IMG/VR virus record: IMGVR_UViG_3300042562_001598
Location: 89,149-153,148 of that record
Strand: one strand, 5' to 3'
DNA length: 64,000 nucleotides
DNA from: a virus
Shown: positions 1 to 64,000 of the stretch, in pieces
How the letters are laid out: every line of letters begins with the position of its first letter
Numbering within the stretch: position 1 is the first letter of the stretch
Notes under the pieces: generated by a model
What the model saw: only the letters and a program-made list of their open reading frames with translations
Told to the model about the DNA's origin: nothing
Database searches by the model: none
Program-made: the position numbers and the translations under genes

Positions 1-142
1 AATATTTGAGGATGAAACGATTAAAAAAATTATTAGTAAAGTGAGTAAATCACATAACATAAGTGAAAATGTTATTAAAACTATTTTAGCTTATGAATAT
101 GAACAAATTAAAAAATAAAGATATTTATAATAAAACTTAAAA

Positions 143-1333
143 ATGAAAAAATTAAATACAACTTACTTAGATAATTTAATTGGAAAAATATTAAATGAGA
201 CTTTAGAAGAAAAAGCTGATAAACTGGTTTCAAAAATAAATGAACTTGGTGGTATTGGTTCAGATGATGAATTCTCTGAAGACGAATGGATTGATGTTAA
301 TAATTTGGAGGAAGGTGAAGTGGGAGATTTTCCGAAACACCAAGCTTTTGATTATGTTGAGGAAGAAGAAGGTAATGAGGATGAAAAACCTGGTTATGTT
401 AACCAATTAGATGATGAAACTTGCAAATATCATATGAAAAATTTTGGTCCTGACGATGAAATGACTAAGGAATTTTGTAAATCTGAAATGACTGAAACTT
501 TAAAAGGGAAACAAAAAGTTTTGGATAAAAACAAAAACAATAAGATTGATTCTGAAGACTTTAAGTTATTAAGAAAAGGTGTTCAAAATGAATCTGTATG
601 TCCTAAATGTGGGATGGAAGATTGTAAATGTAATCACAAAAAAACAACTAAAGAGTCTATTAAATTAACTGAATCTGAAATGGTTAATTTAATTGAAAAA
701 ATAATATTAGAACAAAAAACTCAAGACAATATAAAAAGTATTGGAATGGCTAAAGGTTATGACAAATACAACCAAGTTCATAAAAAATCAGGTAAAGAAA
801 ATGAGGATAGTCTTAAAGATGTTGCTAAAAAAATGAAAGATTATGTTGCAGCTGGTTCTAAAGGTGAATATACTGAAAATCCTACACATTTCCCAAAAGG
901 TAATGGTGAGTTAGCGAAAATGTCAAAAAAAACTTATACGATGTCAGACGCTGGTAAAGAATTCATTGATGACTTTATGAGACCAGGTATGGAGAATTTA
1001 GATTATGATGAAATTCACCCTAATGACGAATGGATGAAAAAAACTATTGAAGGTTCATCTGAAACAGGTAATAGTTCAGAATATGCTAACGCTGTGAAAA
1101 CAGATGTTAATTCAAGGATTAATAAAAAGAGAGAAGAAAATAAATTCGCTAAAGCTAAACGAATGGCTTATAACAAATCTAAACAACCTGTTGTTATGGA
1201 TAAAACTGGTGAAGAAACAGGAAAAGGTCTTAACATTAAGACTGAATCGGTTAATGATAAGACTCAAAACAAAATTAATGAAGAATTTGATAAAATGAAA
1301 TCATTAATATCTTACAATAGGAAGACTCAATAA
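143..1333 (+). CDS. hypothetical Lys/Glu-rich protein with CPKCGMEDCKC zinc-ribbon-like motif
   Basis: long ORF, promoter-like AT-rich upstream, CxxC..CxC motif; no recognisable family. Confidence 0.5.
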   Translation: MKKLNTTYLDNLIGKILNETLEEKADKLVSKINELGGIGSDDEFSEDEWIDVNNLEEGEVGDFPKHQAFDYVEEEEGNEDEKPGYVNQLDDETCKYHMKNFGPDDEMTKEFCKSEMTETLKGKQKVLDKNKNNKIDSEDFKLLRKGVQNESVCPKCGMEDCKCNHKKTTKESIKLTESEMVNLIEKIILEQKTQDNIKSIGMAKGYDKYNQVHKKSGKENEDSLKDVAKKMKDYVAAGSKGEYTENPTHFPKGNGELAKMSKKTYTMSDAGKEFIDDFMRPGMENLDYDEIHPNDEWMKKTIEGSSETGNSSEYANAVKTDVNSRINKKREENKFAKAKRMAYNKSKQPVVMDKTGEETGKGLNIKTESVNDKTQNKINEEFDKMKSLISYNRKTQ

Positions 1334-1383
1334 TTTACATATTAAAAAACACCTCTATAATTCTCCATATACATAAAAACTAT

Positions 1384-1851
1384 ATGGAGAATTTTTTTAA
1401 TTATATTACAAAACCATTAACCTCTGATGATGTGGATACTTGGTTACGAATTAACAACATAATACCTGAAAAACTGGAATTGTTTTCAGACTTTTCTCAT
1501 TCCTTAAATTTCTTGATTTTAGACACTTATTTAGGTGAAAACAACCTCAATAATGAAACTAAAATAACTTTAACGGAAAATGATAATACAGCTCATTTTG
1601 AGTGGTGTTGGGGTAAAGTTATTGATAACTTCAATAAAGAAAATATAGAATTCTACTCTGAAGGAGACCACTACGATTACTTCCTATCATTCTTCAACGA
1701 GGTATTTTATAATCAACGAGATTCAACGATTAGACAAACAATAGGTGACTTTTTCAAGGATTTATTTAATCTTGATAAGTCATTTACTAAATCTGATTTA
1801 GATATGATTACAACAATATATAAATTATTGGATAAACATATTAAAAAATAA
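1384..1851 (+). CDS. hypothetical protein
   Basis: 155-aa ORF, same strand as neighbours. Confidence 0.45.
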   Translation: MENFFNYITKPLTSDDVDTWLRINNIIPEKLELFSDFSHSLNFLILDTYLGENNLNNETKITLTENDNTAHFEWCWGKVIDNFNKENIEFYSEGDHYDYFLSFFNEVFYNQRDSTIRQTIGDFFKDLFNLDKSFTKSDLDMITTIYKLLDKHIKK

Positions 1852-1919
1852 CTTTACAATTAGGGAAAATAAAATTATTTTTCATTCTATAAACAATAAA
1901 TTAATAAAAAACAAATTAG

Positions 1920-2096
1920 ATGGAAACATTAGAACAAATCAAAGTTTTGACTGAAGAATTATCAGTTAATGTTACTAAATTTTACAAAGGTAACGATAGT
2001 GCTGGAACTAGAGCTAGAAAAACTTCTCAAGAACTTAAAACTTTATTACAGACATTAAGAACTGAAATTTTAGACAAAAGAAAAAAAATTGAGTAA
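1920..2096 (+). CDS. Hc1-like histone H1-family small DNA-binding protein (58 aa, not in ORF track)
   Basis: MEHLEQIKVLTEELSVNVTKFYKGNDSAGTRARKTSQELKTLL... resembles Hc1/Bacteroidetes histone-H1 motif KGNxxAxxRxRxxSxxL; stop overlaps next ATG. Confidence 0.5.
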   Translation: METLEQIKVLTEELSVNVTKFYKGNDSAGTRARKTSQELKTLLQTLRTEILDKRKKIE

Positions 2097-2284
2097 TGAG
2101 CGATATTAATACATTATATTTATTTGTATTTATTTTCTCAATACTGGTTATTTTAAGGTCAGTTATCAAGTTAATAAGTTCACTATTTAAAGAAGTACCT
2201 GAAAAATACTCATTATATTATGGTGAACTTATATTTCTTGGTTTGTCAATATCATACATAACAACATACATTATACAACATTAA
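2096..2284 (+). CDS. small hydrophobic (membrane) protein
   Basis: 62 aa, two hydrophobic stretches; ATGA-type coupling with upstream gene. Confidence 0.4.
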   Translation: MSDINTLYLFVFIFSILVILRSVIKLISSLFKEVPEKYSLYYGELIFLGLSISYITTYIIQH

Positions 2285-2286
2285 CT

Positions 2287-2727
2287 ATGAGTTTATATAA
2301 AGAATTTTCCGCATTACTACCTTACTTACAATCTGTAAGAAAATTACAGAATTATTTAAGTTTTGATGTTAGTTTTCCGTTATCTTGGAAATTACCTAAA
2401 AAATATATTGAGGAGGACAAGGTGATGGAACAAGAAGCTAAAATAAAGGATAACCGTCTATTTTCTTTTGTTTCTGAAATAACTGAAGATGGTATTGAAA
2501 AGATTACTCAAAACATTCAAAATATTATAAAATATAATTTAGAAAGAGAAGAAAAAGAAACTTTGTTTAAGAATAAAGTTGATGAGTTAAAAGTTATTTT
2601 TGAAAAACAAAACTTAAGAAATCTTAAAAATTTAAAATTTGATTTACTGAATAGTATTAATATTGATTTAGATGATGAACAAGAAGAACACAAAAAACCT
2701 AATGTGGTTGGAGAAAGAGAAGATTAA
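2287..2727 (+). CDS. hypothetical protein (possibly 5' part of a frameshifted gene 2287-3186)
   Basis: ORFs 2287-2727 (frame 1), 2672-2863 (frame 2), 2830-3186 (frame 1) overlap; A6/A7 runs at junctions. Confidence 0.35.
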   Translation: MSLYKEFSALLPYLQSVRKLQNYLSFDVSFPLSWKLPKKYIEEDKVMEQEAKIKDNRLFSFVSEITEDGIEKITQNIQNIIKYNLEREEKETLFKNKVDELKVIFEKQNLRNLKNLKFDLLNSINIDLDDEQEEHKKPNVVGERED

Positions 2728-2829
2728 AGATGATATCCGATTAACAAATGATAAGGATAAACTTATTAATCAAATTAAACAATTAGGTAAAGATAATATT
2801 TTACCTAAACCACCTAAAAAAATAACATT

Positions 2830-3186
2830 ATGGCAGAAGATAAAGAGGATACTATTGGGGTAATGGAAAAATTGGCGTTAATTTCTGACGCCATTGATTC
2901 CTTATTTCCGAAAGGGAAAAGAGTGATTTTACTTGAGTTAGGTAAAGATGAATATCAATCTGTTAGTCAAAATTTCAGAATGGGTGACAGAGGTAATAAA
3001 AAATTTAGTATTGATATTTCAGGGACTGAATTTATTTTTTTGTCGGATGAGTTGTTAATTGACGGTGTAGATACACTTTTGAATAACCCCTCCCAACCAG
3101 TAAATCGTATAAGTATTTTCTCTGGGCTGTTGAAGAGTCTTTCACAAACATACAATCGTATTTTTTCTCGGAAAAAAATAGATTAG
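2830..3186 (+). CDS. hypothetical protein (possibly 3' part of frameshifted gene)
   Basis: 118-aa ORF in the same frame as 2287-2727. Confidence 0.3.
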   Translation: MAEDKEDTIGVMEKLALISDAIDSLFPKGKRVILLELGKDEYQSVSQNFRMGDRGNKKFSIDISGTEFIFLSDELLIDGVDTLLNNPSQPVNRISIFSGLLKSLSQTYNRIFSRKKID

Positions 3187-3730
3187 ATATTGTATCAATA
3201 AATCTTAAAGAATCTTTTTCATTCTTAAAGGTAAATAATTTAAGGTCGTCATCATTTTGTAAGACGATTTTATTATTTAATTTAGATAATAATTTAAGAC
3301 CTGGTTTATTCAGGTATTTTTTAATGAACTCTTTAGAGTTCATTTTTTTATTTTGTGACAAATCTAAAAATAATTCTTCTGTTTTATATTTTACAATTTT
3401 AGAAATGGTATATTCATTATCGTCAAGATTTATTTTAACTTGACGACCATAATCATCTTTAAGATAAATGGGTGTGTGATTTTTTGGGGTTTTTTCTATG
3501 TAAGCAATTTCGTATTCTGAATAATATCCATTTTCATATTGTTTTTCAAATATTACTTCGTTGGATTCTTTAATAAGTTTATCAAAAAACTCATCACCTT
3601 TTTTACGAGTGATAAATTTTTTGATAACTTTTTTTTGGGATTTATTCTTGAATAGAATAATCCGGAAGTTGTAATTTATTTTATTATTTTCGGGTAAATT
3701 TGACATATAATTTAATAAATAGGTCACCAC
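3032..3730 (-). CDS. hypothetical protein, last gene of minus-strand DnaJ operon
   Basis: 232-aa ORF directly downstream of dnaJ on - strand. Confidence 0.45.
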   Translation of the reverse strand: MVTYLLNYMSNLPENNKINYNFRIILFKNKSQKKVIKKFITRKKGDEFFDKLIKESNEVIFEKQYENGYYSEYEIAYIEKTPKNHTPIYLKDDYGRQVKINLDDNEYTISKIVKYKTEELFLDLSQNKKMNSKEFIKKYLNKPGLKLLSKLNNKIVLQNDDDLKLFTFKNEKDSLRFIDTISNLFFSEKKYDCMFVKDSSTAQRKYLYDLLVGRGYSKVYLHRQLTTHPTKK

Positions 3731-4601
3731 TATTAAAAAATCCTTTTGATTTAACTCTCAAAGGTTTTGAGGTGTCAAATTCTGAAGGTAGTTTAATTGA
3801 GATATTACCTTTTGGATGTGGTATGGTTAATGAAGGTTTATTTAAGTCTTCAAGATTAAGGAATGAGTTATAAACCAAATCATTACCGGATTTCTCAAAA
3901 TCACTTTCAGGTTGTAAATTAACTTTAAGAACTAGATTACCGTACATTCCATCATTAAAATTACCTTTACCTTGTAATTTAAGGAATTGTCCATTATCAA
4001 TTCCGTGTGGTAATTTAATTGAAATAGTTTCAATGACATTTTTAGTTGTTTCACCATGACAAGTATTACATACATTTTTATATGTAAATCCATTACCATA
4101 ACAGGAATTACAAGCTTGTCTAACCATTTGGATAAACATACCAGTTCCCATCCTTTTTACTGTAAATCCTTGACCATTACAACCATTGCAATTTGTTCGT
4201 TCACCACCTTGACCATTACATGTATCACATTTATGTTTTCTTGAGAATGTGATGGTTTTATCGTTACCATTGTATGACTCTAATGTTCCAACATGAACAT
4301 CAACAATAGTGTCAGGAACAACCCTTTGTTGTTGTGTATGAAAATGATTACCAAACATTTCATCAAAGGGATTAAATCCTCCACCACCCATATTTGCGAA
4401 TGGGTTTCTTCTTTGATTATCGTATTGATTTCGTTTATTTTCGTCACCTATCGTATCAAATGCTACAGAAATTTTCTTAAACATTTCCTCATCACCACCT
4501 TTATCGGGGTGATGTTGGATTGCTTTTTTCTTATACGCTTTTTTTATTTCTTCTTGGGTTGCGGTTTCTGAGACCTCAAGAGTTTCATAATAATTTTCCA
4601 C
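3684..4601 (-). CDS. dnaJ: DnaJ co-chaperone (type I: J domain, G/F region, 4x CxxCxGxG zinc finger)
   Basis: YYETLEVS...AYKKKAIQHHPDKGG (HPD motif); GGGGFNPFDEMFG G/F region; CDTCNGQGG, CNGCNGQGF, CNSCYGNGF, CNTCHGETT zinc-finger repeats. Confidence 0.8.
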   Translation of the reverse strand: MENYYETLEVSETATQEEIKKAYKKKAIQHHPDKGGDEEMFKKISVAFDTIGDENKRNQYDNQRRNPFANMGGGGFNPFDEMFGNHFHTQQQRVVPDTIVDVHVGTLESYNGNDKTITFSRKHKCDTCNGQGGERTNCNGCNGQGFTVKRMGTGMFIQMVRQACNSCYGNGFTYKNVCNTCHGETTKNVIETISIKLPHGIDNGQFLKLQGKGNFNDGMYGNLVLKVNLQPESDFEKSGNDLVYNSFLNLEDLNKPSLTIPHPKGNISIKLPSEFDTSKPLRVKSKGFFNSGDLFIKLYVKFTRK

Positions 4602-4612
4602 TGATGATGTTA

Positions 4613-4837
4613 TTAAAACAATGCGATTATATCCTTAAATAATTTTATTGAACCATAGATAGCTGCGAATAAAATATAAGATGATAATACAATCATAGAC
4701 CAATGGGTTGTACTTAAACCTTTTTTACAAGAGCTACAACCTTTTTCTTTTGTTGTACTAACTGATTCTGATACATTTATTGGGTCAATAATTTCAAAAT
4801 TTTTGATATCAGAATCTGGGATTTCAATGATTTTCAT
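4613..4837 (-). CDS. small membrane protein, first gene of minus-strand operon
   Basis: 74 aa with C-terminal TM segment, immediately upstream of dnaJ on - strand. Confidence 0.35.
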   Translation of the reverse strand: MKIIEIPDSDIKNFEIIDPINVSESVSTTKEKGCSSCKKGLSTTHWSMIVLSSYILFAAIYGSIKLFKDIIALF

Positions 4838-4988
4838 AATATTAATATTTTTTAGTTTAATACTTAAATATAGTAATTAATTAAAATAAATCCAACAATT
4901 GAGTGTTGATTTTTTTATTTTATGTTTAGTGAGTTTAAATATTGATATTTTTCTTAAAACCTTATATTTATAATAAAAACTAAATAAA

Positions 4989-6443
4989 ATGAATTTCATT
5001 AAATTATTATCTAATCTGATAGTTGAAGATTCTAAATTTGAGAATCTATATAACAAATACGTTGAGGTTAAAGACAAAAAAAACCCAGAAGTTAAGAAAA
5101 AGGGATTACCTTTTGATATGTTTAAAAAATTAATATTTGCTGACCCAACAACAAGAGTTCCCCAAGGTTTTGATGTTGACGGTGCTCAAGTAGCGGACAT
5201 GGATTCTGTTAAAGTTGGTAAATATGTTCAATGGATTATCAATACTTTTGGTAAGTTACCAACAACTATTACTGATGTTGAACCTGGAACACCTGAATAT
5301 AAAGAACAAGTTAAAGAATTGGTTAGATTATATTTGGAGGATTTGGACCACTTGAAAACTTTATTGGAGAAGTATGAAAGGTTTAAAGGTAGTTTACAAG
5401 ACCCTACTAAAAAAGATATTAATAAAGTTAATTCTGTTGAAGAATTAATGACTTTACCTATCGTTGTTTCAGACGAAGGTGATACGATAGAATTAGATTT
5501 ATATCGTGGTAAAAAAGTTAAAAAAGTTAAAGGAGAAGATTCAACATCTCCAGCTCAAGATAAATTTAAATTCCCTGGTGCTGAAATATTAAGAGATAAC
5601 GGTGAGTATACATTAATTAAAATTGCTGACAAAGGACAAATAGGTTCTGATGCGGCGTCTTATTTTGGTGGTTATGATGGTAAAGCACAGGCTGGTGAAA
5701 CTAACTGGTGTACAGCTGCTAAAGACTCCGGTTACTCAAAAACTTATAGAAACCAAGGTCCTTTATATATTTTCATTGCTAATGACCCTAAAGGTCAAGT
5801 TGGTGAAAAAACTGGATTACCTTCAGAAAGATACCAATTCCACTTTCCTAGTAACCAATTTAGAGATAGATTTCAAAACAGTGGAAATATTGATGTTGTT
5901 AAATTTATGAATGGTTCGTTTGCGGATTTTAAAGATTTATTAAAAACTGAATTTTTACGAATTGGTGGAACTACTAGTGGTGGAGACGGTGGAAGACTTA
6001 GTGGTAGTAAAATAGAAATTAAATTCCCTGGGAATGTTTCATTATACGAACAAATATATGGTGTTGAAAAAGATTTACAAGGACAATTCAACGAGATAAT
6101 TAATACATTGCCGGATGATATTGAATCATTGGTGATTAAAAACACTACAAGTATGGATGTAGCTTTAGATGTTCCTGAATCTATTGGTAATTATAAAAAT
6201 TTACAAACTTTAACTCTACTTAATTTGGTTAAAACATTACCTGAATCAATTGGTAATTTGACAGATTTACAATATTTGATTTTAACTGACAACCCTTCAA
6301 TTGAGAAGATACCTGCAAGTGTTGCTAAATTACAGGATTTAGTTTTTATTAACTTACAAAGAAGTAACCGTGGTGTAGAAATACCAGCTGAGGTTAAGGA
6401 GTTATTAGAGGATTCTTCAGATGGTTTTTACGCTATGAAGTAA
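4989..6443 (+). CDS. leucine-rich-repeat (LRR) protein, paralog A
   Basis: C-terminal LxxLxLxxN-type repeats (NLQTLTLLNLVKTLPESIGNLTDLQYLILTDNPSIEKIP); N-terminal domain shared with 6500-7888 (GPLYIF, ERYQFHFxSNQF). Confidence 0.6.
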   Translation: MNFIKLLSNLIVEDSKFENLYNKYVEVKDKKNPEVKKKGLPFDMFKKLIFADPTTRVPQGFDVDGAQVADMDSVKVGKYVQWIINTFGKLPTTITDVEPGTPEYKEQVKELVRLYLEDLDHLKTLLEKYERFKGSLQDPTKKDINKVNSVEELMTLPIVVSDEGDTIELDLYRGKKVKKVKGEDSTSPAQDKFKFPGAEILRDNGEYTLIKIADKGQIGSDAASYFGGYDGKAQAGETNWCTAAKDSGYSKTYRNQGPLYIFIANDPKGQVGEKTGLPSERYQFHFPSNQFRDRFQNSGNIDVVKFMNGSFADFKDLLKTEFLRIGGTTSGGDGGRLSGSKIEIKFPGNVSLYEQIYGVEKDLQGQFNEIINTLPDDIESLVIKNTTSMDVALDVPESIGNYKNLQTLTLLNLVKTLPESIGNLTDLQYLILTDNPSIEKIPASVAKLQDLVFINLQRSNRGVEIPAEVKELLEDSSDGFYAMK

Positions 6444-6471
6444 AATACTTTGATTTCATATTTTTTTTATC

Positions 6472-6479
6472 TATCTTTG
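6472..6479 (+). promoter_or_regulatory. Bacteroidetes sigma-A -7 box TATCTTTG
   Basis: TAnnTTTG about 21 nt upstream of ATG 6500. Confidence 0.45.
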
Positions 6480-6499
6480 ATATTATAAATAAATTTGAG

Positions 6500-7888
6500 A
6501 TGAACACAACAACAAAAACCTTAAGTAGGTTTCAAATTTTATACGATAGATATGTTAGAAAAGGTGGTATTGATACTGCCTTTTCTAGTTTATCAAAAAC
6601 ACATTTATCTTTTGATGTGTTAAAGTTATTGATATCTTACGACCCCACCACAAAAACCCCAAATGATTTTGATTACGCTAAAGCTTCCGTTGATGATATG
6701 ACGGATGTTAAAGTTGGTCAATATACTAAATGGTTTATAAAACATTATTTGAACCCGGAGATTACGGAATTAATTGAAATTAATCAGGGTATTGATTATC
6801 TTACTGAAGATGTTAATAGTGAGAGATATCAATTAGTTATTAAGGAATACCGTAGAAGATTTGAGGAAGATTTGATGGGTGTTAAAAACGATTTAGTTAA
6901 TTACAGAAAATATAAATTTCACATTCCGGAAGACAAAAGAGACATTAACAAACTCAATACTCATTTATTGAGTAAAGTTATTAATGATATCCCTAGTAAT
7001 ATTATTGAGAAGAAGAATAGGGAGACCTTAAAGAATGAAATACGATTGGTTCGTGAGGGTTTTTATCATCCTGGTGCGACAATTGAGATTCAGGGGTCTG
7101 AATATACTTTAATTAAGATTGAGGGCGATGGTGACAAACAAGCTGAAGCCGCTTCTTGGTATGGGGGTTATTACGATTTTATAAATGGTGAGAGTAAATG
7201 GTGTACTTCACCACCTGACTCTAATTTTTTCCGAACTTATATTAAGCAAGGACCTCTTTATATTATATTAAAGAATAAAGATGAACTTAGTAAGAGAACT
7301 GGGTTACCTATTGAGAGATATCAATTTCATTTTCAAAGTAATCAATTTATGGATAGACATAATCAACCAATACCGCTGGTTCAGTATTTTAATGGTCATC
7401 TAAAGGATTTTAAGGACTATTTTAAGAAAGATTTTACTAAAGCCTTAATGAGTGGTGACGGGAATAGAGTTGAGATTAATTACCCTGAAACATCATCAGG
7501 TAAGTTCGTCGCAATATATGGTTTTGATAATATATTTGATTCGTTACCGGAGGATATTAGTCATCTTATTATCAGTAATAAATCAAAAGAAAAAGTATCA
7601 TTTAAAATACCTGAAACTATTAATAGATTTAAGAACCTAACCGCTTTATTATTACAAAATATTGTTAGTGAATTACCTGAAAGTATCGGGGAATTAACTA
7701 AATTGAGATTTGTATCTTTATGTGGGAATAAGTCTTTGGAAGAAATACCAGAATCTGTTGGAAATTTACCCGAATTACTTTTTATAAATCTTAAAGATTG
7801 TAATCCGAGACTAGTGATTCCTAAAAACATAACTGACAATATGTTATATGAAGGAAATGGTTATTATTGTAAAAAAAATATATTATGA
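6500..7888 (+). CDS. LRR protein, paralog B
   Basis: paralogous to 4989-6443 over whole length; C-terminal LRRs (NLTALLLQNIVSELPESIGELTKLRFVSLCGNKSLEEIP). Confidence 0.6.
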   Translation: MNTTTKTLSRFQILYDRYVRKGGIDTAFSSLSKTHLSFDVLKLLISYDPTTKTPNDFDYAKASVDDMTDVKVGQYTKWFIKHYLNPEITELIEINQGIDYLTEDVNSERYQLVIKEYRRRFEEDLMGVKNDLVNYRKYKFHIPEDKRDINKLNTHLLSKVINDIPSNIIEKKNRETLKNEIRLVREGFYHPGATIEIQGSEYTLIKIEGDGDKQAEAASWYGGYYDFINGESKWCTSPPDSNFFRTYIKQGPLYIILKNKDELSKRTGLPIERYQFHFQSNQFMDRHNQPIPLVQYFNGHLKDFKDYFKKDFTKALMSGDGNRVEINYPETSSGKFVAIYGFDNIFDSLPEDISHLIISNKSKEKVSFKIPETINRFKNLTALLLQNIVSELPESIGELTKLRFVSLCGNKSLEEIPESVGNLPELLFINLKDCNPRLVIPKNITDNMLYEGNGYYCKKNIL

Positions 7889-8175
7889 AAAATGTAGAAG
7901 TAGAGTTATACCTCAATCAGTTTATTAAGTTTTTTGATAATAACCCTAACGACCTAATGAATTTAATTGGGGATTTAGGTAAAGAAGAATTTTATCTTAA
8001 AGTTAAGGAACAATCATATTTGAATGTTGAGAATGGTGAGGAACCATCATTAACCCAAAAACAACTTATTGCGATTGTTGTTAAGATGAAAAAACGAGAT
8101 ATTAATGATGATGAGGTTAAATTATTTGAGAAAATATTCAAGGATACAAAATTTGGTCCATTATGTTTGAATTAG
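7885..8175 (+). CDS. hypothetical protein
   Basis: ATGA overlap with upstream gene. Confidence 0.4.
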   Translation: MKNVEVELYLNQFIKFFDNNPNDLMNLIGDLGKEEFYLKVKEQSYLNVENGEEPSLTQKQLIAIVVKMKKRDINDDEVKLFEKIFKDTKFGPLCLN

Positions 8176-8200
8176 TTTTGTTTATTAATTAAAAAAAAAT

Positions 8201-8208
8201 TACTTTTG
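8201..8208 (+). promoter_or_regulatory. -7 box TACTTTTG
   Basis: TAnnTTTG 22 nt upstream of ATG 8230. Confidence 0.45.
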
Positions 8209-8229
8209 TAAGGTTTAATACAATTTACG

Positions 8230-9957
8230 ATGGAAGAACTTTATAAATATATAATTGAAACTTATCATGTTACAGAATATGATGATACAACTCCCGTCCA
8301 AAGGGAGATATCTGACGACCCATTTGAGGATAATGGTCGGTATTATGATATGGAAGGACTTGAGTATGTAATCAAAGGAAACTATACAACAAAAGAAAAA
8401 TTTGAAGAAAACCTTAAAAACAAATTAGCTGTAGTTGAAATAAAAAGAAAAAGTGTTTACGTAACTAAAACTGAAGATAAAATTAGTTTTAAACTTTTCA
8501 CATATAGTAGAAGACGACGACTAAATGGTCGGGGTTTTAAAAGTGATAATAGTGTTAGGTTTGTAACTTTTAATGTTAAGACTAATTCACTATATTCTGG
8601 ACATATGACGAATTACACATCCAAAAAAAAGGTTAATAAAAGAATTCGTAGAAACAACTTTTGGGAAAGTCCTTTAAACTTGATAAAACATTTAATGAAC
8701 ACAATGTTTTATGGGAGTTTAAGTAATAAAAAACTTAAGGAAAAAATGACCGAAAAACACGAGGTTATCGGAATATCAATGAATATTTTTTTAAGTAATA
8801 TCCCAGGTGTTGTTATTAACCCATCTTATAGTGATGATGAAAACTTATACAAAAGATATTTGGAATATTCAGGTATTAAGTATTCAAATAACTGGAAAGT
8901 GTTTATGGAGATTTTCCCCCAAGTTACAAAAAAAGATTTGGTAAAACACAAGTTAAAGTTTATTGATGCGTTTATGACTAAAAATGGTGTCAGTGGTGAA
9001 AAACTAAAAAGGGTTTTACATACGGTTAAAGAATGTAATATGGAGTCATTACATTATGCTTATCGTTTATTGGGGGAGAAATTTGTGAATTCCCAAAGTG
9101 ATGACTTTATGAAACAGGTTATTGAGACCTCGGTGTTTAAATACTACTATATGCCGGAGTTTGCATTTAAGAATGATAAAGAGAAAAGAAATGTTGTTGA
9201 GGTTATGAAGTTAGTTATGATGAAACATATAACATCTAACACTTTCAACGACCATATAAATATGATAACCCAAATAAGATTATTTGAGGATTTTACTTGG
9301 AAGTCGAAAACTTATGATGAGTTTAATAATGAACATTATGATTTGACCAATAAGGTTAGTCATTATACTCAAGGGGATTTCACTAGAAAATATGATGAAA
9401 AATTTGTAAATACTATTGAGAAACCTATTGTGTTAGATTACATTTATTATCCAGTTGTATTAAAAACATCTATTGACTATAATTCGGAGTCGGTGACGCA
9501 ATCAAATTGTGTTAAGACTTATATTAAAAGAGAGGAGTCAATAATCATTTCACTTAGGAGAGATGAAATCACTGGTGAAAGAGTTACCATTGAATATATT
9601 GTAGGTCATAATGGTGAAAAAGTCTTTGACATTGTAAGAATCCAGACATTAGGTAGATTTAATCAAGGTATTGATGAAGTTTGGCATAATGTTGTGGCTA
9701 AATTAGATGATAGAATTAATGATTATTTATTACATAATGAGTTTACTTTACCGGTTATGAATGTTGTTGTAGGTGGTAGAGAATTTGATACTGAATGTGA
9801 GGTTACTGATAATATTAAAATGAAACATTATATGGACCAAAGTAATAGAACCGATTTTGGTTATCAACTAAAATGGGATAAAGATTTAAGTAGGTTAAAA
9901 GATAATGTAAATACTGATGACCAAGAAGAAACTCACGACTGGATTGATTTTTTTTAA
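8230..9957 (+). CDS. hypothetical protein (575 aa)
   Basis: long uninterrupted ORF; no recognisable motifs. Confidence 0.5.
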   Translation: MEELYKYIIETYHVTEYDDTTPVQREISDDPFEDNGRYYDMEGLEYVIKGNYTTKEKFEENLKNKLAVVEIKRKSVYVTKTEDKISFKLFTYSRRRRLNGRGFKSDNSVRFVTFNVKTNSLYSGHMTNYTSKKKVNKRIRRNNFWESPLNLIKHLMNTMFYGSLSNKKLKEKMTEKHEVIGISMNIFLSNIPGVVINPSYSDDENLYKRYLEYSGIKYSNNWKVFMEIFPQVTKKDLVKHKLKFIDAFMTKNGVSGEKLKRVLHTVKECNMESLHYAYRLLGEKFVNSQSDDFMKQVIETSVFKYYYMPEFAFKNDKEKRNVVEVMKLVMMKHITSNTFNDHINMITQIRLFEDFTWKSKTYDEFNNEHYDLTNKVSHYTQGDFTRKYDEKFVNTIEKPIVLDYIYYPVVLKTSIDYNSESVTQSNCVKTYIKREESIIISLRRDEITGERVTIEYIVGHNGEKVFDIVRIQTLGRFNQGIDEVWHNVVAKLDDRINDYLLHNEFTLPVMNVVVGGREFDTECEVTDNIKMKHYMDQSNRTDFGYQLKWDKDLSRLKDNVNTDDQEETHDWIDFF

Positions 9958-9960
9958 GAT

Positions 9961-10278
9961 ATGGAAGAGATAAAGATAAGAAAACATTGTGTAAAATTAT
10001 TTAAGGAACGATATGGTTCCTATCCTTCTATTGTTAATACTTATAACTCATTAAGTGGGGAAGTTATTAATAAATTAATTGACAAATCACACCTGTTATG
10101 GTATAATGATTATGTTGATTTAGATGGGGGTATAAATAATATTGAAAAATTAGTTGAATATGATTCAACAGGTATATTTATTTATATTAAGAATGGTAAT
10201 GTTCTATTCTTAACAACAATAAACAAAAAAAACATTGTAGATTTTACGCTACATAATTTAATTAAAAAAAGTAAATAA
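9961..10278 (+). CDS. hypothetical protein
   Basis: 105-aa ORF tightly packed between neighbours. Confidence 0.4.
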   Translation: MEEIKIRKHCVKLFKERYGSYPSIVNTYNSLSGEVINKLIDKSHLLWYNDYVDLDGGINNIEKLVEYDSTGIFIYIKNGNVLFLTTINKKNIVDFTLHNLIKKSK

Positions 10279-10279
10279 A

Positions 10280-10594
10280 ATGGAGATTACAACAGAAGAA
10301 TTAAAAAGAAAAATTGAAAATGGTGAAAAATTGGTTATTGATTTTCACGCAGCATTTTGTGTACCTTGTAGACAAATGAAACCAATCTTTGAAAGAATTG
10401 CTACAGAATATCAAGAACAAAATTCAGATGTACAATTATACACTATGGATGTTGAAGCTAATATGGCGTTCGCAAAATCATTGGGTATTAGAAATATTCC
10501 TATGATTAAAACTTTTGCTAATGGTACTGAAACTTATTCTAGAGTGGGAACACATACTGAAGAAGAAATTAAAAATGTTATTGAAACCGTATAA
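10280..10594 (+). CDS. thioredoxin-like protein (CVPC active site)
   Basis: FHAAFCVPCRQMKP variant of WCGPC; size 104 aa typical of thioredoxin. Confidence 0.6.
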   Translation: MEITTEELKRKIENGEKLVIDFHAAFCVPCRQMKPIFERIATEYQEQNSDVQLYTMDVEANMAFAKSLGIRNIPMIKTFANGTETYSRVGTHTEEEIKNVIETV

Positions 10595-10596
10595 TT

Positions 10597-10881
10597 ATGG
10601 ATAAATTATTAATTGTCTTTACGATGAAGGGTTGTCCTTATTGTGTTGAATTAAAAAATAAAATAAAGGAAAGTGATATTGATTTCGTTGAACGCGATAT
10701 TGATAAACATAAGGATGAATATGATATGTTTGTTGAAATAACAGAAAACGAATTTGTTCCAGCCTTTATGATTGTTGAAAGTCCTGACAAAGAACCAACT
10801 TCATTGTTATTTGCACCGGAAAGAGATTTTAATGAAATTGATGAAGGTTTGACAATTATTAAAGAACATTTTAATAAATAA
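10597..10881 (+). CDS. glutaredoxin/NrdH-like redoxin (CPYC)
   Basis: MKGCPYCVELK N-terminal CPYC motif; 94 aa. Confidence 0.6.
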   Translation: MDKLLIVFTMKGCPYCVELKNKIKESDIDFVERDIDKHKDEYDMFVEITENEFVPAFMIVESPDKEPTSLLFAPERDFNEIDEGLTIIKEHFNK

Positions 10882-10882
10882 A

Positions 10883-10910
10883 AAATCCCCTTAATTGGGG
10901 ATTTTCTTTT
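10883..10910. terminator. bidirectional intrinsic terminator (ccccttaattgggg + T run)
   Basis: perfect hairpin between convergent genes, followed by T tract. Confidence 0.6.
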
Positions 10911-11737
10911 TAGAATACTACTAAGTCTTTTACTCTATCTCTTATCAACCAGGGTTTATCTCCAAATGGTATTGTGATATCTTCAATGATATCGTAAGAT
11001 AAAATACCATGTTGAAATTTACTAATGTTAAAATCAAAAACATCCAATATCAAAGATTTAATGGTTTCTTCTTTATATATTCCATTTGATTTAATTCTAA
11101 TATTAAAATCTTCATCTTTATTTTGAGATAATGAAAACTTAAATGTTATTTCTGACGCACCAATAATATCAAAAATTTGGTTACAAATATATTCTGAATA
11201 ATAAAGATTACTTCTACCCATAGATAAGCTATGTCCATAAGGGAATTCTGATGTTATATTTAAAGGATTGTAAGTGTAGTAATCAAGATTTGATACATTC
11301 TCTTCAGAGAAGTCAATTTCAGGTTCTAATTGGTGTGTATAGTTAACTGAATGAAATTTATAATCAGTTGTTGAGTTTTGAACAAAATCGGTAACATCTT
11401 TATGGTAGTAAGGTCTAATATTGTTTGAATATAATGTGAAGAAATGTTCATCTTTTTTAACTAATTCGTGTTTATAGATGATTAAATCAATTATATTAAT
11501 GTGTTCATAACCGAATATTGTTAATAGTGTTTTATATTCAGTCATAAATTCTTCTTTAACTGTCATTATGTCTAAGATTTCTTCACAATTTGTCATACCA
11601 TTGACAACTAAAAAACGACCACAGTCAACCACTTCAATTACAACATCGTATTGTGTAGTTTTATTTATTTTTTTAACTATAAAATCTGCGAATAGATTTA
11701 CAATTCCTCTGTTAGAATTTTTATTAATATACTTCAT
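10910..11737 (-). CDS. hypothetical protein
   Basis: 275-aa ORF on - strand flanked by terminators. Confidence 0.5.
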   Translation of the reverse strand: MKYINKNSNRGIVNLFADFIVKKINKTTQYDVVIEVVDCGRFLVVNGMTNCEEILDIMTVKEEFMTEYKTLLTIFGYEHINIIDLIIYKHELVKKDEHFFTLYSNNIRPYYHKDVTDFVQNSTTDYKFHSVNYTHQLEPEIDFSEENVSNLDYYTYNPLNITSEFPYGHSLSMGRSNLYYSEYICNQIFDIIGASEITFKFSLSQNKDEDFNIRIKSNGIYKEETIKSLILDVFDFNISKFQHGILSYDIIEDITIPFGDKPWLIRDRVKDLVVF

Positions 11738-11793
11738 AATTTTTGTTTTATGTTAATTAATAAACAAAATAAAATATTATATAAATAAAAAAA

Positions 11794-11818
11794 AGGAGAA
11801 ATAATCTCCTTTTTTTGT
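11794..11818. terminator. bidirectional intrinsic terminator (ggagaaataatctcc)
   Basis: hairpin with A run upstream and T run downstream. Confidence 0.55.
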
Positions 11819-11835
11819 TAATGATTGTCGTTATA

Positions 11836-11979
11836 CTACTTTTTAGTATAATAACGCTCAACTACTTTACGAACTGACTCTTGAATTGGCTGAGTTTGAG
11901 GTTGAGCCGGTGCTGGAGTTTGGTTAGTTTGTTGTGTAGTTTGTGTCTGATTTTGTTTATTTTTACAACCACATGACAT
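11836..11979 (-). CDS. small Gln/Thr-rich protein (about 47 aa, not in track)
   Basis: MSCGCKNKQNQTQTTQQTNQTPAPAQPQTQPIQESVRKVVERYYTKK on - strand, followed by terminator. Confidence 0.25.
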   Translation of the reverse strand: MSCGCKNKQNQTQTTQQTNQTPAPAQPQTQPIQESVRKVVERYYTKK

Positions 11980-12093
11980 AGTACTAAAGTGTTAGAAGTT
12001 TATTGATAATGATAAATATCAATCAAAATAGATTAATGTCAAGATTACAAATAATATATTGATATATTTATAAAAATATGATACATTTGCCTT

Positions 12094-13434
12094 ATGAAAA
12101 AAATTAAATTAACCGAACAAGGTTTACATAAATTAATCAGAACTATTGTTGAACAAGTTGAGGAAACATACCTTAAAGTTCCGGCTGAACAATATCGTGA
12201 TTTATTAGAAAAAGCGAGTAATGACCCAAGTCTTTTAGCCAGAATAAAAACTTTAAAGGGGAAGTCACTTATTATTGTTGGAGATTTGAAATTAAAAGGT
12301 TTACCGATTGATAATTTAGGAAACATTAAAGTTGTTCAAGGTTCATTAGATATTAGTGATACAAATATCAGAGACCTTAAAGGTGTTGAGGTAACAGGTT
12401 ATGTTACGGATTGGAATACACCATTCGCTAAAATAAGAGAAAGAGCTCAGGAGAGAAAGAAATATGAAGAAGCTGAAAGTAATAGAGAGGATGATGTTTG
12501 GAATCGTACTAATGAGAATATTGATGATGTAGGGTTAAAGGCTAACGCTTTATTTGAACATTTAGTTAGTATTGGTGTTATTGATGAGTTAACTGAAGAT
12601 GATATTGCGGAAATAGAAACTTTACAAAACAGAAGTAATTCATTACAAGAGAGATTTGCAGAAACAGAAGACTCGGAAGAGACTAATAGATTACGTGATG
12701 AAATTTCTGATATTGATGAAAGAATTGATGAAATTAGAGGTGAAAAACAAGATATCTATAATATTATAAACACTAGTTACCAAGCCTATGGTCTTACTCA
12801 TTTTGAGGTTTTAGGATTAGGTCGTGAGTATTCAGTTGGAACTGAATATGAAATGGATGCTGCGGCATATGAGTATATGGAGAGCATGATTGACGACATT
12901 GGTGTTGAAGGTTATAGAGATGATGTTCTTGAAGATTTTTTAGATATTGATGACTTACTTGATTCTGAAAGAGAACATTATGAGTATGATGTTAGTGATA
13001 GTCCGGAATCTTATTTTAATGCTGATGATTATGAATTAACTCCAGAACAAGAAGAAAGAAAAGAACAACTTGAGTCTGAAATTGAGACCTATGAAGAACG
13101 ATTATCTGAATACGAAGAAGGGTCTGACGAATACGACCAAATTCAAGAACATTTAGAGACTTTACAAGAAGAATTAGATAGTATTGAGGTTGATATGGAA
13201 CCAACCCAAGAAATGATTGATAGAGTTGTAGAAGATAGATTAGATGATATTAAGAGAGACCCAGCTGGTCACATAAAAGATATGGGATATGACCTTAAAG
13301 ATTATGTTGACAAAGACGCATTAATTAAATATGTGATTCAACAAGATGGATACGGTTTAATGTCAGGGTATGATGGAGATGTTGATGAAGTAAGAATTGG
13401 TAGTGAACTATATTATGTAATAAGAGAAAATTAA
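12094..13434 (+). CDS. highly acidic protein with shared N-terminal module (MKKIKLTEQGLHKLIRTIVEQ)
   Basis: 446 aa, extreme D/E content in C-terminal two-thirds. Confidence 0.5.
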   Translation: MKKIKLTEQGLHKLIRTIVEQVEETYLKVPAEQYRDLLEKASNDPSLLARIKTLKGKSLIIVGDLKLKGLPIDNLGNIKVVQGSLDISDTNIRDLKGVEVTGYVTDWNTPFAKIRERAQERKKYEEAESNREDDVWNRTNENIDDVGLKANALFEHLVSIGVIDELTEDDIAEIETLQNRSNSLQERFAETEDSEETNRLRDEISDIDERIDEIRGEKQDIYNIINTSYQAYGLTHFEVLGLGREYSVGTEYEMDAAAYEYMESMIDDIGVEGYRDDVLEDFLDIDDLLDSEREHYEYDVSDSPESYFNADDYELTPEQEERKEQLESEIETYEERLSEYEEGSDEYDQIQEHLETLQEELDSIEVDMEPTQEMIDRVVEDRLDDIKRDPAGHIKDMGYDLKDYVDKDALIKYVIQQDGYGLMSGYDGDVDEVRIGSELYYVIREN

Positions 13435-14204
13435 TGGACAAATTAAGAAATAAAAAAGTATCATTTATTATGAATACAGATTGGATTTTTGACGGAGTTT
13501 TAGATTCCGAACAAAAACAATATGTATTACTTGATTATTTCCAAAAAATGAATAAATACCTCGAGGATATGAAGATATATCCTATGTTTATTGAATTATC
13601 ATTACATTTGGGTAATATACAAACATTATTAACTCAAAATAAAATATTATATGTTGATAGACAATTCACCTCAAATGATGATGAATTAATATTATCAGAC
13701 TTAAAATTGAAAGATATCCCAGTCTTAGCTGACGAGGAGGTTGAAGAATACCATAAGATATTAAAAATGGCTCAACCACAATTACATGACTACTTCAACT
13801 TTGCGAAATCAATATGGAGCGTAGCTTATGATTCAGTGGAAGTAACATTAAAAAAGAATAAAAATAATTTAAAAAGTAAATCAGGTTTTTTTTATTATAA
13901 ATCAAAAGATAAATTGTATATTTGGCGATATGTAACAAAGAAAGTTTATAAAGTTAAAAATCAAACAAGAACATCATTAACTTTAGTGTATGAAGGTTTA
14001 CAAAATGATTTGACAATACAAGATAATATATTTAAATTTTCTAAAACTTACGATAAGAATAACGAAGAGAGTTATCCAGTATTTGAAGTATCGTCTGATG
14101 ACATATTTCCATTACAAGAAACACTAATTCCTATGTTCAAAAGAAAAGTTGTTGCTTATATAAAACAAAACGGAAGTGTTAAACGAAATATCAAATTAGA
14201 ATGA
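13434..14204 (+). CDS. hypothetical protein
   Basis: ATGA overlap with upstream stop. Confidence 0.5.
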   Translation: MDKLRNKKVSFIMNTDWIFDGVLDSEQKQYVLLDYFQKMNKYLEDMKIYPMFIELSLHLGNIQTLLTQNKILYVDRQFTSNDDELILSDLKLKDIPVLADEEVEEYHKILKMAQPQLHDYFNFAKSIWSVAYDSVEVTLKKNKNNLKSKSGFFYYKSKDKLYIWRYVTKKVYKVKNQTRTSLTLVYEGLQNDLTIQDNIFKFSKTYDKNNEESYPVFEVSSDDIFPLQETLIPMFKRKVVAYIKQNGSVKRNIKLE

Positions 14205-14422
14205 GTATAAATAAAAGAATTGTGAATTTTAATATGGTTATTAACTATATTAATTGTAACTTGCCACTCAATTCATTATTCAACACTGATACACTAATTT
14301 TAACGGATGATGAAACATCCGAAATATATAAGTGGGTAAAAAAAGGAAAAACAAACGAACAAGTCAAATCAAAAATTATTAAACATTATGGAAAAAACTC
14401 AAGCCAATTTGTTGTTAGCTAA
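14201..14422 (+). CDS. hypothetical small protein
   Basis: ATGA overlap. Confidence 0.35.
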   Translation: MSINKRIVNFNMVINYINCNLPLNSLFNTDTLILTDDETSEIYKWVKKGKTNEQVKSKIIKHYGKNSSQFVVS

Positions 14423-14576
14423 ATTAAGACAACCTATTCACATTAATTATGTATCTAAATACATTCTTAAAGAAAGTATTGAACAAACGAAAGTCATCTT
14501 AAATAAATTAATTGAAGATGGTGTTGTTGAAGAATATGTAAAAACTAAAGACTATTACGTCGTTAAAAACAGTTAA
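14388..14576 (+). CDS. hypothetical small protein
   Basis: 62-aa ORF. Confidence 0.35.
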   Translation: MEKTQANLLLAKLRQPIHINYVSKYILKESIEQTKVILNKLIEDGVVEEYVKTKDYYVVKNS

Positions 14577-14577
14577 T

Positions 14578-14799
14578 ATGGAAAAAGAAATGGTTAAAAA
14601 CCCTAGTCATTATGGGGGAGCCGATAATCAATATGAGGCCATAAAAGTAATTGAGGCGTGGGACTTAGACTTCCATTTAGGTAATACTGTCAAATATATT
14701 TCAAGGGCTGGAAAGAAAGATACCGATAAAGAAATACAAGACCTAAAGAAAGCTGCATGGTACTTGGAAAGAAAAATCAAAAATTTGGAGAACATTTAG
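14578..14799 (+). CDS. hypothetical small protein
   Basis: 73-aa ORF. Confidence 0.4.
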   Translation: MEKEMVKNPSHYGGADNQYEAIKVIEAWDLDFHLGNTVKYISRAGKKDTDKEIQDLKKAAWYLERKIKNLENI

Positions 14800-14843
14800 T
14801 TCTCCTTTTTGTTTTACAGTATATTTATTAATAAACTATTATT

Positions 14844-15248
14844 ATGAAAAACAGATTTATAATTTCGGAAGAAGAAAAGAAAAGTATACTTGGACTACAC
14901 GAAACATTCAAGAACACTGAAATATTAAAAGAACAGGAAGAAGTTCTTAACCAAAATTTTATTATGGCCGTACAAGATTTCTTAAACCAAACTCAAGGAA
15001 CTAAATTAGTTGTTGATGGGTTAAGTGGACCTGGTTCTAAAACTGAAGAAGCTGTTATGGAATATCAATCTAAAATAGGTGCAGTCCCTACAGATGGTAA
15101 AATAGGTTCTGAAACTATTGCTAAAATGAAAGTTAAAGACCCTCGTAATTTTGAGAAATTTGAGGAAATGATTGCTAAACATGGTGACTTTATGGAAAAA
15201 TTAAGTCATTTAGCAAATCAAGGATTAAATAAACTAAAGTTTGAATAA
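14844..15248 (+). CDS. peptidoglycan-binding-domain protein
   Basis: VQDFLNQTQGTKLVVDGLSGPGSKTEEAVMEYQSKIGAVPTDGKIGSETI resembles PG_binding_1. Confidence 0.5.
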   Translation: MKNRFIISEEEKKSILGLHETFKNTEILKEQEEVLNQNFIMAVQDFLNQTQGTKLVVDGLSGPGSKTEEAVMEYQSKIGAVPTDGKIGSETIAKMKVKDPRNFEKFEEMIAKHGDFMEKLSHLANQGLNKLKFE

Positions 15249-16351
15249 TGAATAGATTAGTACTAACTGAAAAAGAATTCAGAGATAAAACAAGACAAAT
15301 ATTCAAGGAAGAACAATATAAGATTGCTGAAGAAAAATTTAATAATTTAACTAAAGTTGATAAAATATTTGTTGTTGAATTCTTAAAAGAAATTTACCCT
15401 GATAAAAGTGTTTTATTGAATGAAGATAAATGGTATAACACATTAGGTGATATTGCTGGTATATTTGACCCCACCGGTATTATTGATGTTGTTAATGGTA
15501 TTAGTTATTGGAGACAGGGTGATAAGTTATTTGCTTTATTATCTTGGATATCCGCGATTCCGTTCTTGGGTGACGCTATAGCTAAACCTGTTATTAGTGT
15601 TATGAAAGTAGGTGGTGATAGTGCTAAAGTATTTAAGAGTGCTGTTATTGCTGGTGATGCCGCAAAAATGGCTAAAACCGCTAAAGAAATGGGTGGACCT
15701 GTTGCTAAACTTGTTGAGACCTCACCTATGTGGGCTAGCAAATTGATTGCTGCTTTACGAGGTTCTATAGGTAAAGTTCCATTTTTGGGAACTAGATTTG
15801 TTGGATTAGTTGAGGAATTTTTACAAATATTTGTTAAAGGTTCTAAAGGACTTGAAGGTTCTGCAAAATTAGTAGGTAAATTAGAAACTAAAGGTTTATC
15901 TCAAGTTGAGAAACAAGCTTTATTAAATCAGATAGCTAAAGAAAGTAAATTTAGAGGGTTTAGAGACTATAAAAATATAAACCCTACATTATTCTCCAGG
16001 GTAGCCGGTGGTGTTCCTAGATTGTGGGGAAATAGAGCTACAAGGTCATTAATGAGAAGAACTAAATGGTATTTGGGTTTATTGGATTCTGTTGGTGTTG
16101 GTAATTTTGTTGGTCCTGAAGAATTGGAAAAACAGATTCCTAATTTGGAACAAAAAGTTGCTAAATATAGTAAGACACAAAAATCACAAGATTTATGGAA
16201 TGAAGAATTTGGTGATGTTAAAGATGGTGAGACACCAATAAAACCTGTGACCTCTGTCGCACCTGAAAAACCAACTGGTGATACTAATACTGACCCAATT
16301 GGTAGTTTTATTAGTTCTTTAATGGGTGGTGCGATAAAATCAATGATATAA
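15248..16351 (+). CDS. hypothetical protein with Gly/Ala-rich region
   Basis: 367 aa; ATGA overlap with upstream gene. Confidence 0.5.
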   Translation: MNRLVLTEKEFRDKTRQIFKEEQYKIAEEKFNNLTKVDKIFVVEFLKEIYPDKSVLLNEDKWYNTLGDIAGIFDPTGIIDVVNGISYWRQGDKLFALLSWISAIPFLGDAIAKPVISVMKVGGDSAKVFKSAVIAGDAAKMAKTAKEMGGPVAKLVETSPMWASKLIAALRGSIGKVPFLGTRFVGLVEEFLQIFVKGSKGLEGSAKLVGKLETKGLSQVEKQALLNQIAKESKFRGFRDYKNINPTLFSRVAGGVPRLWGNRATRSLMRRTKWYLGLLDSVGVGNFVGPEELEKQIPNLEQKVAKYSKTQKSQDLWNEEFGDVKDGETPIKPVTSVAPEKPTGDTNTDPIGSFISSLMGGAIKSMI

Positions 16352-16362
16352 AATAGTACAAA

Positions 16363-17793
16363 ATGAAGATTAAAAAAAATACACAAGTTATTATTGAAAG
16401 TGGGTTAAGAAATATTCGTTCTCTTGCTGATAGATACAAAAAAGCTAAAATATATTTTCATCAAGATTTAGATGGTGTGGTTAGTGCAATTGCTATGAAG
16501 GAATACCTGAATAATAATGGTATTAAAGTAGTTGATTGTGAAGTTATTCAATATGGTGATAAAGAATTTGCGGTTAAGAAAGCTGATGCTAAAGGTGAAG
16601 TTATGCCTGTTTTAGTCGATTTTGCCCACGGCAAGCCAATGTTCATAATTCACACCGACCACCACGATAGACAAGCTGGAGCTGAAGATACAGGTTCAAC
16701 CTCTTTTAGACAAGCTCGTTCTAATGTTGAAACAATATCACAAATTGTATCACCAAAAGAATTATTTACAAATGCTGACATCTTATTAATTTCAACGGTT
16801 GACTCCGCAAATTATGCGATGAATGATATTAGTGTTGATGAGGTTATTAACTATATTTTTAAGTTAGATAAAGGCAAATCAATTGAGAAGAATAAAATGT
16901 TGATGGGTCTAGTAACAAATAAATTATTGTTAGCCTTTAAAAACAAACCAAGATTTTTGGAAAGATTAGTGATGGACTCAACCCCATCTTTATTAAATAT
17001 TTTACAGAATATCAAAAAAATTATGGTTGAGAAGGGCTATGCTAAAGTAGAACAACTACAAAAGAACAAGGAAACTTATATTAAACAAATGGCTAATAGT
17101 CCTGCTGTGAAAGTTATGGGGAATATCATAGTTCAATGGGGTGGAGGAAATATGTTTTCACCAGGTTCTTACGATAGATACACACCATTTAAAAATAATC
17201 CTGAAGCTGATTTTTTAGTGATTGGTTGGGGTGATATAGGGTTGGTTCAAGCATCTTGTAATCCATATAAGAAAGATAGGGCTTTAAAAGGGATTGATTT
17301 AGGAAAAATTAAAGATATTGTTCTTTCAAAATGGGAAAGTAGATTGAAGTTAAAAGATATTTCATTATCAACACTTAAATGGATGTCTGAAAATAGTAAA
17401 GATTTTAATGAAGAATCAATAGGATTTACATTTAAAGATTTTGTTGCGATTTATGGTGAAGATTTCAAAAAAATAGATAATGGTCGTGACTTATTAACTA
17501 AAATTGGTTATAGCATGATTAAACCTTATATATCAATGAGTGAAGAAGAAAAACAATTGATGGAAAATATAAATATTACAGCTTGGGATGTTATTGATAA
17601 AGTCAGTGGTGGTCATAAATGTATTACTAATATTTCAGGATTGAATTATTTAGGTAAAGATTTACAAAGACCTGGTGATGAAGACATTATGTATGTTAAA
17701 GATATTGATAAACAAGCGACTATTAAATTCACAAAAATGATTCAGGATGAGTTTGTAAGAGTGTTACAAGAGAAAATTGAATCAGAGAAATAA
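16363..17793 (+). CDS. DHH-DHHA1 family phosphoesterase (NrnA/RecJ-like)
   Basis: motifs DLDGVVSA (DxD), VDFAHG, IIHTDHHD (DHH), VSGGHK (GGGH). Confidence 0.6.
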   Translation: MKIKKNTQVIIESGLRNIRSLADRYKKAKIYFHQDLDGVVSAIAMKEYLNNNGIKVVDCEVIQYGDKEFAVKKADAKGEVMPVLVDFAHGKPMFIIHTDHHDRQAGAEDTGSTSFRQARSNVETISQIVSPKELFTNADILLISTVDSANYAMNDISVDEVINYIFKLDKGKSIEKNKMLMGLVTNKLLLAFKNKPRFLERLVMDSTPSLLNILQNIKKIMVEKGYAKVEQLQKNKETYIKQMANSPAVKVMGNIIVQWGGGNMFSPGSYDRYTPFKNNPEADFLVIGWGDIGLVQASCNPYKKDRALKGIDLGKIKDIVLSKWESRLKLKDISLSTLKWMSENSKDFNEESIGFTFKDFVAIYGEDFKKIDNGRDLLTKIGYSMIKPYISMSEEEKQLMENINITAWDVIDKVSGGHKCITNISGLNYLGKDLQRPGDEDIMYVKDIDKQATIKFTKMIQDEFVRVLQEKIESEK

Positions 17794-17802
17794 AATAAAA
17801 AA

Positions 17803-17827
17803 TGACCTATTATAGGTCATTTTTTTA
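17803..17827. terminator. bidirectional intrinsic terminator (tgacctattataggtca)
   Basis: perfect hairpin + T7 between convergent genes. Confidence 0.6.
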
Positions 17828-18169
17828 TTATACAGATATTCTATCCCCAATTTTAATACCTAACTTCTTACAGGTATTACCATCAACCTCAAGGATTGTA
17901 TCTCCGTGACCGCAGTAGTTATTGCAATCTTTTGTTTTACATGGGGGGCAATTATGGTGGATATTAGTTATTACATTATCTTGGATGAATATGATATCTA
18001 GTGGTATTACACAATTTTTCATATAGAAACAATGTGGCCCATCTGACATAAGGAATAACATCCCGTTTACTTTATCATTAAATTTTTTACCCATCATACC
18101 TTCGGACCATTGTTCTTGGGTTAACATGGTCTTTACATTGAAGGTGTTGTTTTTTATTTTTATCTTCAT
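17828..18169 (-). CDS. small Cys/His-rich protein
   Basis: HHNCPPCKTKDCNNYCGHGD cluster. Confidence 0.4.
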   Translation of the reverse strand: MKIKIKNNTFNVKTMLTQEQWSEGMMGKKFNDKVNGMLFLMSDGPHCFYMKNCVIPLDIIFIQDNVITNIHHNCPPCKTKDCNNYCGHGDTILEVDGNTCKKLGIKIGDRISV

Positions 18170-18196
18170 ATTTATAAATATAACAAATTACTGAAA

Positions 18197-18610
18197 ATGG
18201 TTAAAAAAAGATACGCAGGTGTTTTAGTAAAATCAAACGATAAGGTTTTATTATGTAAAAGAAATAACAAGGGGAGTTTACCTGGGGAATGGTCAATTCC
18301 TTGTGGTGGTCTTGATAAAGATGAGAATCCTGTTGAAGGTGCCGCAAGAGAATATTATGAGGAAACTAATAATAAGATAAGTGCTCCTTTAGAGTTATGT
18401 GGTATTATTACTCGTTATGGTCGTGATGGTATAAATAAAAAGGGTGAATTATCAGTATATTTGATGGATGTTGATGAGGATATCATGCCGGATTTGGAAA
18501 ACGCAAAGGACGGAAATGAACATACAGACTGTGGTTATTATAGTTTAGACGACTTACCAACACCCTTGGGGAGTGAATTAGAGGGGATTATTAGAAGAAT
18601 GTTAAAATAA
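18197..18610 (+). CDS. NUDIX hydrolase
   Basis: Nudix box GEWSIPCGGLDKDENPVEGAAREYYEETN (GX5EX7REUXEEXGU). Confidence 0.7.
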   Translation: MVKKRYAGVLVKSNDKVLLCKRNNKGSLPGEWSIPCGGLDKDENPVEGAAREYYEETNNKISAPLELCGIITRYGRDGINKKGELSVYLMDVDEDIMPDLENAKDGNEHTDCGYYSLDDLPTPLGSELEGIIRRMLK

Positions 18611-18689
18611 TGCTAAATCATTTACTTTTATAAAGTATTGTTGTATTTATATATTCACACTACTACCTCTCCTTTCGATAGATTTAGAA

Positions 18690-18727
18690 TCTCGTCAATC
18701 TAAAAAATTGATGAGATTTTTTTTTGT
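18690..18727 (+). terminator. intrinsic terminator (ctcgtcaat...attgatgag + T9)
   Basis: hairpin followed by long T run downstream of NUDIX gene. Confidence 0.5.
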
Positions 18728-18733
18728 TTTATA

Positions 18734-19045
18734 TTGAAATTATGTTTATCTTTGAAAAAAATAAATGAGATGACAACTACAAAATTTAATATAAGAATTG
18801 AGAACGAGAAATTTGGTTCATTGTTGAATGAGACATTCATTGATGCAACACAATTCAAATTATTCTTGAAGATGATTCAAGGTTGTATTGCCTTGAAAAA
18901 CGATTTAACATTCTTTAACGGAACCGACTTCTTGGTTCATATCCCTAATAGAATTTTAGTTGATTCTATTATTGTAACTAATAATGTTGAATATGATTTG
19001 GCTGACCATATGAGAAGTAAGGTGGAGGCTTTGGTGACTAAATAA
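18734..19045 (+). CDS. hypothetical protein
   Basis: 103-aa ORF. Confidence 0.4.
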   Translation: MKLCLSLKKINEMTTTKFNIRIENEKFGSLLNETFIDATQFKLFLKMIQGCIALKNDLTFFNGTDFLVHIPNRILVDSIIVTNNVEYDLADHMRSKVEALVTK

Positions 19046-19054
19046 AATTGACTA

Positions 19055-19561
19055 ATGGGGAAAATTATCTTATTATTTTTTACAATAAACTTTTGTTATG
19101 GTTTTAATATATTTATTGTTAAAGACATAACTATGGGTAAGAAATTTATAATTACGGAAGAAGAAAAGAACGAAATAAAAACATTATATAACATTAATGA
19201 ACAAGGTAATACTTTTGTTAAAAGATACAATAAGTTTATTACTTATGTTGATGATATGAAAAGTGTTGAAAATGGGGGAGACTTCATTGTTAAGTTTAGT
19301 AATGGACTTGTGTTTATAACTAATATGGGTAATTCAAAAATGGTTCAGTTCGCTCAAGATGGAGGTGTTACTAAAGGAACTATGGAGGGTAAAGAATATC
19401 AAATGATTGAGTGTAAACAATCGGATGGAAAAGATGTTGTATTTTTATTGTTCAACGATGGGAAACTAAGGGTATCATTAACATCTTTAATAATAAAACA
19501 AATGGAACTAACTGATATTCCTAATAATCCTGAAGAGAATTACATTGAATTCTACAAATAA
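19055..19561 (+). CDS. hypothetical protein; true start probably internal Met at about 19133 (MGKKFIITEEEK)
   Basis: N-terminus paralogous to 14844 ORF (MKNRFIISEEEK). Confidence 0.4.
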   Translation: MGKIILLFFTINFCYGFNIFIVKDITMGKKFIITEEEKNEIKTLYNINEQGNTFVKRYNKFITYVDDMKSVENGGDFIVKFSNGLVFITNMGNSKMVQFAQDGGVTKGTMEGKEYQMIECKQSDGKDVVFLLFNDGKLRVSLTSLIIKQMELTDIPNNPEENYIEFYK

Positions 19562-19587
19562 TAGTTTGCTTATTTATATAAAATAAG

Positions 19588-20019
19588 ATGGTGGAGTGGT
19601 TAACTTATGTTGACCCCAAAAAAAAGGAGGTAACTATTACCTCTTTTTTCTTTTTTATTATATTTATAAATATGAAAGTCATTATTACAGAGAATAGAAT
19701 ATATAATATTGCTAAAAAAGAGTTAACCAAGAAGTTTGGTGATTTAATTCTGTTTAAGGATGAAAAATTCCCAAATAGGGTTTTCTATATTGACGAACAA
19801 CAAAAAGTTTATTTTGATAATAATAAAATTGATGATAATGTCAGAATTAATTATCATATTTTTGGACCATTTTTAGAAGACACCTTTCAATTTGAGTATG
19901 AACAAATACTACAAGTTACAAAGGAATGGTTAGAGGAACATTACAATTTAGAAATAAATAAATTATACGCGGTTAATCCTATTACTGAGATTCGTTGGAG
20001 AAATATTACGAATAGATAA
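19588..20019 (+). CDS. hypothetical protein, family with 25857-26249; start probably internal (MKVIITENRIY, about 19669)
   Basis: shared ELTKKFGDLI, EWLEEHYNLE segments with 25857 ORF. Confidence 0.45.
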   Translation: MVEWLTYVDPKKKEVTITSFFFFIIFINMKVIITENRIYNIAKKELTKKFGDLILFKDEKFPNRVFYIDEQQKVYFDNNKIDDNVRINYHIFGPFLEDTFQFEYEQILQVTKEWLEEHYNLEINKLYAVNPITEIRWRNITNR

Positions 20020-20036
20020 AATAAATAAAAAACAAT

Positions 20037-20354
20037 ATGGGAAATATAATTATCACAGAAAAACAATTAAACTTATTGGTTGATAAGTTTAAGAACAATA
20101 TAAATGAAGAACACGAAGGTGGTTCTTACATGGCTAAAGAACAACTATACACTATAGCGACTTTAGCTATGAAGATGTGGGAAAAAATGGAAGATGGTGA
20201 CCAATTAGAGGATTGGCAAGAAACTAAAATCGCACAATCAGAACAATCAATAATATCTGTTGTTAAACATTTTATGTATGGTGAAACTGAAACCAAAGAT
20301 ACTAATAGTGGTATGGATAGATTAGATTTTGGTGATATTATAATAGGTCAATAA
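20037..20354 (+). CDS. hypothetical protein (MGNIIITEKQL N-terminal module)
   Basis: 105-aa ORF. Confidence 0.4.
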   Translation: MGNIIITEKQLNLLVDKFKNNINEEHEGGSYMAKEQLYTIATLAMKMWEKMEDGDQLEDWQETKIAQSEQSIISVVKHFMYGETETKDTNSGMDRLDFGDIIIGQ

Positions 20355-20373
20355 ATAATAAAAAAATAAAAAT

Positions 20374-20982
20374 ATGAGTGATATCACAAAACAATTCAAG
20401 GATAATTTAGCTAAAGAAGTTAACAAGACGGTTATTAACGAAAAAATGTCAAAAGAGACTGGTTCTGATAATACATTAACAAATGTTAACAACATTGCAG
20501 TTTATCTATTGGATGATAAAACAATAAAAATCATTACTGAAAGAATTAAAGATGAGTATGCCGCTCATTATTATTACAGAGCTGCAGCTAATTGGTGTAG
20601 AGATATGAATTATAAAAAAGCTGCTGAATTCTTCTCTAATGAAGCTGACGATGAGTTAACTCACGCAAAAACATTACAGGAGTATATGGTTGATTTTAAT
20701 ATTATACCTGAAATACCTCAAGCTAAAATTAAACACGAATTTAATAATTTAATAGATGTTGTTTATGGTGCTTATAAAATGGAGTTGGGTCTTATGAATT
20801 CTTATAATAAAAACTCGCAAGAGTTATTTAATAGTGATATCACTACTTACGATTTATTTACTAAATTCAGAAAAATACAAAAAAATGCGGTTGTTGAATA
20901 TAATGATTTGATTAACGCAAGTAACTTAATTGATAAGAAAGATAAATTTCAAGTTCTTTATTTTGAACAGACTTATTTTTAA
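20374..20982 (+). CDS. ferritin-like protein
   Basis: AAHYYYRAAANWCRDMNYKKAAEFFSNEADDELTHAKTLQEYM resembles ferritin/Dps helix pairs with E..H ligands. Confidence 0.45.
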   Translation: MSDITKQFKDNLAKEVNKTVINEKMSKETGSDNTLTNVNNIAVYLLDDKTIKIITERIKDEYAAHYYYRAAANWCRDMNYKKAAEFFSNEADDELTHAKTLQEYMVDFNIIPEIPQAKIKHEFNNLIDVVYGAYKMELGLMNSYNKNSQELFNSDITTYDLFTKFRKIQKNAVVEYNDLINASNLIDKKDKFQVLYFEQTYF

Positions 20983-20986
20983 TTAA

Positions 20987-21424
20987 ATGGAAAAAGTTTT
21001 CTTTGGTCAAGACTATCAATTTGGGCATTGCCACTATTTCGCTGAATACTTGAAAAAAGTATTTGAAAAGGTATTACCTAATGAGGAGATAAAGTATCAT
21101 TTAATATTAGCTGAAAGAACTGATAGACAAGGTGAAAACATTGACGATGTATTGGTTCATGCTTATCTTAAAGTTGGTGGTTATTTAATTGACTCTGAAG
21201 GTGTGTATGATATTTCTATTGCTTCAGAGAGGGAAAAAGACTGGGCGGATAAAGAAAAAGATTTAACACCGGATGGTTATAATTTTGAGACCTGGGAAGA
21301 AGAATCCGATGAGATACCAGAATTTTACTTTAATAGATTTTGTTCAAAGAATAAACTAAAACAAGATGTTATTGATTTTATAAAACGAGATGATGTTGAA
21401 GAATTAATAAACAGTTTAAGATAA
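20987..21424 (+). CDS. hypothetical acidic protein
   Basis: 145-aa ORF. Confidence 0.4.
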   Translation: MEKVFFGQDYQFGHCHYFAEYLKKVFEKVLPNEEIKYHLILAERTDRQGENIDDVLVHAYLKVGGYLIDSEGVYDISIASEREKDWADKEKDLTPDGYNFETWEEESDEIPEFYFNRFCSKNKLKQDVIDFIKRDDVEELINSLR

Positions 21425-21488
21425 CAATTAAAAATTATTACCAGCCAAATGTTACTATTAATTAATACATTTGGCTGACAATAAAAAA

Positions 21489-21515
21489 CCCATTCATAAC
21501 GAATGGGTTTTTTTT
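21489..21515. terminator. bidirectional intrinsic terminator (cccattcataacgaatggg + T8)
   Basis: perfect hairpin between convergent genes. Confidence 0.6.
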
Positions 21516-22119
21516 ATAGTGTGCGATATTTTGTATAGTCAGTTGATGTTGGTTTTTCATTCTTAAAGTAATAGATTTCAACCTTATTACTATATCTTAT
21601 TTTTTTATAATAACCATCAGGAACAACACCACCGGTTTTTAGTCTAATTGATTTTAATGAGAATATACATTGGATTTCAACATATACCTTAAACTTTTGG
21701 GATAAGTCCCTCTCATGTTGTTCTAAAAGTCTCCAGGTGGTTCTATTTAATGTTTGTTCTTGTAACGAACAATTCAAGTATGAGAATGTTTTACGTAACA
21801 TTTCTTTGGAACAATTAAAGTCGGCAGCCGCAGCCATATGACCTTTATCCCATATATTGTTTTTATAATCCTTATCGTCTGATGTCTTTATACTATCATT
21901 AGTGTAGAAATCCATACCAGTTCTTGATACTTTACCATTCGGACATAATACACTATATTTAACTAATTTTGGTTGTTCTAATACTTCAGAATATACAACC
22001 TCAAATATGTCACTTTTTACGGTAATATTATCTCTTAATTTCTTTTGAGAATAAACGGATAAGGATAAAAGGGTTACTAAGGTTAAAAATATTGTTTTCA
22101 TATACATAAATATCGTCAC
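21514..22119 (-). CDS. secreted DNA/RNA non-specific endonuclease (Serratia NucA/EndoG family)
   Basis: signal peptide MKTIFLTLVTLLSLSVYSQ; DKGHMAAAADF (DRGH-type active site) ... N. Confidence 0.55.
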   Translation of the reverse strand: MTIFMYMKTIFLTLVTLLSLSVYSQKKLRDNITVKSDIFEVVYSEVLEQPKLVKYSVLCPNGKVSRTGMDFYTNDSIKTSDDKDYKNNIWDKGHMAAAADFNCSKEMLRKTFSYLNCSLQEQTLNRTTWRLLEQHERDLSQKFKVYVEIQCIFSLKSIRLKTGGVVPDGYYKKIRYSNKVEIYYFKNEKPTSTDYTKYRTL

Positions 22120-22149
22120 TTCACTATATTTATTACTAAACTGATTGTA

Positions 22150-23760
22150 ATGAATTTAATAAAATCAATAAAAGCTTTAATAACTGAAGCGTCAAAGAAG
22201 AAAATCCTAATGGATAAACTTGGGTTTAATGAAAACCAAGCGGAAATGTTAGATAGTTTATGTGGACCCTTAGCTGTATGGATGGGTAATAAATTACTTA
22301 AGTTTTTTTCTGATTATCATGGGGGTATGACTCAAGAATTAAACCCTGAAGAATTAAAAAAGACATCAATTAATTTGGTTAATCAAAACAATTTAGTTCG
22401 CAGACAACGAGAACAAATAGTATCCATTATGGATTATATTAGAGTTGGGTTAGACGGAAATGTTTCAACGATTAAAGATTTATTTTATGATGAGTTATAT
22501 AACGAATCAAATCAGTGGCATCAATCTTTGGGAACCAAAGATGGTGATATTAATTATAAAGAAGAACATCCTATTGTTGTTGATTTTAGAAATGAAGATG
22601 GTCTTGGGTTTTATTGGGTTGATACAGAAACTAATGATTGTTCGGAAGAATCCCGGAGAATGGGACATTGTGGTAGAACAGATAGAAGTAATAGCGTTTA
22701 TTCTTTGAGAGAATTTAAGAAACTTAAAGATAAATATACGATTAACAAAAGTCACTTGACTGCGGCGATTGGTGATAGAGATGGTATATTATACCAATTA
22801 AAGGGTCCTCACAACTCAAAACCGAAAGAAGAATACCATAACTACATATTACCATTGTTTTATGTTTTGGGGGGTGATGGTGGAGAAGCTGGATACTTAA
22901 TTCAAGGGTTTGGTTCAGAATATCAAAGTCAAGAAGATTTCAAGCTTACTGATTTACCTGAAGAGGTGCTAAAATCATTATATAGTAATAGACCTGAATT
23001 GTTTAACACAAGAAGTTTAAAGAACAAATTAGCAGAATTAGGTCTTATAGAAAAACCTGAGTACGATTATAATGTAACCATTGATATTGACCCAGGTCGT
23101 CTTTCATATTATATTGATGGTGATTATAAAGTGGGAAGTTATAAAAAGAAAACACCTGCTGGTAATGATTATAGTGTTGATGTTTTTTTATTTGATAAAA
23201 TAATGGGTGGTGATACCTGGGAATTTTGTGGTTCAGATTCTGATGATTGGTCTGGTGCTCTACAATATTATGTGAATAGTGAAAACGAAAAGCGAATTGA
23301 GGAAATGGTTAAGGAAATGGCTTCAAGTAATAATCCAGATTTTGATGAGGATGAATTTAACGAATTAAGTCTTGATGAAAAAATTGAGGAATATGATGAA
23401 GATTACGATATTAGAAACGCTTTAAACAGGGCTTATGATGATGCTTGTTGTAGTGAATATACTGATTATTTGTATGATACATTAAGAGGTGCGGTTGAGG
23501 AGTATGGTAAGATTATTAGATTTGATGATGAACGAGTTATTTTTGAGGTTAATATAGAAAGTTATATAAATGAACTTGATGATGAGATTTTTGACGAACA
23601 TCTTGAAAACTGTAATGATGATTTAGCATGTGTTTTTGAGGAGATGATTGGTCAAGGTGATGTTGATAAACCTGAATATAGTACTGACGACCGGTGGTCT
23701 CCGGATATTGATTATGGAAACTATAATGAAATATTGAGTGACCGACTATCGGATATATAA
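22150..23760 (+). CDS. hypothetical protein (536 aa, acidic C-terminus)
   Basis: long ORF. Confidence 0.5.
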   Translation: MNLIKSIKALITEASKKKILMDKLGFNENQAEMLDSLCGPLAVWMGNKLLKFFSDYHGGMTQELNPEELKKTSINLVNQNNLVRRQREQIVSIMDYIRVGLDGNVSTIKDLFYDELYNESNQWHQSLGTKDGDINYKEEHPIVVDFRNEDGLGFYWVDTETNDCSEESRRMGHCGRTDRSNSVYSLREFKKLKDKYTINKSHLTAAIGDRDGILYQLKGPHNSKPKEEYHNYILPLFYVLGGDGGEAGYLIQGFGSEYQSQEDFKLTDLPEEVLKSLYSNRPELFNTRSLKNKLAELGLIEKPEYDYNVTIDIDPGRLSYYIDGDYKVGSYKKKTPAGNDYSVDVFLFDKIMGGDTWEFCGSDSDDWSGALQYYVNSENEKRIEEMVKEMASSNNPDFDEDEFNELSLDEKIEEYDEDYDIRNALNRAYDDACCSEYTDYLYDTLRGAVEEYGKIIRFDDERVIFEVNIESYINELDDEIFDEHLENCNDDLACVFEEMIGQGDVDKPEYSTDDRWSPDIDYGNYNEILSDRLSDI

Positions 23761-23892
23761 TTTGACTTTCAACTAAAATTGATTATTATTCTTCTTCATT
23801 AAAGAAATGATTATGGAAAGAGAATATAGAAAAGGAACAATTTTTTTAGTAAGTTTAATGATTATTATAATAACAACTTTACTCATAATATT

Positions 23893-24114
23893 ATGAAATA
23901 TTTGATAAATACAAAAGACAAAACAATAACCCTATTGGATAGTGGTGATAATCTTACAGATGTTAAGGGTTTATTGGAAACCTTCAAGGACTATACTTTG
24001 ACACCAAATATTGATAATACGGAGAATAAAACGACTATTAAACCTAAAAAAATACATCCAGTATCATATAGAGAAGGTTATATTGATGGTATTCAGTCAG
24101 TTGTAGGTAATTAG
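23893..24114 (+). CDS. small protein, C-terminus REGYIDGIQSVVGN shared with 24404-24727
   Basis: 3' end lies in 290-bp direct repeat. Confidence 0.4.
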   Translation: MKYLINTKDKTITLLDSGDNLTDVKGLLETFKDYTLTPNIDNTENKTTIKPKKIHPVSYREGYIDGIQSVVGN

Positions 24115-24340
24115 AATTTTTTTTATAAAATAATTCACTTTTGTTTTGGTGGAATGGAATTTAATTGTATTTTTGTGGTGTAGAAATGAAACAACAACCA
24201 TAAAAAAAATATAGAAATTATGAAAACTACTACCTTCACAATGCAAGAAATCTGGATGGCTTCAAGACCAAATGTTCAAAAGAACAAAAAGAAGTATGTG
24301 AGAAAAGATAAACACAAAAAAAACGAGAAATAATAATGAA
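24060..24340 (+). repeat. direct repeat copy 1 (about 285 bp, near-identical to 24690-24955)
   Basis: includes gene 3' end, terminator-like AT stretch, and 37-aa ORF MKTTTFTMQEIWMASRPNVQKNKKKYVRKDKHKKNEK (24221-24335). Confidence 0.7.
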
Positions 24341-24403
24341 CAAGTAAAAAAAGTTATTGAAACATTGCAAGCACTAATTCAATAATTTTATGTTTTATAC
24401 ACC

Positions 24404-24727
24404 TTGTTATGTTTAGTTAATTTTAATAATATGGATTTTACTGGAGCATATAAACATTATAATGAACAATTAAAAGAAAGATTTAATTCTGAAATCAGTA
24501 TTGAAGAGTATATTAATACTCGTGTATTTAAACGGACATTAAAGAAAAAATACGTTGGTAAATATGTAAGATACTTATTTGGTGATATTGTAAATGTTTA
24601 TTATGTTACGAAAAAATTTGAGTATCCAATAACTGTATATAAATTAGATAGATTTAACAAAGGTAAGATATTACGGACTTACCGAGAAGGTTATATTGAT
24701 GGTATCCAGTCAATTGTAGGTAATTAG
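24404..24727 (+). CDS. small protein paralog (same C-terminus REGYIDGIQSIVGN)
   Basis: 107-aa ORF. Confidence 0.4.
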   Translation: MLCLVNFNNMDFTGAYKHYNEQLKERFNSEISIEEYINTRVFKRTLKKKYVGKYVRYLFGDIVNVYYVTKKFEYPITVYKLDRFNKGKILRTYREGYIDGIQSIVGN

Positions 24728-24955
24728 AATTTTTTTTATAAAATAATTCACTTTTGTTTTGGTGGAATGAAATTTAGTTGTATTTTTGTGGTGTAGAAAT
24801 GAAACAACAACCATAAAAAAATATAGAAATTATGAAAACTACTACCTTCACAATGCAAGAAATCTGGATGGCTTCAAGACCAAATGTTCAAAAGAACAAA
24901 AAGAAGTATGTGAGAAAAGATAAACACAAAAAAAACGAGAAATAATAATGGCAAC
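24690..24955 (+). repeat. direct repeat copy 2
   Basis: near-identical to 24060-24340 incl. second copy of 37-aa ORF (24830-24945). Confidence 0.7.
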
Positions 24956-25226
24956 ATTAGAAACTCAATATAGGAACTATTTATTAGATAATCCTAATTC
25001 TCAAATAACTTTTGAGCAATGGAAAAGTGATATATTGATGCCCCCAATTAAAGTTACCTTAAAGGACATAGATAAGAAGTTAAAAGAAGATTTCTTACGG
25101 TCAAAGGGTTGGTCAACTGTATGGCATGATGACAATTGGGTTGATAATCAAAATCCTGATTTAGTTGGGACGACATTAGACAAGGCTTATCAATATGCTA
25201 AAGAGAATTTAGACTTATATATGTAA
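24948..25226 (+). CDS. hypothetical small protein
   Basis: 92-aa ORF. Confidence 0.4.
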   Translation: MATLETQYRNYLLDNPNSQITFEQWKSDILMPPIKVTLKDIDKKLKEDFLRSKGWSTVWHDDNWVDNQNPDLVGTTLDKAYQYAKENLDLYM

Positions 25227-25254
25227 GTCATAACAAGTTAAAAAAAAATAGAAG

Positions 25255-25500
25255 ATGAGTAAACCAATTTTTATTGTTAGATTTCCTTATTACACTAGTG
25301 AGGAGAATGCGTTGAAACAGATTACACAAATAAAACAAAGTAACATCAGTGAGGAGTATAACATTTTGGGTATTAAGGATGATACTTTAGATGGTGGTGT
25401 TAAATTTGAGTGTTATAATTCTGAGTATACAGAAATTGAGTTTAAGGCGTTAGAGGAGCGAGTTTTAACCCTTATGGATAAAACTGATGATGTAATATAG
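25255..25500 (+). CDS. hypothetical small protein
   Basis: 81-aa ORF. Confidence 0.35.
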   Translation: MSKPIFIVRFPYYTSEENALKQITQIKQSNISEEYNILGIKDDTLDGGVKFECYNSEYTEIEFKALEERVLTLMDKTDDVI

Positions 25501-25502
25501 TA

Positions 25503-25685
25503 ATGGAAGAATTAGATAAGCATGACGCCTACAATTGGATTGTAGGTGTTATTCGTTCTTGCGATACGCTGGAACAATTTGAAACTACTGAGAATTTGGT
25601 TTTAAACTTTAATAATTTATTTCAGGACGAGGTATTATATAATGAGTTAATGGAAATGTTGGACTATTATAAGATAAAAGAATAA
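25503..25685 (+). CDS. hypothetical small protein
   Basis: 60-aa ORF. Confidence 0.3.
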   Translation: MEELDKHDAYNWIVGVIRSCDTLEQFETTENLVLNFNNLFQDEVLYNELMEMLDYYKIKE

Positions 25686-25856
25686 TATGAGAAGATTGTT
25701 GTGTTTTTTAGGGTTCCATAATTGGAGAAATATTCAGAATGAGAAACCTGATGCTATTGATGGTGAGAAAATACATTATGTTAATTTACATATTTGTGAG
25801 GGATGTGATAAATATTCTGGTAAATATATGGGTTATGTTACAAAATAATAGAAATT

Positions 25857-26249
25857 ATGAAAGTGATTATCACTGAAAGACAAAGAAAACTATTATCCGA
25901 AGACGAGGATAGAGATTTTTTAGTTAAGAAAAAAATTGCAAAAAAAGAATTAACAAAACGCTTTGGTGATTTGATACCTTATGAGACCAAAGATATTCCT
26001 GATTACTTTTTTTATATTGATGAAAATAAAAATATTTATTTTGAGTGTAATAAAAAAAATGGTGAAGTCTGGGTAGATAATAAAACAATTAGGTCATTTT
26101 TAAAAGAAATTTTTTCATTTAATTACAAACAAATTCAACAGGTTATAAAAGAATGGTTGGGAGAACATTACAAATTAGATGTGACAAAAACCATCAGGTC
26201 TCCCAATACTGTGCATCAATATGTTGCGAGAACATTACAAAATAAATAA
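25857..26249 (+). CDS. hypothetical protein, paralog of 19588-20019 family
   Basis: MKVIITERQRKLL...ELTKRFGDLIPY...IKEWLGEHYKLDV. Confidence 0.45.
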   Translation: MKVIITERQRKLLSEDEDRDFLVKKKIAKKELTKRFGDLIPYETKDIPDYFFYIDENKNIYFECNKKNGEVWVDNKTIRSFLKEIFSFNYKQIQQVIKEWLGEHYKLDVTKTIRSPNTVHQYVARTLQNK

Positions 26250-26256
26250 TTGATAT

Positions 26257-26631
26257 ATGAATAGATTACCTGAAGGGGTTAAGAATTACCTAATTGATTT
26301 AGATGGGACTGTATGTGATGACATCCCCAATGAGGAGGCTTATAAGATGGCTACGGCTAAAGTTTATCCTGGTGCTTTAGAGACATTAAATAAATGGTAT
26401 GATGAGGGTCATATTATAACTTTTTTTACCTCTAGAACTGAAGAACATCGTGAGATGACTGAGACCTGGTTGAAAGAACATGGGTTTAAGTATCACGGGA
26501 TGGTTATGAATAAACCTAGGTTTGGTAATTATCACTGGATTGATAATCATATTGTAAGGGCTACTAGATATAATGGTGTGTGGTCTGACTTAGTTGAAAA
26601 GGAAATGAAGATTGAAGTTTTCAACGAATAA
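26257..26631 (+). CDS. HAD-superfamily phosphatase (nucleotidase-like)
   Basis: YLIDLDGTVCDD (DxDGT motif I); 124 aa. Confidence 0.5.
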   Translation: MNRLPEGVKNYLIDLDGTVCDDIPNEEAYKMATAKVYPGALETLNKWYDEGHIITFFTSRTEEHREMTETWLKEHGFKYHGMVMNKPRFGNYHWIDNHIVRATRYNGVWSDLVEKEMKIEVFNE

Positions 26632-26797
26632 ACGGAATTAATAATTAAAAAATGACTTGGAGAATTGAAAAAAGTGAGTATGATTGGCGAGTAGTTTATG
26701 ACGAAAAGACTAATAAAAATGTGGTTGAGATTGGTGCTCCATCAATGTATATGATTACTAAGGAGATGTTTTACGCTAAACAAAAATATGTTAATTA

Positions 26798-27004
26798 ATG
26801 TCAAAAAAAACTAAATATCTGATTTTATCTATTTGTATTATTGTTGTATTGTATATTGCAAATTACCAAAGGGGTACTTGGTTTGAGTGGATATTAATAA
26901 TTCCTACAATATATCTTATGTATTTCTTATTTACTCAGTTGAGTACAATCTTACTAATTGGATATTATAAACTTAAAAATAAAATTAATAGAAGAAAATT
27001 ATGA
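26798..27004 (+). CDS. small 2-TM membrane protein
   Basis: hydrophobic; paralog of next gene. Confidence 0.4.
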   Translation: MSKKTKYLILSICIIVVLYIANYQRGTWFEWILIIPTIYLMYFLFTQLSTILLIGYYKLKNKINRRKL

Positions 27005-27192
27005 AAGCAAATTTATTTATTACTTTAGGTTGTTTTATATCAATACTAGGGTTATCCTTTTTTCAAGAAGAAGAATGGTTTAGTTATGTAATTATTTTTC
27101 CTTTTTTGTATATCATTTATACATTTATAATTGGAATGATTTCATGGGTAAACAGAACTATTGAAAGATATAAAGAAGAAAAAAACAAATAA
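27001..27192 (+). CDS. small 2-TM membrane protein (paralog)
   Basis: ATGA overlap; similar topology. Confidence 0.4.
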   Translation: MKANLFITLGCFISILGLSFFQEEEWFSYVIIFPFLYIIYTFIIGMISWVNRTIERYKEEKNK

Positions 27193-27662
27193 TGAGAAAA
27201 CTTATTAAACAGGGAAATCACATCAGTAATTACATCCCCAAGTTAACATTCTCAAATAGTATAAAAGGTTTTGTAACCTTTGAGGGTGATTTTTCATATA
27301 CAATTGAAAAACAGAAAGACACCAATAAGTTAATTGGGTTATCTGATAACTGGTCTCACCATAAAGATAGTATCCGGATAGGATGGAGATGGAATACTAA
27401 AAGTGAATGTCTCGAATTGATGTCAATACTATATAGTGGTGGTAAACGAGAGATAAACTCTTTAATGTTATTACCTAATAACAAAAATGTTACAATTAAT
27501 TATGAAGTTGAGATTTTACCCGAACATTATAGTATTACTATTAATGGAAGTAATTTCTTAATTGATAGAACATCAAGTTGGTGTTTTATAAGAGTTGTGT
27601 TACAACCTTATTTTGGAGGAACCACTGTGGCTCCAAAAGATTTTAAGTTTAATTTCTTTTAA
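27192..27662 (+). CDS. hypothetical protein
   Basis: ATGA overlap. Confidence 0.4.
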   Translation: MRKLIKQGNHISNYIPKLTFSNSIKGFVTFEGDFSYTIEKQKDTNKLIGLSDNWSHHKDSIRIGWRWNTKSECLELMSILYSGGKREINSLMLLPNNKNVTINYEVEILPEHYSITINGSNFLIDRTSSWCFIRVVLQPYFGGTTVAPKDFKFNFF

Positions 27663-27743
27663 AAAATAACAAATAATTTTAACCCGGAGGTATTTAATCT
27701 TTGGGTTTTTTTATTTATATTTAATTATTAAAAATATATATAT

Positions 27744-28718
27744 ATGGGTAATAAAACATTAAAGGTGGTTAGTTTATTTTCAGGGTACGGAACACAAGAA
27801 TTGGCTCTGAAATATCTTGGGGTTAACTATGAGAATATTGCTAATTGTGATATCTTAAAATCGGCTAATGAAGCTTACGATAGTTTACATACTACAGAGT
27901 GTGGTAACTTGGGGGATGTGTCAAAGATTGATGAAACACAATTCCCGGATTGTGATTTCTTAACATATTCATTCCCATGTCAGGATATCTCAATCTCTGG
28001 TGTTCAGAAAGGTATTAAAAAAGGAACTAGGTCAGGTTTATTATTTGAGGTTGAACGAATCGTTGAATACAATAAACCAAAGTATTTGTTAATGGAGAAT
28101 GTTAAGAACTTGGTATCAAAAAACCATATTGAAGCGTTTTCTGAATACATTCGTAATTTGGAAGAATTGGGTTATGGAAATCACTGGATGATATTAAACG
28201 GAGCTGATTATGGTTGCCCCCAAAATAGAGAAAGGGTTTTTATGTTTTCTGTATTGGGTGAGAGTAATGAGGTTGTTCGTGAAAAAATGTTGGGGGTCTT
28301 GAACCTTAAGGAAGAAAGGGTTCCGATGAAATGTTATATTGAGGATGATGCTGATGAAAAGTTATTTATCAATCCCCCATTTGAGTGGAATGATTCCAAG
28401 GTAAAGTCGGTGTGTAAATTAATTGCTAGAAGAAGTGATATTAAGTATGACCAGACCCGTAGGATATATTCAACTGAAGCTTGTTCTCCTTGTTTAACAA
28501 CATCGGGTTCACCTCAGATAATGTTGGAGGATAAGAGAATAAGAACATTAACTGCAAGGGAAGGTTATCGTTTTATGGGTGTTAAAGATGAGGATATTGA
28601 TAAGTTATTGACAACCAAATTATCAACCAATCAACATATTGCTTTGGCTGGTAACTCAATATGTGTTCCGGTTATGAGTGCAATATTCCAACAATTCTTT
28701 GAGGAATATCAAAACTAA
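27744..28718 (+). CDS. DNA (cytosine-5)-methyltransferase (Dcm-like)
   Basis: motif I VVSLFSGYGTQ, motif IV FPCQDIS, motif VI LLMENVKNLV. Confidence 0.85.
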   Translation: MGNKTLKVVSLFSGYGTQELALKYLGVNYENIANCDILKSANEAYDSLHTTECGNLGDVSKIDETQFPDCDFLTYSFPCQDISISGVQKGIKKGTRSGLLFEVERIVEYNKPKYLLMENVKNLVSKNHIEAFSEYIRNLEELGYGNHWMILNGADYGCPQNRERVFMFSVLGESNEVVREKMLGVLNLKEERVPMKCYIEDDADEKLFINPPFEWNDSKVKSVCKLIARRSDIKYDQTRRIYSTEACSPCLTTSGSPQIMLEDKRIRTLTAREGYRFMGVKDEDIDKLLTTKLSTNQHIALAGNSICVPVMSAIFQQFFEEYQN

Positions 28719-28799
28719 AAAAAATGTGATAATATTAATCCCTGGACTTGTAGTTTGGGGATTTTTTATTTATATTTGTAGAGAAAAAAATATACAGTT

Positions 28800-29030
28800 A
28801 TGAAAAAAGAAAAACCAATATTGGAGAAACATACTAGAAAATCAATATCTGCGGGATTGAGACAATTTGATTTTTTAGCTAAAGACGATGATTTTATTGA
28901 AGTTACTCAATGGACTAATGGGGAAGGTTTTGATATTAATATTTCTTCTCAAGGTGAAAAGTATATTGCAATTACATACGGAGAATTTAAAGCAATTAAA
29001 GAAATGATTAAACAACTAAATAAAGAATAA
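28800..29030 (+). CDS. hypothetical small protein
   Basis: 76-aa ORF after terminator. Confidence 0.4.
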   Translation: MKKEKPILEKHTRKSISAGLRQFDFLAKDDDFIEVTQWTNGEGFDINISSQGEKYIAITYGEFKAIKEMIKQLNKE

Positions 29031-29031
29031 G

Positions 29032-40046: not shown

Positions 40047-41975
40047 ATGGAAAAGATAAATGTATTGAGTTTGTTTGATGGGATGAGTTGTGGTCAGATT
40101 GCTCTGAATAGAGCTGGTATTGAGTATGGTAATTATTATGCTTCTGAAATTGATAAACACGCAATTAAAGAAACCATGGCGAACTATCCCAATACAATCC
40201 AGGTTGGTGATGTTACAAAGATTACAGCGTCAGATTTACCAAAGATAGACTTATTAATTGGTGGTAGTCCATGTTTTACCGCGGGTAATTTAGTGATGAC
40301 TAATGATGGTTATAAACCAATAGAAGATATTGTTGTTGGTGATATGGTATTGACTCATAAAAATAGGTATAAAAAAGTTTTAAGAATTGGTGGTGAAATT
40401 AAAGAGACGATACGAGTAAAATCCCAAGGGTCAAGTATGATAGAAACAACTAGAAACCATCCATTTTATTGTTTTGAGAGTAATGGTGAGAATTCTGACT
40501 TTTGTTGGAAAAATATTGGTGATTTTAATAAAAAAGATAAAGTTGTATCTATAAATTGGGGTGTAAATATTGATTTTGAGAACTTTTCAAATATTGATTT
40601 ATACATATTAGGTCGTTTTTTAGCGGATGGTTGTTGTTACAAAACAAAAAGAAAAGATAGAGATAATTCTTACATCTATAAGTTTAAAATAAGTGTTGGG
40701 AAACATGAAATAGATGACTTTAAGAGTAAAGTTGATGATAGATTTACCTATATTGAAGAAAAAACTGTATATAATGCTTTTATATATAAAAAAGAATGGG
40801 TTGAGATAGGTGAAAAATTTGGCCACTTAGCTCATAATAAATTTATACCTAATTTCATATTAGATTTACCTATTGATAGACTTAAAATTTTCATCAATGG
40901 ATATATGGATGGTGATGGTCATGTTAGAAAACAAGCTTCTAAAGTCAATGTATATAAAAGAAATACGACTGTTAGTGAAAAACTAGCTCTTACATTATCT
41001 TTAGCTATACAAAAATGTTACAATGGGGTGTCAATTAATTATACAAAAAGAGAAAATACTTGTGTTATTGAAGGTAGAGTTGTAAATCAAAAAGGGACTT
41101 ATGAAGTTTCATATACTGAAAATAAAACAAAATTTAGTAAGTATAAAATAATAAATGATTATACAATTTACAACCTGACTAAAAGTGTTTCATTTGTTGA
41201 AACTGGAACTAATCCTGTTTATAATATAGAGGTAGAAGAAGATAATTCATATGTGGTTAATAATCTAATTGTTCATAATTGCCAAGGATTTTCTTTTAGT
41301 GGAAAACAATTAAACTTTGAGGACCCAAGAAGTAAATTGTTCTTTGAGTTTGTTAGACTATTAAAGGAGTGTAATCCGAAATACTTTTTACTTGAGAATG
41401 TTGTAATGAAAAAAGAATATGAACAGGTAATAACTGATTACTTGGGAGTAGAACCCATTCAGATTAATTCCACTTTGGTGGCAGCCCAAAATCGCGTGAG
41501 ATTGTATTGGACCAATATACCAAATGTTCAACAACCTGAAGATAGAAACATAAGGTTAATTGATATTTTAGAAGATGATGTAATGATTGGCGATACAATT
41601 GTTAGAAAGGAGAACCTGAACAAAGGAACTATACTTGGTAGGAGACTAAATAACGAGGGTAAGAGAGACGATTACAATAAAAGTGTGCCAATAGTTCAGT
41701 GCCTTGAGATAAGAGCGTCAAATAGAGAAAAAAGTAATTGTATAACAACCGTGGCCAAAGATAATGTTTTATCTACATTACCAATAGGTCGGCATGTTGA
41801 TGCGTTTAATAAGAAATTACCTTTTAGATATTATACGACTACAGAATATAGTAGATTACAGACTGTTCCAGATGATTATTTCAAGGTTTCAAGTGATAAT
41901 CAGATAAGAAAAATGATTGGTAATGGGTGGACTGTTGATGTTATTGCTCACATATTCAATAATATACAACTATAA
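40047..41975 (+). CDS. DNA (cytosine-5)-methyltransferase interrupted by an intein
   Basis: N-extein ...LIGGSP / intein CFTAGNLV...VHN / C-extein CQGFSFSGKQ; spliced product restores GGSPCQ motif IV. Confidence 0.8.
   Translation: MEKINVLSLFDGMSCGQIALNRAGIEYGNYYASEIDKHAIKETMANYPNTIQVGDVTKITASDLPKIDLLIGGSPCFTAGNLVMTNDGYKPIEDIVVGDMVLTHKNRYKKVLRIGGEIKETIRVKSQGSSMIETTRNHPFYCFESNGENSDFCWKNIGDFNKKDKVVSINWGVNIDFENFSNIDLYILGRFLADGCCYKTKRKDRDNSYIYKFKISVGKHEIDDFKSKVDDRFTYIEEKTVYNAFIYKKEWVEIGEKFGHLAHNKFIPNFILDLPIDRLKIFINGYMDGDGHVRKQASKVNVYKRNTTVSEKLALTLSLAIQKCYNGVSINYTKRENTCVIEGRVVNQKGTYEVSYTENKTKFSKYKIINDYTIYNLTKSVSFVETGTNPVYNIEVEEDNSYVVNNLIVHNCQGFSFSGKQLNFEDPRSKLFFEFVRLLKECNPKYFLLENVVMKKEYEQVITDYLGVEPIQINSTLVAAQNRVRLYWTNIPNVQQPEDRNIRLIDILEDDVMIGDTIVRKENLNKGTILGRRLNNEGKRDDYNKSVPIVQCLEIRASNREKSNCITTVAKDNVLSTLPIGRHVDAFNKKLPFRYYTTTEYSRLQTVPDDYFKVSSDNQIRKMIGNGWTVDVIAHIFNNIQL
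40272..41279 (+). mobile_element. intein (336 aa) with LAGLIDADG homing-endonuclease domain
   Basis: block A CFTAGNLVMTNDG, block B TTRNHPFY (TxxH), LAGLIDADG-like LYILGRFLADGCCY and FINGYMDGDGHV, terminal HN followed by +1 Cys. Confidence 0.7.
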
Positions 41976-42051
41976 TTATTTAGACCAAATTAAAATTAAC
42001 TATTTTCAGTATAATTTATGGTTGGGGTTTTGTTACATATTATAAATTATC

Positions 42052-42059
42052 TATCTTTG
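42052..42059 (+). promoter_or_regulatory. -7 box TATCTTTG
   Basis: upstream of small ORF starting 42078. Confidence 0.4.
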
Positions 42060-42077
42060 TAAAAAACAAATAGAGTT

Positions 42078-42233
42078 ATGAATATTATATTAACTATAAT
42101 GATAATAATGGCGGTTTTATTAATCGTTATTGTTTATGTGAATGAGAAGGTTATTGGTAAATTACCTGAGAGTTCAACTATTAAAACATTTTGGAGAAAA
42201 CACATCTGCATGGAGGATGAAACACACAATTAA
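42078..42233 (+). CDS. small TM protein (51 aa, not in track)
   Basis: MNIILTIMIIMAVLLIVIVYV...; follows promoter box. Confidence 0.3.
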   Translation: MNIILTIMIIMAVLLIVIVYVNEKVIGKLPESSTIKTFWRKHICMEDETHN

Positions 42234-42498
42234 TATTATGGAAAATTACAAAATTAAATTAGTTTATTGGTTAGCTAACCAATTCGGGTATGAAATTACC
42301 ATGGTCAGAATGAGTAACGGTCAGGAGGTAAAACAGACTGAAGAAACTCCAACTATGTCTTTAAGAGAGAAAACAAAAAACTTCTTGGTTACCAAATTAC
42401 AAAAAAAGTTAAACAAAAAGAAAAAGGTAATGGTTCAAGTAAATGAAGTGCCGGTATTAACTCTTAGAGATAAATTAAAGGAAATGGGTAAATTATAA
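42142..42498 (+). CDS. hypothetical protein (real start likely internal Met about 42238, MENYKIKLVYW)
   Basis: listed ORF overlaps 42078 ORF in another frame. Confidence 0.35.
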   Translation: MRRLLVNYLRVQLLKHFGENTSAWRMKHTINIMENYKIKLVYWLANQFGYEITMVRMSNGQEVKQTEETPTMSLREKTKNFLVTKLQKKLNKKKKVMVQVNEVPVLTLRDKLKEMGKL

Positions 42499-42511
42499 AA
42501 AATAAGTTAAG

Positions 42512-42724
42512 ATGATTATAGATTACGCTAGTGAAGAAATGATGTCAGCCAAATATCAATATAACGGTGTGACTGAAGATGGTAGAAAATTTGTTTTACA
42601 CGCTGATTGGAATAGTTGGGATGATTATACCGCTGAAGATATTGAGTGGTTAGATGGTACTACAGGAACATATGAGGAAGAGTGTGAAATTTTTGAACTT
42701 TATCAAGAAACAATGAATGGTTAA
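42512..42724 (+). CDS. hypothetical small acidic protein
   Basis: 70-aa ORF. Confidence 0.4.
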   Translation: MIIDYASEEMMSAKYQYNGVTEDGRKFVLHADWNSWDDYTAEDIEWLDGTTGTYEEECEIFELYQETMNG

Positions 42725-42921
42725 TAAACCAAAAAAAATAAAATTATGTCAAATATTTCAATTTTAATTTATTGCATCGCGATTAATTACATTATATTCA
42801 CAGCAAGTTGTATAATAATGTGTTATGACAAAAAAAGGGATGACTTTTGGATGAAAATATCTGTAGTCAGTTTAATGTCCATGATTATAACCTCTTTAAT
42901 TGGAATTATAGTAGTTTAGAA

Positions 42922-42962
42922 AATATCCCCAATGTAAATTTATGTTGGGGATATTTATTGTT
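42922..42962 (+). terminator. intrinsic terminator (atatccccaa...ttggggatat)
   Basis: 10-bp stem; near-identical element at 44069-44108. Confidence 0.55.
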
Positions 42963-43003
42963 ATAATCTTAAAATAAAATAATTTCGTTATATTTATTAA
43001 ATT

Positions 43004-44050
43004 ATGAAAAAGAACGCTTTAAAAGAGGAAGTATTACGAATTCACGAACTTACTTATGGTAAGAAAATTTTGGAGGAACAAAACTTCCTATCAAAAATAT
43101 TTGGTGATGATAAAGAAAAGACAAGTAAAGTTGACGACCCAAAAAAGGCTGATATTGTAACTTCAGATGTTAAAAAATTCTATCAAAATATTGAGGACGC
43201 TATTTCATCGGGTGGATTATCACAACAAAAAATCGGAACGATGAATTTCCAAAAGGGTGTTGAGTCTATGCAAATTGGTTTAATGTTATTAGGTTATGAT
43301 TTACCTAAACATGGTGTTGATGGGTTATTTGGTCCTGAAACGGCGAATGCTGTTGGTAAGTTTATTAGTGATAACTTAAAGGACTCTGTTGACTTAACCA
43401 AAGATAGTTCAAAAAAAGTTGAAGCGACACCGGAGATGTTGGGTAAATTATTAGAAATGTTAGAAACGAAGGGTATTTCTTCTGAAGAACTTAAAAAATA
43501 TATTGATTCTGTTACTACAGGTGGTGGTGCTAACTTTACTGATTTAGATTTATCAACAACTGAAGGATATGAGGCTTATGCTGAAATATGTCAAAAGTTT
43601 ATAGATAGTAAACAACCAAATTTATTGGGTATTACTGGAACTATGTTGGCTGATGGTGCTAAACGAGCTTTTGATAATCGTCATAAGTATGTCCCACCTG
43701 AATTAGCCTTGGCTCAATTAGCTGCTGAAGGTGGTATAGGTAATAAAAACGCTCAAAGTAGACCAATAAGAACTAAAAACCCATTCAATGTTGGAAATGT
43801 TGATTCTGGTGGAAATGTTTTCCATGGGGATGTACAAAGTGGTATTAACACTTATTATGATTTAATAGCTAAAGATTATTTGGTTAAAGGTAAAACCGCT
43901 TCAGATTTGGTAAAACAATTTGTTAATAAGAGTGGTAATAGATATGCGACTTCAGCTTATGAACCATTTATTAATAAACTTGCTGGTGAGGCAAATAGAA
44001 TTGCTACCCCAATTTATTTAGCAATGTCTAACAAAGAACGAGAAGTTTAA
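43004..44050 (+). CDS. peptidoglycan-binding + glucosaminidase-like (endolysin-like) protein with N-terminal shared module
   Basis: PG_binding_1-like MQIGLMLLGYDLPKHGVDGLFGPETANAVGKFI; C-terminal ALAQLAAEGGIG...NPFNVG reminiscent of FlgJ-type glucosaminidase. Confidence 0.45.
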   Translation: MKKNALKEEVLRIHELTYGKKILEEQNFLSKIFGDDKEKTSKVDDPKKADIVTSDVKKFYQNIEDAISSGGLSQQKIGTMNFQKGVESMQIGLMLLGYDLPKHGVDGLFGPETANAVGKFISDNLKDSVDLTKDSSKKVEATPEMLGKLLEMLETKGISSEELKKYIDSVTTGGGANFTDLDLSTTEGYEAYAEICQKFIDSKQPNLLGITGTMLADGAKRAFDNRHKYVPPELALAQLAAEGGIGNKNAQSRPIRTKNPFNVGNVDSGGNVFHGDVQSGINTYYDLIAKDYLVKGKTASDLVKQFVNKSGNRYATSAYEPFINKLAGEANRIATPIYLAMSNKEREV

Positions 44051-44068
44051 ATATAATTAAAAATAGTT

Positions 44069-44108
44069 ACAATCCCCAATATAATATAAATTTATGTTGG
44101 GGATTTGT
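44069..44108 (+). terminator. intrinsic terminator (aatccccaa...ttggggatt)
   Basis: hairpin + T run. Confidence 0.55.
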
Positions 44109-44112
44109 TTTT

Positions 44113-44613
44113 ATGTTAAAAATTACTTACTTTTGTAAAAAACAAAAACTTATGAAAAAGATTTATTTATTGTTATTATTGCTTTTCGCATTTTCTATGT
44201 CGGGTCAAAAGAAGACTTATAAAAAACCTATTAAACTTGAGGTTGGTGGTGTTAAAATATCTTATGATAAGGTAAAACACGTAATGACTATTGAAGTTCC
44301 GGAGGGGGTTGTATTAACGAATGATTATGATAAGGAGACCAGTGTTAGGTTAAACAATGAGTTTGTTTTGGACTTGGTTATCAATGGTGAGACTATAACT
44401 AGTAATGATGATTTTTTTATGGTTAAAGGGTCACAACAGGGTTATTGGTCTCATTATTATAAACTTATACCTTATGGTTGTAAGGAGATTGTTCGGAATC
44501 GTAAGTGGGTGATTTATAATATTCAACCTGGTGAATATGTGTTACAGGTTGCGGATGTATGTTATGGGAAACAATATTCAAATATAAAAACTGGTTCTTT
44601 AATAATTCAATAA
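44113..44613 (+). CDS. secreted protein (true start probably 44152, MKKIYLLLLLLFAFSMSGQ)
   Basis: signal peptide after internal Met; -7 box TACTTTTG at 44128-44135. Confidence 0.45.
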   Translation: MLKITYFCKKQKLMKKIYLLLLLLFAFSMSGQKKTYKKPIKLEVGGVKISYDKVKHVMTIEVPEGVVLTNDYDKETSVRLNNEFVLDLVINGETITSNDDFFMVKGSQQGYWSHYYKLIPYGCKEIVRNRKWVIYNIQPGEYVLQVADVCYGKQYSNIKTGSLIIQ

Positions 44614-44623
44614 ATAATAGATT

Positions 44624-44827
44624 ATGGAAAAAAAGATAACATTAGGGAAGGCAATCAAAATTAAGGTTAAAGATTCGGTATCATCTTATGTGTGGAATAG
44701 GTTATATGAAAAATTAGATAAGTTAGTAAGTAATAAAATATATAATTCAACCATTCATTTACAAAAAGAATCGGAGGTTTATGAGATGTATTACGCAATA
44801 TGGTTGTCAATTAGGCGTAAATTATGA
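44624..44827 (+). CDS. array unit 1 (degenerate; no SV repeats)
   Basis: MEKKITLGKAIKIKVKDSVSS... leader-like N-terminus. Confidence 0.4.
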   Translation: MEKKITLGKAIKIKVKDSVSSYVWNRLYEKLDKLVSNKIYNSTIHLQKESEVYEMYYAIWLSIRRKL

Positions 44828-45063
44828 AAACAAAGATAGAATTAGGCAAATCGGTTATGAATGAAGTAAGGAGTTCAGTTAGGCGTTCAGTAAATATTTT
44901 AGTGAGTAATTCAGTGTGTGGTTCAGTGAGTAGTTCAGTGGATAGTTCAGTGAGGAGTATAGTGTGTGGTTCAGTAAATATTTCAGTGTATAATTCAGTA
45001 TATGATTCAGTGGATAGTTCAGTGTGGAGTTCAGTATCTGATTCAATAAATAATAATATATGA
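44824..45063 (+). CDS. SV-repeat minigene
   Basis: MKTKIELGKSVMNEVRSSVRRSVNILVSNSVCGSVSSSVDSSV... Confidence 0.55.
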   Translation: MKTKIELGKSVMNEVRSSVRRSVNILVSNSVCGSVSSSVDSSVRSIVCGSVNISVYNSVYDSVDSSVWSSVSDSINNNI

Positions 45064-45224
45064 AAACAAAGTTAGTCTTGGGGAAACCAGTTAATGGTAA
45101 TGTGGTTGAATCAGTTAAGAATTCGGTGTGGATTTTAACACATATTTCATTGTATCGTTCAGTGAATAGTTCAGTATACAATTCAGTGTTTAATTCGGTG
45201 TGGCGTCCAAGTTTTATATTATGA
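45060..45224 (+). CDS. SV-repeat minigene (54 aa, not in track; approx coords)
   Basis: MKTKLVLGKPVNGNVVESVKNSVW...; ATGA overlaps both sides. Confidence 0.45.
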   Translation: MKTKLVLGKPVNGNVVESVKNSVWILTHISLYRSVNSSVYNSVFNSVWRPSFIL

Positions 45225-45388
45225 AAACAAAGATTAAATTGGGGGAATCGGTTAGGGTGTTACTGTATAAGTCAATAAGGAGTTCAGTTGATGTTTCACT
45301 GATGTTTACAGCGTATGGTTCAGTGCATAAGTCAGTGTGGACTTCAGTTAGGACTTCAGTTCATAATCCAACAAATATTAGCATATGA
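45221..45388 (+). CDS. SV-repeat minigene (listed ORF 45200-45388 has internal start MKTKIKLGESV)
   Basis: ATGA overlap with previous unit. Confidence 0.5.
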   Translation: MKTKIKLGESVRVLLYKSIRSSVDVSLMFTAYGSVHKSVWTSVRTSVHNPTNISI

Positions 45389-45594
45389 AAACAAAGATAG
45401 ACCTGGGGGAATCGGTTAAGGGTAAAGTTAGGAGTTCAGTGAGGGATTCAGTGAGACATTCAATATCCCCTTCAATGTACAATTCAGTTAAAAGTGTTCT
45501 GCATAGTGAAATATTTTCATCACTTGAGAATTCTATTAGGCATTCAGTTAGTAATTCAATCTATTGGACTATAGATAACTTCAATAAACTTTAG
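45385..45594 (+). CDS. SV-repeat minigene
   Basis: MKTKIDLGESVKGKVRSSVRDSV... Confidence 0.55.
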   Translation: MKTKIDLGESVKGKVRSSVRDSVRHSISPSMYNSVKSVLHSEIFSSLENSIRHSVSNSIYWTIDNFNKL

Positions 45595-45597
45595 ATT

Positions 45598-45777
45598 ATG
45601 AAAACAAAGGTAGACCTGGGGAAATCAATTAAGGATAAAGTGTATGATTCAGTACTTAGTTCAGTGAGGAGTTCAGTGAATAGTTCAGTGTATGGTTCAG
45701 TTAGTAGTTCAGTGTATGATTCAGTGGGGAGTTCAGTGTATAGTTCAGTTAGGAATTTAACAAACATTAGATTATGA
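45598..45777 (+). CDS. SV-repeat minigene (59 aa, approx)
   Basis: MKTKVDLGKSIKDKVYDSVLSSVRSSVNSSVYGSVSSSVYDSVGSSVYSSV. Confidence 0.5.
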   Translation: MKTKVDLGKSIKDKVYDSVLSSVRSSVNSSVYGSVSSSVYDSVGSSVYSSVRNLTNIRL

Positions 45778-46034
45778 AAACAAAGATTACATTGGGAGAA
45801 TCAGTTGAAGATAAGATTTTCCAAATAGTTACTGATGTGATTAGTAAAAAAAGTTATGACTTGTTAATCAGGGGAGTTTCATCAAATATGTTAAAGGGTG
45901 TTTCAGATGGGGTATATGATTACGCCTATAATTCAATATTACCTTCATTGAGTAGGGAAGTGTGGTTATTAGCGGTCACTAATTCAACAATAAAAAATTA
46001 TGAAAACAAAGATAGACCTGGGGAAATCGGTTAA
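45774..46034 (+). CDS. array unit lacking SV repeats (reads through into next unit leader)
   Basis: MKTKITLGESVEDKIFQIV...; no ATGA stop at its end. Confidence 0.4.
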   Translation: MKTKITLGESVEDKIFQIVTDVISKKSYDLLIRGVSSNMLKGVSDGVYDYAYNSILPSLSREVWLLAVTNSTIKNYENKDRPGEIG

Positions 46035-46167
46035 GTGTAAAGTGTATGAGTCATTGTATTGTTCAGTAAATAGTTCAGTGTTTAGTTCAGTGAGTGGTTC
46101 AGAGATGCGTTCCGTTTGGAGTTCAATGAATAGTTCAGTGTGGATGTTAACAAATTTTAGATTATGA
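46000..46167 (+). CDS. SV-repeat minigene (approx)
   Basis: MKTKIDLGKSVKCKVYESLYCSVNSSVFSSV... Confidence 0.45.
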   Translation: MKTKIDLGKSVKCKVYESLYCSVNSSVFSSVSGSEMRSVWSSMNSSVWMLTNFRL

Positions 46168-46325
46168 AAACAAAGATTAGATTGGGGAGGTCAGTTAAGG
46201 ATAAAGTGAGGAGTTCAGTTTGGAATTTAGTTAGTCATTCATTGATGAGTTCCGTGCATGGTTCAGTGAAAAATCCAGTGTATTTTTCAGTAAGGAGTTC
46301 AATTTATGAATCATTAAAAATATAA
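46164..46325 (+). CDS. SV-repeat minigene (approx)
   Basis: MKTKIRLGRSVKDKVRSSVWNLV... Confidence 0.45.
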   Translation: MKTKIRLGRSVKDKVRSSVWNLVSHSLMSSVHGSVKNPVYFSVRSSIYESLKI

Positions 46326-46326
46326 T

Positions 46327-46530
46327 ATGAAAAATTTAGGTAATTCAATTAAAGATAATGTTGGGGATTTAGTTAAAGTTTCAGTTTGGCGTTCAACGAG
46401 TGAATTAATTAATGATTCAACAGGTGGTTTAACAATCCTTTCAACTTGGAAAACAACAGGTCTATCATTACGAGATTCAGTTAGTAATTCAATTTATAAT
46501 CAATTAAGAGTTCTTCAAGATGAAAATTAA
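46327..46530 (+). CDS. divergent array unit
   Basis: MKNLGNSIKDNVGDLVKVSVWRS... Confidence 0.4.
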   Translation: MKNLGNSIKDNVGDLVKVSVWRSTSELINDSTGGLTILSTWKTTGLSLRDSVSNSIYNQLRVLQDEN

Positions 46531-46696
46531 AAAATTAGGAAAACCTGTTAAGCGTAAGTTGTTTAGTTCGGTAAATAATTTAATTTATTATTCAATAGGT
46601 GTTAAGCTCTATAAAGATAAGACTAGTAATATCTGGGATTTTGGTTACGAGTCAGTAAGAAAACCAATTGATAATTCAATAAATTTTAGATTATGA
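46520..46696 (+). CDS. divergent array unit (approx)
   Basis: MKIKKLGKPVKRKLFSSVNNL...INFRL. Confidence 0.4.
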   Translation: MKIKKLGKPVKRKLFSSVNNLIYYSIGVKLYKDKTSNIWDFGYESVRKPIDNSINFRL

Positions 46697-46980
46697 AAAC
46701 AAAGGTAGGTCTGGGGAAATCAGTTAGTGATAAAGTGAGGAGGTCAGTGGAGAATTCAATTAAAAGTTCAGTTCGGTGTTCAGTAGATGATTTAGTGAGT
46801 AGTTCAGTGAGTTATTCAGTGAGGAGTTCAGTGATGAGTTCAGTGTATTGGCCAGTGTGTGATTTAGTGTGGAGTTCAGTGAGTATTTCAGTTAATATTT
46901 CAGTGTGGCGTTCAGTGAATATTTCAGTACATAATTCAGTAAGGTATTCAGTGAGTGATTCAATAATAAATAGTATATGA
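46693..46980 (+). CDS. SV-repeat minigene (95 aa, longest)
   Basis: MKTKVGLGKSVSDKVRRSVENSIKSSVRCSV... Confidence 0.55.
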   Translation: MKTKVGLGKSVSDKVRRSVENSIKSSVRCSVDDLVSSSVSYSVRSSVMSSVYWPVCDLVWSSVSISVNISVWRSVNISVHNSVRYSVSDSIINSI

Positions 46981-47228
46981 AAACAAAGGTAGACCTGGGT
47001 AAATCGGTTAAGGGTGAAGTATGGAATTTAGTTAATCATTCAGTGTATAGTTCAGTGTATGATTCAGTGAGTTGTTCAGTTAGTAGTTCAGTTATTGATT
47101 CAGTGGATGATTCGGTGTGGAGTTCCGTGCATGTTTCAGTTTGGATTTTATTATATAGGTCAGTGGATGATTCGGTGTGGAGTTCAGTACATGGTTCAGT
47201 TAATAATTCAATAGAGGATAGTATATGA
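46977..47228 (+). CDS. SV-repeat minigene with internal 60-bp duplication
   Basis: SVDDSVWSSVH repeated; DNA 47101-47130 = 47161-47190. Confidence 0.55.
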   Translation: MKTKVDLGKSVKGEVWNLVNHSVYSSVYDSVSCSVSSSVIDSVDDSVWSSVHVSVWILLYRSVDDSVWSSVHGSVNNSIEDSI

Positions 47229-47440
47229 AAACAAAGGTAGACTTGGGAGAATCAGTTAAGAATAAACTTAAGAATTCAGTGTGTAGTTCAGTTAGTCAGT
47301 CCGTGAGTATTTCATTTACAAGTACAAAATATTATTTAGTGGATAGGTCAGTCTATACATCACTGAAATGGTCAGTGAATGATTTGGTATGGTTCTCAGT
47401 GTATGAAATTATTTGTGATTCAATAGAAGATAAATTATGA
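47225..47440 (+). CDS. SV-repeat minigene
   Basis: MKTKVDLGESVKNKLKNSVCSSV... Confidence 0.5.
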   Translation: MKTKVDLGESVKNKLKNSVCSSVSQSVSISFTSTKYYLVDRSVYTSLKWSVNDLVWFSVYEIICDSIEDKL

Positions 47441-47640
47441 AAACGAGGGTAAAATTAGGAAAATCAGTTAAGAATGAGGTTAAAGAATTAGTGTGTTGTA
47501 ATGTGAATTTATTTTATTTTTCAGTGGGAAAATTTGTATATGATTTAGCTAGTGATAAAGTAAAAAATCCGGTGTACAGAACAAGCGATATAATATGGAG
47601 GTCGGTTCGTGACTCAACTATTCAATTTAATAAAAAATAG
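47437..47640 (+). CDS. divergent array unit
   Basis: MKTRVKLGKSVKNEVKELV... Confidence 0.45.
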   Translation: MKTRVKLGKSVKNEVKELVCCNVNLFYFSVGKFVYDLASDKVKNPVYRTSDIIWRSVRDSTIQFNKK

Positions 47641-47643
47641 ACT

Positions 47644-47847
47644 ATGAAATTAGGAAAATCAGTTAAGTTTGAGGTGATTAAAGCGGTTGATGAAGGAATA
47701 TTTGATGTTGTTACAGAATTGATTGATAACTCAATTAAGAATTTAGTATGGGATTCAGTATTTTATTCAGTGTGGGATGCGATGAATGTTTCATTATTAT
47801 CACCGATATTTGAACCAATAGAGGATAACTTATGGGAAGAAAATTAA
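47644..47847 (+). CDS. divergent array unit
   Basis: MKLGKSVKFEVIKAVDEGI... Confidence 0.45.
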   Translation: MKLGKSVKFEVIKAVDEGIFDVVTELIDNSIKNLVWDSVFYSVWDAMNVSLLSPIFEPIEDNLWEEN

Positions 47848-48047
47848 TATTAGGTAAATCAGTTAGTTATAGAGTTACTAATTCAATAGGTGATTCAATC
47901 TGGAGTATTAATTATGGGTCCATTAACCAGTTAGTGGATAGTTCAATTATTTTTCCAATAAAAGACTTATCGGAGGAAATATTAGATGATTTAGTATTTG
48001 GTTTGGTGAGTAGTACAATTAATATTTCAATAACAAATAGACTATGA
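47832..48047 (+). CDS. divergent array unit
   Basis: MGRKLILGKSVSYRVTNSIGDSIW... Confidence 0.45.
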   Translation: MGRKLILGKSVSYRVTNSIGDSIWSINYGSINQLVDSSIIFPIKDLSEEILDDLVFGLVSSTINISITNRL

Positions 48048-48247
48048 AAACAAAATTAATATTGGGTAATTTAGTGGGAACCGAATTAAACAGGTCAATA
48101 TGGGAATCAGTTAGAGTTTCAATTGAGATGAAAGTAGGTGTTTCAGTATGGGAAACAATAAACCAATCAGTTTATGAACCGATACAGGAAATAGTAAATG
48201 ATTCAATCAACAACCAACTATATTGGTTAATAAAAAGTAAAGTATAA
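48044..48247 (+). CDS. divergent array unit (last)
   Basis: MKTKLILGNLVGTELNRSIWESV... Confidence 0.45.
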   Translation: MKTKLILGNLVGTELNRSIWESVRVSIEMKVGVSVWETINQSVYEPIQEIVNDSINNQLYWLIKSKV

Positions 48248-48305
48248 GGATTGGATATAACAATTTCTTAACTTAATATAATGTAATTTTTATCTATTTA
48301 TTTAT

Positions 48306-49010
48306 ATGGAGATGAAATTATCAATTATTATACCTTGTAAAAATGAAGAAAAATATATAGGTAAATTATTAAATTCTTTATTACAACAAAATTTACCTCA
48401 AAATGTTGAGATAATAATAGCTGACGCTAACTCAACTGATAACACTATAAAAATTATAAACTCTTATTTAGATTTACTACCTAACTTAAAAATTATTCCA
48501 GGTGGTTTACCATCAGTTGGTAGAAATTTAGGTGCTAAAGAATCAAAAGGTGAAATATTATTATTCATTGATTCGGATGTTTATTTTAAACGAGAAAATA
48601 TAATCGTAAAATCTTTAGATACATTCAAGAAAAATAAAGCGGAGATATTAGGTTGTTTCTTAAATATTGAGAATAATCTTAAAGTGAAAATGGTGTATAA
48701 AATCTGTAATCTTATATTCTATTTATCAAAATTTGATAAACCATTTGTTGTTGGGTCATATATGATGATTAACAAAGATGTTTTCTTTAATTTAGGTGGT
48801 TTTGATGAAGAGTTGATGCACTGCGAAGATTACTTTTTAAGTAAAAAAGTTAATCCATCCAAATATACTATAATAAATGAATATGTTTATACTGATGATA
48901 GGAGATTTATAAAATTAGGTATGTTAGGTATGATAAAATATTTTATTAAAAACATAGTTGAAAAAAACAATAAAGATTATTTTAAACAAGATGTTGGATA
49001 TTGGTTATGA
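48306..49010 (+). CDS. family-2 glycosyltransferase
   Basis: LSIIIPCKNEEKYIGKLLNSLLQQ...IIADANSTDNT...DSDV (DxD). Confidence 0.7.
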   Translation: MEMKLSIIIPCKNEEKYIGKLLNSLLQQNLPQNVEIIIADANSTDNTIKIINSYLDLLPNLKIIPGGLPSVGRNLGAKESKGEILLFIDSDVYFKRENIIVKSLDTFKKNKAEILGCFLNIENNLKVKMVYKICNLIFYLSKFDKPFVVGSYMMINKDVFFNLGGFDEELMHCEDYFLSKKVNPSKYTIINEYVYTDDRRFIKLGMLGMIKYFIKNIVEKNNKDYFKQDVGYWL

Positions 49011-49726
49011 ATTATAAAACAGTTATTATTTCAGATTTACATTTAGGTTCAACATATTCCAGGTCGGAAGATATCGCTAATTTTTTAGATAAAATTAAAT
49101 GTGAGACCCTCATATTAAATGGTGATATTATTGATGGTTGGGCGTTAAAAAGAGGAAACGCTTGGACGCAGGAACATATGAAATGCGTTAGAAAACTTAT
49201 GAAGAAATCTTATAAAACCAAAATATATTGGGTTAGAGGTAATCATGATGATTTCTTACATGATTTTATACCATTAAATTTAGGTAATATTAGTCTTGTT
49301 GAAAATATGGACTTATACGGGTTAAATGGTAAAAAATATTTAGTTTTACATGGTGATATCTTTGATGTATTTGTAAATAAAATGAAATGGTTAGCGAAAA
49401 TTGGTTCCGTTGGTTATGATTTTACACTTTGGTTGAATAAATGGTATAACAAATATAGAGCATTTAGAGGTAAGGAGTATTTTTCATTATCTAAAAAAAT
49501 AAAAGATTCAGTTAAGAGTGCGACCAACTTTATTGGGGATTTTGAGGACCATATGGTTAGTCATTCAAGGTCGTTAAACTATGATGGTGTTATATGTGGT
49601 CATATTCATAAAGCTGAGATTAGAGAAATAAATGGTATTGAGTATATGAATTCTGGGGATTGGGTTGAATCAAAAACCGCTTTAGTTGAATCTTATACAG
49701 GTGAATGGAGTTTGTTATATTATTAA
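49001..49726 (+). CDS. calcineurin-like metallophosphoesterase (LpxH-like)
   Basis: ISDLHLG, GDIIDG, GNHDD, LHGD, GHIH motifs. Confidence 0.65.
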   Translation: MVMNYKTVIISDLHLGSTYSRSEDIANFLDKIKCETLILNGDIIDGWALKRGNAWTQEHMKCVRKLMKKSYKTKIYWVRGNHDDFLHDFIPLNLGNISLVENMDLYGLNGKKYLVLHGDIFDVFVNKMKWLAKIGSVGYDFTLWLNKWYNKYRAFRGKEYFSLSKKIKDSVKSATNFIGDFEDHMVSHSRSLNYDGVICGHIHKAEIREINGIEYMNSGDWVESKTALVESYTGEWSLLYY

Positions 49727-49750
49727 TAACTCTAACATAACAAAATAATT

Positions 49751-49790
49751 AATTCCTCACTTATTAAAAAAGGTGAGGATTTGTTTTTTT
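49751..49790 (+). terminator. intrinsic terminator, member of repeated cassette (cctcacttattaaaaaaggtgagg)
   Basis: hairpin + T run; copies at 50059, 51078, 53923, 57598. Confidence 0.55.
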
Positions 49791-49845
49791 ATAACATTTT
49801 TTTTATTATATTTACTCATCTATTAATCTTAAAACATAAAAAACA

Positions 49846-50058
49846 ATGAAAAGAGTTATATTATTTTCTTCAACCTTATTTATTCTAACCGCATTAGTCG
49901 GAATCGTAATGACCTTAATCTTTGTTATAGCTCCAATTCCACCGGAAGGATTATACGCTCAAATTCTAAAGTTTGATTTTATACTATCATTTGCATTTGC
50001 AATAATTATGATACTATGTGGTGCGTTTAACGAACTTATGGAAAAGTTAAACGAATAA
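49846..50058 (+). CDS. small 2-TM membrane protein
   Basis: hydrophobic 70-aa ORF. Confidence 0.4.
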   Translation: MKRVILFSSTLFILTALVGIVMTLIFVIAPIPPEGLYAQILKFDFILSFAFAIIMILCGAFNELMEKLNE

Positions 50059-50102
50059 AAAAACTTCCTCACTTATTAAAAAAAGGTGGGGAATTATTTT
50101 TT
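50059..50102 (+). terminator. intrinsic terminator (repeated cassette)
   Basis: ttcctcacttattaaaaaaaggtggggaa + T run. Confidence 0.55.
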
Positions 50103-50119
50103 TATATAGTATTAAGTTG

Positions 50120-50127
50120 TATATTTG
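50120..50127 (+). promoter_or_regulatory. -7 box TATATTTG
   Basis: follows terminator; upstream of 59-aa ORF 50162-50341. Confidence 0.4.
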
Positions 50128-50161
50128 TTGAAAGAAAAAGTAAATATAAAATCACAGAATT

Positions 50162-50341
50162 ATGGAAGTTAAATATTGGGAAGATTGTAGGTCATTAAAA
50201 GAAATAACCGATGATGTTAAGGGTATGATATCAAGTGGTGAAATTAATGAAATTATTTCATTAACACATAGTTCAATTATCAATGCTGCTTACGGGTTGA
50301 TAAAGTATTCTGCGATTTTAGTTTATAAAAAAAATAAATAA
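50162..50341 (+). CDS. small protein (59 aa, not in track)
   Basis: MEVKYWEDCRSLKEITDDVKG...; ends AATAAATAAGTTATG junction. Confidence 0.35.
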   Translation: MEVKYWEDCRSLKEITDDVKGMISSGEINEIISLTHSSIINAAYGLIKYSAILVYKKNK

Positions 50342-50344
50342 GTT

Positions 50345-50689
50345 ATGAAAACTCAATTTGCACCTGAAGAAATTACATTAGAATTAAAAGCGTTGGGTTT
50401 TGATGAGACTTGTTTTGGTTATTATGATGGTACTGGTTATGTAATGATAAAAGAAATTAAACATTGTGTAATATCCGCACCGACATTCGCTCAAGCGTTT
50501 AGATTTTTTAGAGATAAGTATGAGTTATATTATACTATAGAAGGTTCAAAAAAATATGGGTTTGCTTTTTTTATTTATTATGAAAACGATGATAAAGGTG
50601 AATTAAAATCTAAAGAATATTCTACCTACGAAGAAGCTGAACAGGAATGTTTAATTAAATTAATAGAAATCACTAAAGAAAAGAAATAA
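50345..50689 (+). CDS. hypothetical protein, tandem paralog 1 (C-terminus YSTYEEAEQECLIKLIEI)
   Basis: paralogous to next gene. Confidence 0.45.
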   Translation: MKTQFAPEEITLELKALGFDETCFGYYDGTGYVMIKEIKHCVISAPTFAQAFRFFRDKYELYYTIEGSKKYGFAFFIYYENDDKGELKSKEYSTYEEAEQECLIKLIEITKEKK

Positions 50690-51069
50690 TGGAAAATCAA
50701 TTTGTTGGTTATAATGAAGCAAAACAATTAAGTGAGTTAGGTTTCAGTGAACAATGTTTTGCTGGTTACTTAAAAGAAGAAAAAACTCTTTGGATTGGAT
50801 ATGTTAGTTCCCAGGGTGGGGAACAATTCAATAGAGAGTATCATATCTTAGCTCCAACATATTATCAAGCGGTAAAGTTCATCCGGGATAAATACAATTT
50901 ATGTTACGCAATTGACCCCTACGATGATGGGACTTATGATTACACCATCTTCAACCCTTACATTACAGATGAGGAAGATTTTGAGGAAGGACCCTACAAA
51001 ACCTACGAAGAAGCGGAACAGGCTTGTTTAGTCAAGTTGATAGTTATCAGCAAAGGACTGAAAAAATAA
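50689..51069 (+). CDS. hypothetical protein, tandem paralog 2 (C-terminus YKTYEEAEQACLVKLIVI)
   Basis: shared APT(F/Y)(A/Y)QA(F/V)(R/K)F(F/I)RDKY core. Confidence 0.45.
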   Translation: MENQFVGYNEAKQLSELGFSEQCFAGYLKEEKTLWIGYVSSQGGEQFNREYHILAPTYYQAVKFIRDKYNLCYAIDPYDDGTYDYTIFNPYITDEEDFEEGPYKTYEEAEQACLVKLIVISKGLKK

Positions 51070-51077
51070 TAAATAAA

Positions 51078-51120
51078 TTCCTCACTTATTAAAATAAAGG
51101 TGGGGAATTATTTTTTTATA
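51078..51120 (+). terminator. intrinsic terminator (repeated cassette)
   Basis: near-identical to 50059 copy. Confidence 0.55.
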
Positions 51121-51133
51121 TGGATTATTAATC

Positions 51134-51141
51134 TATCTTTG
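51134..51141 (+). promoter_or_regulatory. -7 box TATCTTTG
   Basis: 18 nt upstream of ATG 51159. Confidence 0.45.
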
Positions 51142-51158
51142 TAAAAAGAAATTTAGTT

Positions 51159-51809
51159 ATGGAAAACATACACATATTAACAACGTTAAAACCAAGTAGG
51201 ATATTAAGAGGTCTTGATGGTATTAGAATATTTAAAAATGAGGTATCACCAGATAGTGAGTGGTGTGTTAATGTAAATATACACATAACAAATGATGATG
51301 AAATTAAAGATGGGGATAAACGAATTAATAATTACCAAAGAAAACCTGAAGGGGAGGAAATCCCAAGTAAAAAAATCATCCTAACAACAGATGACCAACT
51401 AATTCAAGATGGAGTTCAACCTATTGATGATGAGTTTTTAGAATGGTTTGTTAAGAATCCAAGTTGTGAGGATGTTAAGGTTGTAAAAGAAGGTTACAAA
51501 AAGAATGATATGATTGATGAAGCTACTTCTTACATATACAAAATCATCATTCCAAAAGAAGAACAAAAGCAACATCTTATTGGTATGATGAAAGCAGATG
51601 AAGAGTTGGGATTATATGATGAAACAGAACACTTGTTATCAACTCAAGCGAATAAAGAAAGGTTGTTAGAGGATGTGAAAGAAGAAACACAAAGAATGTA
51701 TAGTGAGGAAGAAGTTATTGATTTACTACAAGAAATGAATGATTATCCAACAATATTTGAAGGTAGAATTGATATTAAAGAATGGTTTGAACAACTTAAA
51801 AAGAAATAA
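51159..51809 (+). CDS. hypothetical protein
   Basis: 216-aa ORF. Confidence 0.45.
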   Translation: MENIHILTTLKPSRILRGLDGIRIFKNEVSPDSEWCVNVNIHITNDDEIKDGDKRINNYQRKPEGEEIPSKKIILTTDDQLIQDGVQPIDDEFLEWFVKNPSCEDVKVVKEGYKKNDMIDEATSYIYKIIIPKEEQKQHLIGMMKADEELGLYDETEHLLSTQANKERLLEDVKEETQRMYSEEEVIDLLQEMNDYPTIFEGRIDIKEWFEQLKKK

Positions 51810-51813
51810 TATT

Positions 51814-52032
51814 ATGGATAAAAATGTGTTAGACTGGATTGTTGCAATGGATTTTGCACATTATAAAACAGAAGAATTTCCTGATTATAAACCGTCAGGA
51901 CCATCTCACTGGTACATTAAAGGTTCACCTGAAAGATTTACAAGTGAGGAACTTATACAAATCTATAAAGGTGAGATGAATGATAAACTAAGAGAAAATT
52001 GGAATTGGGCATTAACAGATAAAAAGAAATAA
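51814..52032 (+). CDS. hypothetical small protein (MDKNVLDWIVAMDF; listed ORF 51739 starts upstream in overlap)
   Basis: start right after upstream stop. Confidence 0.4.
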   Translation: MDKNVLDWIVAMDFAHYKTEEFPDYKPSGPSHWYIKGSPERFTSEELIQIYKGEMNDKLRENWNWALTDKKK

Positions 52033-52036
52033 TATT

Positions 52037-52258
52037 ATGGACTTTAGAACAGAACTAGCAAAATGGGGTTACAATAAAGGTGACTCAATTGATGTTGATA
52101 TATTGGTTAATGAAATACTACCAAGTTTATTTTCTCAACAAGAAAAAAGTAATAATAAGGAAGAAGTTTGGACTATGTGTAATGAACTGGGATATTATTT
52201 TATTGGTGGAGATACTGTTGATTTACAAGAGATAATTAAAGAAAAAAATAAGTTATGA
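52037..52258 (+). CDS. hypothetical small protein
   Basis: ends ...NKL* in AATAAGTTATGA junction. Confidence 0.4.
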   Translation: MDFRTELAKWGYNKGDSIDVDILVNEILPSLFSQQEKSNNKEEVWTMCNELGYYFIGGDTVDLQEIIKEKNKL

Positions 52259-52458
52259 CACCAAAAGAAAAAGCGTTAGAATTGATAGAAAAATTCAAAA
52301 TTAATGATTATGATTGGATTGCACAAGGTAATCTTTATTGTGTAAAACAACATGTTTTGATTACTGTTGATGAGATATTATCAATGAAAATAGTCAGAAA
52401 AGACGACTTAACTGATGAGTATTGGGAAGCGGTAAAACAAGAAATACAAAAGTTATGA
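52255..52458 (+). CDS. hypothetical small protein
   Basis: ATGA overlaps at both ends. Confidence 0.4.
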   Translation: MTPKEKALELIEKFKINDYDWIAQGNLYCVKQHVLITVDEILSMKIVRKDDLTDEYWEAVKQEIQKL

Positions 52459-52694
52459 CACCTAAATTTTTAAACAATTATGGTAATCAATTAATGGATA
52501 ACCTTAAAGAAATAAAACAAAAACCGGAAAAAAGTTATAGTGAACAAGAAGTAACAGATTTATTAACAATGCAACGAGAAAATTGTTATGTTGCTATATT
52601 AGGTGAAACAAGAAATGATGAAATCGCAACAATCGCATTAAACGCTCCTGAACCTGGGGGTAGAAACGGAAGTTGGAAAAATAATAAGTTATGA
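52422..52694 (+). CDS. hypothetical small protein (start likely 52455 MTPKFLNNYG)
   Basis: AAGTTATGA junction. Confidence 0.4.
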   Translation: MGSGKTRNTKVMTPKFLNNYGNQLMDNLKEIKQKPEKSYSEQEVTDLLTMQRENCYVAILGETRNDEIATIALNAPEPGGRNGSWKNNKL

Positions 52695-52891
52695 ATAATA
52701 CAGTTTATTTTCAACCACCAGGGATAAGACCACAATATTGTGAAGCTGGTATGATTTCAGTTACGGACCCTGATTATATATGGTATTATGATGAACCTTG
52801 TAAGATATTAATAAGTGATGTTAAGATTATACCAAAAGAGAATGTTATTTACGATAAGAAAAAAAGATTATATATTATTAAAGAGAAATAA
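52691..52891 (+). CDS. hypothetical small protein
   Basis: ATGA overlap. Confidence 0.4.
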   Translation: MNNTVYFQPPGIRPQYCEAGMISVTDPDYIWYYDEPCKILISDVKIIPKENVIYDKKKRLYIIKEK

Positions 52892-52894
52892 GTT

Positions 52895-53113
52895 ATGATA
52901 CTACTGATAATATTTTTATACATTATACCCGTCATACTTTCTATAATAGTCATATCTAATAATTCAGATGAAATGACGGTGGGGGATTTAATAGGTATAG
53001 TTTTAATATCTATAATACCAGTAGCTAATATATTCACAGCTTATGTTGGAGGATTAATAGCTTTATGTCAATCAAAACAAGTAAATAAGTTTTTAAATAA
53101 AAGAATAAAATGA
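52895..53113 (+). CDS. small 2-TM membrane protein
   Basis: hydrophobic. Confidence 0.4.
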   Translation: MILLIIFLYIIPVILSIIVISNNSDEMTVGDLIGIVLISIIPVANIFTAYVGGLIALCQSKQVNKFLNKRIK

Positions 53114-53319
53114 AACAAACAGCTGTAGAATGGTTAGTAGAACAATTATTTGAATTAAGAAATCCTACTTTAAATCAAATAGAAATAATGAAACAAGCCG
53201 AAAAAATGGAAAAGCAACAAATAATTGACGCTCATATAAAAGGTCATAACGCACCATCAAGTACAATTAAAAATCACGATGCGGAACAATACTACAACGA
53301 GCGATTTAATAAGAAATAA
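53110..53319 (+). CDS. hypothetical small protein
   Basis: ATGA overlap. Confidence 0.4.
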   Translation: MKQTAVEWLVEQLFELRNPTLNQIEIMKQAEKMEKQQIIDAHIKGHNAPSSTIKNHDAEQYYNERFNKK

Positions 53320-53443
53320 GTTATGGAGTTATATGTGGAAATATTAAAAGTTATTTTTTTTACTTTAACGGTATTGGCGATGGGACTTGTTGTTGCTGGA
53401 TTAATGATAATGTTAATTAAAGAATATAAAAACAAATAAGATT

Positions 53444-53716
53444 ATGAAAAATATATTATCAATAACGGTAGGATTAATATTCACACTTATAAGTTGTGAG
53501 AGTAGAGTTACAATTTCTCAATCAGAGTATGATAAATTAATAGGTATTAATACTCAAACAAAAAGAACTATTACCTTTCCAGAAGGAAGTGTAGCAAAAA
53601 ACATGGATTGGTATATAATTCAAGGTTCTGATGGTCATGACTATATGGAGAATGGTGATGGAAGTGCTTATATATTAATGCACTACATAGAGTGTGACAA
53701 ATGTAAAAAGAAATAA
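53444..53716 (+). CDS. small lipoprotein
   Basis: MKNILSITVGLIFTLISC lipobox. Confidence 0.4.
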   Translation: MKNILSITVGLIFTLISCESRVTISQSEYDKLIGINTQTKRTITFPEGSVAKNMDWYIIQGSDGHDYMENGDGSAYILMHYIECDKCKKK

Positions 53717-53938
53717 ATGGAAAAAGAGATAATAAAACGAGGAAATGAAAGTGGTTATGAAACATTAATCATCCAAGGGAAATGGACCAGTTTGGAATTA
53801 ACCTCGGTGGATAAAGATGGGGATATTGAGATTGAGTTAAACAATACCGACGAGAACATATCTCTATACCTTAATCAAAATGAAATAAAAGAGGTTATAG
53901 AGTTCTTACAGAAACAAATAATATCCCCATCCAATTAA
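53717..53938 (+). CDS. hypothetical small protein (3' end inside terminator cassette)
   Basis: ends IISPSN* within tccccatccaattaaaaaaaggtgggga. Confidence 0.4.
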   Translation: MEKEIIKRGNESGYETLIIQGKWTSLELTSVDKDGDIEIELNNTDENISLYLNQNEIKEVIEFLQKQIISPSN

Positions 53939-53965
53939 AAAAAGGTGGGGATTTATTGTTTTTAT
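53923..53965 (+). terminator. intrinsic terminator (repeated cassette)
   Basis: atccccatcc...ggtggggat + T run. Confidence 0.55.
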
Positions 53966-53979
53966 TACTATTTGTGTTA

Positions 53980-53987
53980 TATATTTG
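53980..53987 (+). promoter_or_regulatory. -7 box TATATTTG
   Basis: 17 nt upstream of ATG 54004. Confidence 0.45.
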
Positions 53988-54003
53988 TAAAAAGGGATAA
54001 GTT

Positions 54004-54537
54004 ATGGAAACATTAAAAATTATAGGAGGGGTTATTGTAGGGTTTATTATATTAATACATCTACTGAATATGCTTGTGGATAGTAATAGAAGAAAACAAT
54101 TCAGACACTGGAGAATTGGTGATAAAATTCTATTATATAAGAATAATGCGGCCTCAAGAACATTGGTGAATTATCGTAAAGAATATGCTGAACTACTGGG
54201 ATGGTCCACAGATTATTTATATCTTGATTGTGGTGATGGTATAACAAATCAAGTTAAGTGGAATGTAATGGAGGGGAATAAATCTGCAGCATGGAGAAAG
54301 AACTTTGATGATGCGAAGAAAGAGATGGGTATTAATCCCGCGTTTCCTTATGATGCGATGAGCCTTCCGGAATATTCAAATGATGATTTTCTTATTCCAA
54401 TTGGGGAGAAGTTTCAGGGTAAGGATATTAGTTTAATGACCGAGACGGAGTGCCAAGTTTATTTAAAGATTGCAATTGATAATGATGATTATTCCAAAGC
54501 GGAGTTAATAAGAAAGAGATTAGAGAATTTTAGATAA
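54004..54537 (+). CDS. membrane-anchored hypothetical protein
   Basis: N-terminal TM; 177 aa. Confidence 0.45.
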   Translation: METLKIIGGVIVGFIILIHLLNMLVDSNRRKQFRHWRIGDKILLYKNNAASRTLVNYRKEYAELLGWSTDYLYLDCGDGITNQVKWNVMEGNKSAAWRKNFDDAKKEMGINPAFPYDAMSLPEYSNDDFLIPIGEKFQGKDISLMTETECQVYLKIAIDNDDYSKAELIRKRLENFR

Positions 54538-54575
54538 GGGGCTGGGGATAACCTCGTGATAACGACCCGGACCAT

Positions 54576-55400
54576 ATGAGAGATAATAAGAAAGGGGATA
54601 ATATAAATAATAATGTTATGACAATAGATTTAAGATTTGGTGATACGATAGAACAAATGAAATTGATATCTGATAAAAGTATTGACTTTATTTGTTGTGA
54701 TTTACCTTATGGTTCAACAAAAAACAATTGGGATATTATCATACCATTTGACCAACTTTGGGAACAATATAAGAGAATTATTAAAGATGATGGGGCTATC
54801 GCGTTATTTGGGACAGGTTTGTTTGCTTATAAGTTAGCGTTATCAAATGAGAAAATGTATAAGTATGAAATAATTTGGTCAAAATCTAAAAGTGGTAGTT
54901 CATTTACTGCAAAATATAGACCCGTTCAGAAACATGAAAACATTTTAATATTTGGGAAAGGTAAAGTGGTATATAATCCACAATTAGAACCGGGTGAACC
55001 ATACTATAGGAAACGGAAAGCTAATGATGGGGATAAACCAAATAATCATAAATTAGGTGTTGTATCTGAAAGTGAGACCAAGAATGATGGGTTTAGATAT
55101 CCGTCAACTATTCAATTTTTCCAACAAAAATGGAGAAGGCAAGACCAACTACATAGTACACAAAAACCTGTGGAACTTATAGAATGGTTAATAAAATCAT
55201 ATAGTAATGAAAGTGATACTATTTTGGATAATACATTTGGTAGTTGCACCGCGGGAATTGCTAGTATAAACACTAATAGGAATTTTATAGGAATTGAGAA
55301 TAACCAACATTATTTTGATGTTTCTATAGAGAGAATTAATAAAATATTACAATATAACGACCCGAACCATATGAAAGACATTATCTTAATTACTCAATAA
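54576..55400 (+). CDS. beta-class N6-adenine/N4-cytosine DNA methyltransferase (start probably 54618, MTIDLRFGD)
   Basis: motif IV CCDLPYGS (D/S-PPY-like), C-terminal motif I ILDNTFGSCTAGIAS (DxFxGSGT). Confidence 0.7.
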   Translation: MRDNKKGDNINNNVMTIDLRFGDTIEQMKLISDKSIDFICCDLPYGSTKNNWDIIIPFDQLWEQYKRIIKDDGAIALFGTGLFAYKLALSNEKMYKYEIIWSKSKSGSSFTAKYRPVQKHENILIFGKGKVVYNPQLEPGEPYYRKRKANDGDKPNNHKLGVVSESETKNDGFRYPSTIQFFQQKWRRQDQLHSTQKPVELIEWLIKSYSNESDTILDNTFGSCTAGIASINTNRNFIGIENNQHYFDVSIERINKILQYNDPNHMKDIILITQ

Positions 55401-55431
55401 AAAAAGGGGGGATAATATAAATAATAATGTT

Positions 55432-55950
55432 ATGAGAGTAAATTTCAACAAAGTTACCTGTATTAACTTAAAATCTGTTAATCAACAACAACTATTGGCC
55501 ATATGTGAGACCTACCTATTTGGTTTTGAGGGATTACTTATGGATAAAAAAGACGGAATAAATATTATATGGATAGATAGTGAAGCAAATACTGTTGCAT
55601 ATACATATACTGGTGATTGGGGAGAAGTATTGGTTAAGGGGAGTCACTACAATGGGATGGTTCAAAAGGACTATGATAGAATAATGGATATTAAACCCGT
55701 AAAGACCCCAAAGTTTCCAAAGACAGACCAAGCACTAAATAATTATATTTCTTTCTTAAAAGAGGGATTTGATGTGAGAATACCCACAATTGATTCGTTA
55801 ATAGAACATAAGTTAAGAGAACAAGAAAGATACAAAGAAATACAACAAATACCGGTTATATTAGATATGGATATAATCTTGGATAAGATTAATAAGTATG
55901 GGATAACTTCATTAACCGATGAAGAGAAAGATTATATGGATAATATCTAA
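55432..55950 (+). CDS. hypothetical protein
   Basis: preceded by the same 28-nt GGGGATAATATAAATAATAATGTTATG element as the MTase gene. Confidence 0.45.
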   Translation: MRVNFNKVTCINLKSVNQQQLLAICETYLFGFEGLLMDKKDGINIIWIDSEANTVAYTYTGDWGEVLVKGSHYNGMVQKDYDRIMDIKPVKTPKFPKTDQALNNYISFLKEGFDVRIPTIDSLIEHKLREQERYKEIQQIPVILDMDIILDKINKYGITSLTDEEKDYMDNI

Positions 55951-55987
55951 AATTGGGGATAACATATATTTATTATAAAATCGTAAT

Positions 55988-56299
55988 ATGAACTTAAACG
56001 AAAACATACAGAGAATAAAACAAATGATGGGGGTCATAACTGAAGATAGGTCATCAATAAATGTGTTAAGAAGATTACCAAGGGTTAAAAAATTATTAGA
56101 TGTGATTTTAGAATATTCACATCCTTGTGATTTTGGTAATGTTCAACATTTTATTGATGGAATATTATACGATATTGATACTTTTTTAATTGCGTATGAA
56201 ATGGAAGGTATGTCTTCAGGTGAGATAAAAGAGTTTATTTCAGAATATTTAAGTGATGATATTGAGAGATATTATTATGATAGTAAAGAAGATTGTTAA
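55988..56299 (+). CDS. hypothetical protein with MNLNENIQRIKQMMG N-terminus
   Basis: 103-aa ORF. Confidence 0.45.
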   Translation: MNLNENIQRIKQMMGVITEDRSSINVLRRLPRVKKLLDVILEYSHPCDFGNVQHFIDGILYDIDTFLIAYEMEGMSSGEIKEFISEYLSDDIERYYYDSKEDC

Positions 56300-56933
56300 T
56301 ATGAACCTACAAGAAAAGATAAGAACCCTATTAAGGGAACAAAGTGAACAAAAGGTGGAGATTAAACCACCAATATTCTTTAGAAGAAGAGTAACCCAAG
56401 ATGAAACGGATAAAAACTTCAGACATAGTGTAGTTTATGTAATCAATAATTTCCGAAAATATCGCAATTTATTCAACTTTAATGATTATGGTGTTGATAA
56501 ATTCAAACGCGCCGTCATAATTGTCTTAATAGATGAATATAGTGATATACTATCAGATAGTGATGATTTCCCTTATGATGAGATGTATGATTATCTATAT
56601 AACCATTATGAATCTGAAATGGAAGATAGGTATAATGAACTTGTTAATGATTTGCAGGAGAACATAAATGAATCAACATTCTTTAAAAGAAGAAGTGATA
56701 TAGAAAAGATAAAAGATTTATTACCATTATTTGTAGATGATGTTTTCTATGAGTCTGAAAATTTTGAGGACTTCAAATATCAATTAACAATAAGAGCATT
56801 AGAATATTATATATGGTTAACCCATAAGTTATCCTGGGACGAACTACCATATGAGGAAGAGACAGATTTTGTTAATCAAATAAGTGAAGTATTAAACGAT
56901 ACAATTAAAGAACTTTACAACACCAAGATTTAA
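56300..56933 (+). CDS. hypothetical protein (MNLQEKIRTLLREQ; listed ORF 56253 starts upstream in overlap)
   Basis: start immediately after upstream stop. Confidence 0.45.
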
Positions 56934-56934
56934 T

Positions 56935-57615
56935 ATGAACTTAAACGAAAACATACATAGAATAAAATCAATGATGGGGATTAATGAATCCGAAGAGGAG
57001 GTATTTTATATATTTAACCCAAAGGATAATAAAATTATAGGGTTTAATATAACATCCGAGGACGAGTTAAATAATTTGTTGTATGATGATAACGGACATA
57101 ATCTTGGTTATGGGTGGGGATTACAAGTAAATAGATTTGATTCCTTAGATGACATTCAACAATGGAACCAAGAAAAAATGGGGGATAGAAATACTAAAGA
57201 GACTCAAAACTCAAAATATCCTGATTTAAGTTATATCGCATCAAATTTAAGAAAAATTGATGGATTAGACTATTACACCATTAACAGAGGTAGTTGTTTC
57301 AAGTTCGCAAAAGAAATATCTGAATTAGGTTACAATACATTTACGTTCATATTCTCAAATGAAGAACAAGAAGTTATACATGTTTATATAAAACTTAATA
57401 ACAACTTATATTTTGATGCAACCGGTTTCCATTCTAAAAAAGAAATAAAAGACGAATACATTAGTGGGGAAGATAATGATATGTATGATTCAGATATATC
57501 AGAATTAGACCACTACTGTAGTTTAGATACATATAATACTCTAACAACAATACCAATCTCCAATCAATTATGGAAGAAAGTTGTAAGTGTAATTAAAAAA
57601 TCCTCATCCAATTAA
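56935..57615 (+). CDS. hypothetical protein with MNLNENIHRIKSMMG N-terminus
   Basis: 226-aa ORF; 3' end inside terminator cassette (…KSSSN*). Confidence 0.45.
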   Translation: MNLNENIHRIKSMMGINESEEEVFYIFNPKDNKIIGFNITSEDELNNLLYDDNGHNLGYGWGLQVNRFDSLDDIQQWNQEKMGDRNTKETQNSKYPDLSYIASNLRKIDGLDYYTINRGSCFKFAKEISELGYNTFTFIFSNEEQEVIHVYIKLNNNLYFDATGFHSKKEIKDEYISGEDNDMYDSDISELDHYCSLDTYNTLTTIPISNQLWKKVVSVIKKSSSN

Positions 57616-57640
57616 AAAAGGTGGGGATTTTATCTTTATA
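57598..57640 (+). terminator. intrinsic terminator (repeated cassette)
   Basis: tcctcatccaattaaaaaaggtggggat + T run. Confidence 0.5.
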
Positions 57641-58551
57641 TCAATTATGTAATTTGATTATGAACTATATCAACTCAATTCATTTCTCACTGGCGTGAGA
57701 ACCACTACATTCTTCACTATCGTTCAGAACTCCGTTATTCATTTCGTTAATACATTTCATAATCAAATTCTTCAATTAATATCCTAATATTTGACTTTTA
57801 TATACTATACTCGGATAACAAATGTAAATATACACATTCCCCCCATATAAGAACATCCTATAGTAATATATTTATCCCCCCCATATAAGTTCCCTATTCA
57901 GAGGGACATATATAAAAGAGATAAGTATTTCGGTTAAGTAATCTGTTTATAGGGAATATATTATTAATCAATCCTTGATTATTAAGTTATTCTTTAGTAG
58001 ATTTAATGTGGAATATCGTTTAACCCCTATATAAGTGAATTATTAAATGGGTTAAAATAATGAGGTATAACCTCATAAAATAACCTGAATGATAATTGGT
58101 CTGTGGGTTATGGAATATGTCGTTAAATGGGGGTTAAAATGACCTCTACGAGGGCTCGTTGAAGATACCATTCTAACACACTACGTGTTTCCACCGCCTA
58201 TGAACCATAACTATAATTTCTTGCTGGGAAACATAGATAGTAAATAAAGTGGTCTTTACGGTATCACCAGGGGGAATAAATTGGTCTTTACACTATTGTA
58301 ACAACCATATTCGGTGGTAATCTGTGGTAGATTATGGTAAGTCTAATAGTCTGAAATAGTGGTGGGGGGATTATCCCCCATTCAACACTCACCTGACATT
58401 CTGACATAATCAAGAAAATTAGCATAAAGTTATTAACAAAATTGGTCTTGTAGATACCCCCAGGATAAACACTATAATAAATAATGAGTATAAATAACGG
58501 GTATAATTTGTACCGATTATAAATAAGTAATAAATAATTAATATAAATAAG
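57641..58551. other. about 900-bp ORF-poor region dense in short repeats, hairpins and C-runs (candidate origin/regulatory hub or structured RNA)
   Basis: CCCC(C)ATATAAG x3 (57841, 57881, 58025); TAAATGGG(GG)TTAAAAT x2; TGGTCTT(T/G) x3; palindrome GGGGGATTATCCCCC at about 58366; hairpins tctcacTGGCgtgaga, gaggtATAacctc. Confidence 0.4.
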
Positions 58552-58839
58552 ATGGAATATTTGGTTGATGTGCCGGTTAGTGTAAGACATGATGGTCATA
58601 TATACTTTGTGGAGTATAATGATGGGGGTAATACTGGTGAGTGCATATATGAATATGGTGGTGTGGGAAAGAGTGGGAAGATATTGGTTATGACAAGTTG
58701 TCGTATGGATGATATTATCTCTGGGGTGAATAGTAGGAAACCGTTAATGGATGGGGACTTCTATGGATTATCAATGCACATCCGGGAACATTCACTATGG
58801 CAGGTAATGGAATATATTGATAAATATTCCAAGGTATGA
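58552..58839 (+). CDS. hypothetical small protein
   Basis: 95-aa ORF between noncoding region and minus array. Confidence 0.35.
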   Translation: MEYLVDVPVSVRHDGHIYFVEYNDGGNTGECIYEYGGVGKSGKILVMTSCRMDDIISGVNSRKPLMDGDFYGLSMHIREHSLWQVMEYIDKYSKV

Positions 58840-59048
58840 TGGTTTTTTTGGGGAATGGGTATATTTATATAAGACCCTCCTAACGGCGGGCAGGAATAAG
58901 ATATCCATTTCCCCACTGTTGGGAATTTGCCATTCAGGGACAGGTGCTCGTAAAGAACTGGGGGATTGATTGTTTCAAGAACATATAAAAATTTAAGACT
59001 TACCTTCGGTCGGTCTAACGACACCTCCTATATGGGGGATTTTGTGTT

Positions 59049-59243
59049 TTAGTTAAGTTCATCGTATATCTCCAGGGTAACAAGGTTCCATACCGGAAGT
59101 TCTATTGATTTATATGGGGGATTATAAATGGACTGGGGATAATCATACCTGGTCTTTATCCAAAGGGGTGTATCAATATTGAGACTTATTGAACTATACA
59201 CTATACCCTTAACTGACTTCCCCAATGTAATCTTTGTTTTCAT
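59049..59243 (-). CDS. array unit (degenerate C-terminus)
   Basis: MKTKITLGKSVKGIVYSSISLNIDTPLW... Confidence 0.4.
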   Translation of the reverse strand: MKTKITLGKSVKGIVYSSISLNIDTPLWIKTRYDYPQSIYNPPYKSIELPVWNLVTLEIYDELN

Positions 59244-59414
59244 AATCTAAAATTTGTTGAATTATTAACAGGGTCAACCAATAACCTCCATACTAAATCA
59301 TATATTGGACCATGCACGGAACTCATCAATGAACGACTAACTGAACGCCACACTGAACTCCTCACTTTATCCCTAACTGATTTCCCCAATCTAATCCTGG
59401 GGGTAATAACTTCT
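59241..59414 (-). CDS. SV-repeat minigene (approx, not in track)
   Basis: MKEVITPRIRLGKSVRDKVRSSVWRSVSRSLMSSVHG...NFRL. Confidence 0.4.
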
Positions 59415-59415
59415 T

Positions 59416-59643
59416 TCATATACTATTCTTTATTGAATTATTAACTGAACCATACACTAAATTCCACACTGAACTATATACTGAAATATTCACTGAACGC
59501 CTAACTGAACAACTCACTGAACTATGTACGGAACTATACATTGAATTATCTACTGAACCATACACTAAATTCCACACTGAATTCCACACTAACTTATCCA
59601 CCGGTTTACCCAATCTAATCCTGGGGGTAATAACTTCTTTCAT
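59416..59643 (-). CDS. SV-repeat minigene (MKEV type)
   Basis: MKEVITPRIRLGKPVDKLVWNSVWNLVYGSV... Confidence 0.55.
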   Translation of the reverse strand: MKEVITPRIRLGKPVDKLVWNSVWNLVYGSVDNSMYSSVHSSVSCSVRRSVNISVYSSVWNLVYGSVNNSIKNSI

Positions 59644-59843
59644 ATACTATTCTTTATTGAATTATTAACTGAACGCCAAGCTGAACTATACACTGAATCA
59701 TATACTGAATTCTGCACCGAACTATCCACTGAACCACACACTATACTCCTCAATGAAATATCCACTGAACTACTCACTGAATCATACACTGACCTCCTCA
59801 CTTTACGATTAACCGATTTCCCCAAGACTAACTTTGTTTTCAT
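59640..59843 (-). CDS. SV-repeat minigene (MKTK type; listed ORF extends to 59864)
   Basis: internal start MKTKLVLGKSVNRKVRRSVYDSV. Confidence 0.5.
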   Translation of the reverse strand: MKTKLVLGKSVNRKVRRSVYDSVSSSVDISLRSIVCGSVDSSVQNSVYDSVYSSAWRSVNNSIKNSI

Positions 59844-60007
59844 AATATAAAACTTGAACTCCACACCGAATTAAACACTGAAATATTTACTGAACCACAC
59901 ACTATACTCCTCACTGAACTATCCACTGAATAATACACTGACTTCCTCACTTTAACCTTAACCGATTTCCCCAAGACTAACTTGGGGGTAATAATCTTAT
60001 TATCCAT
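59840..60007 (-). CDS. SV-repeat minigene (55 aa, approx, not in track)
   Basis: MDNKIITPKLVLGKSVKVKVRKSVYYSVDSSVRSIVCGSV... Confidence 0.4.
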   Translation of the reverse strand: MDNKIITPKLVLGKSVKVKVRKSVYYSVDSSVRSIVCGSVNISVFNSVWSSSFIL

Positions 60008-60183
60008 AATCTAAAATTTGTTGAACTATATACTGAAATATTCACTGAGCGTCTAACTGAAAACCAGACTGAACTATGTACTAAATCCCACAATGAACTA
60101 CCCACTGAACTACTCAATGACCTATTCACTGACCTACTAACTGATTCCCCCAATGTAATCCTGGGGGTTATTACTTCTTTCAT
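59977..60183 (-). CDS. SV-repeat minigene (MKEV type; reads through into next leader)
   Basis: MKEVITPRITLGESVSRSVNRSLSSSVGSS... Confidence 0.5.
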   Translation of the reverse strand: MKEVITPRITLGESVSRSVNRSLSSSVGSSLWDLVHSSVWFSVRRSVNISVYSSTNFRLWIIRLLPPS

Positions 60184-60398
60184 AATCTATTCTTTATTGA
60201 TTCACGTATTGGACGACTAACTGAACTCTTCACTGAACTATGCACTGACCTTTCTACTGAATGATACAATGAAATATCCACAGAACTACTTACTAAACGA
60301 CTAGCTGAATAATCCCTCAATGAATGATACACTGAACGATTAATTGAATCCCACAATTTATCCTTAACAGATTCTCTAATTCTAATCTTTGTTTTCAT
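60180..60398 (-). CDS. SV-repeat minigene (MKTK type)
   Basis: MKTKIRIRESVKDKLWDSINRSVYHSL... Confidence 0.5.
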   Translation of the reverse strand: MKTKIRIRESVKDKLWDSINRSVYHSLRDYSASRLVSSSVDISLYHSVERSVHSSVKSSVSRPIRESIKNRL

Positions 60399-60622
60399 AA
60401 TCTATTTATTATTGAACTCCTCACTGACCTTATCACTGAACTATTCACTGAACGATACACTGAACGATACACTGAACGATATACTGAACTCCTAACAGAA
60501 CCCCTCACTGAACGATTCACCGAACTATTCACTGACCTTATCACTGAACTACTCACTGAACTATCCACTTTACCCTTAACTGACTTCCCCAATGTAATCC
60601 TGGGGGATATTACTTCTTTCAT
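60395..60622 (-). CDS. SV-repeat minigene with 3x perfect 12-nt tandem repeat (SVYRSVYRSVYRSV)
   Basis: gaacgatacact x3 at about 60450-60485. Confidence 0.55.
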   Translation of the reverse strand: MKEVISPRITLGKSVKGKVDSSVSSSVIRSVNSSVNRSVRGSVRSSVYRSVYRSVYRSVNSSVIRSVRSSIINRL

Positions 60623-60822
60623 AATCTATTCTTTATTGATTCATTAACTGAACCCTTAATTGAACTCCATACTGAATTAGTCACTGGTCTCCACACCGAA
60701 TCATCCACTGACCTAACCACTGTAGTATTAACCGACCCCATACTTGAACCCACCACATAATCATGTAGATAAACTCTCACTTTACGATTAACCGGTTTCC
60801 CCAATGTAATCTTTGTTTTCAT
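60619..60822 (-). CDS. SV-repeat minigene (MKTK type)
   Basis: MKTKITLGKPVNRKVRVYLHDYVVGSS... Confidence 0.5.
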   Translation of the reverse strand: MKTKITLGKPVNRKVRVYLHDYVVGSSMGSVNTTVVRSVDDSVWRPVTNSVWSSIKGSVNESIKNRL

Positions 60823-61034
60823 AATATAAAATTTGTTAAACTCCTGATTGGAGAATCCACTGAACGCCTAACTGAAATATACACCGAACTACTCACTGAA
60901 CTATATACTGAACCATGCACTGACCTTTCTACTGAACTATATACTGAACCATGCACGGAATTATCTACTGAACTCAACACTAACTTATTAACCGACTTCC
61001 CCAATCTTATCCTGGGGGATATAACTTCTTTCAT
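60819..61034 (-). CDS. SV-repeat minigene (MKEV type)
   Basis: MKEVISPRIRLGKSVNKLVLSSVDNSVHGSVYSSV... Confidence 0.55.
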   Translation of the reverse strand: MKEVISPRIRLGKSVNKLVLSSVDNSVHGSVYSSVERSVHGSVYSSVSSSVYISVRRSVDSPIRSLTNFIL

Positions 61035-61222
61035 ATTCTATTCTTTATTGAACTATATACTGAATTACTCACTGAACTCTCCACTGAAGACCTTACCAAT
61101 CTCCATACTGAATCATACACTGGAATATTTACTGAACCACACAATGCACCAATCATTGACATATCCAGCGAACTTCTTAATTTATCACTAACTGACCTCC
61201 CCAATTTAATATTTGTATTCAT
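61031..61222 (-). CDS. SV-repeat minigene (internal start MNTNIKLGRSV of listed ORF 61031-61279)
   Basis: leader variant. Confidence 0.45.
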   Translation of the reverse strand: MNTNIKLGRSVSDKLRSSLDMSMIGALCGSVNIPVYDSVWRLVRSSVESSVSNSVYSSIKNRI

Positions 61223-61409
61223 TATTAAAAGTTGTTGGATACCACAATGAATCACACACTGCATCACATACAGAATCACGCAATAACCAATTCACTGAAC
61301 TATACACGGAACTATATACAGAATCGTACACTGTAATCCTAAGTGAACTACTTATTTCACCCTTAACCGGTTTCCCCAATCTAATCCTGGGGGTCATAAC
61401 TTCTTTCAT
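61206..61409 (-). CDS. SV-repeat minigene (MKEV type, degenerate tail)
   Basis: MKEVMTPRIRLGKPVKGEISSSLRITVYDSVYSSVYSSV. Confidence 0.5.
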   Translation of the reverse strand: MKEVMTPRIRLGKPVKGEISSSLRITVYDSVYSSVYSSVNWLLRDSVCDAVCDSLWYPTTFNNEYKY

Positions 61410-61624
61410 ATTCTAATGTTTATTGAATTAGTCACTGACCTATATACTGAACGATATACTGAACTACTCACCGAAATATCCACTGAACTCTTAACTGAAT
61501 TCCTAACTGGTCTACTTACTGAATTAGCCACTAAATCATACACTGACCTACTTACTTTATCCATAACCAAACTCCCCAATCTTATCCTGGGGGTTATTAC
61601 TTTACCATCCATATCACTTAACAA
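61406..61624 (-). CDS. SV-repeat minigene (outermost unit, leader MLSDMDGKVITPRIRLG)
   Basis: same family. Confidence 0.5.
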   Translation of the reverse strand: MLSDMDGKVITPRIRLGSLVMDKVSRSVYDLVANSVSRPVRNSVKSSVDISVSSSVYRSVYRSVTNSINIRI

Positions 61625-61629
61625 TTAAA

Positions 61630-62245
61630 CCACAAAGATAATCATTTATTCATTACAATCCTAATCCATCCTGGGGGAATAACAATCCCTTATATAAAAA
61701 TAAAAGGTAGGTCGCCGTCTACTCTACCCGATTGTAAAACAAATCGCGCCCCCGTGGAAGTCTTATCCCCCATTTCCGTTATACAAAGATACAAAACCCC
61801 CAGGTATAAACCAAACTTATATTCATAAAGTTATTAACATGACATATAGTCTGTTGATAACTTTCCCCCATTGTTAATAACTTCCTATTGTCAGTGCGTC
61901 AGGTTCATAACTTGTTAATAACTTCTAACCACCAGGGGAGGGAGCCACTTAAATGGTTCATTATTAGGTTGTTATACCGGGCTGCCTGGGGCGTATGGGG
62001 GGGCGCTACCTACTGCCCCCGTATCCCCCTTCCTTCCTGCCCCCTGTCAAAGTGTCAGAAGGGGGGATAATCCCAAGAATGAAGTGTATGGGTAAAAAAA
62101 ACTTTATAGGAAAATTGTTGGAAAAAGGTAAAATAAATTTCTGGAAAAAATTGGGGAAATGAGTCCCCCATTTACAGGGGTGGTTTAGAAATGATTTATG
62201 TATGTTTTTTCATTTTAGGTTATATTTATTATAAAAAAATATTAT
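61630..62245. other. ORF-free, locally GC-rich structured region with iterons (candidate ncRNA/origin/packaging signal)
   Basis: TTGTTAATAACTTC x2 plus GTTATTAAC/GTTGATAAC variants (61820-61930); GC hairpin GGGGGCGctacctactGCCCCCG at about 62005; C-rich runs; composition unlike rest of window. Confidence 0.4.
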
Positions 62246-62629
62246 ATGAAAAAAGTTATAACATTAACAGAAAACGATTTGGTTCGTTTAATTAAAAAAG
62301 TAATTAGTGAACAAATGAAAGTTGACGATTCAGAAGTTTCTCAATTTATTAAAACACCCAATAAATTAGTTATTCTTGATTTTACAGCTGAATGGTGTGG
62401 TCCTTGTCAAAAGATTAAAAAACATTTTGACGAGATTATTGAAAACCCTAAATTGAGTAACAAATTTATTTTAGGTTCTTATGATTTTAGTTTTAGTTCA
62501 CCGTTAGCGAAGAAATATAATATTCAAGGAATACCTTATGTTATGTTTTTTAGAAATGGTAAAATGATTCATAAGTTTGTAGGGTATAAAGACAAAGAAC
62601 ATATTGTTTCTTTAATACAGAAACTTTAA
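62246..62629 (+). CDS. thioredoxin with N-terminal shared module (MKKVITLTENDLVRLIKKVISEQ)
   Basis: canonical AEWCGPCQKIK active site. Confidence 0.7.
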   Translation: MKKVITLTENDLVRLIKKVISEQMKVDDSEVSQFIKTPNKLVILDFTAEWCGPCQKIKKHFDEIIENPKLSNKFILGSYDFSFSSPLAKKYNIQGIPYVMFFRNGKMIHKFVGYKDKEHIVSLIQKL

Positions 62630-62631
62630 TA

Positions 62632-62665
62632 ATCCCCCTCTTCAACGGAGGGGTTTTTTATTTTC
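62632..62665 (+). terminator. intrinsic terminator (ccccctcttcaacggagggg + T run); degenerate second copy at about 62745-62775
   Basis: hairpin + T6. Confidence 0.5.
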
Positions 62666-62842
62666 TATAAACACGAGCCCTTTATATATGGAGGGGTCAA
62701 TAGTGAAAAAAAAATTCTGGGAAAATTTTCAGAAAAAGGGGATTAGTATATATCTTCAACGAAAGGGGTTTTTTTATATCATCAATGTTGATTCTATAGT
62801 TTTTTATTTGTATGATTATATAAACCTTAAAATTTATATATT

Positions 62843-63133
62843 ATGTCAGAACAAACGGAACAAAGTGTAAAGACCATTGCGGTATTTGTGAGAGAGTATT
62901 ATGAAACATCTATTGTTAGAGAGCCTATTGAGTTGAATATTGGGGATTACCCTGAATTGGAGGGTATGACCCAGGATGAGGCAATTGATTATGTTGAATC
63001 TAACGCTTGGGAGATGAAAGCAACCATTGATGATTATGATTCACTTGCTGACCAACTCAGTGATATGGATATTCGTAGAGATAAGATTACCAATGAGACC
63101 CAAGAGATTAATGCGGTTAAAGAAATGTTTTAA
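62843..63133 (+). CDS. hypothetical acidic protein
   Basis: 96-aa ORF followed by terminator. Confidence 0.4.
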   Translation: MSEQTEQSVKTIAVFVREYYETSIVREPIELNIGDYPELEGMTQDEAIDYVESNAWEMKATIDDYDSLADQLSDMDIRRDKITNETQEINAVKEMF

Positions 63134-63165
63134 TTAACTCCCCCAATTATTTTATAGTTGGGGTT
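63128..63165 (+). terminator. intrinsic terminator (cccccaattattttatagttgggg + T run)
   Basis: near-identical copy at 63488-63528. Confidence 0.55.
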
Positions 63166-63217
63166 TTTTTTATTTTATGATATATTTATATTTAAATAAA
63201 ATTAAAAAATTAAAAAC

Positions 63218-63469
63218 ATGGGAAAAGTAATTAGATTAAGTGAAGACGATTTAAGTCGTTTGGTTAGAAAAATAATAAGTGAAGCGGTTATTGCTGAATC
63301 ATTTGATGATGTTGTAAACTATTTAGGTATTACACCTAATGAAAAAGGGAATATAAGTTTTAATTATAACCCACAAACCGGTCTTTATTTGACAAATACT
63401 AAAAATAACAGGAATTGTATATTAAAAATTACTCCACCAAAAACTCAACCAACTCAACCGGTACGATAA
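63218..63469 (+). CDS. small protein with shared N-terminal module (MGKVIRLSEDDLSRLVRKIISEA)
   Basis: 83-aa ORF in duplicated module. Confidence 0.4.
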   Translation: MGKVIRLSEDDLSRLVRKIISEAVIAESFDDVVNYLGITPNEKGNISFNYNPQTGLYLTNTKNNRNCILKITPPKTQPTQPVR

Positions 63470-63570
63470 AAAAATATATATTATTTACACCCCCAATTAT
63501 TTTATATAGTTGGGGTTTTTTTTATTTTATGATATATTTATATTTAAATAAAATAATTAAATTATTAAAT

Positions 63571-63879
63571 ATGAAAAAAGTAATAAGATTAACTGAATCC
63601 GATTTGATGAGGATTGTTAGAAGAGTGATTAAAGAGAATAACGCACCTGAAAGATATGTTATAGATATTGAAACGGGTAAAATGGTTGGAACACATCAAT
63701 ATGGTGTTGGTTTTACTGTAAATAAAATTGGTGAGAGAATGGGTTATGAATCAGACCCTGTTAGTATCCCTGATGGAACAAAGATGGAAGATAATGATAA
63801 CTCCCCTATGAGAATGGACAGATTTAATGATAGAGCTGAAATGCCTCGTATGAGAAGGTATAATGATTCACTTGAATAA
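63571..63879 (+). CDS. small protein with shared N-terminal module (MKKVIRLTESDLMRIVRRVIKEN); listed ORF 63415 starts upstream
   Basis: start right after duplicated terminator-promoter module. Confidence 0.45.
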   Translation: MKKVIRLTESDLMRIVRRVIKENNAPERYVIDIETGKMVGTHQYGVGFTVNKIGERMGYESDPVSIPDGTKMEDNDNSPMRMDRFNDRAEMPRMRRYNDSLE

Positions 63880-64000
63880 CATAAATTATTTATTAACCCC
63901 CATTTTCTTAATTGAACTTGGGGGTTTTTTATTTAATATAAATTTGTTTTATATGGGGTAATTATATATCTTTGTTGAAAATAAATTAGATATGAAAACA

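Follow-up and report, generated by a model that had tools for sequence, protein, structure and literature searches.

The open reading frame at 40047-41975 of the window (the whole 64,000-nucleotide stretch of DNA analysed here) reads as a C5-cytosine methyltransferase (MTase) whose motif IV is broken by a long in-frame segment. It raises the question of whether this segment is an intein lodged at the catalytic cysteine and, if so, whether it behaves as a mobile element. Here we report that the frame very probably encodes the precursor of a DNMT3-like C5 MTase interrupted by a canonical class-1 intein with a monomeric double-LAGLIDADG homing endonuclease, acting as a homing element; we infer actual splicing and DNA cleavage.

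The host genome is large, gene-dense, AT-rich and mobile, most likely that of a freshwater jumbo phage. We infer a phage origin because of the gene density, the many MTases and the related viral contigs; searches of 20 large ORFs of the window with PHROGs and Pfam returned no phage structural genes. A megablast of the MTase cluster against the phage collection gave no match; the window has no close deposited relative.

Anatomy of the interrupted methyltransferase

The features of the locus are collected in Table 1. A preliminary description had placed a LAGLIDADG intein at 40272-41279 within this frame, and its coordinates and motifs were all recovered.

Table 1. Features of the interrupted methyltransferase gene and its surroundings, numbered from the first nucleotide of the window
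Feature	Position	Strand	Description
ORF 40047-41975	40047-41975	+	642 aa; predicted DNMT3-like C5-cytosine MTase interrupted by intein
N-extein	40047-40271	+	aa 1-75; motif I LFDGMSCG to motif IV, ending ...DLLIGGSP
Intein	40272-41279	+	aa 76-411, 336 aa; predicted class-1 intein with embedded double-motif LAGLIDADG homing endonuclease
Block A	40272-40310	+	CFTAGNLVMTNDG; Cys1 codon 40272-40274, predicted first splicing nucleophile (Cys76 of ORF)
Block B	40446-40469	+	TTRNHPFY, aa 134-141; T..H = Thr135/His138 of ORF (T135-R-N-H138)
LAGLIDADG motif 1	40599-40637	+	LYILGRFLADGCC, aa 185-197; predicted catalytic Asp194 (LGRFLAD194G)
LAGLIDADG motif 2	40890-40925	+	FINGYMDGDGHV, aa 282-293; predicted catalytic Asp290 (GYMDGD290G)
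Blocks F and G	41217-41279	+	VYNIEVEEDNSYVV NNLIVHN; penultimate His410, terminal Asn411
C-extein	41280-41975	+	aa 412-642 and stop; begins CQGFSFSGKQ
C-extein motifs	ENV 41394-41402; QNRVR 41487-; GNGWTV 41919-41936	+	
Upstream paralog	37475-39163	+	562-aa ORF; two complete fused C5 MTase domains, intein-free
Upstream paralog	39166-40044	+	292-aa C5 MTase, intein-free
Empty homing site of L015			GACTTATTAATTGGTGGTAGTCCA/TGTCAGGGATTTTCTTTTAGTGGG (slash, insertion point); 48-bp stretch

The MTase motifs follow one another in the order LFDGMSCG (I), GGSP/CQ (IV), ENV (VI), QNRVR (VIII) and GNGWTV (X), and they become contiguous only once the intein is removed. Pfam DNA_methylase matches the ORF at 3.5e-35 in two stretches, the profile being split between positions 70 and 71. 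On the N-terminal side the alignment with PF00145 reaches the residue preceding the catalytic Cys, and on the C-terminal side aa 412-641 correspond to profile positions 71-323. TIGR00675 also matches (5.5e-37), and the best PDB matches to the MTase are DNMT3A/3B at 1e-25. The spliced sequence aligns to DNMT3A/3B, M.HaeIII and M.HhaI, its GGSPCQ falling on their PC motif; GGSPCQGFS lies against GGSPCNDLS of DNMT3A. ORF 40047-41975 encodes a predicted DNMT3-like C5-cytosine MTase (PF00145). An alignment of the extein with the paralog at 39166-40044, proposed earlier as a check, is contiguous and gap-free, and neither the spliced product nor its N-extein part shows a gap against any of the three upstream paralog domains.

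The intein enters directly after Pro75, ahead of the catalytic Cys of motif IV, and the C-terminal junction reads ...VYNIEVEEDNSYVVNNLIVHN / C412 (+1 Cys). Cys412 (codon 41280-41282) would thus serve twice, in splicing as the +1 nucleophile and in the MTase as the catalytic Cys. This central claim of the preliminary description is borne out by the domain searches, the conserved residues, the structure model, the spliced alignment and the empty allele described below. An assembly chimera was ruled out, as 7 contigs, independent of one another and drawn from several samples, carry an identical 642-aa protein with no variation.

Splicing and nuclease signatures of the inserted segment

Profile searches, also suggested earlier, agree with an intein, some of them from just below threshold. 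Hint_2 (Pfam) matches at 1.4e-8 and NCBIfam intein_Cterm (TIGR01443) at 22.5 bits, above its cutoff of 15.6, with further matches to NCBIfam intein_Nterm and to Hom_end. Intein_splicing (Pfam; 29.6 bits against a gathering cutoff of 35.8) and LAGLIDADG_3 (Pfam, full ORF; 22.0 against 22.5) stay slightly short of theirs.

Conservation was counted over 39 full-length relatives of the intein. All 39 retain Cys1, the block B Thr and His, both Asp and Gly of LAGLIDADG motif 2, and the Asp of block F. In motif 1 the Gly is invariant (39/39) and the Asp is found in 37 of the 39; the terminal Asn is missing from a single relative (38/39), and the penultimate position holds His in 26 and Tyr or Phe in the remaining relatives. 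Every conserved splicing and nuclease residue is present in the copy in ORF 40047-41975. Judged from these residues, the segment has the makings of a class-1 intein (Cys1, TxxH, His-Asn, +1 Cys and an insertion removable in frame), with a predicted double-motif LAGLIDADG nuclease bearing a catalytic acidic residue in each motif. A bacterial intein-like (BIL) domain was ruled out by the terminal His-Asn, the +1 Cys and the exact empty allele.

An AlphaFold (AF2) model of the intein (pLDDT 91.5, pTM 0.90) is consistent with these assignments, combining a Hint fold with a pseudo-dimeric alpha-beta-beta-alpha-beta-beta-alpha nuclease fold. Its best PDB matches in Foldseek, all homing-endonuclease inteins, are TliVMA (7qsu, TM 0.70), PI-SceI, PI-PfuI and PI-PkoII; the Prp8 intein matches as well. 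E-values run from about 1e-16 to 1e-9 against intein endonucleases and are ~1e-5 against I-DmoI, I-OnuI variants and E-DreI. The nuclease domain can also be aligned in sequence with PI-PkoII (2cw7; E 1.5e-4), with both LAGLIDADG motifs in register.

A natural empty allele and the neighbouring paralogs

An intein-free allele exists in nature. The 306-aa protein P0064 is 97% identical to the extein, and its DNA (L015) differs from ORF 40047-41975 by a single exact 1008-nt indel at 40272-41279. With the profile matches, this takes the agreement with an intein well beyond chance. Within the N-extein the two differ at 5/225 nt, and around the insertion site at 3/48 nt.

The tandem copies next to the gene had been taken for intein-free alleles; they are instead paralogs, only 52-55% identical and with different variable (target-recognition) regions, and the true empty allele (L015/P0064) belongs to other genomes. 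The intein is absent from the other four C5 MTase domains of the window. The tandem copies match the homing-site DNA on its 5' side only: the copy at 39166-40044 differs from the reconstituted site at 11/48 nt, all but two of them on the 3' side, and in the paralog at 37475-39163 the 3' side has diverged. A 26-mer search of the window, with up to 3 mismatches, found no second, empty homing site.

Some intein-free orthologs carry gene-conversion patches, derived from paralogs, across the homing site. L021/P0067 is 98-100% identical to the gene of ORF 40047-41975 outside a patch of ~185-240 nt, which begins no more than 15 nt upstream of the insertion point and extends downstream. A similar patch is seen in L022/P0069, and in L022 a segment of the homing-site type is found in another paralog instead. 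It is conceivable, if rather improbable, that a cut empty allele is sometimes repaired from a neighbouring paralog, leaving a patch that would make the gene immune to further homing; were this true, paralog arrays would shelter genes from the intein and shift its target between genes.

Proposed splicing and homing, and alternative readings

After translation, an N-S acyl shift at Cys76 (intein Cys1) would be followed by passage of the N-extein to Cys412 (+1), cyclisation of Asn411 with His410 assisting, and an S-N shift joining ...GGSP to CQGFS..., with an active 306-aa MTase and a free 336-aa intein as products. The ligated protein is predicted to contain the junction peptide ...LIGGSPCQGFSFSGK, and its catalytic nucleophile would be the same Cys412. 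Because motif IV is split, the precursor would be unable to methylate, and MTase activity would thus depend on splicing. The free intein would probably cut intein-less copies at a site of ~20-40 bp, GGTGGTAGTCCA/TG(T/C)CA(A/G)GGATTTTC, and repair from an intein-bearing copy during co-infection would copy the intein in (homing).

Several observations point indirectly to homing. Presence and absence of the intein are polymorphic, intein-plus and intein-minus alleles coexisting at 97% extein identity, and a 72%-identical intein of the same lineage sits in an MTase with a different target-recognition region. The intein is absent from all 120 best-scoring ortholog clusters, a pattern that looks like an invading rather than a fixed element. 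Comparison with the 64%-identical L005 intein gives an overall dN/dS of 0.20, and one of 0.16 for the nuclease domain; these are rough figures, given that dS is saturated (>1). These findings, together with the retention of both catalytic Asp and a complete nuclease fold, argue against the possible but doubtful reading that splicing was kept while the homing endonuclease died, leaving a fixed, vertically inherited and immobile passenger at the end of its homing cycle. That reading would nevertheless suit the zero variation of the protein across its 7 contigs, and decayed relatives are known, such as a remnant that has lost its 5' part in L008, a T4-like contig; moreover, motif conservation by itself is no proof of nuclease activity, the loss of which could precede motif decay.

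Far less probable is an insertion of Hint and LAGLIDADG domains that does not splice at all, making the gene a disabled MTase pseudogene or its protein one re-purposed as a nuclease. The L005 gene, with its 64%-identical intein, is further broken by an HNH-ORF, and the copy in a Mannheimia phage is frameshifted right after the intein; such genes can therefore decay. In the window, however, the reading frame is unbroken across all 642 codons, Cys1, T..H, the block F Asp, His-Asn and the +1 Cys are all there, the downstream MTase motifs are intact, and an uninterrupted allele stands at 97% identity to the extein. We likewise give very little credence to the idea that the intein was co-opted to switch the enzyme on post-translationally (for example through a redox-responsive disulfide trap between Cys1 and Cys+1 that delays activation of this one MTase in infection): the necessarily inactive precursor, the Cys at both positions 1 and +1 and the conditional splicing documented for inteins such as those of RadA and DnaB would allow it, but the sequence holds no regulation-specific feature, almost every ortholog works with no intein, and the other four C5 MTase domains in the window have none.

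Distribution and significance of the insertion site

We return to the intein as a splicing and homing element, since it has many counterparts. Related inteins occupy the same C5 MTase site in several deposited phages, 133 P1-like plasmids and ~50 metagenomic clusters, and the site is also occupied in IMG/VR contigs. All matches with visible junctions read (G/S/F)xP/C...(H/Y/F)N/C(Q/T), and homology of the window's intein to the other members extends over its full length (E 1e-132 to 1e-11, 26-72% identity). The motif-IV Pro/Cys insertion and the homologous intein mark the window's copy as a predicted member of a C5-MTase motif-IV intein allele, and the comparisons show that, by sequence relatedness, the same intein family has spread over unrelated C5 MTases at the same site. 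In a neighbour-joining tree of 39 inteins from C5 MTase, ThyA-family and NrdD hosts, the deep nodes have just 6-25% bootstrap, and no direction of extein switching can therefore be claimed. Thymidylate-synthase-family enzymes, too, have related inteins at their catalytic Cys.

The insertion was not known to be well documented for phage Dcm-type MTases. The searchable literature describes no intein seated at a C5 MTase's catalytic Cys, and it reports experimental splicing or cleavage for no C5-MTase intein. The sole mention found is in a 2025 preprint (10.1101/2025.01.02.630785), which names C-5 methylase (IPR001525) among phage intein hosts. The arrangement itself is not rare, given the many phages, plasmids and clusters that share it: the intein is real but ordinary, and its insertion site is already common among sequenced phages.

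The locus offers a clean case of an intein that would borrow the catalytic cysteine of its host enzyme as +1 nucleophile, with a natural empty allele as control. Across phages, and across phage-plasmids such as the P1-like elements of E. coli and Salmonella, the C5 MTase Pro/Cys site is a widespread and essentially unannotated intein home. Recognising it is useful for genome annotation because such genes are now labelled plain methyltransferases or hypothetical proteins, and new Cys1/Cys+1 inteins and LAGLIDADG nucleases can be drawn from it. Our understanding of inteins or of methyltransferases is unchanged by the finding.

Comparison with known systems

The architecture of a Hint domain interrupted by a double-LAGLIDADG nuclease is shared with PI-SceI (1vde), TliVMA (7qsu), PI-PfuI (1dq3) and PI-PkoII (2cw7), at Foldseek E-values of 3e-16 to 5e-9 and 12-17% sequence identity. 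At 336 aa the window's intein is shorter than these (361-537 aa), and the exteins of those four (VMA ATPase, DNA polymerase, RNR) are unrelated to its own.

Actinophages also have orphan MTases into which LAGLIDADG inteins have inserted; these are patchily distributed, and recombination occurs within the gene (Kelley et al. 2016, PMC5050341; Gosselin et al. 2023, PMC9957025; 10.1101/2025.01.02.630785). The hosts described there are N6_N4 MTases, unlike the C5 enzyme of the window, and insertion at the catalytic cysteine of C5 enzymes is not taken up in the searchable text of these papers. In Pacc40 the intein, which shares 27% identity with the window's, lies at HV/C...KN/CPLQF, not at a catalytic Cys.

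The identical insertion point is used in the C5 MTases of the jumbo Escherichia phage A4 (Asteriusvirus, USL83787.1), Lactobacillus phage Nyseid (AUV59832.1), Propionibacterium phage B22 (gp50) and Mannheimia phage vB_MhS_587AP2 (Mannheimia prophages), the last being the gene frameshifted just past its intein. Their junctions, GGxP/C...HN/CQxxSxAGK, stand ahead of the motif-IV catalytic Cys as in the window, and their inteins are likewise class-1 with double LAGLIDADG motifs (312-346 aa). They are the best tblastn matches to the window's intein, at just 29-37% identity, and the intein is annotated in none of the records. Hosts and exteins differ, the window's being a DNMT3-like extein in a freshwater AT-rich genome. 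The Dmt protein of P1-like phage-plasmids (OP279344, RCS47, vB_EcoM-Ro157c2YLVW and 133 PLSDB plasmids) has the same site and intein family, with junctions GGTP/CFTAGH...VVHN/CQAFSIAG and 29% identity to the window's intein; its extein, a bifunctional C5 and Dam MTase of enterobacterial plasmid-prophages, is unlike the window's.

Close relatives are an intein from metagenomic data (P0001/L005, 64% identity to the window's) and one from IMG/VR (L023/L024, 72%). Both agree with the window's in lineage, length (336-340 aa), site and 3' flank, CQGFS(F/S)(S/A)GK. Rfam scans of the HNH insertion that splits the C-extein of the L005 gene, and of the window, gave no match, and neither therefore shows a group I or II intron that can be recognised. 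The L024 MTase differs from the window's in its target-recognition region and harbours the same lineage of intein at the same Pro/Cys junction.

A viral C5-cytosine methyltransferase with an intein at its catalytic cysteine

ORF 40047-41975 (+) encodes 642 aa, a viral C5 methyltransferase with a real homing-endonuclease intein inserted at its catalytic cysteine. Translation agreed exactly, in residues and nucleotides, with the layout of intein and motifs set out in the preliminary description (see table). In Pfam, DNA_methylase matched (3.5e-35) in two stretches, the C-terminal one (aa 412-641) restarting at profile position 71 of 324, while Hint_2 exceeded its cutoff (1.4e-8) and Intein_splicing, LAGLIDADG_3, Hom_end and Hom_end_hint scored close to theirs. 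The NCBIfam matches comprised dcm (5.5e-37), intein_Cterm (over cutoff), intein_Nterm, and local matches to intein-containing GyrA, DnaB, PolII and RecA models. Together these profiles support both the methyltransferase and the intein components, including the Hint and LAGLIDADG homology earlier proposed for the insert. G+C content is lower in the intein (0.24-0.28; window 40500-41250) than in the flanking extein (0.33-0.35).

Coordinates and junctions of the intein-bearing gene, other methyltransferases of the window, and inteins in other genomes (raised dots mark splice junctions)
Feature	Residues	Nucleotides	Strand	Sequence or remark
N-extein	1-75	40047-40271	+	ends ...KIDLLIGGSP
Intein, 336 aa	76-411	40272-41279	+	CFTAGNLVMTNDG ... 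NNLIVHN
Block B	134-141	40446-40469	+	TTRNHPFY
LAGLIDADG motif 1	185-197	40599-40637	+	LYILGRFLADGCC
LAGLIDADG motif 2	282-293	40890-40925	+	FINGYMDGDGHV
C-extein	412 onward	41280 onward	+	starts CQGFSFSGKQ
Fifth C5 methyltransferase		27744-28718		motif IV FPCQDIS; unrelated to tandem array
N6_N4 methyltransferase		54576-55400
Escherichia phage A4				GGFP·CFPAGT...VVHN·CQAWSVAGKQ
Lactobacillus phage Nyseid				FGFP·C...IVHN·CQDISVAGKQ
Mannheimia phage 587AP2				GGTP·C...VVHN·CQS; frameshift soon after
Dmt of a P1 isolate				GGTP·C...VVHN·CQAFSIAG
Propionibacterium phage B22 gp50				GGSP·C...VVHN·CQDLSMAG
Aeromonas phage PS1 thymidylate synthase		L019 781-3039		SLTP·C...HN·CHFSF
P0042, ThyA-family enzyme				HN·CHILYQF
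P0052/P0056, ThyA-family enzymes				PP·C...HN·CLR
Lactococcus phage 949 NrdD		L020 1439-3688		related intein at RV·CGY glycyl-radical motif

Joining aa 1-75 to aa 412-642 yields a 306-aa protein that aligns at 52-55% identity, with no gap at the junction, to three upstream paralog domains (both halves of 37475-39163 and gene 39166-40044); the flanks thus rebuild a contiguous methyltransferase, as anticipated. The closest solved structures were those of the DNMT3A and DNMT3B catalytic domains (~1e-25), then M.HaeIII and M.HhaI, and the joined ...IGGSPCQGFS lies over DNMT3A ...IGGSPCNDLS. In C5 methyltransferases, cytosine C6 undergoes nucleophilic attack by the cysteine of the motif IV Pro-Cys, so Cys412 is both the intein +1 residue and the catalytic residue of the enzyme, bearing out the earlier assignment. 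Because the intein splits motif IV, the precursor is predicted to be inactive.

A natural empty allele and recent mobility

A search with the spliced sequence found an intein-free allele, P0064 (306 aa, 97% identical, 100% query coverage), and a Hint domain was absent from all of the 120 top-scoring clusters (75-97% identity). Aligned to the window, the DNA of this allele (L015) lacks exactly 1008 nt in one block. In the alignment the gap falls at 40275-41282, but intein and C-extein both start with TG(T/C), which makes this the same placement as 40272-41279. The two sequences differ at 5 positions in the 225 nt of the N-extein and at 3 of 48 nt around the junction, all three synonymous. No other single result argues as strongly that nt 40272-41279 form a discrete mobile insertion with precise boundaries. 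An assembly artefact is ruled out by the identical 642-aa protein on seven contigs from several freshwater samples, and the size of two of these (0.2-1 Mb) suggests that the window derives from a very large viral genome.

The intein itself is apparently intact, judging from sequence and a structural model. All 39 full-length relatives compared have Cys1, both block B residues (Thr and His) and the Asp of LAGLIDADG motif 2 and of block F; 37 have the Asp of LAGLIDADG motif 1, and 38 end in Asn. The window's intein shares all these residues and has the canonical penultimate His. An AlphaFold2 model (33-sequence alignment; mean pLDDT 91.5, pTM 0.90) matched homing-endonuclease inteins best in the PDB, namely TliVMA (E 3e-16, TM 0.70), PI-SceI, PhoVMA, PI-PfuI and PI-PkoII, followed by free-standing LAGLIDADG enzymes such as I-DmoI, and the sequence alignment of the nuclease domain with PI-PkoII spans both LAGLIDADG motifs. 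Comparison with the 64%-identical intein of L005 gives a dN/dS of 0.20 for the whole intein and 0.16 for its nuclease domain, rough values given that dS is saturated.

These observations support the intein architecture and its recent mobility; splicing and DNA cleavage are predicted activities. Splicing would follow the standard class-1 route: an N-S acyl shift at Cys76, trans-thioesterification of the N-extein onto Cys412, cyclisation of Asn411, and an S-N shift that would finish the join, releasing the active 306-aa enzyme and free intein. The latter probably cuts empty alleles, and recombinational repair during co-infection would copy the intein in.

Tandem paralogs and gene conversion over the homing site

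The neighbouring copies had been taken for intein-free alleles; they are instead paralogs with a diverged 3' half-site and different variable regions. The 5' half-site is nearly identical in the three upstream domains (20/21 nt); on the 3' side, divergence sets in at the seventh nucleotide past the insertion point (CQSFSNAG versus CQGFSFSG), and the 39166-40044 copy differs from the reconstituted homing site at 11 of 48 nt. Allowing up to 3 mismatches, the 26-nt reconstituted site has no second match in the window. As the variable regions of the paralog domains differ, the tandem copies probably methylate different sequences.

Two intein-free orthologs, L021 (P0067; 242-1159) and L022 (P0069; 5001-5918), carry a paralog-like patch of ~185-240 nt that covers the homing site and starts no more than 15 nt before the insertion point. 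Beyond the patch, identity to the window's gene is 98-100% for L021 and mostly 70-90% for L022, where the homing-site-type segment lies in the M1b paralog instead. These patterns show gene conversion among the tandem methyltransferases over the homing site, and a mini-patch in the window itself (41471-41504; 13 mismatches to L015) likewise points to conversion among the paralogs. A triggering role of the intein nuclease is speculative.

The window's DNA methyltransferase domains number at least six, a set that fits an anti-restriction arsenal. ORF 37475-39163 is a single 562-aa frame of two complete fused C5 domains, and a related 393-kb contig (L017) has four methyltransferases as separate tandem genes. 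Two adjacent ORFs (35933-36706 and 36725-37405), neither with a Pfam match, have a common N-terminal motif, M(N/K)LQENIxR(I/M)xxMM. A tandem run of five short ORFs (62-86 aa) at 44624-46034 consists of paralogs starting MKTKIxLG(E/K)SV and rich in SVxxSV repeats; L015 has similar short ORFs after its methyltransferase.

Occurrence of the insertion site and comparison with known inteins

A tblastn search of deposited phages with the intein returned 60 records, the best within annotated cytosine methyltransferase genes, and all five phage genes translated (see table) have the junction at the same position as the window's. Five phage records and 133 PLSDB plasmids (E. coli, Salmonella, Shigella) contain the P1-type intein DNA; the sole annotation of intein-bearing dmt in P1-like phage-plasmids is Dam-family methyltransferase. 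In these phage-plasmids of E. coli and Salmonella, as in P1 isolate OP279344 (dmt, L004 3270-6311), the C5 domain of Dmt is interrupted at its catalytic Cys by a 341-aa intein that the annotation does not show. Within a collection of 5.8 billion proteins, 62 clusters matched the intein at E <=1e-10; ~50 of them carry PF00145, and nearly all with a visible junction read ...P·C...(H/Y/F)N·C(Q/T).... The closest relatives lie on two IMG/VR viral contigs (72% identity), where the host methyltransferase differs in its variable region, followed by P0001/L005 (64%). By these sequence comparisons, the window's intein is a new representative (<=72% identity to anything found) of a widespread, under-annotated intein allele.

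Actinophage methylase inteins have been reported for N6_N4 enzymes (PMC5050341; PMC9957025), and C-5 methylase (IPR001525) figures as an intein host in the available text of a 2025 preprint, which does not discuss the insertion point (10.1101/2025.01.02.630785). A full-text literature search found no paper in which an intein interrupts a C5 methyltransferase at its catalytic Cys; given how widely the site is occupied, the arrangement is common in data and barely described in print.

In L005, a further insertion of ~720 nt (9408-10129) splits the methyltransferase gene after ...WQDIITEAL. It encodes a 213-aa HNH-type endonuclease (ORF 9451-10092) and gave no Rfam intron match; the methyltransferase restarts in a different frame at 10130. 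On a T4-like phage contig (L008 7785-8996; Gp23 and Portal_T4 nearby), only intein residues ~140-336 and the C-extein are left, and blocks A and B are gone together with the N-extein; the same intein and methyltransferase survive here in decayed form.

The poorly resolved intein tree allows no inference of switching between host enzymes. Inteins 28-34% identical to the window's lie directly before the catalytic Cys of thymidylate-synthase (ThyA)-family enzymes, and Pro-Cys nucleophile chemistry is common to C5 methyltransferases and ThyA.

What the first reader, a model, noticed from the sequence alone, without database searches (positions are those of the whole stretch)
44624..48247. Tandem array of about 18 paralogous minigenes built from a 12-nt DNA period (nnTTCAGTGnnn), encoding x-S-V-x tetrapeptide repeats
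Seen directly: about 18 head-to-tail ORFs of 45-95 aa, almost all joined by ATGA start/stop overlaps. Each begins with the leader atgaaaacaaag(a/g)tagacctgggg(a/g)aatc(g/a)gttaag (MKTKIxLG(K/E)SV). After the leader comes a body in which the heptamer TTCAGTG recurs every 12 nt. The translation is (NNT-codon residue)-S-V-x repeated 8-20 times, e.g. RSSVRRSVNILVSNSVCGSVSSSVDSSV. The C-termini are semi-conserved (NSI.NRL, TNFRL, IEDSI). A few units lack the repeats but keep the leader. I recognise neither the protein family nor this gene organisation. It resembles hypervariable contingency loci, or conserved-leader/variable-core peptide families, but not any characterised phage module.
Basis: seen in the sequence. 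Interest (0 to 1): 0.9.

Follow-up and report, generated by a model that had tools for sequence, protein, structure and literature searches.

The report
Phage arrays of tetrapeptide-repeat minigenes
This probable phage genome carries 31 tiny back-to-back genes in two blocks, each encoding a short protein built from a four-residue repeat (x-x-Ser-Val) that normally sits inside a larger uncharacterised phage protein (DUF6745), which here lacks it; it looks like that repeat split off and multiplied into a fast-changing gene family of unknown role.

Summary
Positions 44624-48247 (+) hold 18 intact head-to-tail ORFs of 53-95 aa. A second, inverted array of 13 units lies at 59049-61612 (-). The 12-nt period is strong: lag-12 identity is 0.45 against 0.31-0.34 in controls.

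The units hit no Pfam, PHROG, NCBIfam, PADLOC, PDB or Rfam entry, and I found no paper describing them. Relatives occur only in metagenomes, as arrays of 14 to about 58 units.

An exhaustive profile search shows the same x-x-S-V tetrad tract as the central insert of 270-570 aa DUF6745 (PF20530) proteins. The window's own DUF6745 protein (32803-33810) lacks that tract. Across viral contigs, tract-bearing DUF6745 genes have no nearby minigenes (24 of 25). Tract-less ones usually do (7 of 11), in two cases as an overlapping downstream operon.

Codon choice differs between lineages, so the conserved thing is the protein repeat, not the DNA motif. The arrays are divergence hot spots: 65-84% identity inside flanks that are 94-97% identical.

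Best reading: translated, stand-alone, amplified copies of the DUF6745 tract, probably helical rods acting with the tract-less DUF6745 core. The biochemical function is unknown. This is a new family in an unusual split-and-amplified arrangement.

The parts
44624..48247 (+). Array 1: 18 head-to-tail minigenes (units 1-18).
   Evidence: ORFs seen. All 18 hit the family HMM at E 1e-9 to 1e-27. 12-nt periodicity shown.
59049..61612 (-). Array 2: 13 head-to-tail minigenes (units 19-31), inverted relative to array 1. Leaders are MKTK.. or MKEVITPRIxLGKSV.
   Evidence: HMM hits at E 1e-12 to 1e-19. Sequence read. 10 of 12 junctions are ATGA. Inverted repeats up to 179 nt at 84% with array 1.
32803..33810 (+). 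DUF6745 (PF20530) protein of 335 aa that lacks the tetrad tract carried by its homologues. Proposed partner of the minigene products.
   Evidence: Pfam 35.3 bits against a cut-off of 27. The alignment shows the tract inserted after ...ITLVKD in homologues of 32-40% identity. AF2 pLDDT 91.8, pTM 0.79.
34709..34885 (+). Degenerate leader-only ORF (MKLGKYIGQ..., 58 aa), at the site where relative L054 has five units.
   Evidence: Below the HMM threshold, so membership is tentative.
44624..44827 (+). Unit 1 (67 aa, degenerate; MEKKITLGKAIK).
   Evidence: Orthologues at 77-85% identity in L008, L011 and L015.
44824..45063 (+). Unit 2 (79 aa, 15 S-V dyads).
45060..45224 (+). Unit 3 (54 aa).
45221..45388 (+). 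Unit 4 (55 aa, counted from the ATG at 45221).
45385..45594 (+). Unit 5 (69 aa).
45598..45777 (+). Unit 6 (59 aa).
45774..46034 (+). Unit 7 (86 aa, repeat-poor; overlaps the start of unit 8 by 35 nt).
   Evidence: 96-99% identical orthologues in L011 and L015.
46000..46167 (+). Unit 8 (55 aa).
46164..46325 (+). Unit 9 (53 aa).
46327..46530 (+). Unit 10 (67 aa, degenerate; MKNLGNSIK).
46520..46696 (+). Unit 11 (58 aa, degenerate).
46693..46980 (+). Unit 12 (95 aa, 19 dyads).
46977..47228 (+). Unit 13 (83 aa, 16 dyads). This is the unit modelled with AF2.
47225..47440 (+). Unit 14 (71 aa).
47437..47640 (+). Unit 15 (67 aa, degenerate).
47644..47847 (+). Unit 16 (67 aa, degenerate, acidic).
47832..48047 (+). 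Unit 17 (71 aa, degenerate).
48044..48247 (+). Unit 18 (67 aa, degenerate).
59049..59243 (-). Unit 19 (64 aa, last unit of array 2, repeat-poor).
59240..59419 (-). Unit 20 (59 aa).
59416..59643 (-). Unit 21 (75 aa).
59640..59843 (-). Unit 22 (67 aa).
   Evidence: 95% identical orthologue in L002.
59840..60007 (-). Unit 23 (55 aa).
59977..60183 (-). Unit 24 (68 aa; reads 31 nt into unit 23).
60180..60398 (-). Unit 25 (72 aa).
60395..60622 (-). Unit 26 (75 aa, net charge +13).
60619..60822 (-). Unit 27 (67 aa).
60819..61034 (-). Unit 28 (71 aa).
61031..61222 (-). Unit 29 (63 aa from MNTNIKLGRSV; the first upstream ATG is at 61264).
61206..61409 (-). Unit 30 (67 aa).
61406..61612 (-). Unit 31 (68 aa, first unit of array 2).

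Best explanation
The two arrays are real protein-coding genes. They are a tandemly amplified family of about 7-kDa, mostly basic proteins whose whole length, from the leader LGKSV onward, is one unbroken run of four-residue units x-x-S-V.

This is the same module that forms the variable-length central insert of DUF6745 proteins, which have the layout N-domain, then (x-[D/A/S/N]-[S/Q/N]-V)n, then the DUF6745 domain. In this phage lineage the DUF6745 protein has no insert. The module is instead encoded separately and amplified to dozens of copies: a gene fission followed by amplification.

Inferred mechanism:
- The units are translated one after another by termination-reinitiation at the ATGA overlaps.
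- Each folds into a long helix.
- The invariant S-V dyads form the structural seam by which the rods pair with each other or dock onto the tract-less DUF6745 core.
- The two variable residues per tetrad form the exposed surface.
- The phage thereby makes, at once, a library of alternative surfaces that tract-bearing relatives can only sample one at a time through slippage in a single gene.

Unequal crossing-over and conversion among 12-nt units and among whole genes keep the DNA homogeneous and turn the repertoire over quickly.

Shown: coding status, family, the relation to the DUF6745 tract, the split/fused complementarity and the rapid turnover.

Inferred: the helical rod, trans-association with DUF6745 and the library function. 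The biochemical target is unknown.
For: Coding status:
- 31 intact ORFs in the window. 664 family ORFs, 396 of them distinct, were collected across the metagenome loci.
- Pooled dN/dS is 0.52 between orthologues and 0.41 for the leader; degenerate units give 0.05-0.5.
- The same S-V is encoded by different codons in different lineages: TCA-GTG, TCA-GTA, TCG-GTC, AGC-GTC, TCT-GTA, TCC-GTT.

Same module as the DUF6745 tract:
- A profile of the units hits the central tract of 270-570 aa proteins at E down to 8e-39. The five full-length examples of these that I scanned all carry PF20530 above Pfam's cut-off.
- SV, QV and NV flavours all occur both fused and free-standing.
- P0294 enters its tract with ...KYKLGDSIRNSVWASV, which resembles the minigene leader.

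Complementarity:
- The window's DUF6745 protein and its 66-93% identical relatives lack the tract, whereas homologues of 32-40% identity carry 9-42 tetrads at the same point.
- Among 36 loci with a full-length DUF6745 gene, 24 of 25 tract-bearing genes have no minigene within 10 kb, and 7 of 11 tract-less genes do (Fisher p = 2.8e-4).
- In L056 and L058 the first unit overlaps the DUF6745 stop codon by 11 nt. L058 then has 39 units.

Turnover:
- Window against L008: flanks are 94-97% identical, with neighbouring proteins at 99-100%. The array interior is 65-84% identical and scrambled.
- Copy number ranges from 14 to about 58.

Structure:
- AF2 predicts a single helix over residues 7-82 at pLDDT 88.
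- The hydrophobic moment peaks sharply at 90 degrees.
- The dyads keep one register throughout each unit.
Against: - There is no experimental or structural evidence that the units bind DUF6745 or each other.
- In the window the DUF6745 gene is 11 kb from array 1, not adjacent.
- The 36 loci are not phylogenetically independent, so the Fisher test overstates the support.
- For a low-complexity repeat, homology cannot be strictly separated from convergence.
- A composition rich in Ser and Val is not typical of helices, and a 4.0-residue period does not fit canonical coiled coils, so the AF2 helix may be wrong.
- Positive selection on the variable positions is not demonstrated. The pos2 dN/dS of 1.56 comes from an unusually low dS.
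Confidence: 0.5

Rival explanations
1. The minigenes are an independent amplified family of small basic host-takeover or anti-defence proteins, binding for example nucleic acid or the cell envelope. They expanded in the way of a 'genomic accordion' under an arms race. The resemblance to the DUF6745 tract reflects only a shared or convergent structural motif, with no functional coupling.
For: - The units are mostly basic: median pI 9.8, mean net charge +4.
- The arrays are divergence hot spots with variable copy number.
- In the window the arrays lie 11 and 25 kb from the DUF6745 gene.
- A second, different protein family (L027, L036) also carries an SV tract, so the module is not exclusive to DUF6745.
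Against: - Fused and split forms are complementary.
- L056 and L058 have an overlapping operon arrangement.
- All three repeat flavours are shared between fused and free forms.
Confidence: 0.27
2. The units are precursor peptides with a conserved leader and a variable Ser-rich core. They are modified after translation, for example O-glycosylated on the repeated Ser by the adjacent family-2 glycosyltransferase, as in RiPP or glycopeptide systems with many precursors per enzyme.
For: - A GT2 gene (48306-49010) directly follows array 1 in the window and in L015.
- There is one Ser per tetrad.
- The N-terminus is conserved and the body is variable.
Against: - The GT2 and phosphoesterase genes form an indel cassette, absent from L008 and L012 whose flanks are 92-97% identical. 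They are also absent next to the arrays of L001, L002, L005 and L058.
- The 'leader' is only about 11 aa and is the first tetrad of the repeat.
- No cleavage motif is evident, and there is under one Cys per unit on average.
- The same tract is an integral insert of a folded protein in relatives.
Confidence: 0.06
3. The arrays are a store of silent or alternative cassettes, or the target of a diversity-generating mechanism. Segments would be copied by recombination or by a retroelement into an expression site, as in antigenic-variation loci or DGR variable repeats.
For: - Variation is concentrated at nucleotides 1, 2, 4 and 5 of the 12-nt unit, with positions 6-11 fixed.
- The arrays are mosaic between relatives.
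- The inverted arrays share segments of up to 179 nt at 84% identity.
Against: - Every unit has its own start, stop and conserved termini.
- The DUF6745 gene in this lineage has no tract that could receive cassettes.
- The variable sites are strongly depleted in C rather than showing the mutation pattern at template adenines expected of a DGR.
- No reverse transcriptase is evident in the window. This was only a motif check, with two incidental F[IV]DD matches.
Confidence: 0.05
4. The functional entity is the DNA or RNA repeat itself, a 12-nt satellite with the TTCAGTG core acting for example as a protein-binding array. On this reading the ORFs are incidental.
For: - Ser is TCA in 80-100% of tetrads, against 32% in other genes of the window.
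- Synonymous divergence inside the tetrads is 3-5 times lower than in the leader.
Against: - Related tracts use entirely different codons for the same S-V.
- The Val codon differs between minigene lineages, GTG against GTA.
- 31 of 31 ORFs in the window are intact, and several hundred more family ORFs were collected in other loci.
- The degenerate units keep the protein-level leader and are the best conserved.
- There is no Rfam match.
- A 12-nt period is out of phase with the DNA helical repeat (general knowledge).
Confidence: 0.03

Closest known systems
Central tetrapeptide-repeat tract of DUF6745 (Pfam PF20530) proteins, for example metagenomic P0094-P0100 and P0294. Tract-less members include Microcystis phage Ma-LMM01 gp174.
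   Same: - The same four-residue unit: a variable residue, a small or polar residue, S (or Q or N), then V.
- The same preference for W, R, Y, G and D, N, A, S at the two variable positions.
- The same DNA homogeneity within a tract.
- Found in the same genomes. The profile matches reach E 8e-39.
   Different: - There the tract is an internal insert of one 270-570 aa protein, between an N-domain and the DUF6745 domain.
- Here it is a free-standing 53-95 aa protein with its own start, leader and C-terminal motif, multiplied 31-58 times.
- DUF6745 itself has no known function, no solved structure and no paper that I could find.
Tandem gene amplification under conflict ('genomic accordions' of poxviruses; paralogue expansions in large phages and giant viruses). 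This comparison rests on my own knowledge, not on a tool result.
   Same: - A head-to-tail array of paralogues.
- Copy number varies between close relatives.
- The interior diverges much faster than the flanks.
   Different: - The paralogues are old, 60-84% identical at the DNA level, rather than recent identical copies.
- The amplified unit is a piece of another protein's repeat, not a whole known effector gene.
- No selective agent is known.
Multi-precursor RiPP loci, for example the prochlorosin-type lanthipeptide precursors (my own knowledge).
   Same: Many small adjacent genes with a conserved N-terminus and a variable remainder.
   Different: - The leader is very short and is part of the repeat.
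- No cleavage motif is evident and the units are poor in Cys.
- The C-terminus is conserved.
- No conserved modifying enzyme is present.
Short-period repeat proteins: pentapeptide-repeat proteins (PF00805), and heptad or hendecad coiled coils and single alpha-helix domains (my own knowledge of these classes).
   Same: A very short sequence period maintained without a break over the whole polypeptide, with a conserved structural position and variable exposed positions.
   Different: - The period is 4.0 residues, not 5, 3.5 or 3.67.
- There is no Pfam hit.
- The hydrophobic moment peaks at 90 degrees and is low at 100 degrees.
- The composition is rich in S and V rather than A/D/L or E/K/R.
TLP-4 freshwater glycofibrils with linear tetrapeptide repeats (bioRxiv 10.1101/2025.09.30.679562 and the papers it cites).
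   Same: A tetrapeptide repeat with one conserved Ser/Thr. An environmental, apparently freshwater setting; for the window's relatives this is my reading of the sample series, not a tool result. A glycosyltransferase lies next to one array.
   Different: The TLP-4 repeats are defined by a 3,4-dihydroxyproline next to the glycosylated Ser/Thr. The minigene products have only 1.9% Pro, and none in the tetrad. The GT2 gene is not a conserved neighbour.

Membership tests
DUF6745 (PF20530) tetrad tract | Uninterrupted four-residue repeat x-x-[S/Q/N]-V with the hydrophobic residue at position 4. | tested here: met
   2-19 in-register S-[VIL] dyads per unit. The profile matches DUF6745 tracts at E down to 8e-39.
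DUF6745 (PF20530) tetrad tract | The tract is embedded in one polypeptide between the N-terminal domain and the DUF6745 domain. | tested here: not met
   The units are separate 53-95 aa ORFs with no Pfam domain. The DUF6745 protein of the window has no tract.
DUF6745 (PF20530) tetrad tract | A DUF6745 gene is present in the same genome or locus. | tested here: met
   Window 32803-33810 scores 35.3 bits against a cut-off of 27. In L056 and L058 the array starts inside the stop region of the DUF6745 gene.
RiPP precursor array | A leader peptide of about 20 aa or more, with a recognisable cleavage site, distinct from the core. | tested here: not met
   The conserved N-terminus is about 11 aa (MKTKIxLGKSV) and is in register with the repeat. 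No cleavage motif was evident on reading the aligned units.
RiPP precursor array | A conserved adjacent modifying enzyme. | tested here: not met
   The GT2 gene is present only in the window and L015, and absent in L008, L012, L001, L002, L005 and L058.
Contingency (phase-variable) locus | Slippage of the repeat unit shifts the reading frame or promoter spacing and so switches expression on and off. | tested here: not met
   The repeat unit is 12 nt, a multiple of three. All 31 ORFs are intact. Only length variation is seen between orthologues, for example 54 against 58 aa and 55 against 59 aa.
Diversity-generating retroelement target | A reverse transcriptase plus a template-repeat/variable-repeat pair, with variation at template adenines. 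| tested here: not met
   No convincing reverse transcriptase in the window (motif check only). Variable sites are strongly depleted in C (2-11%) and no template copy was seen. The rest of the genome lies outside the window and is untested.
Pentapeptide-repeat proteins (PF00805) | A five-residue period A(D/N)LXX that matches the Pfam model. | tested here: not met
   The period is 4. No Pfam hit at E up to 1.
Canonical coiled coil or single alpha-helix domain | A hydrophobic period of 3.5-3.67 residues, or an E/K/R-rich charge pattern. | tested here: not met
   The hydrophobic moment is 1.26 at 90 degrees and 0.34 at 100 degrees. S is 20% and V 15% of residues, E only 3%.
Known anti-phage defence, anti-defence or phage families (PADLOC, PHROGs, NCBIfam) | A significant profile match. 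| tested here: not met
   No PHROG hit better than E 0.018, none in NCBIfam at E up to 0.01 and none in PADLOC at E up to 0.1.

The most novel reading that the evidence does not exclude
The arrays are a previously unrecognised way for a virus to diversify a recognition or effector protein. The variable helical insert of a DUF6745 protein has been detached, multiplied to dozens of genes and expressed as a library of interchangeable subunits. These subunits dock in trans onto one constant DUF6745 core, which would make it a protein-level combinatorial repertoire maintained by concerted evolution. This is distinct from DGRs, from cassette switching and from phase variation.
Probability: 0.2. Interest if true: 0.85.

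Novelty: new variant of a known kind. Interest (0 to 1): 0.62.

Why it matters
If the reading is right, three things follow.

1. It gives a first functional handle on DUF6745. That domain is widespread and wholly uncharacterised in phages (56 IMG/VR loci, plus Microcystis phages) and in bacteria. The variable tetrad tract would be identified as a separable module.

2. It documents an unusual evolutionary route: fission of an internal repeat followed by amplification to 31-58 genes. These genes take up about 6-11 kb of the phage genome.

3. It provides a clean natural system for studying concerted evolution of a coding 12-nt repeat, and the structure of a polypeptide with an exact four-residue period, for which I know of no solved example.

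The arrays also break metagenome assemblies, since most of the contigs that carry them are 1-6 kb. This family is therefore probably undercounted.

The biological role is not known, so the importance is potential rather than established.

Tried and rejected
Searches that found nothing:
- Megablast of 44-49 kb against GenBank phages: no match.
- tblastn of unit 13 and of the window's DUF6745 protein against GenBank phages: no match.
- Pfam, PHROGs, NCBIfam and PADLOC on the units: nothing significant.
- PDB sequence search with the unit profile and with the DUF6745 protein: nothing.
- BFVD search: returned only other DUF6745 proteins.
- The AFDB library was not available.
- Rfam on the whole window: nothing.
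- tRNA scan, to test whether a phage tRNA-Ser(UGA) could explain the TCA bias: none found.
- Leader DNA pattern: 0 hits in IMG/VR and 0 in GTDB genomes, so there is no host clue.

Searches that were uninformative or failed:
- DNA pattern TTCAGTG x3 in IMG/VR: 36 loci, but mostly unrelated repeats in other reading frames.
- The search for related loci with the unit alignment, and with the DUF6745 alignments on genome contigs, failed for lack of conserved columns.
- Sigma-70 promoter scan: fewer sites than in shuffled sequence.

Readings rejected:
- A DGR reading, because of the base spectrum at the variable sites and the lack of a reverse transcriptase.
- A TLP-4 glycofibril analogy, because the defining hydroxyproline has no counterpart.
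- A claim of positive selection from the pos2 dN/dS of 1.56. It is driven by a depressed dS, and the S and V classes in that test are circular by construction.
- Weak hits of DUF6745 tracts to MSCRAMM SD repeats, GvpQ and a nicking endonuclease. These are low-complexity artefacts far below the curated cut-offs.

Full report
**1. Checking the observation**

Window 44624-48247 (+) contains 18 consecutive ORFs of 53-95 aa with no internal stop codon. Eleven of the 17 junctions are ATGA overlaps. The rest are gaps of 1-3 nt or overlaps of 11-35 nt. Twelve units begin MKTK and one MKTR. The others keep a shortened M..LGK(S/P)(V/I) start.

The 12-nt period is clear. Base identity at lags 12, 24 and 36 is 0.45, 0.46 and 0.43, against 0.31-0.34 at lag 12 in four control stretches of the same window. 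The strongest Fourier peaks are harmonics of 12. Thirty-seven of the 40 plus-strand TTCAGTG copies in the window lie in this stretch, and 41 of 68 successive TTCAGT spacings are exactly 12. Within each unit almost all S-[V/I/L] dyads share one register modulo 4, including the dyad of the leader LGKSV. The 'leader' is therefore the first turn of the repeat and not a separate element.

**2. The feature is larger than reported**

A profile built from the units finds 13 further members on the minus strand at 59049-61612. They are again head-to-tail, with 10 of 12 junctions ATGA, and their leaders are MKTK.. or MKEVITPRIxLGKSV. The two arrays are inverted relative to each other and share segments of up to 179 nt at 84% identity. 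A degenerate leader-only ORF (MKLGKYIGQ..., 34709-34885) sits two genes downstream of the DUF6745 gene discussed in section 7, at the place where relative L054 has five units.

**3. Genomic setting**

The window has 30% GC. It is densely packed with mostly small plus-strand genes, few of which have annotation. Those that do:
- four C5 DNA methyltransferases, one split by an intein;
- an N6/N4 methyltransferase;
- a protein with a weak, sub-threshold peptidoglycan-binding domain match;
- a lipoprotein;
- a family-2 glycosyltransferase;
- a metallophosphoesterase.

Its relatives are environmental contigs, several of them filed in IMG/VR. One is 368.5 kb and its DUF6745 protein is 66% identical. 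I therefore treat the window as part of a large phage genome. This is an inference. The host is unknown: the leader DNA pattern has no match in 185,579 GTDB genomes.

**4. No known family matches**

The units give nothing significant in Pfam, PHROGs, NCBIfam, PADLOC, PDB sequences or Rfam. They have no BLAST match in 50,697 GenBank phage records. Full-text searches for DUF6745, for the repeat strings and for tetrapeptide-repeat phage genes found no description.

**5. Relatives elsewhere**

A word-indexed search with the unit alignment found 93 proteins. All are 41-107 aa and all are known only from metagenome-derived records. None carries a family annotation; one has an unrelated automatic label (YjdF). 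The contigs that encode them carry the same kind of array:
- about 58 units over 11.6 kb in L001;
- two arrays in L002;
- 19 units in L005;
- 19 units in L008;
- 16 units in L015.

The leader DNA pattern occurs in 46 JGI metagenome contigs, mostly 1-6 kb long, and in none of the IMG/VR contigs. The short contigs suggest that the repeats break assemblies.

**6. Coding sequence or DNA repeat?**

In the minigenes, Ser of the dyad is TCA in 80-100% of cases, against 32% in other genes of the window. The preceding codon ends in T in 73-87% of cases. This looks like nucleotide-level conservation.

The codon used for the same S-V dyad is not constant, however. Val is GTG in the window's lineage and GTA in the L054, L056, L058 and L059 lineages. 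In related tracts inside larger proteins each gene uses its own single codon pair with near-total homogeneity: TCG-GTC, AGC-GTC, AGC-GTG, TCT-GTA or TCC/TCA-GTT. What is conserved is therefore the peptide repeat. The homogeneity of the DNA within a gene or lineage is best explained by slippage, unequal crossing-over and conversion among 12-nt units.

Other evidence agrees with coding. Orthologous units give a pooled dN/dS of 0.52, with 0.05-0.5 for the degenerate units. Over 149 pairs the leader gives 0.41.

One oddity remains. Synonymous divergence inside the tetrads (0.017-0.03) is 3-5 times lower than in the leader (0.093). Concerted evolution can account for this, but selection on the nucleotide sequence is not excluded. 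The same low dS inflates the dN/dS of 1.56 at tetrad position 2, so I do not claim positive selection.

**7. The key lead: the DUF6745 tract**

An exhaustive HMMER search of 1.84 billion representative proteins found 1573 matches at E up to 0.001. Roughly 40 of the best 150 are free-standing small proteins. The top hits (E 8e-39 to 1e-20) are 270-570 aa proteins matched in several stretches. Their sequences have the layout N-terminal domain, then a long tract such as SVWDSVRDSVRASV..., then a C-terminal domain. In the five full-length examples I scanned, that C-terminal domain is Pfam DUF6745, PF20530.

The window itself encodes a DUF6745 protein at 32803-33810 (35.3 bits against a cut-off of 27). 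It has both flanking domains but no tract. Homologues of 32-40% identity (P0294, P0309, P0310) carry 9-42 tetrads inserted exactly after the conserved ...ITLVKD/AILKD. P0294 enters its tract with KYKLGDSIRNSVWASV, which resembles the minigene leader. Tracts come in SV, QV and NV flavours. All three flavours also occur as free-standing minigenes: SV widely, NV in L062 and QV in L094.

**8. Split and fused forms are complementary**

A scan of IMG/VR with the DUF6745 alignment gave 56 loci. Thirty-six loci, counting the window, have a full-length DUF6745 gene:
- 24 of 25 tract-bearing genes have no minigene within about 10 kb;
- 7 of 11 tract-less genes do (Fisher p = 2.8e-4);
- two of the four apparent exceptions (L057, L060) have one HMM-detected unit just upstream.

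In L056 and L058 the first unit overlaps the end of the DUF6745 gene by 11 nt, and L058 goes on for 39 units. The loci are not independent samples. Even so, the pattern recurs in at least four DUF6745 clades and in all three repeat flavours.

**9. Turnover**

L008 is nearly the same phage. Its 348-aa and 166-aa proteins upstream of array 1 are 100% and 99.4% identical to the window's, and the flanking DNA is 94-97% identical. The array interior aligns at only 65-84% and out of order.

The degenerate units (1, 7, 10, 11, 14-18) have collinear orthologues at 85-100% identity. The most repetitive units (2, 5, 9, 12, 13) have none better than 48-66% in most relatives; units 12 and 13 each reach 79-85% in only one or two of them. 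The paralogues within the window are themselves old, at 60-84% DNA identity. The GT2 and phosphoesterase pair after array 1 is an indel cassette that L008 and L012 lack. This argues against a dedicated modification system.

**10. Physical properties and structure**

The units are mostly basic, with a median pI of 9.8 and a mean net charge of +4, although a few are acidic. Composition is 20% Ser, 15% Val, under one Cys per unit on average and 1.9% Pro. AF2 run with a 30-sequence alignment predicts a single helix over residues 7-82 of unit 13 at pLDDT 88. The hydrophobic moment peaks sharply at 90 degrees per residue and is low at 100 degrees. On an ideal alpha-helix the Val stripe would therefore wind around the axis. 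This does not fit canonical coiled coils, so the true fold and oligomeric state remain open.

**11. Interpretation**

Shown:
- a real, translated-looking multigene family;
- it is the free-standing form of the DUF6745 tetrad tract;
- it is present where the DUF6745 gene lacks the tract;
- it is amplified to dozens of copies and turns over fast.

Inferred:
- each unit is made by translational coupling at the ATGA overlaps;
- each forms a rod whose S-V dyads are the structural seam and whose two variable positions are exposed;
- the rods pair with each other or dock on the DUF6745 core, giving a repertoire of surfaces.

I put about 0.8 on the statement of what it is and about 0.35 on the trans-acting library mechanism, which gives 0.5 overall.

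Rivals:
- an independent amplified family of small basic proteins (0.27);
- modified precursor peptides (0.06);
- a cassette store or DGR target (0.05);
- a DNA-level element (0.03).

**12. Novelty and score**

The protein family and the split-and-amplified arrangement appear undescribed, and the parent domain is a DUF. Tandem paralogue expansion and repeat-length variation are known phenomena, so I rate this a new variant of a known kind rather than categorically new. Interest is 0.62: a specialist would be surprised by 31-58 tandem genes derived from another protein's internal repeat, and the hypothesis is directly testable, but no function is established.

Noticed in passing
window 59049-61612 (-): A second array of 13 minigenes of the same family lies outside the coordinates I was given. 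It is inverted relative to array 1. In relative L002 the orthologous second array has the same orientation as the first, so the segment has been rearranged between these phages.
   Followed up: yes
window 34709-34885 (+): A 58-aa ORF begins MKLGKYIGQ. It has a minigene-like leader but no S-V repeats. It sits after the conserved 128-aa gene, at the place where relative L054 carries five units. It may be a relic or a very divergent member.
   Followed up: partly
window 48306-49726 (+): The family-2 glycosyltransferase and the metallophosphoesterase form an insertion/deletion cassette. It is present here and in L015 but missing from L008 and L012, whose flanking DNA is 92-97% identical.
   Followed up: yes
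window 61650-62200: A non-coding patch with up to 50% GC, in a 30% GC genome, is full of C5 and G5 runs. It lies immediately upstream of array 2. It has no Rfam match and its role is unknown (promoter or regulatory region, RNA, or a remnant of a mobile element).
   Followed up: partly
window 49742, 50054, 51067, 53914, 57590 (49 nt each): Five copies of an intergenic stem-loop (CCTCAC...GGTGAGG/GGTGGGG) followed by a T-run. They look like a reused intrinsic terminator between the genes that separate the two arrays.
   Followed up: no
window 37475-41975 and 27744-28718, 54576-55400: Three adjacent C5 cytosine methyltransferase genes, the third interrupted by an intein (Hint plus a LAGLIDADG-like domain). 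There is a fourth C5 methyltransferase and an N6/N4 methyltransferase elsewhere in the window. This is an unusually heavy load of methylases.
   Followed up: partly
window 50624-51079; 54583-55445; 55984-56979: Further local duplications: pairs of 49-79 nt at 76-94% identity at the ends or starts of neighbouring genes. They suggest other tandemly duplicated small genes between the arrays.
   Followed up: no
L094 5829-8687: In a different phage lineage, QV-type minigenes (one with about 25 xSQV tetrads) lie between a MoxR-like AAA+ ATPase gene and a gene that, by motif reading only, combines a metallopeptidase (HEICH) motif with what looks like a von Willebrand A-type domain. All of this is downstream of a truncated, tract-less DUF6745 gene.
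   Followed up: no
L027 2220-3050; L036 4741-5475: A second protein family (244-276 aa; MCKFFS...NKYEYNPL... N-terminus) also carries an internal SV tetrad tract with 100% TCA-GTG codons. The module is therefore not restricted to canonical DUF6745 proteins.
   Followed up: no
L002 3726-4898: An IS605 OrfB/TnpB-type gene lies a few kb from the array in the relative L002 (and in L003).
   Followed up: no
window arrays, tetrad codons: Synonymous divergence between orthologues is 3-5 times lower inside the tetrads than in the leader. Ser is almost always TCA in every minigene lineage. This is consistent with concerted evolution, but selection at the nucleotide level is not excluded.
   Followed up: partly

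Follow-up and report, generated by a model that had tools for sequence, protein, structure and literature searches.

How very large uncultivated phages start to replicate, and how they stage an infection, is nearly unknown because hardly any isolates exist. We have analyzed a 64,000-nucleotide stretch of such a genome (the window), in which a GC-rich block at 61630–62245 lies just outside an array of minus-strand genes and stands out from its AT-rich surroundings. The question is what this block does—whether it encodes a protein, is transcribed into a functional RNA, or works as DNA—and, in the last case, what kind of DNA site it is.

Layout of the GC-rich region

The compositional contrast noted in the preliminary description is real: 61921–62070 reaches 57% GC, the top value of any 150-nt window in the 64 kb (mean 29.9%, standard deviation 5.3%), and the density of G5/C5 runs in the region, 10 per 500 nt, is also the highest of the window. 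The GC hairpin described there was recovered as GGGGGGGCGCTACCTACTGCCCCC at 61997–62020, and so was the surplus of GGGGGATAAT motifs; allowing one mismatch, there are 13 copies against 5.7 expected, with two in the region and 8 of the 13 within 57.8–62.7 kb. Two other motifs, TTYTGGRAAAA and AAAARTGGTC, show no enrichment as genome-wide repeats. Seen by eye, the C-run strand of the block has putative G-quadruplex/i-motif potential in relatives, which is weaker in the window. The features of the region are collected in Table 1.

The block is preceded by repeats that had been called iteron-like, and their clustering is far from chance: AGTTATNNAC occurs nine times in 64 kb, five of them within 95 nt. 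The cores in this cluster read TTATTAACA, TTATCAACA, and TTATGAAC, and they resemble DnaA boxes; the 95 nt hold four boxes one mismatch away from TTATNCACA (TTATTAACA three times and TTATCAACA once), plus TTATGAAC, where three boxes with at most one mismatch would be enough for a DnaA-box origin cluster. None of the boxes in this genome is a consensus DnaA box, position 6 being A, not C, in all of them.

The outer parts of the interval are ordinary, with a predicted promoter facing the minus array on one side and, on the other, the promoter cassette that precedes the following plus-strand gene. The Bacteroidota sigma-A consensus, as given in the Bacteroides literature, has TTTG at −33 and TAnnTTTG at −7 with 19–21 nt between them. 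Matches to TTTG-N19-21-TAnnTTTG number 10 in the window against 2.5 expected, a count reached in 0 of 100 shuffles; those on the plus strand at 6449, 8177, and 63943 lie directly upstream of ORF starts. The match running from 61815 to 61784, 160 nt upstream of the minus array, is thus a putative sigma-A promoter by consensus, with a predicted start. A sigma-70 promoter scan gave fewer matches than shuffles and is therefore uninformative, and a terminator scan of 61630–62245 found no intrinsic terminator on the plus strand and one terminator-like site on the minus strand (62170–62152). On the other side of the block, the gene at 62246–62629 was assigned a thioredoxin domain by family search, the only family match among the flanking ORFs of the window. 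Its cassette also precedes many small genes beginning MKKVI.LTE.DL, and shares ~80% identity with many copies in relatives, always running into the conserved N-terminus. The stretch 61670–61689, which may be an array-gene remnant, is among the few that differ between the window and its close relative L107.

Table 1. Positions of features in and around the GC-rich block, numbered from the first letter of the window.
Feature	Position	Strand	Remark
Conserved non-coding stretch left of the left element	58129–58363		Direct repeats AA(A/T)TGGTCTTTAC
Left element	58364–58437	+	Hairpin GGGGGGATTATCCCCC (58364–58379), TGACATTCTGACA (58394–58406), box AGTTATTAAC (58428–58437)
Degenerate 5' end of array gene (putative)	61670–61689	−	'..VIPPRM' against '..VITPRIR' of the array genes, by direct reading
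GGGGGATAAT copy	61762–61771	−
GGGGGATAAT copy	62062–62071	+
Bacteroidota-type promoter (predicted), TTTG-N20-TATCTTTG	61784–61815	−	Aims at minus array (first gene start 61624)
Five DnaA-box-like boxes, AGTTATNNAC	61829–61923		61829–61838 (+); 61853–61862, 61873–61882, 61903–61912, 61914–61923 (−)
TGTCAGTGCGTCA	61889–61901		Between boxes of the cluster
G-run/C-run block	61935–62020		GC maximum of window
Purine-rich arm GGGGAGGGAGCC	61935–61946		Within G-run/C-run block
GGCTGCCT	61980–61987		Imperfect partner of GGGGAGGGAGCC
Hairpin G7-CG-CTACCTACT-G-C5	61997–62020		Within G-run/C-run block
Right core	62021–62074	+	GTATCCCCC, C-rich spacer, TGTCAAAGTGTCA (62045–62057), hairpin GGGGGGATAATCCC (62061–62074)
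A/T-tract region	62075–62170		Motifs GGGTAAAAAAAACTTTATAGGAAAAT, TGTTGGAAAAA, TTCTGGAAAAAA
Hairpin TGGGGAAATGAGTCCCCCA	62152–62170		Closes A/T-tract region; terminator-like on − strand
Promoter and 5' cassette of thioredoxin-fold gene	62206–62245	+

The right core has a partner in the window. The left element is an inverted copy of the same hairpin/TGACA/box module, 3.7 kb away, and its box, at 58428, is one of the nine AGTTATNNAC matches. Common to both arms are a short G/C hairpin (GGGGGGAT[T/A]ATCCCC), a TGACA-N3-TGACA direct repeat, and AAGTTAT-NN-ACA boxes—each essentially confined to the two arms within the 64 kb—while the right arm alone carries a ~140-nt block of G-run/C-run inverted repeats followed by phased A/T tracts. 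Between the arms lies a variable gene cassette of 1.2–3.7 kb, here made up of one plus-strand ORF and the minus array. Taken together, the best explanation is that 61.83–62.17 kb is the right arm, and 58.13–58.44 kb the inverted left arm, of one non-coding cis-acting element measuring ~0.3–0.5 kb per arm and present once per genome as an inverted pair. The stretch at 58129–58363 lies outside the interval first reported, yet is part of the same two-part system; it holds no credible ORF, and has ~70% identity over 230–290 nt to at least 15 related lineages in which the adjoining coding DNA is unalignable. Transposon-like inverted arms were ruled out by the lack of a transposase and by the same position of the arms in all relatives.

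Conservation among relatives, and readings as gene or RNA

The block was found at 185 loci in public phage or metagenome sequences, of freshwater and marine origin, representing 108 distinct cores. Relatives were reached through the thioredoxin gene, which, as a probe for syntenic loci, matched only a shared 23-aa N-terminus; the exact 24-mer of the hairpin in the window is unmatched in viral contigs. BLAST of the region, of the whole element of a relative, and of a left-element consensus gave no real match among 50,697 GenBank phage records. The phages that carry the element are large, uncultivated, and spread worldwide; they form a clade whose distant relatives include the huge Bacteroidetes-infecting 'Mahaphage' genomes. 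The layout of the block is constant among the loci—boxes first, then inverted repeats of G/C runs, GTATCCCCCC, a loop that varies, GGGGGGATAATCCC, A/T tracts, and a small plus-strand gene—with the reservation that the two anchor sequences of the core were fixed by the search pattern, which thereby imposed their invariance. The loop between the anchors often contains TGTCAnnnTGTCA; among its 108 versions, a TGTC repeat has the orientation of the window in 31 and is inverted in 13, 23 have a terminator-like G-run and T-run, and 41 are of other kinds.

Alignment of the window with its relatives is confined to the non-coding arms and does not extend into the coding DNA on their flanks. Relatives retain two arms of the G-run/C-run block, one G-rich (near −80) and the other C-rich and complementary to it (near −40), and these change as pairs (GGAGGGG/CCCCTCC, GGGGGAGGAGT/ACTCCTCCCCC, AGGGGGAGGGTA/TACCCTCCCCCT). 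Against L107 the arms of this block are conserved and the spacer is variable. The A/T-tract region is ~97% identical to L107 and 73–75% identical to L028, L033, L035, and L097, and 'AAAATTTTTGGGAAAAAAT'-type tracts follow the core in most relatives. Of 37 distinct lineages, 28 have the left module, placed 1.19–3.66 kb upstream of the core and with a fixed internal spacing of 27–30 nt from hairpin to TGAC repeat.

Identity along the right arm is uneven. Between 61700 and 61955 the window differs from L107 by a single base, and the adjacent gene is ~70% identical; the step from ~70% to ~100% falls sharply inside the first array gene, and the near-identity could reflect recent recombination, not constraint. 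Three other loci (L040, L050, and L061) are identical as far as GGGGGGATAATCCC and divergent beyond it, and three more (L027, L030, and L049) share a common core with different flanks on both sides. One could read this as a recombination junction, whose arms anchor cassette swaps between phages by homologous or site-specific exchange, as T4-type promoter/stem-loop units would; cassette content varies by lineage, and contig breaks at the junction of conserved and variable DNA suggest variation at the strain level. We consider that role quite improbable, as no recombinase was found near the element, no lineage has the cassette in both orientations, and mosaicism—to be expected at any conserved island—leaves the DnaA boxes and the fixed spacing unexplained. 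The promoter/stem-loop (PeSL) units of T4-type phages, which Arbiol et al. reportedly described in 2010, are said to be ~50–60 bp long with many per genome. Like the element, they are short, conserved, and regulatory, and they sit at the edges of variable small genes within a hyperplastic region; the cassettes on the right of the block, each with terminator, promoter, and N-terminus, look similar to them. The phage element differs in having ~0.3–0.5 kb per arm, a single inverted pair per genome, and DnaA-box-like repeats.

As to protein, the suspicion that the ORF at 61888–62070 is an artefact proved justified: it has no Pfam match, and no frame is conserved in relatives. Together with a second candidate, at 61995–62162, it was rejected as a gene on the anchor distances, which modulo 3 fall into classes of 63, 27, and 18 over the 108 versions. 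Nor is any frame free of stops in all 108. Because the anchors keep no constant frame and every frame has stops, coding is excluded.

The block had also been described as highly structured and as a possible structured RNA (riboswitch, intron remnant, or sRNA), and here Rfam, folding, and covariation lend no support. The whole region folds no better than same-composition shuffles (z = −1.5 on the plus strand, −0.1 on the minus), and the GC block at 61925–62080 shows no excess either (z = −0.07 and +1.38). At gathering score Rfam matched nothing anywhere in the window, and up to E = 10 it matched nothing in 61630–62245; a tRNA/tmRNA scan found none. RNAalifold, run on 34 right-arm homologues, recovered a single 9-bp stem that never varies (covariation term 0); in 18 left-arm homologues it returned a 5-bp hairpin only, without consensus structure or covariation. 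That the GC-rich block is transcribed into a structured RNA, either a separate non-coding one or a 5' leader for the minus array, is very improbable, even though local hairpins are present, 61695–61930 on the minus strand is mildly unusual in its fold—the sole such stretch (z = −2.7; 2 of 200 shuffles)—and ~150 nt of it (61625–61779) would lead the array transcript, should transcription start from the promoter at 61815 to 61784. The hairpin at 61997–62020 does have one compensatory change against L107, from C-G to T-A; however, the hairpin GGTAGG..CTACC (61706–61728) is lost in that same relative, the spacer of the G-run/spacer/C-run unit ranges from 0 to 13 nt among relatives, and the core loop is found in both orientations, which an RNA would not tolerate.

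A possible origin-type site or transcriptional boundary

The block is very probably a signal at the level of DNA, neither RNA nor protein coding. A DNA signal of the kind suggested earlier (ori, pac, or perhaps another type of site) fits the evidence: conservation at the DNA level extends over 185 loci, the repeats are DnaA-box-like, and an inverted partner lies 3.7 kb away. We infer, with a rough probability of 0.4, that the element is a replication-origin-type site for loading an initiator. The boxes would be initiator-binding sites, recognized either by host DnaA or by a phage-encoded protein with much the same specificity. Oligomers of this initiator would assemble along the box cluster, the G/C inverted repeats would set a boundary through their stiffness or by extrusion, and opening would take place in the adjacent A/T tracts. 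It is these proposed roles of boxes, boundary, and opening region that suggest an origin-type loading site built like iteron/DnaA-box origins.

The relatives carry much of the weight here. Over the 185 loci, the 350 nt that precede the core hold 4.1 boxes per kb, whereas other DNA holds 0.22 per kb, a 19-fold enrichment, and the boxes were absent from the search pattern. The variable NN of the boxes is TA in 74, CA in 67, CC in 41, and GA in 20, where CC gives the perfect TTATCCACA. Perfect boxes occur in many relatives, with clusters of three perfect TTATCCACA/TGTGGATAA boxes; in L041, L042, L045, and L063 there are three beside the core and again three to four ~1.0–1.5 kb upstream, and L039 and L066 have smaller paired clusters. 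Host DnaA is the candidate binder because the boxes are perfect in many lineages and one mismatch off here; its binding is uncertain because position 6 is off consensus in every box here and the NN differs between lineages.

Counted in favor of an origin are the non-random box cluster, its enrichment, and the paired clusters of perfect boxes in relatives; the inverted left element with its fixed spacing; the confinement of the module to two arms, the alignment of arms only, the near-identity to L107, the paired changes of the G/C arms, and the one compensatory change in the hairpin at 61997–62020; and the exclusion of coding together with the want of support for RNA. RK2 oriV and P1 oriR also have a G+C-rich segment. 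In oriC and in the origins of iteron plasmids, clustered DnaA boxes or iterons adjoin an A/T-rich unwinding region (PMC4285127, PMC4980987, PMC12230664), and the element resembles them in having clustered boxes beside an A/T-rich stretch. It differs in having no adjacent dnaA or rep gene, no GC-skew switch, and boxes that here deviate at position 6. Bipartite oriC, as in Bacillus and Helicobacter, offers a second likeness, with two box clusters 1–4 kb apart; the arms of the phage element differ in being inverted and in flanking a variable cassette rather than dnaA.

Several observations tell against an origin. None of the boxes here is a consensus DnaA box, and the A/T tracts are little richer than their surroundings, with 69–84% A/T in A and T tracts over 62075–62245 compared with 70% for the genome in general. 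Pfam turned up neither an initiator nor another replication gene beside the element; the conserved neighbor ORFs match no Pfam family at curated cut-off and include no replication, recombination, or terminase genes. A sign change in GC skew is absent from the window (positive on both sides) and from 9 of the 10 relatives with enough flank, a weak test in that local skew tracks gene orientation.

The element could instead be a transcriptional boundary or control region, with terminators, promoters, and operators that insulate the cassette from the small plus-strand genes and control both. The predicted promoter facing the minus array, the promoter cassette of the next gene, and the minus-strand terminator-like site agree with this, as do the palindromic hairpins and direct repeats, which are typical operator shapes, and the canonical terminator loop in 23 of 108 cores (e.g. 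CCCCCC-TTATATA-GGGGG-TTTTTT after plus-strand genes). We hold it to be unlikely, however: the hairpin, TGACA repeat, and box occur at the two arms only and not at other promoters in the 64 kb, the terminator version is lineage-specific, and the ~140 nt of G/C-run inverted repeats and the DnaA boxes would be superfluous for a boundary. The orientation of the flanking genes is also unconserved, the side left of the right arm being minus here and plus in the L008 group. An N4-type hairpin promoter for GGGGGGATTATCCCCC was likewise rejected, since gene orientation relative to the hairpins is unconserved.

Likeness to the candidate T5 injection stop signal, and use of the element

In T5 and its relatives, two DnaA-box inverted repeats bracket poorly conserved pre-early genes, and both are part of the candidate injection stop signal, a large region of non-coding DNA at the boundary of the terminal repeat (bioRxiv 10.1101/866236). 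By analogy, the element might act in DNA entry or genome-end processing, for instance with DNA held on membrane-bound DnaA, and not in replication. The inverted pair is 1.85–4.26 kb apart in 25 T5-like phages (bioRxiv 10.1101/866236), against an arm distance of 1.19–3.66 kb here. Variable small genes lie between the arms in both, dense direct repeats, inverted repeats, and palindromes occur in both, consensus DnaA boxes are accompanied in both by two identical variants (TTATCAACA and TTATTAACA), and it is the non-coding part that is conserved, not the neighbor genes. Contig ends also fall within 1 kb of the element in 14 of 55 cases against 2.7 expected. These ends were nevertheless rejected as physical genome ends; because they are scattered, on both sides of the element, and cluster, for short metagenome contigs, in the homopolymer block and repeated gene cassettes, they are better explained as assembly breaks.

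Other points make a T5-type role decidedly unlikely. BLAST found no sequence similarity to T5 or any GenBank phage, the T5 boxes are paired at 3 bp where the gaps between the five boxes here are 14, 10, 20, and 1 bp, 62 kb of window sequence lies upstream of the element, and the T5 mechanism is itself a hypothesis. The T5 iss (IRC-spacer-IRD, IRD'-spacer-IRC'; Demerecviridae) resembles the element in consisting of two non-coding copies, inverted relative to each other and separated by a few kb, with DnaA or DnaA* boxes whose positions are fixed. Unlike the phage element, the T5 sequence that we examined has no G-run/C-run block, GGGGGATAATCCC hairpin, or TGACA repeats, and host phylum, phage family, and box spacing differ from those of the element's clade. 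Position at a terminal-repeat boundary is a feature of T5 and would be putative for the element.

Combining the origin-type reading with this analogy, we suggest tentatively, and with some doubt, that the element might be a previously undescribed, clade-wide site for recruiting host DnaA, with two inverted arms around an exchangeable cassette, serving either as a replication origin or as a T5-like checkpoint of DNA entry and host takeover. If that is true, the origin, or the site that controls entry, would be recognizable in hundreds of phage genomes from metagenomes by GTATCCCCCC...GGGGGGATAATCCC with AAGTTATNNACA boxes. The element provides a cis-acting handle defined by sequence, found in at least 185 loci, with DnaA-box-like repeats and unmatched in deposited phage genomes. 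It also marks a hot spot for the exchange of small accessory genes in these phages. In genome annotation it accounts for a GC-rich 'ORF', which is an artefact, and it points to a site where assemblies tend to break.

A conserved two-armed non-coding DNA element

The GC-rich block is the right arm of a conserved, single-copy, two-armed, non-coding DNA element, in whose sequence we recognize DnaA-box-like repeats, a hairpin, TGACA repeats, G/C-run inverted repeats and A/T tracts. The preliminary description, which offered either a structured RNA or a DNA signal (ori/pac), was largely right—the DNA reading is supported and the RNA reading is not. The compositional contrast it drew is real and extreme: at 57% G+C, 61921-62070 is the top 150-nt window of the 64 kb (mean 29.9%, sd 5.3%), and the density of G5/C5 runs peaks at the block. 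Also present are the GC hairpin it reported, the iteron-like repeats, which are five of the nine copies of the box AGTTATNNAC in the window, and the additional GGGGGATAAT-like motifs, which occur at about twice the expected frequency and concentrate in 57.8-62.7 kb.

Probing with the neighbouring gene matched relatives solely through a common 23-residue N-terminus; the loci so reached share a 21-nt identity with the block and a syntenic GC-rich stretch. Relatives were collected with the pattern GTATCCCCC-N15-45-GGGGGATAATCCC, which matched 55 times in viral contigs (up to 326 kb), in 2 contigs of genome bins and, among the matches listed, in more than 120 metagenome contigs, with source names including freshwater, marine and Tara samples. 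Conservation in relatives, the lack of which had been named as refuting the earlier reading, extends to at least 185 public loci carrying the core (two anchor sequences and the stretch between them), with 108 distinct versions of it among the matches listed; none of 50,697 GenBank phage records contains the element.

The order of parts is identical in all relatives: boxes of the form AAGTTAT-NN-ACA; complementary G-rich and C-rich arms whose loop frequently holds a box; more G-run/short spacer/C-run units; GTATCCCCCC; a variable loop; GGGGGGATAATCCC; A/T tracts of the type AAAATTTTTGGGAAAAAAT; and the start of a small plus-strand gene. Boxes were absent from the search pattern, and among the loci listed they number 4.1/kb over the 350 nt preceding the core versus 0.22/kb elsewhere (19x); of 138 distinct sequences, 118 carry at least one. 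At the variable dinucleotide, TA (74) and CA (67) outnumber CC (41) and GA (20); CC turns the box into a consensus DnaA box, TTATCCACA. In several lineages three perfect DnaA boxes adjoin the core, and another group of three or four lies ~1.0-1.5 kb upstream. By eye, one locus (L048, reverse strand) carries tRNA-gene-like sequence ~260-377 nt upstream of the core, and two others (L047, L032) a GC-rich, possibly structured segment ~150-250 nt upstream, in each case directly outside the box cluster.

The left arm is an inverted partner. The composite of GGGATTATCCCC and CTGACAYTYTGACA occurs exactly twice in the window, once in each arm, with a box after the left copy. In 28 of the 37 distinct relatives with sufficient upstream sequence, the same left module, inverted, precedes the core by 1.19-3.66 kb; its internal spacing is constant, with 27-30 nt from hairpin to TGAC repeat and 35 nt from repeat to box in the examples examined. 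The conserved left flank shows ~70% identity across 230-290 nt among 15 or more lineages, although the coding DNA beside it fails to align. This flank, in which we found neither an ORF nor a consensus RNA structure, keeps CTGG.AAA...TATAGTAAAAAA and GTGG invariant, contains the direct repeats A[A/T]TGGTCTTTAC and may serve the left arm as a promoter or binding-site region.

The closest relative, a 1068-nt metagenome contig (L107), is 82% identical to 61302-62183. Identity is ~70% in the array gene; from the first array gene's 5' end to 61955 the two are near-identical, with a single difference in 61700-61955 that changes one box from TTATCAAC to TTATGAAC. The GC block retains its G/C arms while the spacers vary, and 62060-62150 is ~97% identical. 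This near-identity would mean either that the promoter/box part is very strongly constrained or that the segment was exchanged recently, alternatives that one pair cannot separate.

Features in and around the element, in window coordinates
Feature	Position	Strand	Remark
Non-coding stretch	57620-58130		upstream of left arm
Imperfect inverted repeat	57638-57679 / 57741-57782		42 nt
CCCCCC(C)ATATAAG motifs	57827-57889		repeated
Conserved left flank	58129-58363		left of left arm
Composite, left copy	58367-58406	+	
Box after left composite	58428		one copy
Minus array	59049-61624	-	
Decayed 5' end of array unit	61670-61689		putative
Bacteroidota -33/-7 promoter	61815->61784	-	predicted; positioned to drive minus array
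Box cluster	61829-61923		five copies
Hairpin G7-CG-CTACCTACT-G-C5	61997-62020		
Composite, right copy	62074-62045	-	
Promoter cassette	62206-62245		common to many small genes beginning MKKVI.LTE.DL
Shared unit of small plus-strand genes	62206-62315, 63141-63290, 63491-63640	+	
Thioredoxin-fold gene	start 62246	+	first of small-gene run
Octamer CGTTGAAG / CTTCAACG	62640-62650, 62757-62765		
Bacteroidota promoter motif TTTG-N19-21-TAnnTTTG	6449, 8177, 18723, 42029, 63943		examples of 10 sites
C5-cytosine DNA methylase genes	40047-41975, 27744-28718, 37475-39163, 39166-40044		one split by intein

Coding, RNA and contig-end readings

The distance between the anchors is no constant multiple of three (classes 63/27/18) and no reading frame is open in every core version. 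We therefore reject the Pro/Gly/Trp-rich ORFs as genes and regard them as composition artefacts, as had been suspected of the ORF at 61888-62070.

A structured RNA is very unlikely. Rfam returned nothing for the region, and RNAalifold found in 34 right arms a sole stem, the invariant TATCCCCCC/GGGGGGATA with zero covariation, and in 18 left arms only a 5-bp hairpin. Described earlier as highly structured, the region and GC block fold no better than dinucleotide shuffles (z -1.5 to +1.4); the only stretch standing out is the minus strand of 61695-61930 (z = -2.7). In 31 core versions the loop has the TGTC repeat oriented as in the window and in 13 it is inverted; in 23 a terminator-like G-run and T-run takes its place. 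This suits a double-stranded DNA site and not an RNA. The G-rich and C-rich arms change in a coordinated way among relatives, and the 61997-62020 hairpin differs from that of L107 by one C-G to T-A exchange; complementarity is nevertheless selected, in keeping with inverted repeats in the DNA or hairpins that extrude from it.

Assemblies frequently break at the element. Public contigs very often stop tens to hundreds of bases from the core (L012, L015, L026, L044-L048, L051-L053, L066, L068, L075, L084-L090, L104, L115, L116, L136), and 14 of 55 viral contigs end within 1 kb of the element versus 2.7 expected. Since the ends are scattered on either side and, in short contigs, cluster in the homopolymer block and at repeated gene cassettes, we reject genome ends here and attribute them to assembly breaks at a repeat-rich junction between conserved and variable DNA.

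Predicted function

The element is a new variant within the known class of DnaA-box/iteron-bearing cis-acting sites; we found no description of it in the literature, and it is absent from Rfam. We predict, at a probability of about 0.4, an origin-type function, in which the boxes would bind an initiator—host DnaA or a phage protein of similar specificity—and the element would serve as a loading site. A G+C-rich segment is also found in RK2 oriV and P1 oriR, and some oriC are bipartite. Both oriC and iteron origins have clustered DnaA boxes or iterons beside an A/T-rich stretch (PMC4285127, PMC4980987, PMC12230664). Against an origin count the failure to find a replication gene near the element, the lack of a GC-skew switch at it in the window and in 9 of 10 relatives with sufficient flank, and the deviation of every box of the window genome at position 6.

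The closest architecture in the literature is the 'iss' region of phage T5, whose sequence we also inspected. There, non-conserved pre-early genes lie between two non-coding repeats in inverted orientation, 1.85-4.26 kb from each other; each contains DnaA boxes, TTATCAACA and TTATTAACA variants among them, and both sit at the terminal-repeat boundary, densely surrounded by further repeats and palindromes (bioRxiv 10.1101/866236). Both variants occur here too. The two systems are not homologous in sequence and space their boxes differently, the mechanism proposed for T5 is itself a hypothesis, and a T5-type element seems unlikely here. A transcriptional boundary or operator region is rather unlikely, and a recombination anchor for cassette exchange improbable; both are compatible with an origin.

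Genes around the element and the probable host

Genes between the arms vary by lineage, and none has a Pfam family. The window has one plus-strand ORF and the minus array; other lineages have, for instance, a 158-aa ORF, small membrane proteins or an ORF in which an SprT-like HExxH motif was seen by eye. The array comprises 11-12 tandem paralogous small genes (55-82 aa) that open with MKEVITPRIRLGKSV or MKTKI.LGKSV and continue with 12-nt (4-aa) 'xSVx' repeats, 76 copies by repeat search; it has no Pfam match and was not seen in the other relatives examined. A 620-nt gap, the interval studied, separates it from the plus-strand small-gene run. Common to the small plus-strand genes are a terminator, an A/T-rich promoter (..GATATATTTAT..) and one 23-residue N-terminus (MKKVIRLTESDL.RIV.RVI.E), which is joined to C-terminal parts unrelated to one another, one of them a thioredoxin fold. 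This repeated unit, present in many copies in loci L001-L017, is ~80% identical in DNA across phages and looks like a gene-shuffling cassette.

The window is ~29% G+C and its DNA matches none of the 50,697 GenBank phage records. Its phage-type genes encode several C5 DNA methylases, of which one contains an intein, a homologue of DnaJ and a protein resembling SbcC. The sole matches to its DHH-family protein, at 29-43% identity, come from uncultivated huge phages (635-735 kb) in the 'Mahaphage' study (PMC7162821). The Bacteroidota promoter motif is enriched (10 matches versus 2.5 expected), and several matches lie immediately ahead of ORF starts, suggesting that the host belongs to the Bacteroidota. 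The intein among the four methylase genes has a Hint domain and a LAGLIDADG-like region.

The non-coding stretch upstream of the left arm has C-run motifs with akin copies at the same place in relatives (L009, 661-1100). The octamer lies in terminator-hairpin loops right of the block and also opens the conserved left region of most relatives (alignment A3).

Follow-up and report, generated by a model that had tools for sequence, protein, structure and literature searches.

Conserved N-terminal leader peptides on unrelated proteins of an uncultured T4-like phage lineage: candidate capsid-targeting propeptides

Introduction

The internal proteins of bacteriophage T4 carry N-terminal capsid-targeting sequences of 10-19 residues, which are removed by gp21 and stay conserved while the cargo behind them is diverse (PMC9026906, PMC3012670). 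Proteases of the T4 family cut after Glu behind a short motif, and in the phiKZ-like giant phages (phiKZ, 201phi2-1, SPN3US) many different proteins of the head interior are substrates of a gp21-related protease that cleaves after Glu (PMC5694885). The SPN3US paralogues gp53 and gp54 have identical 15-residue N-termini followed by diverged sequence, and redundant cleavage sites occur within phiKZ-like propeptides (PMC5694885). A comparable concept is found in the cargo-loading peptides of encapsulins, where a short conserved terminal peptide suffices to send unrelated enzymes into an HK97-fold shell (PMC8346489).

Here we analyse a window of 64,000 nucleotides, positions 89,149 to 153,148 of the IMG/VR virus record IMGVR_UViG_3300042562_001598, in which near-identical leaders of 20-30 residues stand at the head of many unrelated small proteins. 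They resemble the T4 capsid-targeting sequences (IPI, IPII, IPIII, Alt) in that they would be short N-terminal propeptides, about 22 residues long here and 10-19 in T4, and also in their hydrophobic-x-Glu end, in the presence of a gp21-family protease and a gp20/gp21/gp23-type head, and in the combination of a conserved tag with fast-evolving cargo, all of which we read here from sequence only. In contrast to those of T4, the present tags are longer and basic-amphipathic, fall into at least 3-5 distinct classes in one genome, head dozens of genes per genome rather than about six, are attached to thousands of cargo families and include internal second copies; moreover, their function is one that we infer. 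Since the family libraries that cover T4-like proteins (PHROGs, Pfam) hold no match to residues 1-23, we claim an analogy with the T4 sequences and not homology. The phiKZ-like phages differ in their cleavage motif (A/S/G-x-E versus I/L-x-E here) and in their propeptides, which mostly exceed 100 aa and show no single consensus on unrelated proteins. Encapsulin peptides, alike in concept, usually sit at the C-terminus and undergo no proteolytic removal, and their shell is a cellular nanocompartment. Genes of T4-type phages are also shuffled by promoter-stem-loop (PeSL) cassettes, described as DNA-level elements with early promoters. The exchange of small genes as units between a terminator-like hairpin and a promoter is common to both systems, but here the conserved element continues past the start codon as a peptide on which selection acts at the protein level.

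Results

Leader classes in the window

The consensus of tag A is MKKVIRLTESDLxRIVKRVIxEQ, and the window holds three canonical copies, starting at 62246, 63218 and 63571 (these and all other leaders located below are on the plus strand). The first, MKKVITLTENDLVRLIKKVISEQ (62246..62314), belongs to a 127-aa protein (62246-62629) in which the Pfam Thioredoxin domain occupies residues 25-126. The same N-terminus of about 23 aa recurs as MGKVIRLSEDDLSRLVRKIISEA (63218..63286) on an 83-aa ORFan (63218-63469) and as MKKVIRLTESDLMRIVRRVIKEN (63571..63639) on a 102-aa ORFan (63571-63879), whose start is called in six public contigs at 63571 and not at the upstream ATG 63529. An HMM of 121 distinct tag sequences from the window and related viral loci scored the three at 45.4, 41.0 and 50.5 bits, respectively, confirming the shared N-terminus that the original prediction had assigned to them. 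There is also a divergent tag A, MKKIKLTEQGLHKLIRTIVEQV (12094..12159), on a 446-aa acidic protein (12094-13434; 9.5 bits), and a weak internal copy with no nearby Met, IKLTESEMVNLIEKIILEQ (659..715), within a 396-aa protein (143-1333; 13.2 bits); the rest of the window scores about 0 bits. A strict regular expression for tag A, [LIVFM][TS]E..[LFIM].[RK][LIVM][IVL], run on all six frames of the window, returned only four matches, the divergent copy among them, and all four sit 5-6 residues past the start Met of a real ORF. Block-shuffled DNA gave a mean of 0.46 matches and a maximum of 3.

Class B has the consensus MNLxENIxRIKxMMG, or more fully MNLQENIxRIKEMMGLIxE. It comprises MNLQENIVRIREMMLAEE (35933..35986, of 35933-36706), MKLQENIDRMKSMMGLIGE (36725..36781, of 36725-37405), and a run of three genes: 55988-56299 with MNLNENIQRIKQMMGVITE (55988..56044), a variant, and 56935-57615 with MNLNENIHRIKSMMGINE (56935..56988). 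The variant, MNLQEKIRTLLREQ (56301..56342), heads a 210-aa protein read from an internal Met of ORF 56256-56933; unsupervised clustering of N-termini relates it to leaders of the MNLQQNIKRILREE group. A further leader, MKKNALKEEVLRIHELTYGKKILEEQ (43004..43081), is B-like by eye only and precedes a PG-binding/glucosaminidase-like body (43004-44050). Class C, xFII(S/T)EEEK or more fully MKKFIITEEEKxRILGMH..., is represented by MKNRFIISEEEKKSILGLHETFKNTEILKEQ (14844..14936), on the protein 14844-15248 with a Pfam PG_binding_1 domain at residues 39-95, and by MGKKFIITEEEKNEIKTLYNINEQ (19133..19204), on a 142-aa protein (19133-19561). Finally, a loose class D (MKVIITE/IIITEKQL) is found at 19672..19692 (MKVIITE) and also at 25857, 20037 and 15248; its tag A HMM score is about 0 bits, and in the unsupervised clustering it connects to tags A and C only by chained N-terminal similarities.

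Altogether, about 16 of the approximately 118 genes in the window are tagged. The original claim of one module on at least 14 proteins stands as far as recurrence is concerned, with three canonical copies of tag A and one divergent. It was overstated as to a single module, since the tag A HMM gives the other examples about 0 bits and they make up the separate classes B, C and D. That the carriers are unrelated was upheld: when the bodies of 16 window proteins were compared, only the paralogues 19672 and 25857 shared detectable similarity. No model in Pfam, NCBIfam or PHROGs covers tag A residues 1-23 or the leaders of classes B and C, the best profile match (phrog_16400, E = 0.015) being below significance. 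Tag A is charged throughout and has no hydrophobic core, and the features of Sec, Tat and lipoprotein signals, a hydrophobic stretch of at least 10 residues behind a basic N-region plus a cleavage box, are absent from it. Lipoprotein-like signals do occur on other proteins of the window (e.g. 31619 and 33925) and look unlike tag A.

Conservation and predicted structure of tag A

Tag A is a peptide of the extreme N-terminus (residues 1-23), almost always beginning at residue 1. At 79 viral loci, 196 of 201 matches lie within 3-9 residues of a Met, and in nearly all of the best 150 of 7,935 public representatives the best-matching stretch begins within the first 12 residues. The exceptions are internal second copies, present in 41 of 132 top public representatives (a set that excludes those from an earlier retrieval); a hydrophobic-x-Glu just upstream of the internal copy is seen in a minority of cases only.

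Conservation of tag A reaches 99% at E22, 90% at V19 and 89% at I20, ends at residue 23 and is absent from residue 24 onward. In 133 instances, residues L7, T8, S10, R14 and R18 are invariant or nearly so, and each is encoded by 4-5 synonymous codons: TTA, CTT, CTA, TTG and CTC for L7; TCA, TCT, TCC, TCG and AGT for S10; AGA, CGA, CGT, AGG and CGC for R18. As synonymous codons are free to vary while the residues are fixed, selection acts on the peptide and not on the RNA. In other words, the tag peptide is under strong purifying selection, whereas the protein body behind it is free to differ.

The first 22 or so residues include a strand-like KVIRL, continue with TESD as a capping box and end in LxRIVKRVIxE, which forms a basic amphipathic helix. 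For residues 9-22 the hydrophobic moment (muH) is 0.69, within the top 2.4% of shuffles, with a net charge of +3; the mean hydrophobicity of the tag is -0.16. An AF2 model of the 62246 protein gives the tag pLDDT values of 50-59, places a low-confidence helix at residues 9-19 and becomes confident, as a thioredoxin fold, from about residue 23. We also considered a ribbon-helix-helix domain, a unit of one strand and two helices spanning about 45 aa, and rejected it because conservation stops at residue 23 and the AF2 model contains one low-confidence helix.

The hydrophobic-x-Glu end of the leaders

What the leader classes have in common is only their last residues, two hydrophobic residues followed by x-Glu and mostly by Gln or Asn, and classes B, C, E and F commonly share this type of ending with tag A. 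The pattern hh-x-E-[QN] occurs 11.5 times per 1000 residues at positions 8-45 of leader proteins compared to 0.5 per 1000 elsewhere, an enrichment of about 20-fold at leader ends. In tag A, conservation breaks off abruptly just past the invariant [IVL]-x-E, which by sequence alone matches the recognition motif of prohead proteases (hydrophobic-x-Glu, cut after Glu). A conserved [HF]LINE|A stands directly ahead of the conserved core of the capsid protein, at what is expected to be its maturation site. Otherwise, a comparison of the tag with head proteins revealed no significant similarity, only a six-residue KVIKED match in the capsid protein. As for the L-x-E near residues 8-10 that had been proposed as a protease site, L7-T8-E9 does fit the motif, but I20-x-E22 at the end of the tag is the more telling candidate.

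Upstream motif and exchange of gene cassettes

A promoter-like motif, ATATTTAT, lies on the plus strand at 62222..62229, 16 nt upstream of the 62246 ATG. Further copies are located at 63182, 63534, 12064, 14821 and 19109 (the latter two ahead of the tag C genes 14844 and 19133), 19660, 42990 and 55966 (ahead of 55988, the first gene of the tag B run), and a gene at 35000 that is headed by the motif lies upstream of the tag B gene 35933. For DNA this rich in AT, the 8-mer occurs hardly more often than expected (35 observed versus 24 +/- 5), but its association with tagged genes in the window is pronounced (Fisher p = 7.6e-6, odds ratio about 20). Of 133 tag genes, 88 have it 4-30 nt upstream, and in related loci it also precedes the genes for the protease (12/12), the scaffold (3/3), p243 (25/25) and the sheath. 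Judging from the genes that follow it, ATATTTAT would be a 'late' motif.

The usual cassette of a tagged gene consists of a terminator, the ATATTTAT motif, a short leader region and the ATG. Directly before the motif of the 63218 gene, for example, there is a terminator-like hairpin with a T-run (CCCCC...GGGG TTTTTTTT; 63140..63171, plus strand), and these two elements bound a cassette that can be swapped. In a near-identical strain (L010) the whole 63218 tag-A gene is replaced by a gene for a 132-aa tag-C protein, with breakpoints at 63204 and 63515 and flanks that are 99% and 96% identical.

Distribution and cargo

A profile search of public data with tag A yielded 7,935 protein clusters (50% identity; E <= 1e-3). 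The tag is essentially confined to viruses, with three matches in 185,579 species genomes compared to more than 490 in IMG/VR. Classes B and C recur in IMG/VR as well (144 and 122 confirmed matches, respectively), and in 2.3 Mb of related DNA they are N-terminal without exception. Tag A keeps 80-90% amino acid identity over thousands of families; the portals of the carrier contigs are 67-100% identical. At the same time, 154 tagged viral proteins represent 117 unrelated cargo clusters. Even a single cargo may carry different leaders: orthologous thioredoxins bear tag A, tag B (as in P0131), tags C and A together (P0126, P0127), a different leader or no leader at all. The thioredoxin gene is also carried by a 282-kb contig, and the window contains a further, untagged thioredoxin at 10280. 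Among ten long tagged cargos, a Pfam scan detected PG_binding_1 only, the others being ORFans; an annexin-like match stayed below threshold (23.1 bits, cut-off 25). The presence of peptidoglycan-binding proteins among the cargo would fit ejected proteins.

No cultured carrier of the tags was found among the phages searched. Tags A, B and C had no tblastn match in 50,697 phage records, a search that with queries of 20-23 aa detects near-identical copies only. HMM scans found no tag in 170 of the 190 kb of Microcystis phage Mel-JY01, which has the closest cultured capsid protein (43% identity), or in the first 50 kb of Flavobacterium phage immuto. No description of these tags was found in the literature searched.

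Head-assembly genes in related loci

The 64-kb window contains no head genes. In some genes it shares 65-77% nucleotide identity with related contigs that encode a gp21-type protease, and one related locus, L090, has Portal_T4 (PF07230, 1.8e-77), Peptidase_S77 (PF03420, 2.4e-23) and Gp23 (PF07068, 3e-73). The protease of this lineage matches the structure of T4 gp21 (5jbl) at 3.6e-15. In L090 the gp21-like protease is encoded at 13418-14122 and the scaffold at 14497-16194. The scaffold has no family match and was called from gene position and acidic composition. In several cases a tag locus and a portal locus lie on one IMG/VR contig (e.g. L050/L114 and L060/L120), and in L060 and L071 tagged paralogues are found within a few kb of terminase and portal genes. 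These related loci mark the phage lineage that bears the tags as T4-like: it has a gp21-family protease and gp20/gp23-type head genes.

Discussion

Taken at face value, the leaders look like capsid-targeting propeptides of a T4-like jumbo phage, in the style of T4 but greatly expanded, and we consider the chances of this reading to be somewhat better than even. The original prediction had listed it as one possibility, and it has become the best-supported option, on circumstantial evidence: a T4-like lineage with a gp21-family protease, a hydrophobic-x-Glu exactly where conservation stops, an upstream motif common to tagged and head-assembly genes, and leaders of different classes that are interchangeable on one cargo, thioredoxin. 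According to such a scheme, the tag helix would dock the protein on the scaffolding core of the prohead during head assembly, alongside the capsid protein. A gp21-type prohead protease would then cleave behind the last Glu (E22 in tag A, with E9 as a possible second site), and the mature cargo, set free within the capsid, would enter the host together with the DNA. Cargo genes would turn over fast through cassette replacement, like those of the T-even internal proteins. Some observations count against capsid targeting. The proportion of tagged genes in the window is far above T4's handful, thioredoxin is not an obvious injected effector, and internal second copies are, to our knowledge, without precedent in T4. 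The same applies to the lack of significant similarity between the tag and head proteins, to the minority share of internal copies preceded by hydrophobic-x-Glu, to the near-chance frequency of the ATATTTAT 8-mer and to a gp21-type protease seen on related contigs and not in the window. It is also conceivable, if less likely than not, that the leaders form a multi-class 'zip-code' of at least five unrelated types with one protease site, by which dozens of fast-exchanged effectors per genome are loaded into the capsid for injection, including two-tag fusions that are perhaps polyprotein-like.

A helix that docks its proteins, by oligomerisation or otherwise, on another common partner without proteolysis or head packaging is an alternative that we regard as unlikely but deserving attention. 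A phage-encoded chaperone or unfoldase could serve as the partner, and so could a hub on the virion surface or the tail, or else the tagged proteins might bind one another. Residues 9-22 are strongly amphipathic and basic, the tag is flexible and unpacked against its cargo in the AF2 model, its very high conservation implies one conserved binding partner, and proteins with two tags fit a bivalent binder. Many tag loci also adjoin genes that read as Clp-type ATPase- or DnaK-like, although this adjacency may be plain synteny. However, docking leaves unexplained both the terminal hydrophobic-x-Glu common to unrelated classes and its match to the expected maturation site of the capsid protein; a common interaction helix is, besides, compatible with targeting. 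The strand-plus-helix pattern with its basic, amphipathic face could instead be an intrinsic element that confers one biochemical property, such as a membrane amphipathic helix or a ribbon-helix-helix-like N-terminus, and the tag does presumably resemble the first half of ribbon-helix-helix proteins. We find this improbable, because about 22 conserved residues are too short for such a fold and the sequences downstream are unrelated between proteins, the invariant acidic residues E9, D11 and E22 are rarely needed by membrane helices, and the tag has neither a Pfam, NCBIfam or PHROG match nor a hydrophobic core for secretion.

The remaining explanations place the cause in the nucleic acid. Tagged genes form separate cassettes whose flanks are conserved, and the L010 replacement has one breakpoint at the promoter and the other at the terminator that follows, as expected if the leader were hitch-hiking in a mobile terminator-promoter-start cassette that seeds or captures genes, with no role in targeting. 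Yet recombination homology would conserve DNA, whereas synonymous sites vary and the amino acids do not; the level of identity at which the tag persists over thousands of families requires selection on the peptide, and internal copies retain the peptide without any promoter. These facts leave such hitch-hiking with a slim chance, no greater than that of the intrinsic element. The original prediction had also named a constraint on mRNA or DNA at the 5' ends of genes, acting through translation initiation or RNA structure. Starts of the ATG AAA AAA type are indeed common in AT-rich, highly expressed genes, but the use of up to five synonymous codons per invariant residue refutes this idea; internal copies of the tag exist and no Rfam family matches anywhere in the window, so that we give it almost no credence.

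If the leaders are capsid-targeting propeptides, a string of 22 residues would be enough to identify the proteins that an uncultured lineage of jumbo phages packages and injects, without recourse to virion proteomics. The 7,935 clusters, mostly ORFans, would then be a catalogue of candidate effectors of host takeover and anti-defence, and the internal-protein strategy of T4 would prove extensible to dozens of cargos in each genome, with several leader classes that can replace one another and genes that turn over as cassettes. For engineering, the leaders would also offer a natural packaging tag and a protease site, both very well defined. Should the 'zip-code' version hold, the tag would mark, from sequence alone, the full set of proteins injected by a large group of uncultured phages with about 8,000 cargo families, and would be a ready-made handle for packaging. 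Even if targeting is the wrong explanation, tag A is among the most highly conserved short peptides of viral metagenomes, and one that Pfam, NCBIfam and PHROGs leave unannotated.

Leader classes in the window

The original prediction was that a single N-terminal module of about 20 residues prefixes at least 14 unrelated proteins. The sharing of N-termini by unrelated proteins is real and far above chance, but it reflects a family of leaders rather than one module. The N-termini at 62246, 63218 and 63571 match the predicted description and represent the canonical form, tag A (MKKVIRLTESDLxRIVKRVIxEQ). A strict regular expression for its core gave four matches in the six frames of the window, each 5-6 residues past the initiator Met of a genuine ORF, against a mean of 0.46 in shuffled DNA, a check named beforehand. 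With an HMM trained on 121 distinct tags from the window and related viral loci, the canonical copies score 50.5, 45.4 and 41.0 bits, an internal copy at 659 scores 13.2 bits and the N-terminus at 12094 reaches 9.5 bits. Since the remaining predicted examples score about zero and belong to other classes, we speak of a leader family: class B (MNLQENIxRIKEMMGLIxE) at 35933, 36725, 55988, 56935 and, as a variant, 56301; class C (MKKFIITEEEKxRILGMH...) at 14844 and 19133; and class D, a loose group with MKVIITE-type starts. Related bodies occur in only two of the 16 leader proteins of the window. A fifth tag A gene of the same phage lies about 3.5 kb past the window end (L002:5433-5855, minus strand, MKVIKLTESDLIRIINQILIE...); its body is Cys-rich and weakly matches DUF5872.

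Constraint on the leaders and the promoter-like motif

Across 133 distinct instances of tag A, four or five synonymous codons are used per invariant residue, and D11, V19, I20 and E22 are conserved at 89-99%, though not demanded by the selecting regular expression; from residue 24 onward there is no conservation. Such codon variation together with regex-independent conservation argues for selection on the peptide. Hence, the constraint acts on the peptide and stops sharply past E22-Q23, and the nucleic-acid-level constraint on mRNA 5' ends that had also been proposed is excluded as an explanation of tag recurrence.

The promoter-like 8-nt motif ATATTTAT is found upstream of the ATG in 88 of the 133 tag A genes, in most cases no more than about 30 nt away; a hairpin and T-run frequently lie ahead of it. 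It also precedes the protease (12/12), scaffold (3/3) and 243-aa portal-adjoining (25/25) genes, and further copies head the sheath gene and some of the capsid genes. About 17 plus-strand genes of the window are headed by the motif, mostly tagged ones (Fisher p = 7.6e-6 for the association); the tagged genes that are not headed by it come immediately after a gene that is. Taken by itself, the 8-mer barely exceeds chance expectation in DNA this rich in A and T; the signal lies in its position. We infer that it may be a 'late' motif. In other genes headed by it (4989-7888, 143-1333 and 22150-23760), two of them encoding leucine-rich-repeat proteins, the N-terminus of the product is helical and contains an early hydrophobic-x-Glu (MNFIKLLSNLIVE|D, ...GKILNE|T and MNLIKSIKALITE|A); these may represent further leader types.

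Distribution and cargo diversity

A profile of the first ~44 residues matched 300 short proteins, and all 33 whose sequences were retrieved start with M[KG]K[VI][IV]RLTESDL and then diverge completely. With the unrestricted tag A profile, a search of 1.84 billion representatives yielded 7,935 matching clusters at a threshold of E <= 1e-3, of which 503 pass E <= 1e-10; in almost all of the best 150 of the 7,935 the match begins at residue 1. More than 490 copies were confirmed in IMG/VR, the longest of their contigs measuring 322 kb. Only three copies occur in 185,579 species-representative genomes of bacteria and archaea, all of the variant MKKVIRLTESDLHRIVKESVKRVL and all in metagenome-assembled bins. 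This variant, which has a short insertion (MKKVIRLTESDLHRIVKESVKRVLxE; L170:1032, L171:1436 and L172:1758), comes from a Bacteroidales bin (reindeer) and a bin of Alphaproteobacteria (G+C 35-44%), so the leader family may reach past the lineage of the window.

In 79 viral loci the regular expression gave 201 matches, 196 of them 3-9 residues from Met, at densities of as many as eight per 16-20 kb. The 154 unique tagged proteins (median ~130 aa) fall into 117 clusters after tag removal and mostly lack a Pfam domain; of ten long ones scanned, one has PG_binding_1 and one a sub-threshold annexin-like match. Classes B and C are exclusively N-terminal across 2.3 Mb of related DNA; in IMG/VR, the 144 confirmed class B matches correspond to 91 unique proteins in 42 cargo clusters and the 122 of class C to 68 in 35. 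No model in Pfam, NCBIfam or PHROGs spans the leaders, and no paper found by literature search mentions the motif.

Leaders also vary on one and the same cargo. Among orthologues of the tagged thioredoxin encoded at 62246, some have tag A and others tag B (P0131), a class C leader together with a decayed tag A (P0126, P0127), a different leader (P0130, P0132, P0133) or no leader. The window has an untagged thioredoxin (10280-10594), adjoining a glutaredoxin-like gene (10597-10881, CPYC motif); both lie apart from the tagged one.

Genomic context and phage lineage

The window has a G+C content of ~30%, with short genes nearly all on the same strand. No DNA-level match was found among cultured phages; the tagged thioredoxin gene is present on 18 public contigs, one of 282 kb, mostly from JGI and ENA metagenome assemblies. 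Genes for a large terminase and a T4-type portal are present in tag-carrying loci, and in related loci the portal is followed downstream by a Peptidase_S77 protease (E = 2.4e-23; T4 gp21 structure 5jbl, 3.6e-15), a scaffold-like protein that is very acidic and matches no family, and a capsid protein of the Gp23 family (3e-73). Both a tag and a portal locus were obtained from some single IMG/VR contigs, and the window is 65-77% identical in nucleotide sequence to these head-gene/tag loci across several genes. The closest cultured capsid proteins are those of Microcystis phage Mel-JY01 (43% identity) and Flavobacterium phage immuto. Mel-JY01 has the head gene order of the tag-carrying lineage, and its head cluster includes an annotated ribosomal protein S21 gene (L330:7184-7411). 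No cultured phage with tags was found by tblastn of A, B and C against 50,697 phage records, which detects near-identical copies, or by HMM scans of most of Mel-JY01 (absent from the 170 of 190 kb scanned) and the first 50 kb of immuto.

Several other genes of these loci deserve mention. The 243-aa gene directly after the portal (L090:11669-12400) has 10 [LI]-x-E sites versus 4.6 expected, the pattern that would be expected of a protease-degraded prohead core protein. A 60-63-aa gene headed by ATATTTAT (MIIV.VKN..S.EQALK.YKFK...) is conserved across portal-containing loci (L060, L093-L110; cluster of 26) and may correspond to the S21 gene annotated in Mel-JY01. By sequence reading, a ~680-aa protein resembles Clp-family AAA+ ATPases (PVLDNFSRDLIK...GRE; L060:3803-5851, L071:5385-7421 and about ten other loci), its gene immediately adjoining tagged genes in L060 and L071, and related contigs likewise encode DnaK-like proteins (MGKIIGIDLGTTNS...); loci listed for these two also include L014, L025, L043, L049, L057, L058 and L081.

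Within the window, two opposed arrays hold at least 25 tandem small genes of ~60-95 aa (44624-48247, plus; 59049-61612, minus) and extend into L002:3-9583 and L004:4333-8162. The array genes are a very large paralogous family: all the proteins begin MKTK(I/V)xLGKSVxxKV, followed by Ser/Val-rich SVxxSV repeats, and the opposite frames read LTELxTE. Copy content varies among near-identical strains. The window encodes three C-5 cytosine DNA methyltransferases in tandem (37475-41975); an intein containing Hint and LAGLIDADG domains splits the third (40047-41975). Elsewhere lie another methylase-like gene (27744-28718) and an N6/N4 methylase gene (54576-55400). No tRNA or Rfam family was found in the window. 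This includes the interval 61690-62170, which separates the small-gene array from the thioredoxin gene, is comparatively rich in G+C and holds no convincing gene.

Possible function of the leaders

T4-family prohead proteases cleave after Glu, behind a short motif (PMC5694885). The last residues of tag A are V-I-x-E-[QN] and those of class B G-[LV]-[LI]-x-E, whose Glu occupies position 19 in 52 of 91 proteins; class C closes with [FYL]-L-x-E-[QN] in most of the first 27 examples, and the stricter double-hydrophobic pattern matches 30 of 68 in IMG/VR. Unsupervised clustering of 664 genes headed by ATATTTAT gave a largest cluster of 221 proteins with 165 cargo families and smaller, like-ended classes E (...RIISEQ) and F (...RPLIxEQ). 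In the clustered proteins, hh-x-E-[QN] (hh, two hydrophobic residues) occurs 11.5 times per 1000 residues at positions 8-45 versus 0.5 further in. The lineage's capsid protein has a conserved [HF]LINE|A directly before its conserved core, and KVIKE|D earlier.

The tag A helix is strongly amphipathic, as predicted, and basic; in an AF2 model of the tagged thioredoxin the fold is confident from about residue 23, and the tag is low-confidence with one helix at residues 9-19. It is conceivable that the tag is a docking helix for some other partner, which we regard as rather unlikely; that it acts simply as an intrinsic biochemical helix seems improbable. The near-identical strain L010, which matches the window at 99% and 96% identity in the two flanks of the 63218 gene, has an unrelated 132-aa class C gene (L010:1342-1740) in place of the 83-aa tag A gene (63218-63469), with breakpoints at the promoter-like motif and the next terminator. 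Whether the tag might be nothing but a hitch-hiking element of such cassettes can also be asked, and we give this little credence.

We lean, by a modest degree, towards T4-type capsid targeting, because the features of the leaders fit its logic. In T4, a capsid-targeting sequence is a short propeptide at the N-terminus that binds the prohead core and is cut off by gp21; such sequences are conserved while their internal-protein cargo is diverse (PMC9026906, PMC3012670). The leaders are likewise short, N-terminal and conserved on diverse cargo. Complicating this reading are the many tagged genes, the absence of significant similarity between the tag and head proteins, head genes that come from related loci (the window itself carries none) and internal second tags, present in 41 of 132 top representatives not among the short proteins already retrieved. 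In internal copies (P0136-P0240; window 659-715) the MKKVIR part has decayed and LTESDLxRIVKRVIxE is retained. Hydrophobic-x-E-N ahead of several of them (ILE|N, IFE|N, LSE|N, INE|N), although not general, hints at polyprotein-like processing. On balance, the leaders are perhaps best viewed as a greatly expanded, multi-class version of the T4 capsid-targeting system, in which the leader would dock onto the prohead core and be cleaved off by the gp21-type protease, and the cargo would be injected into the host.
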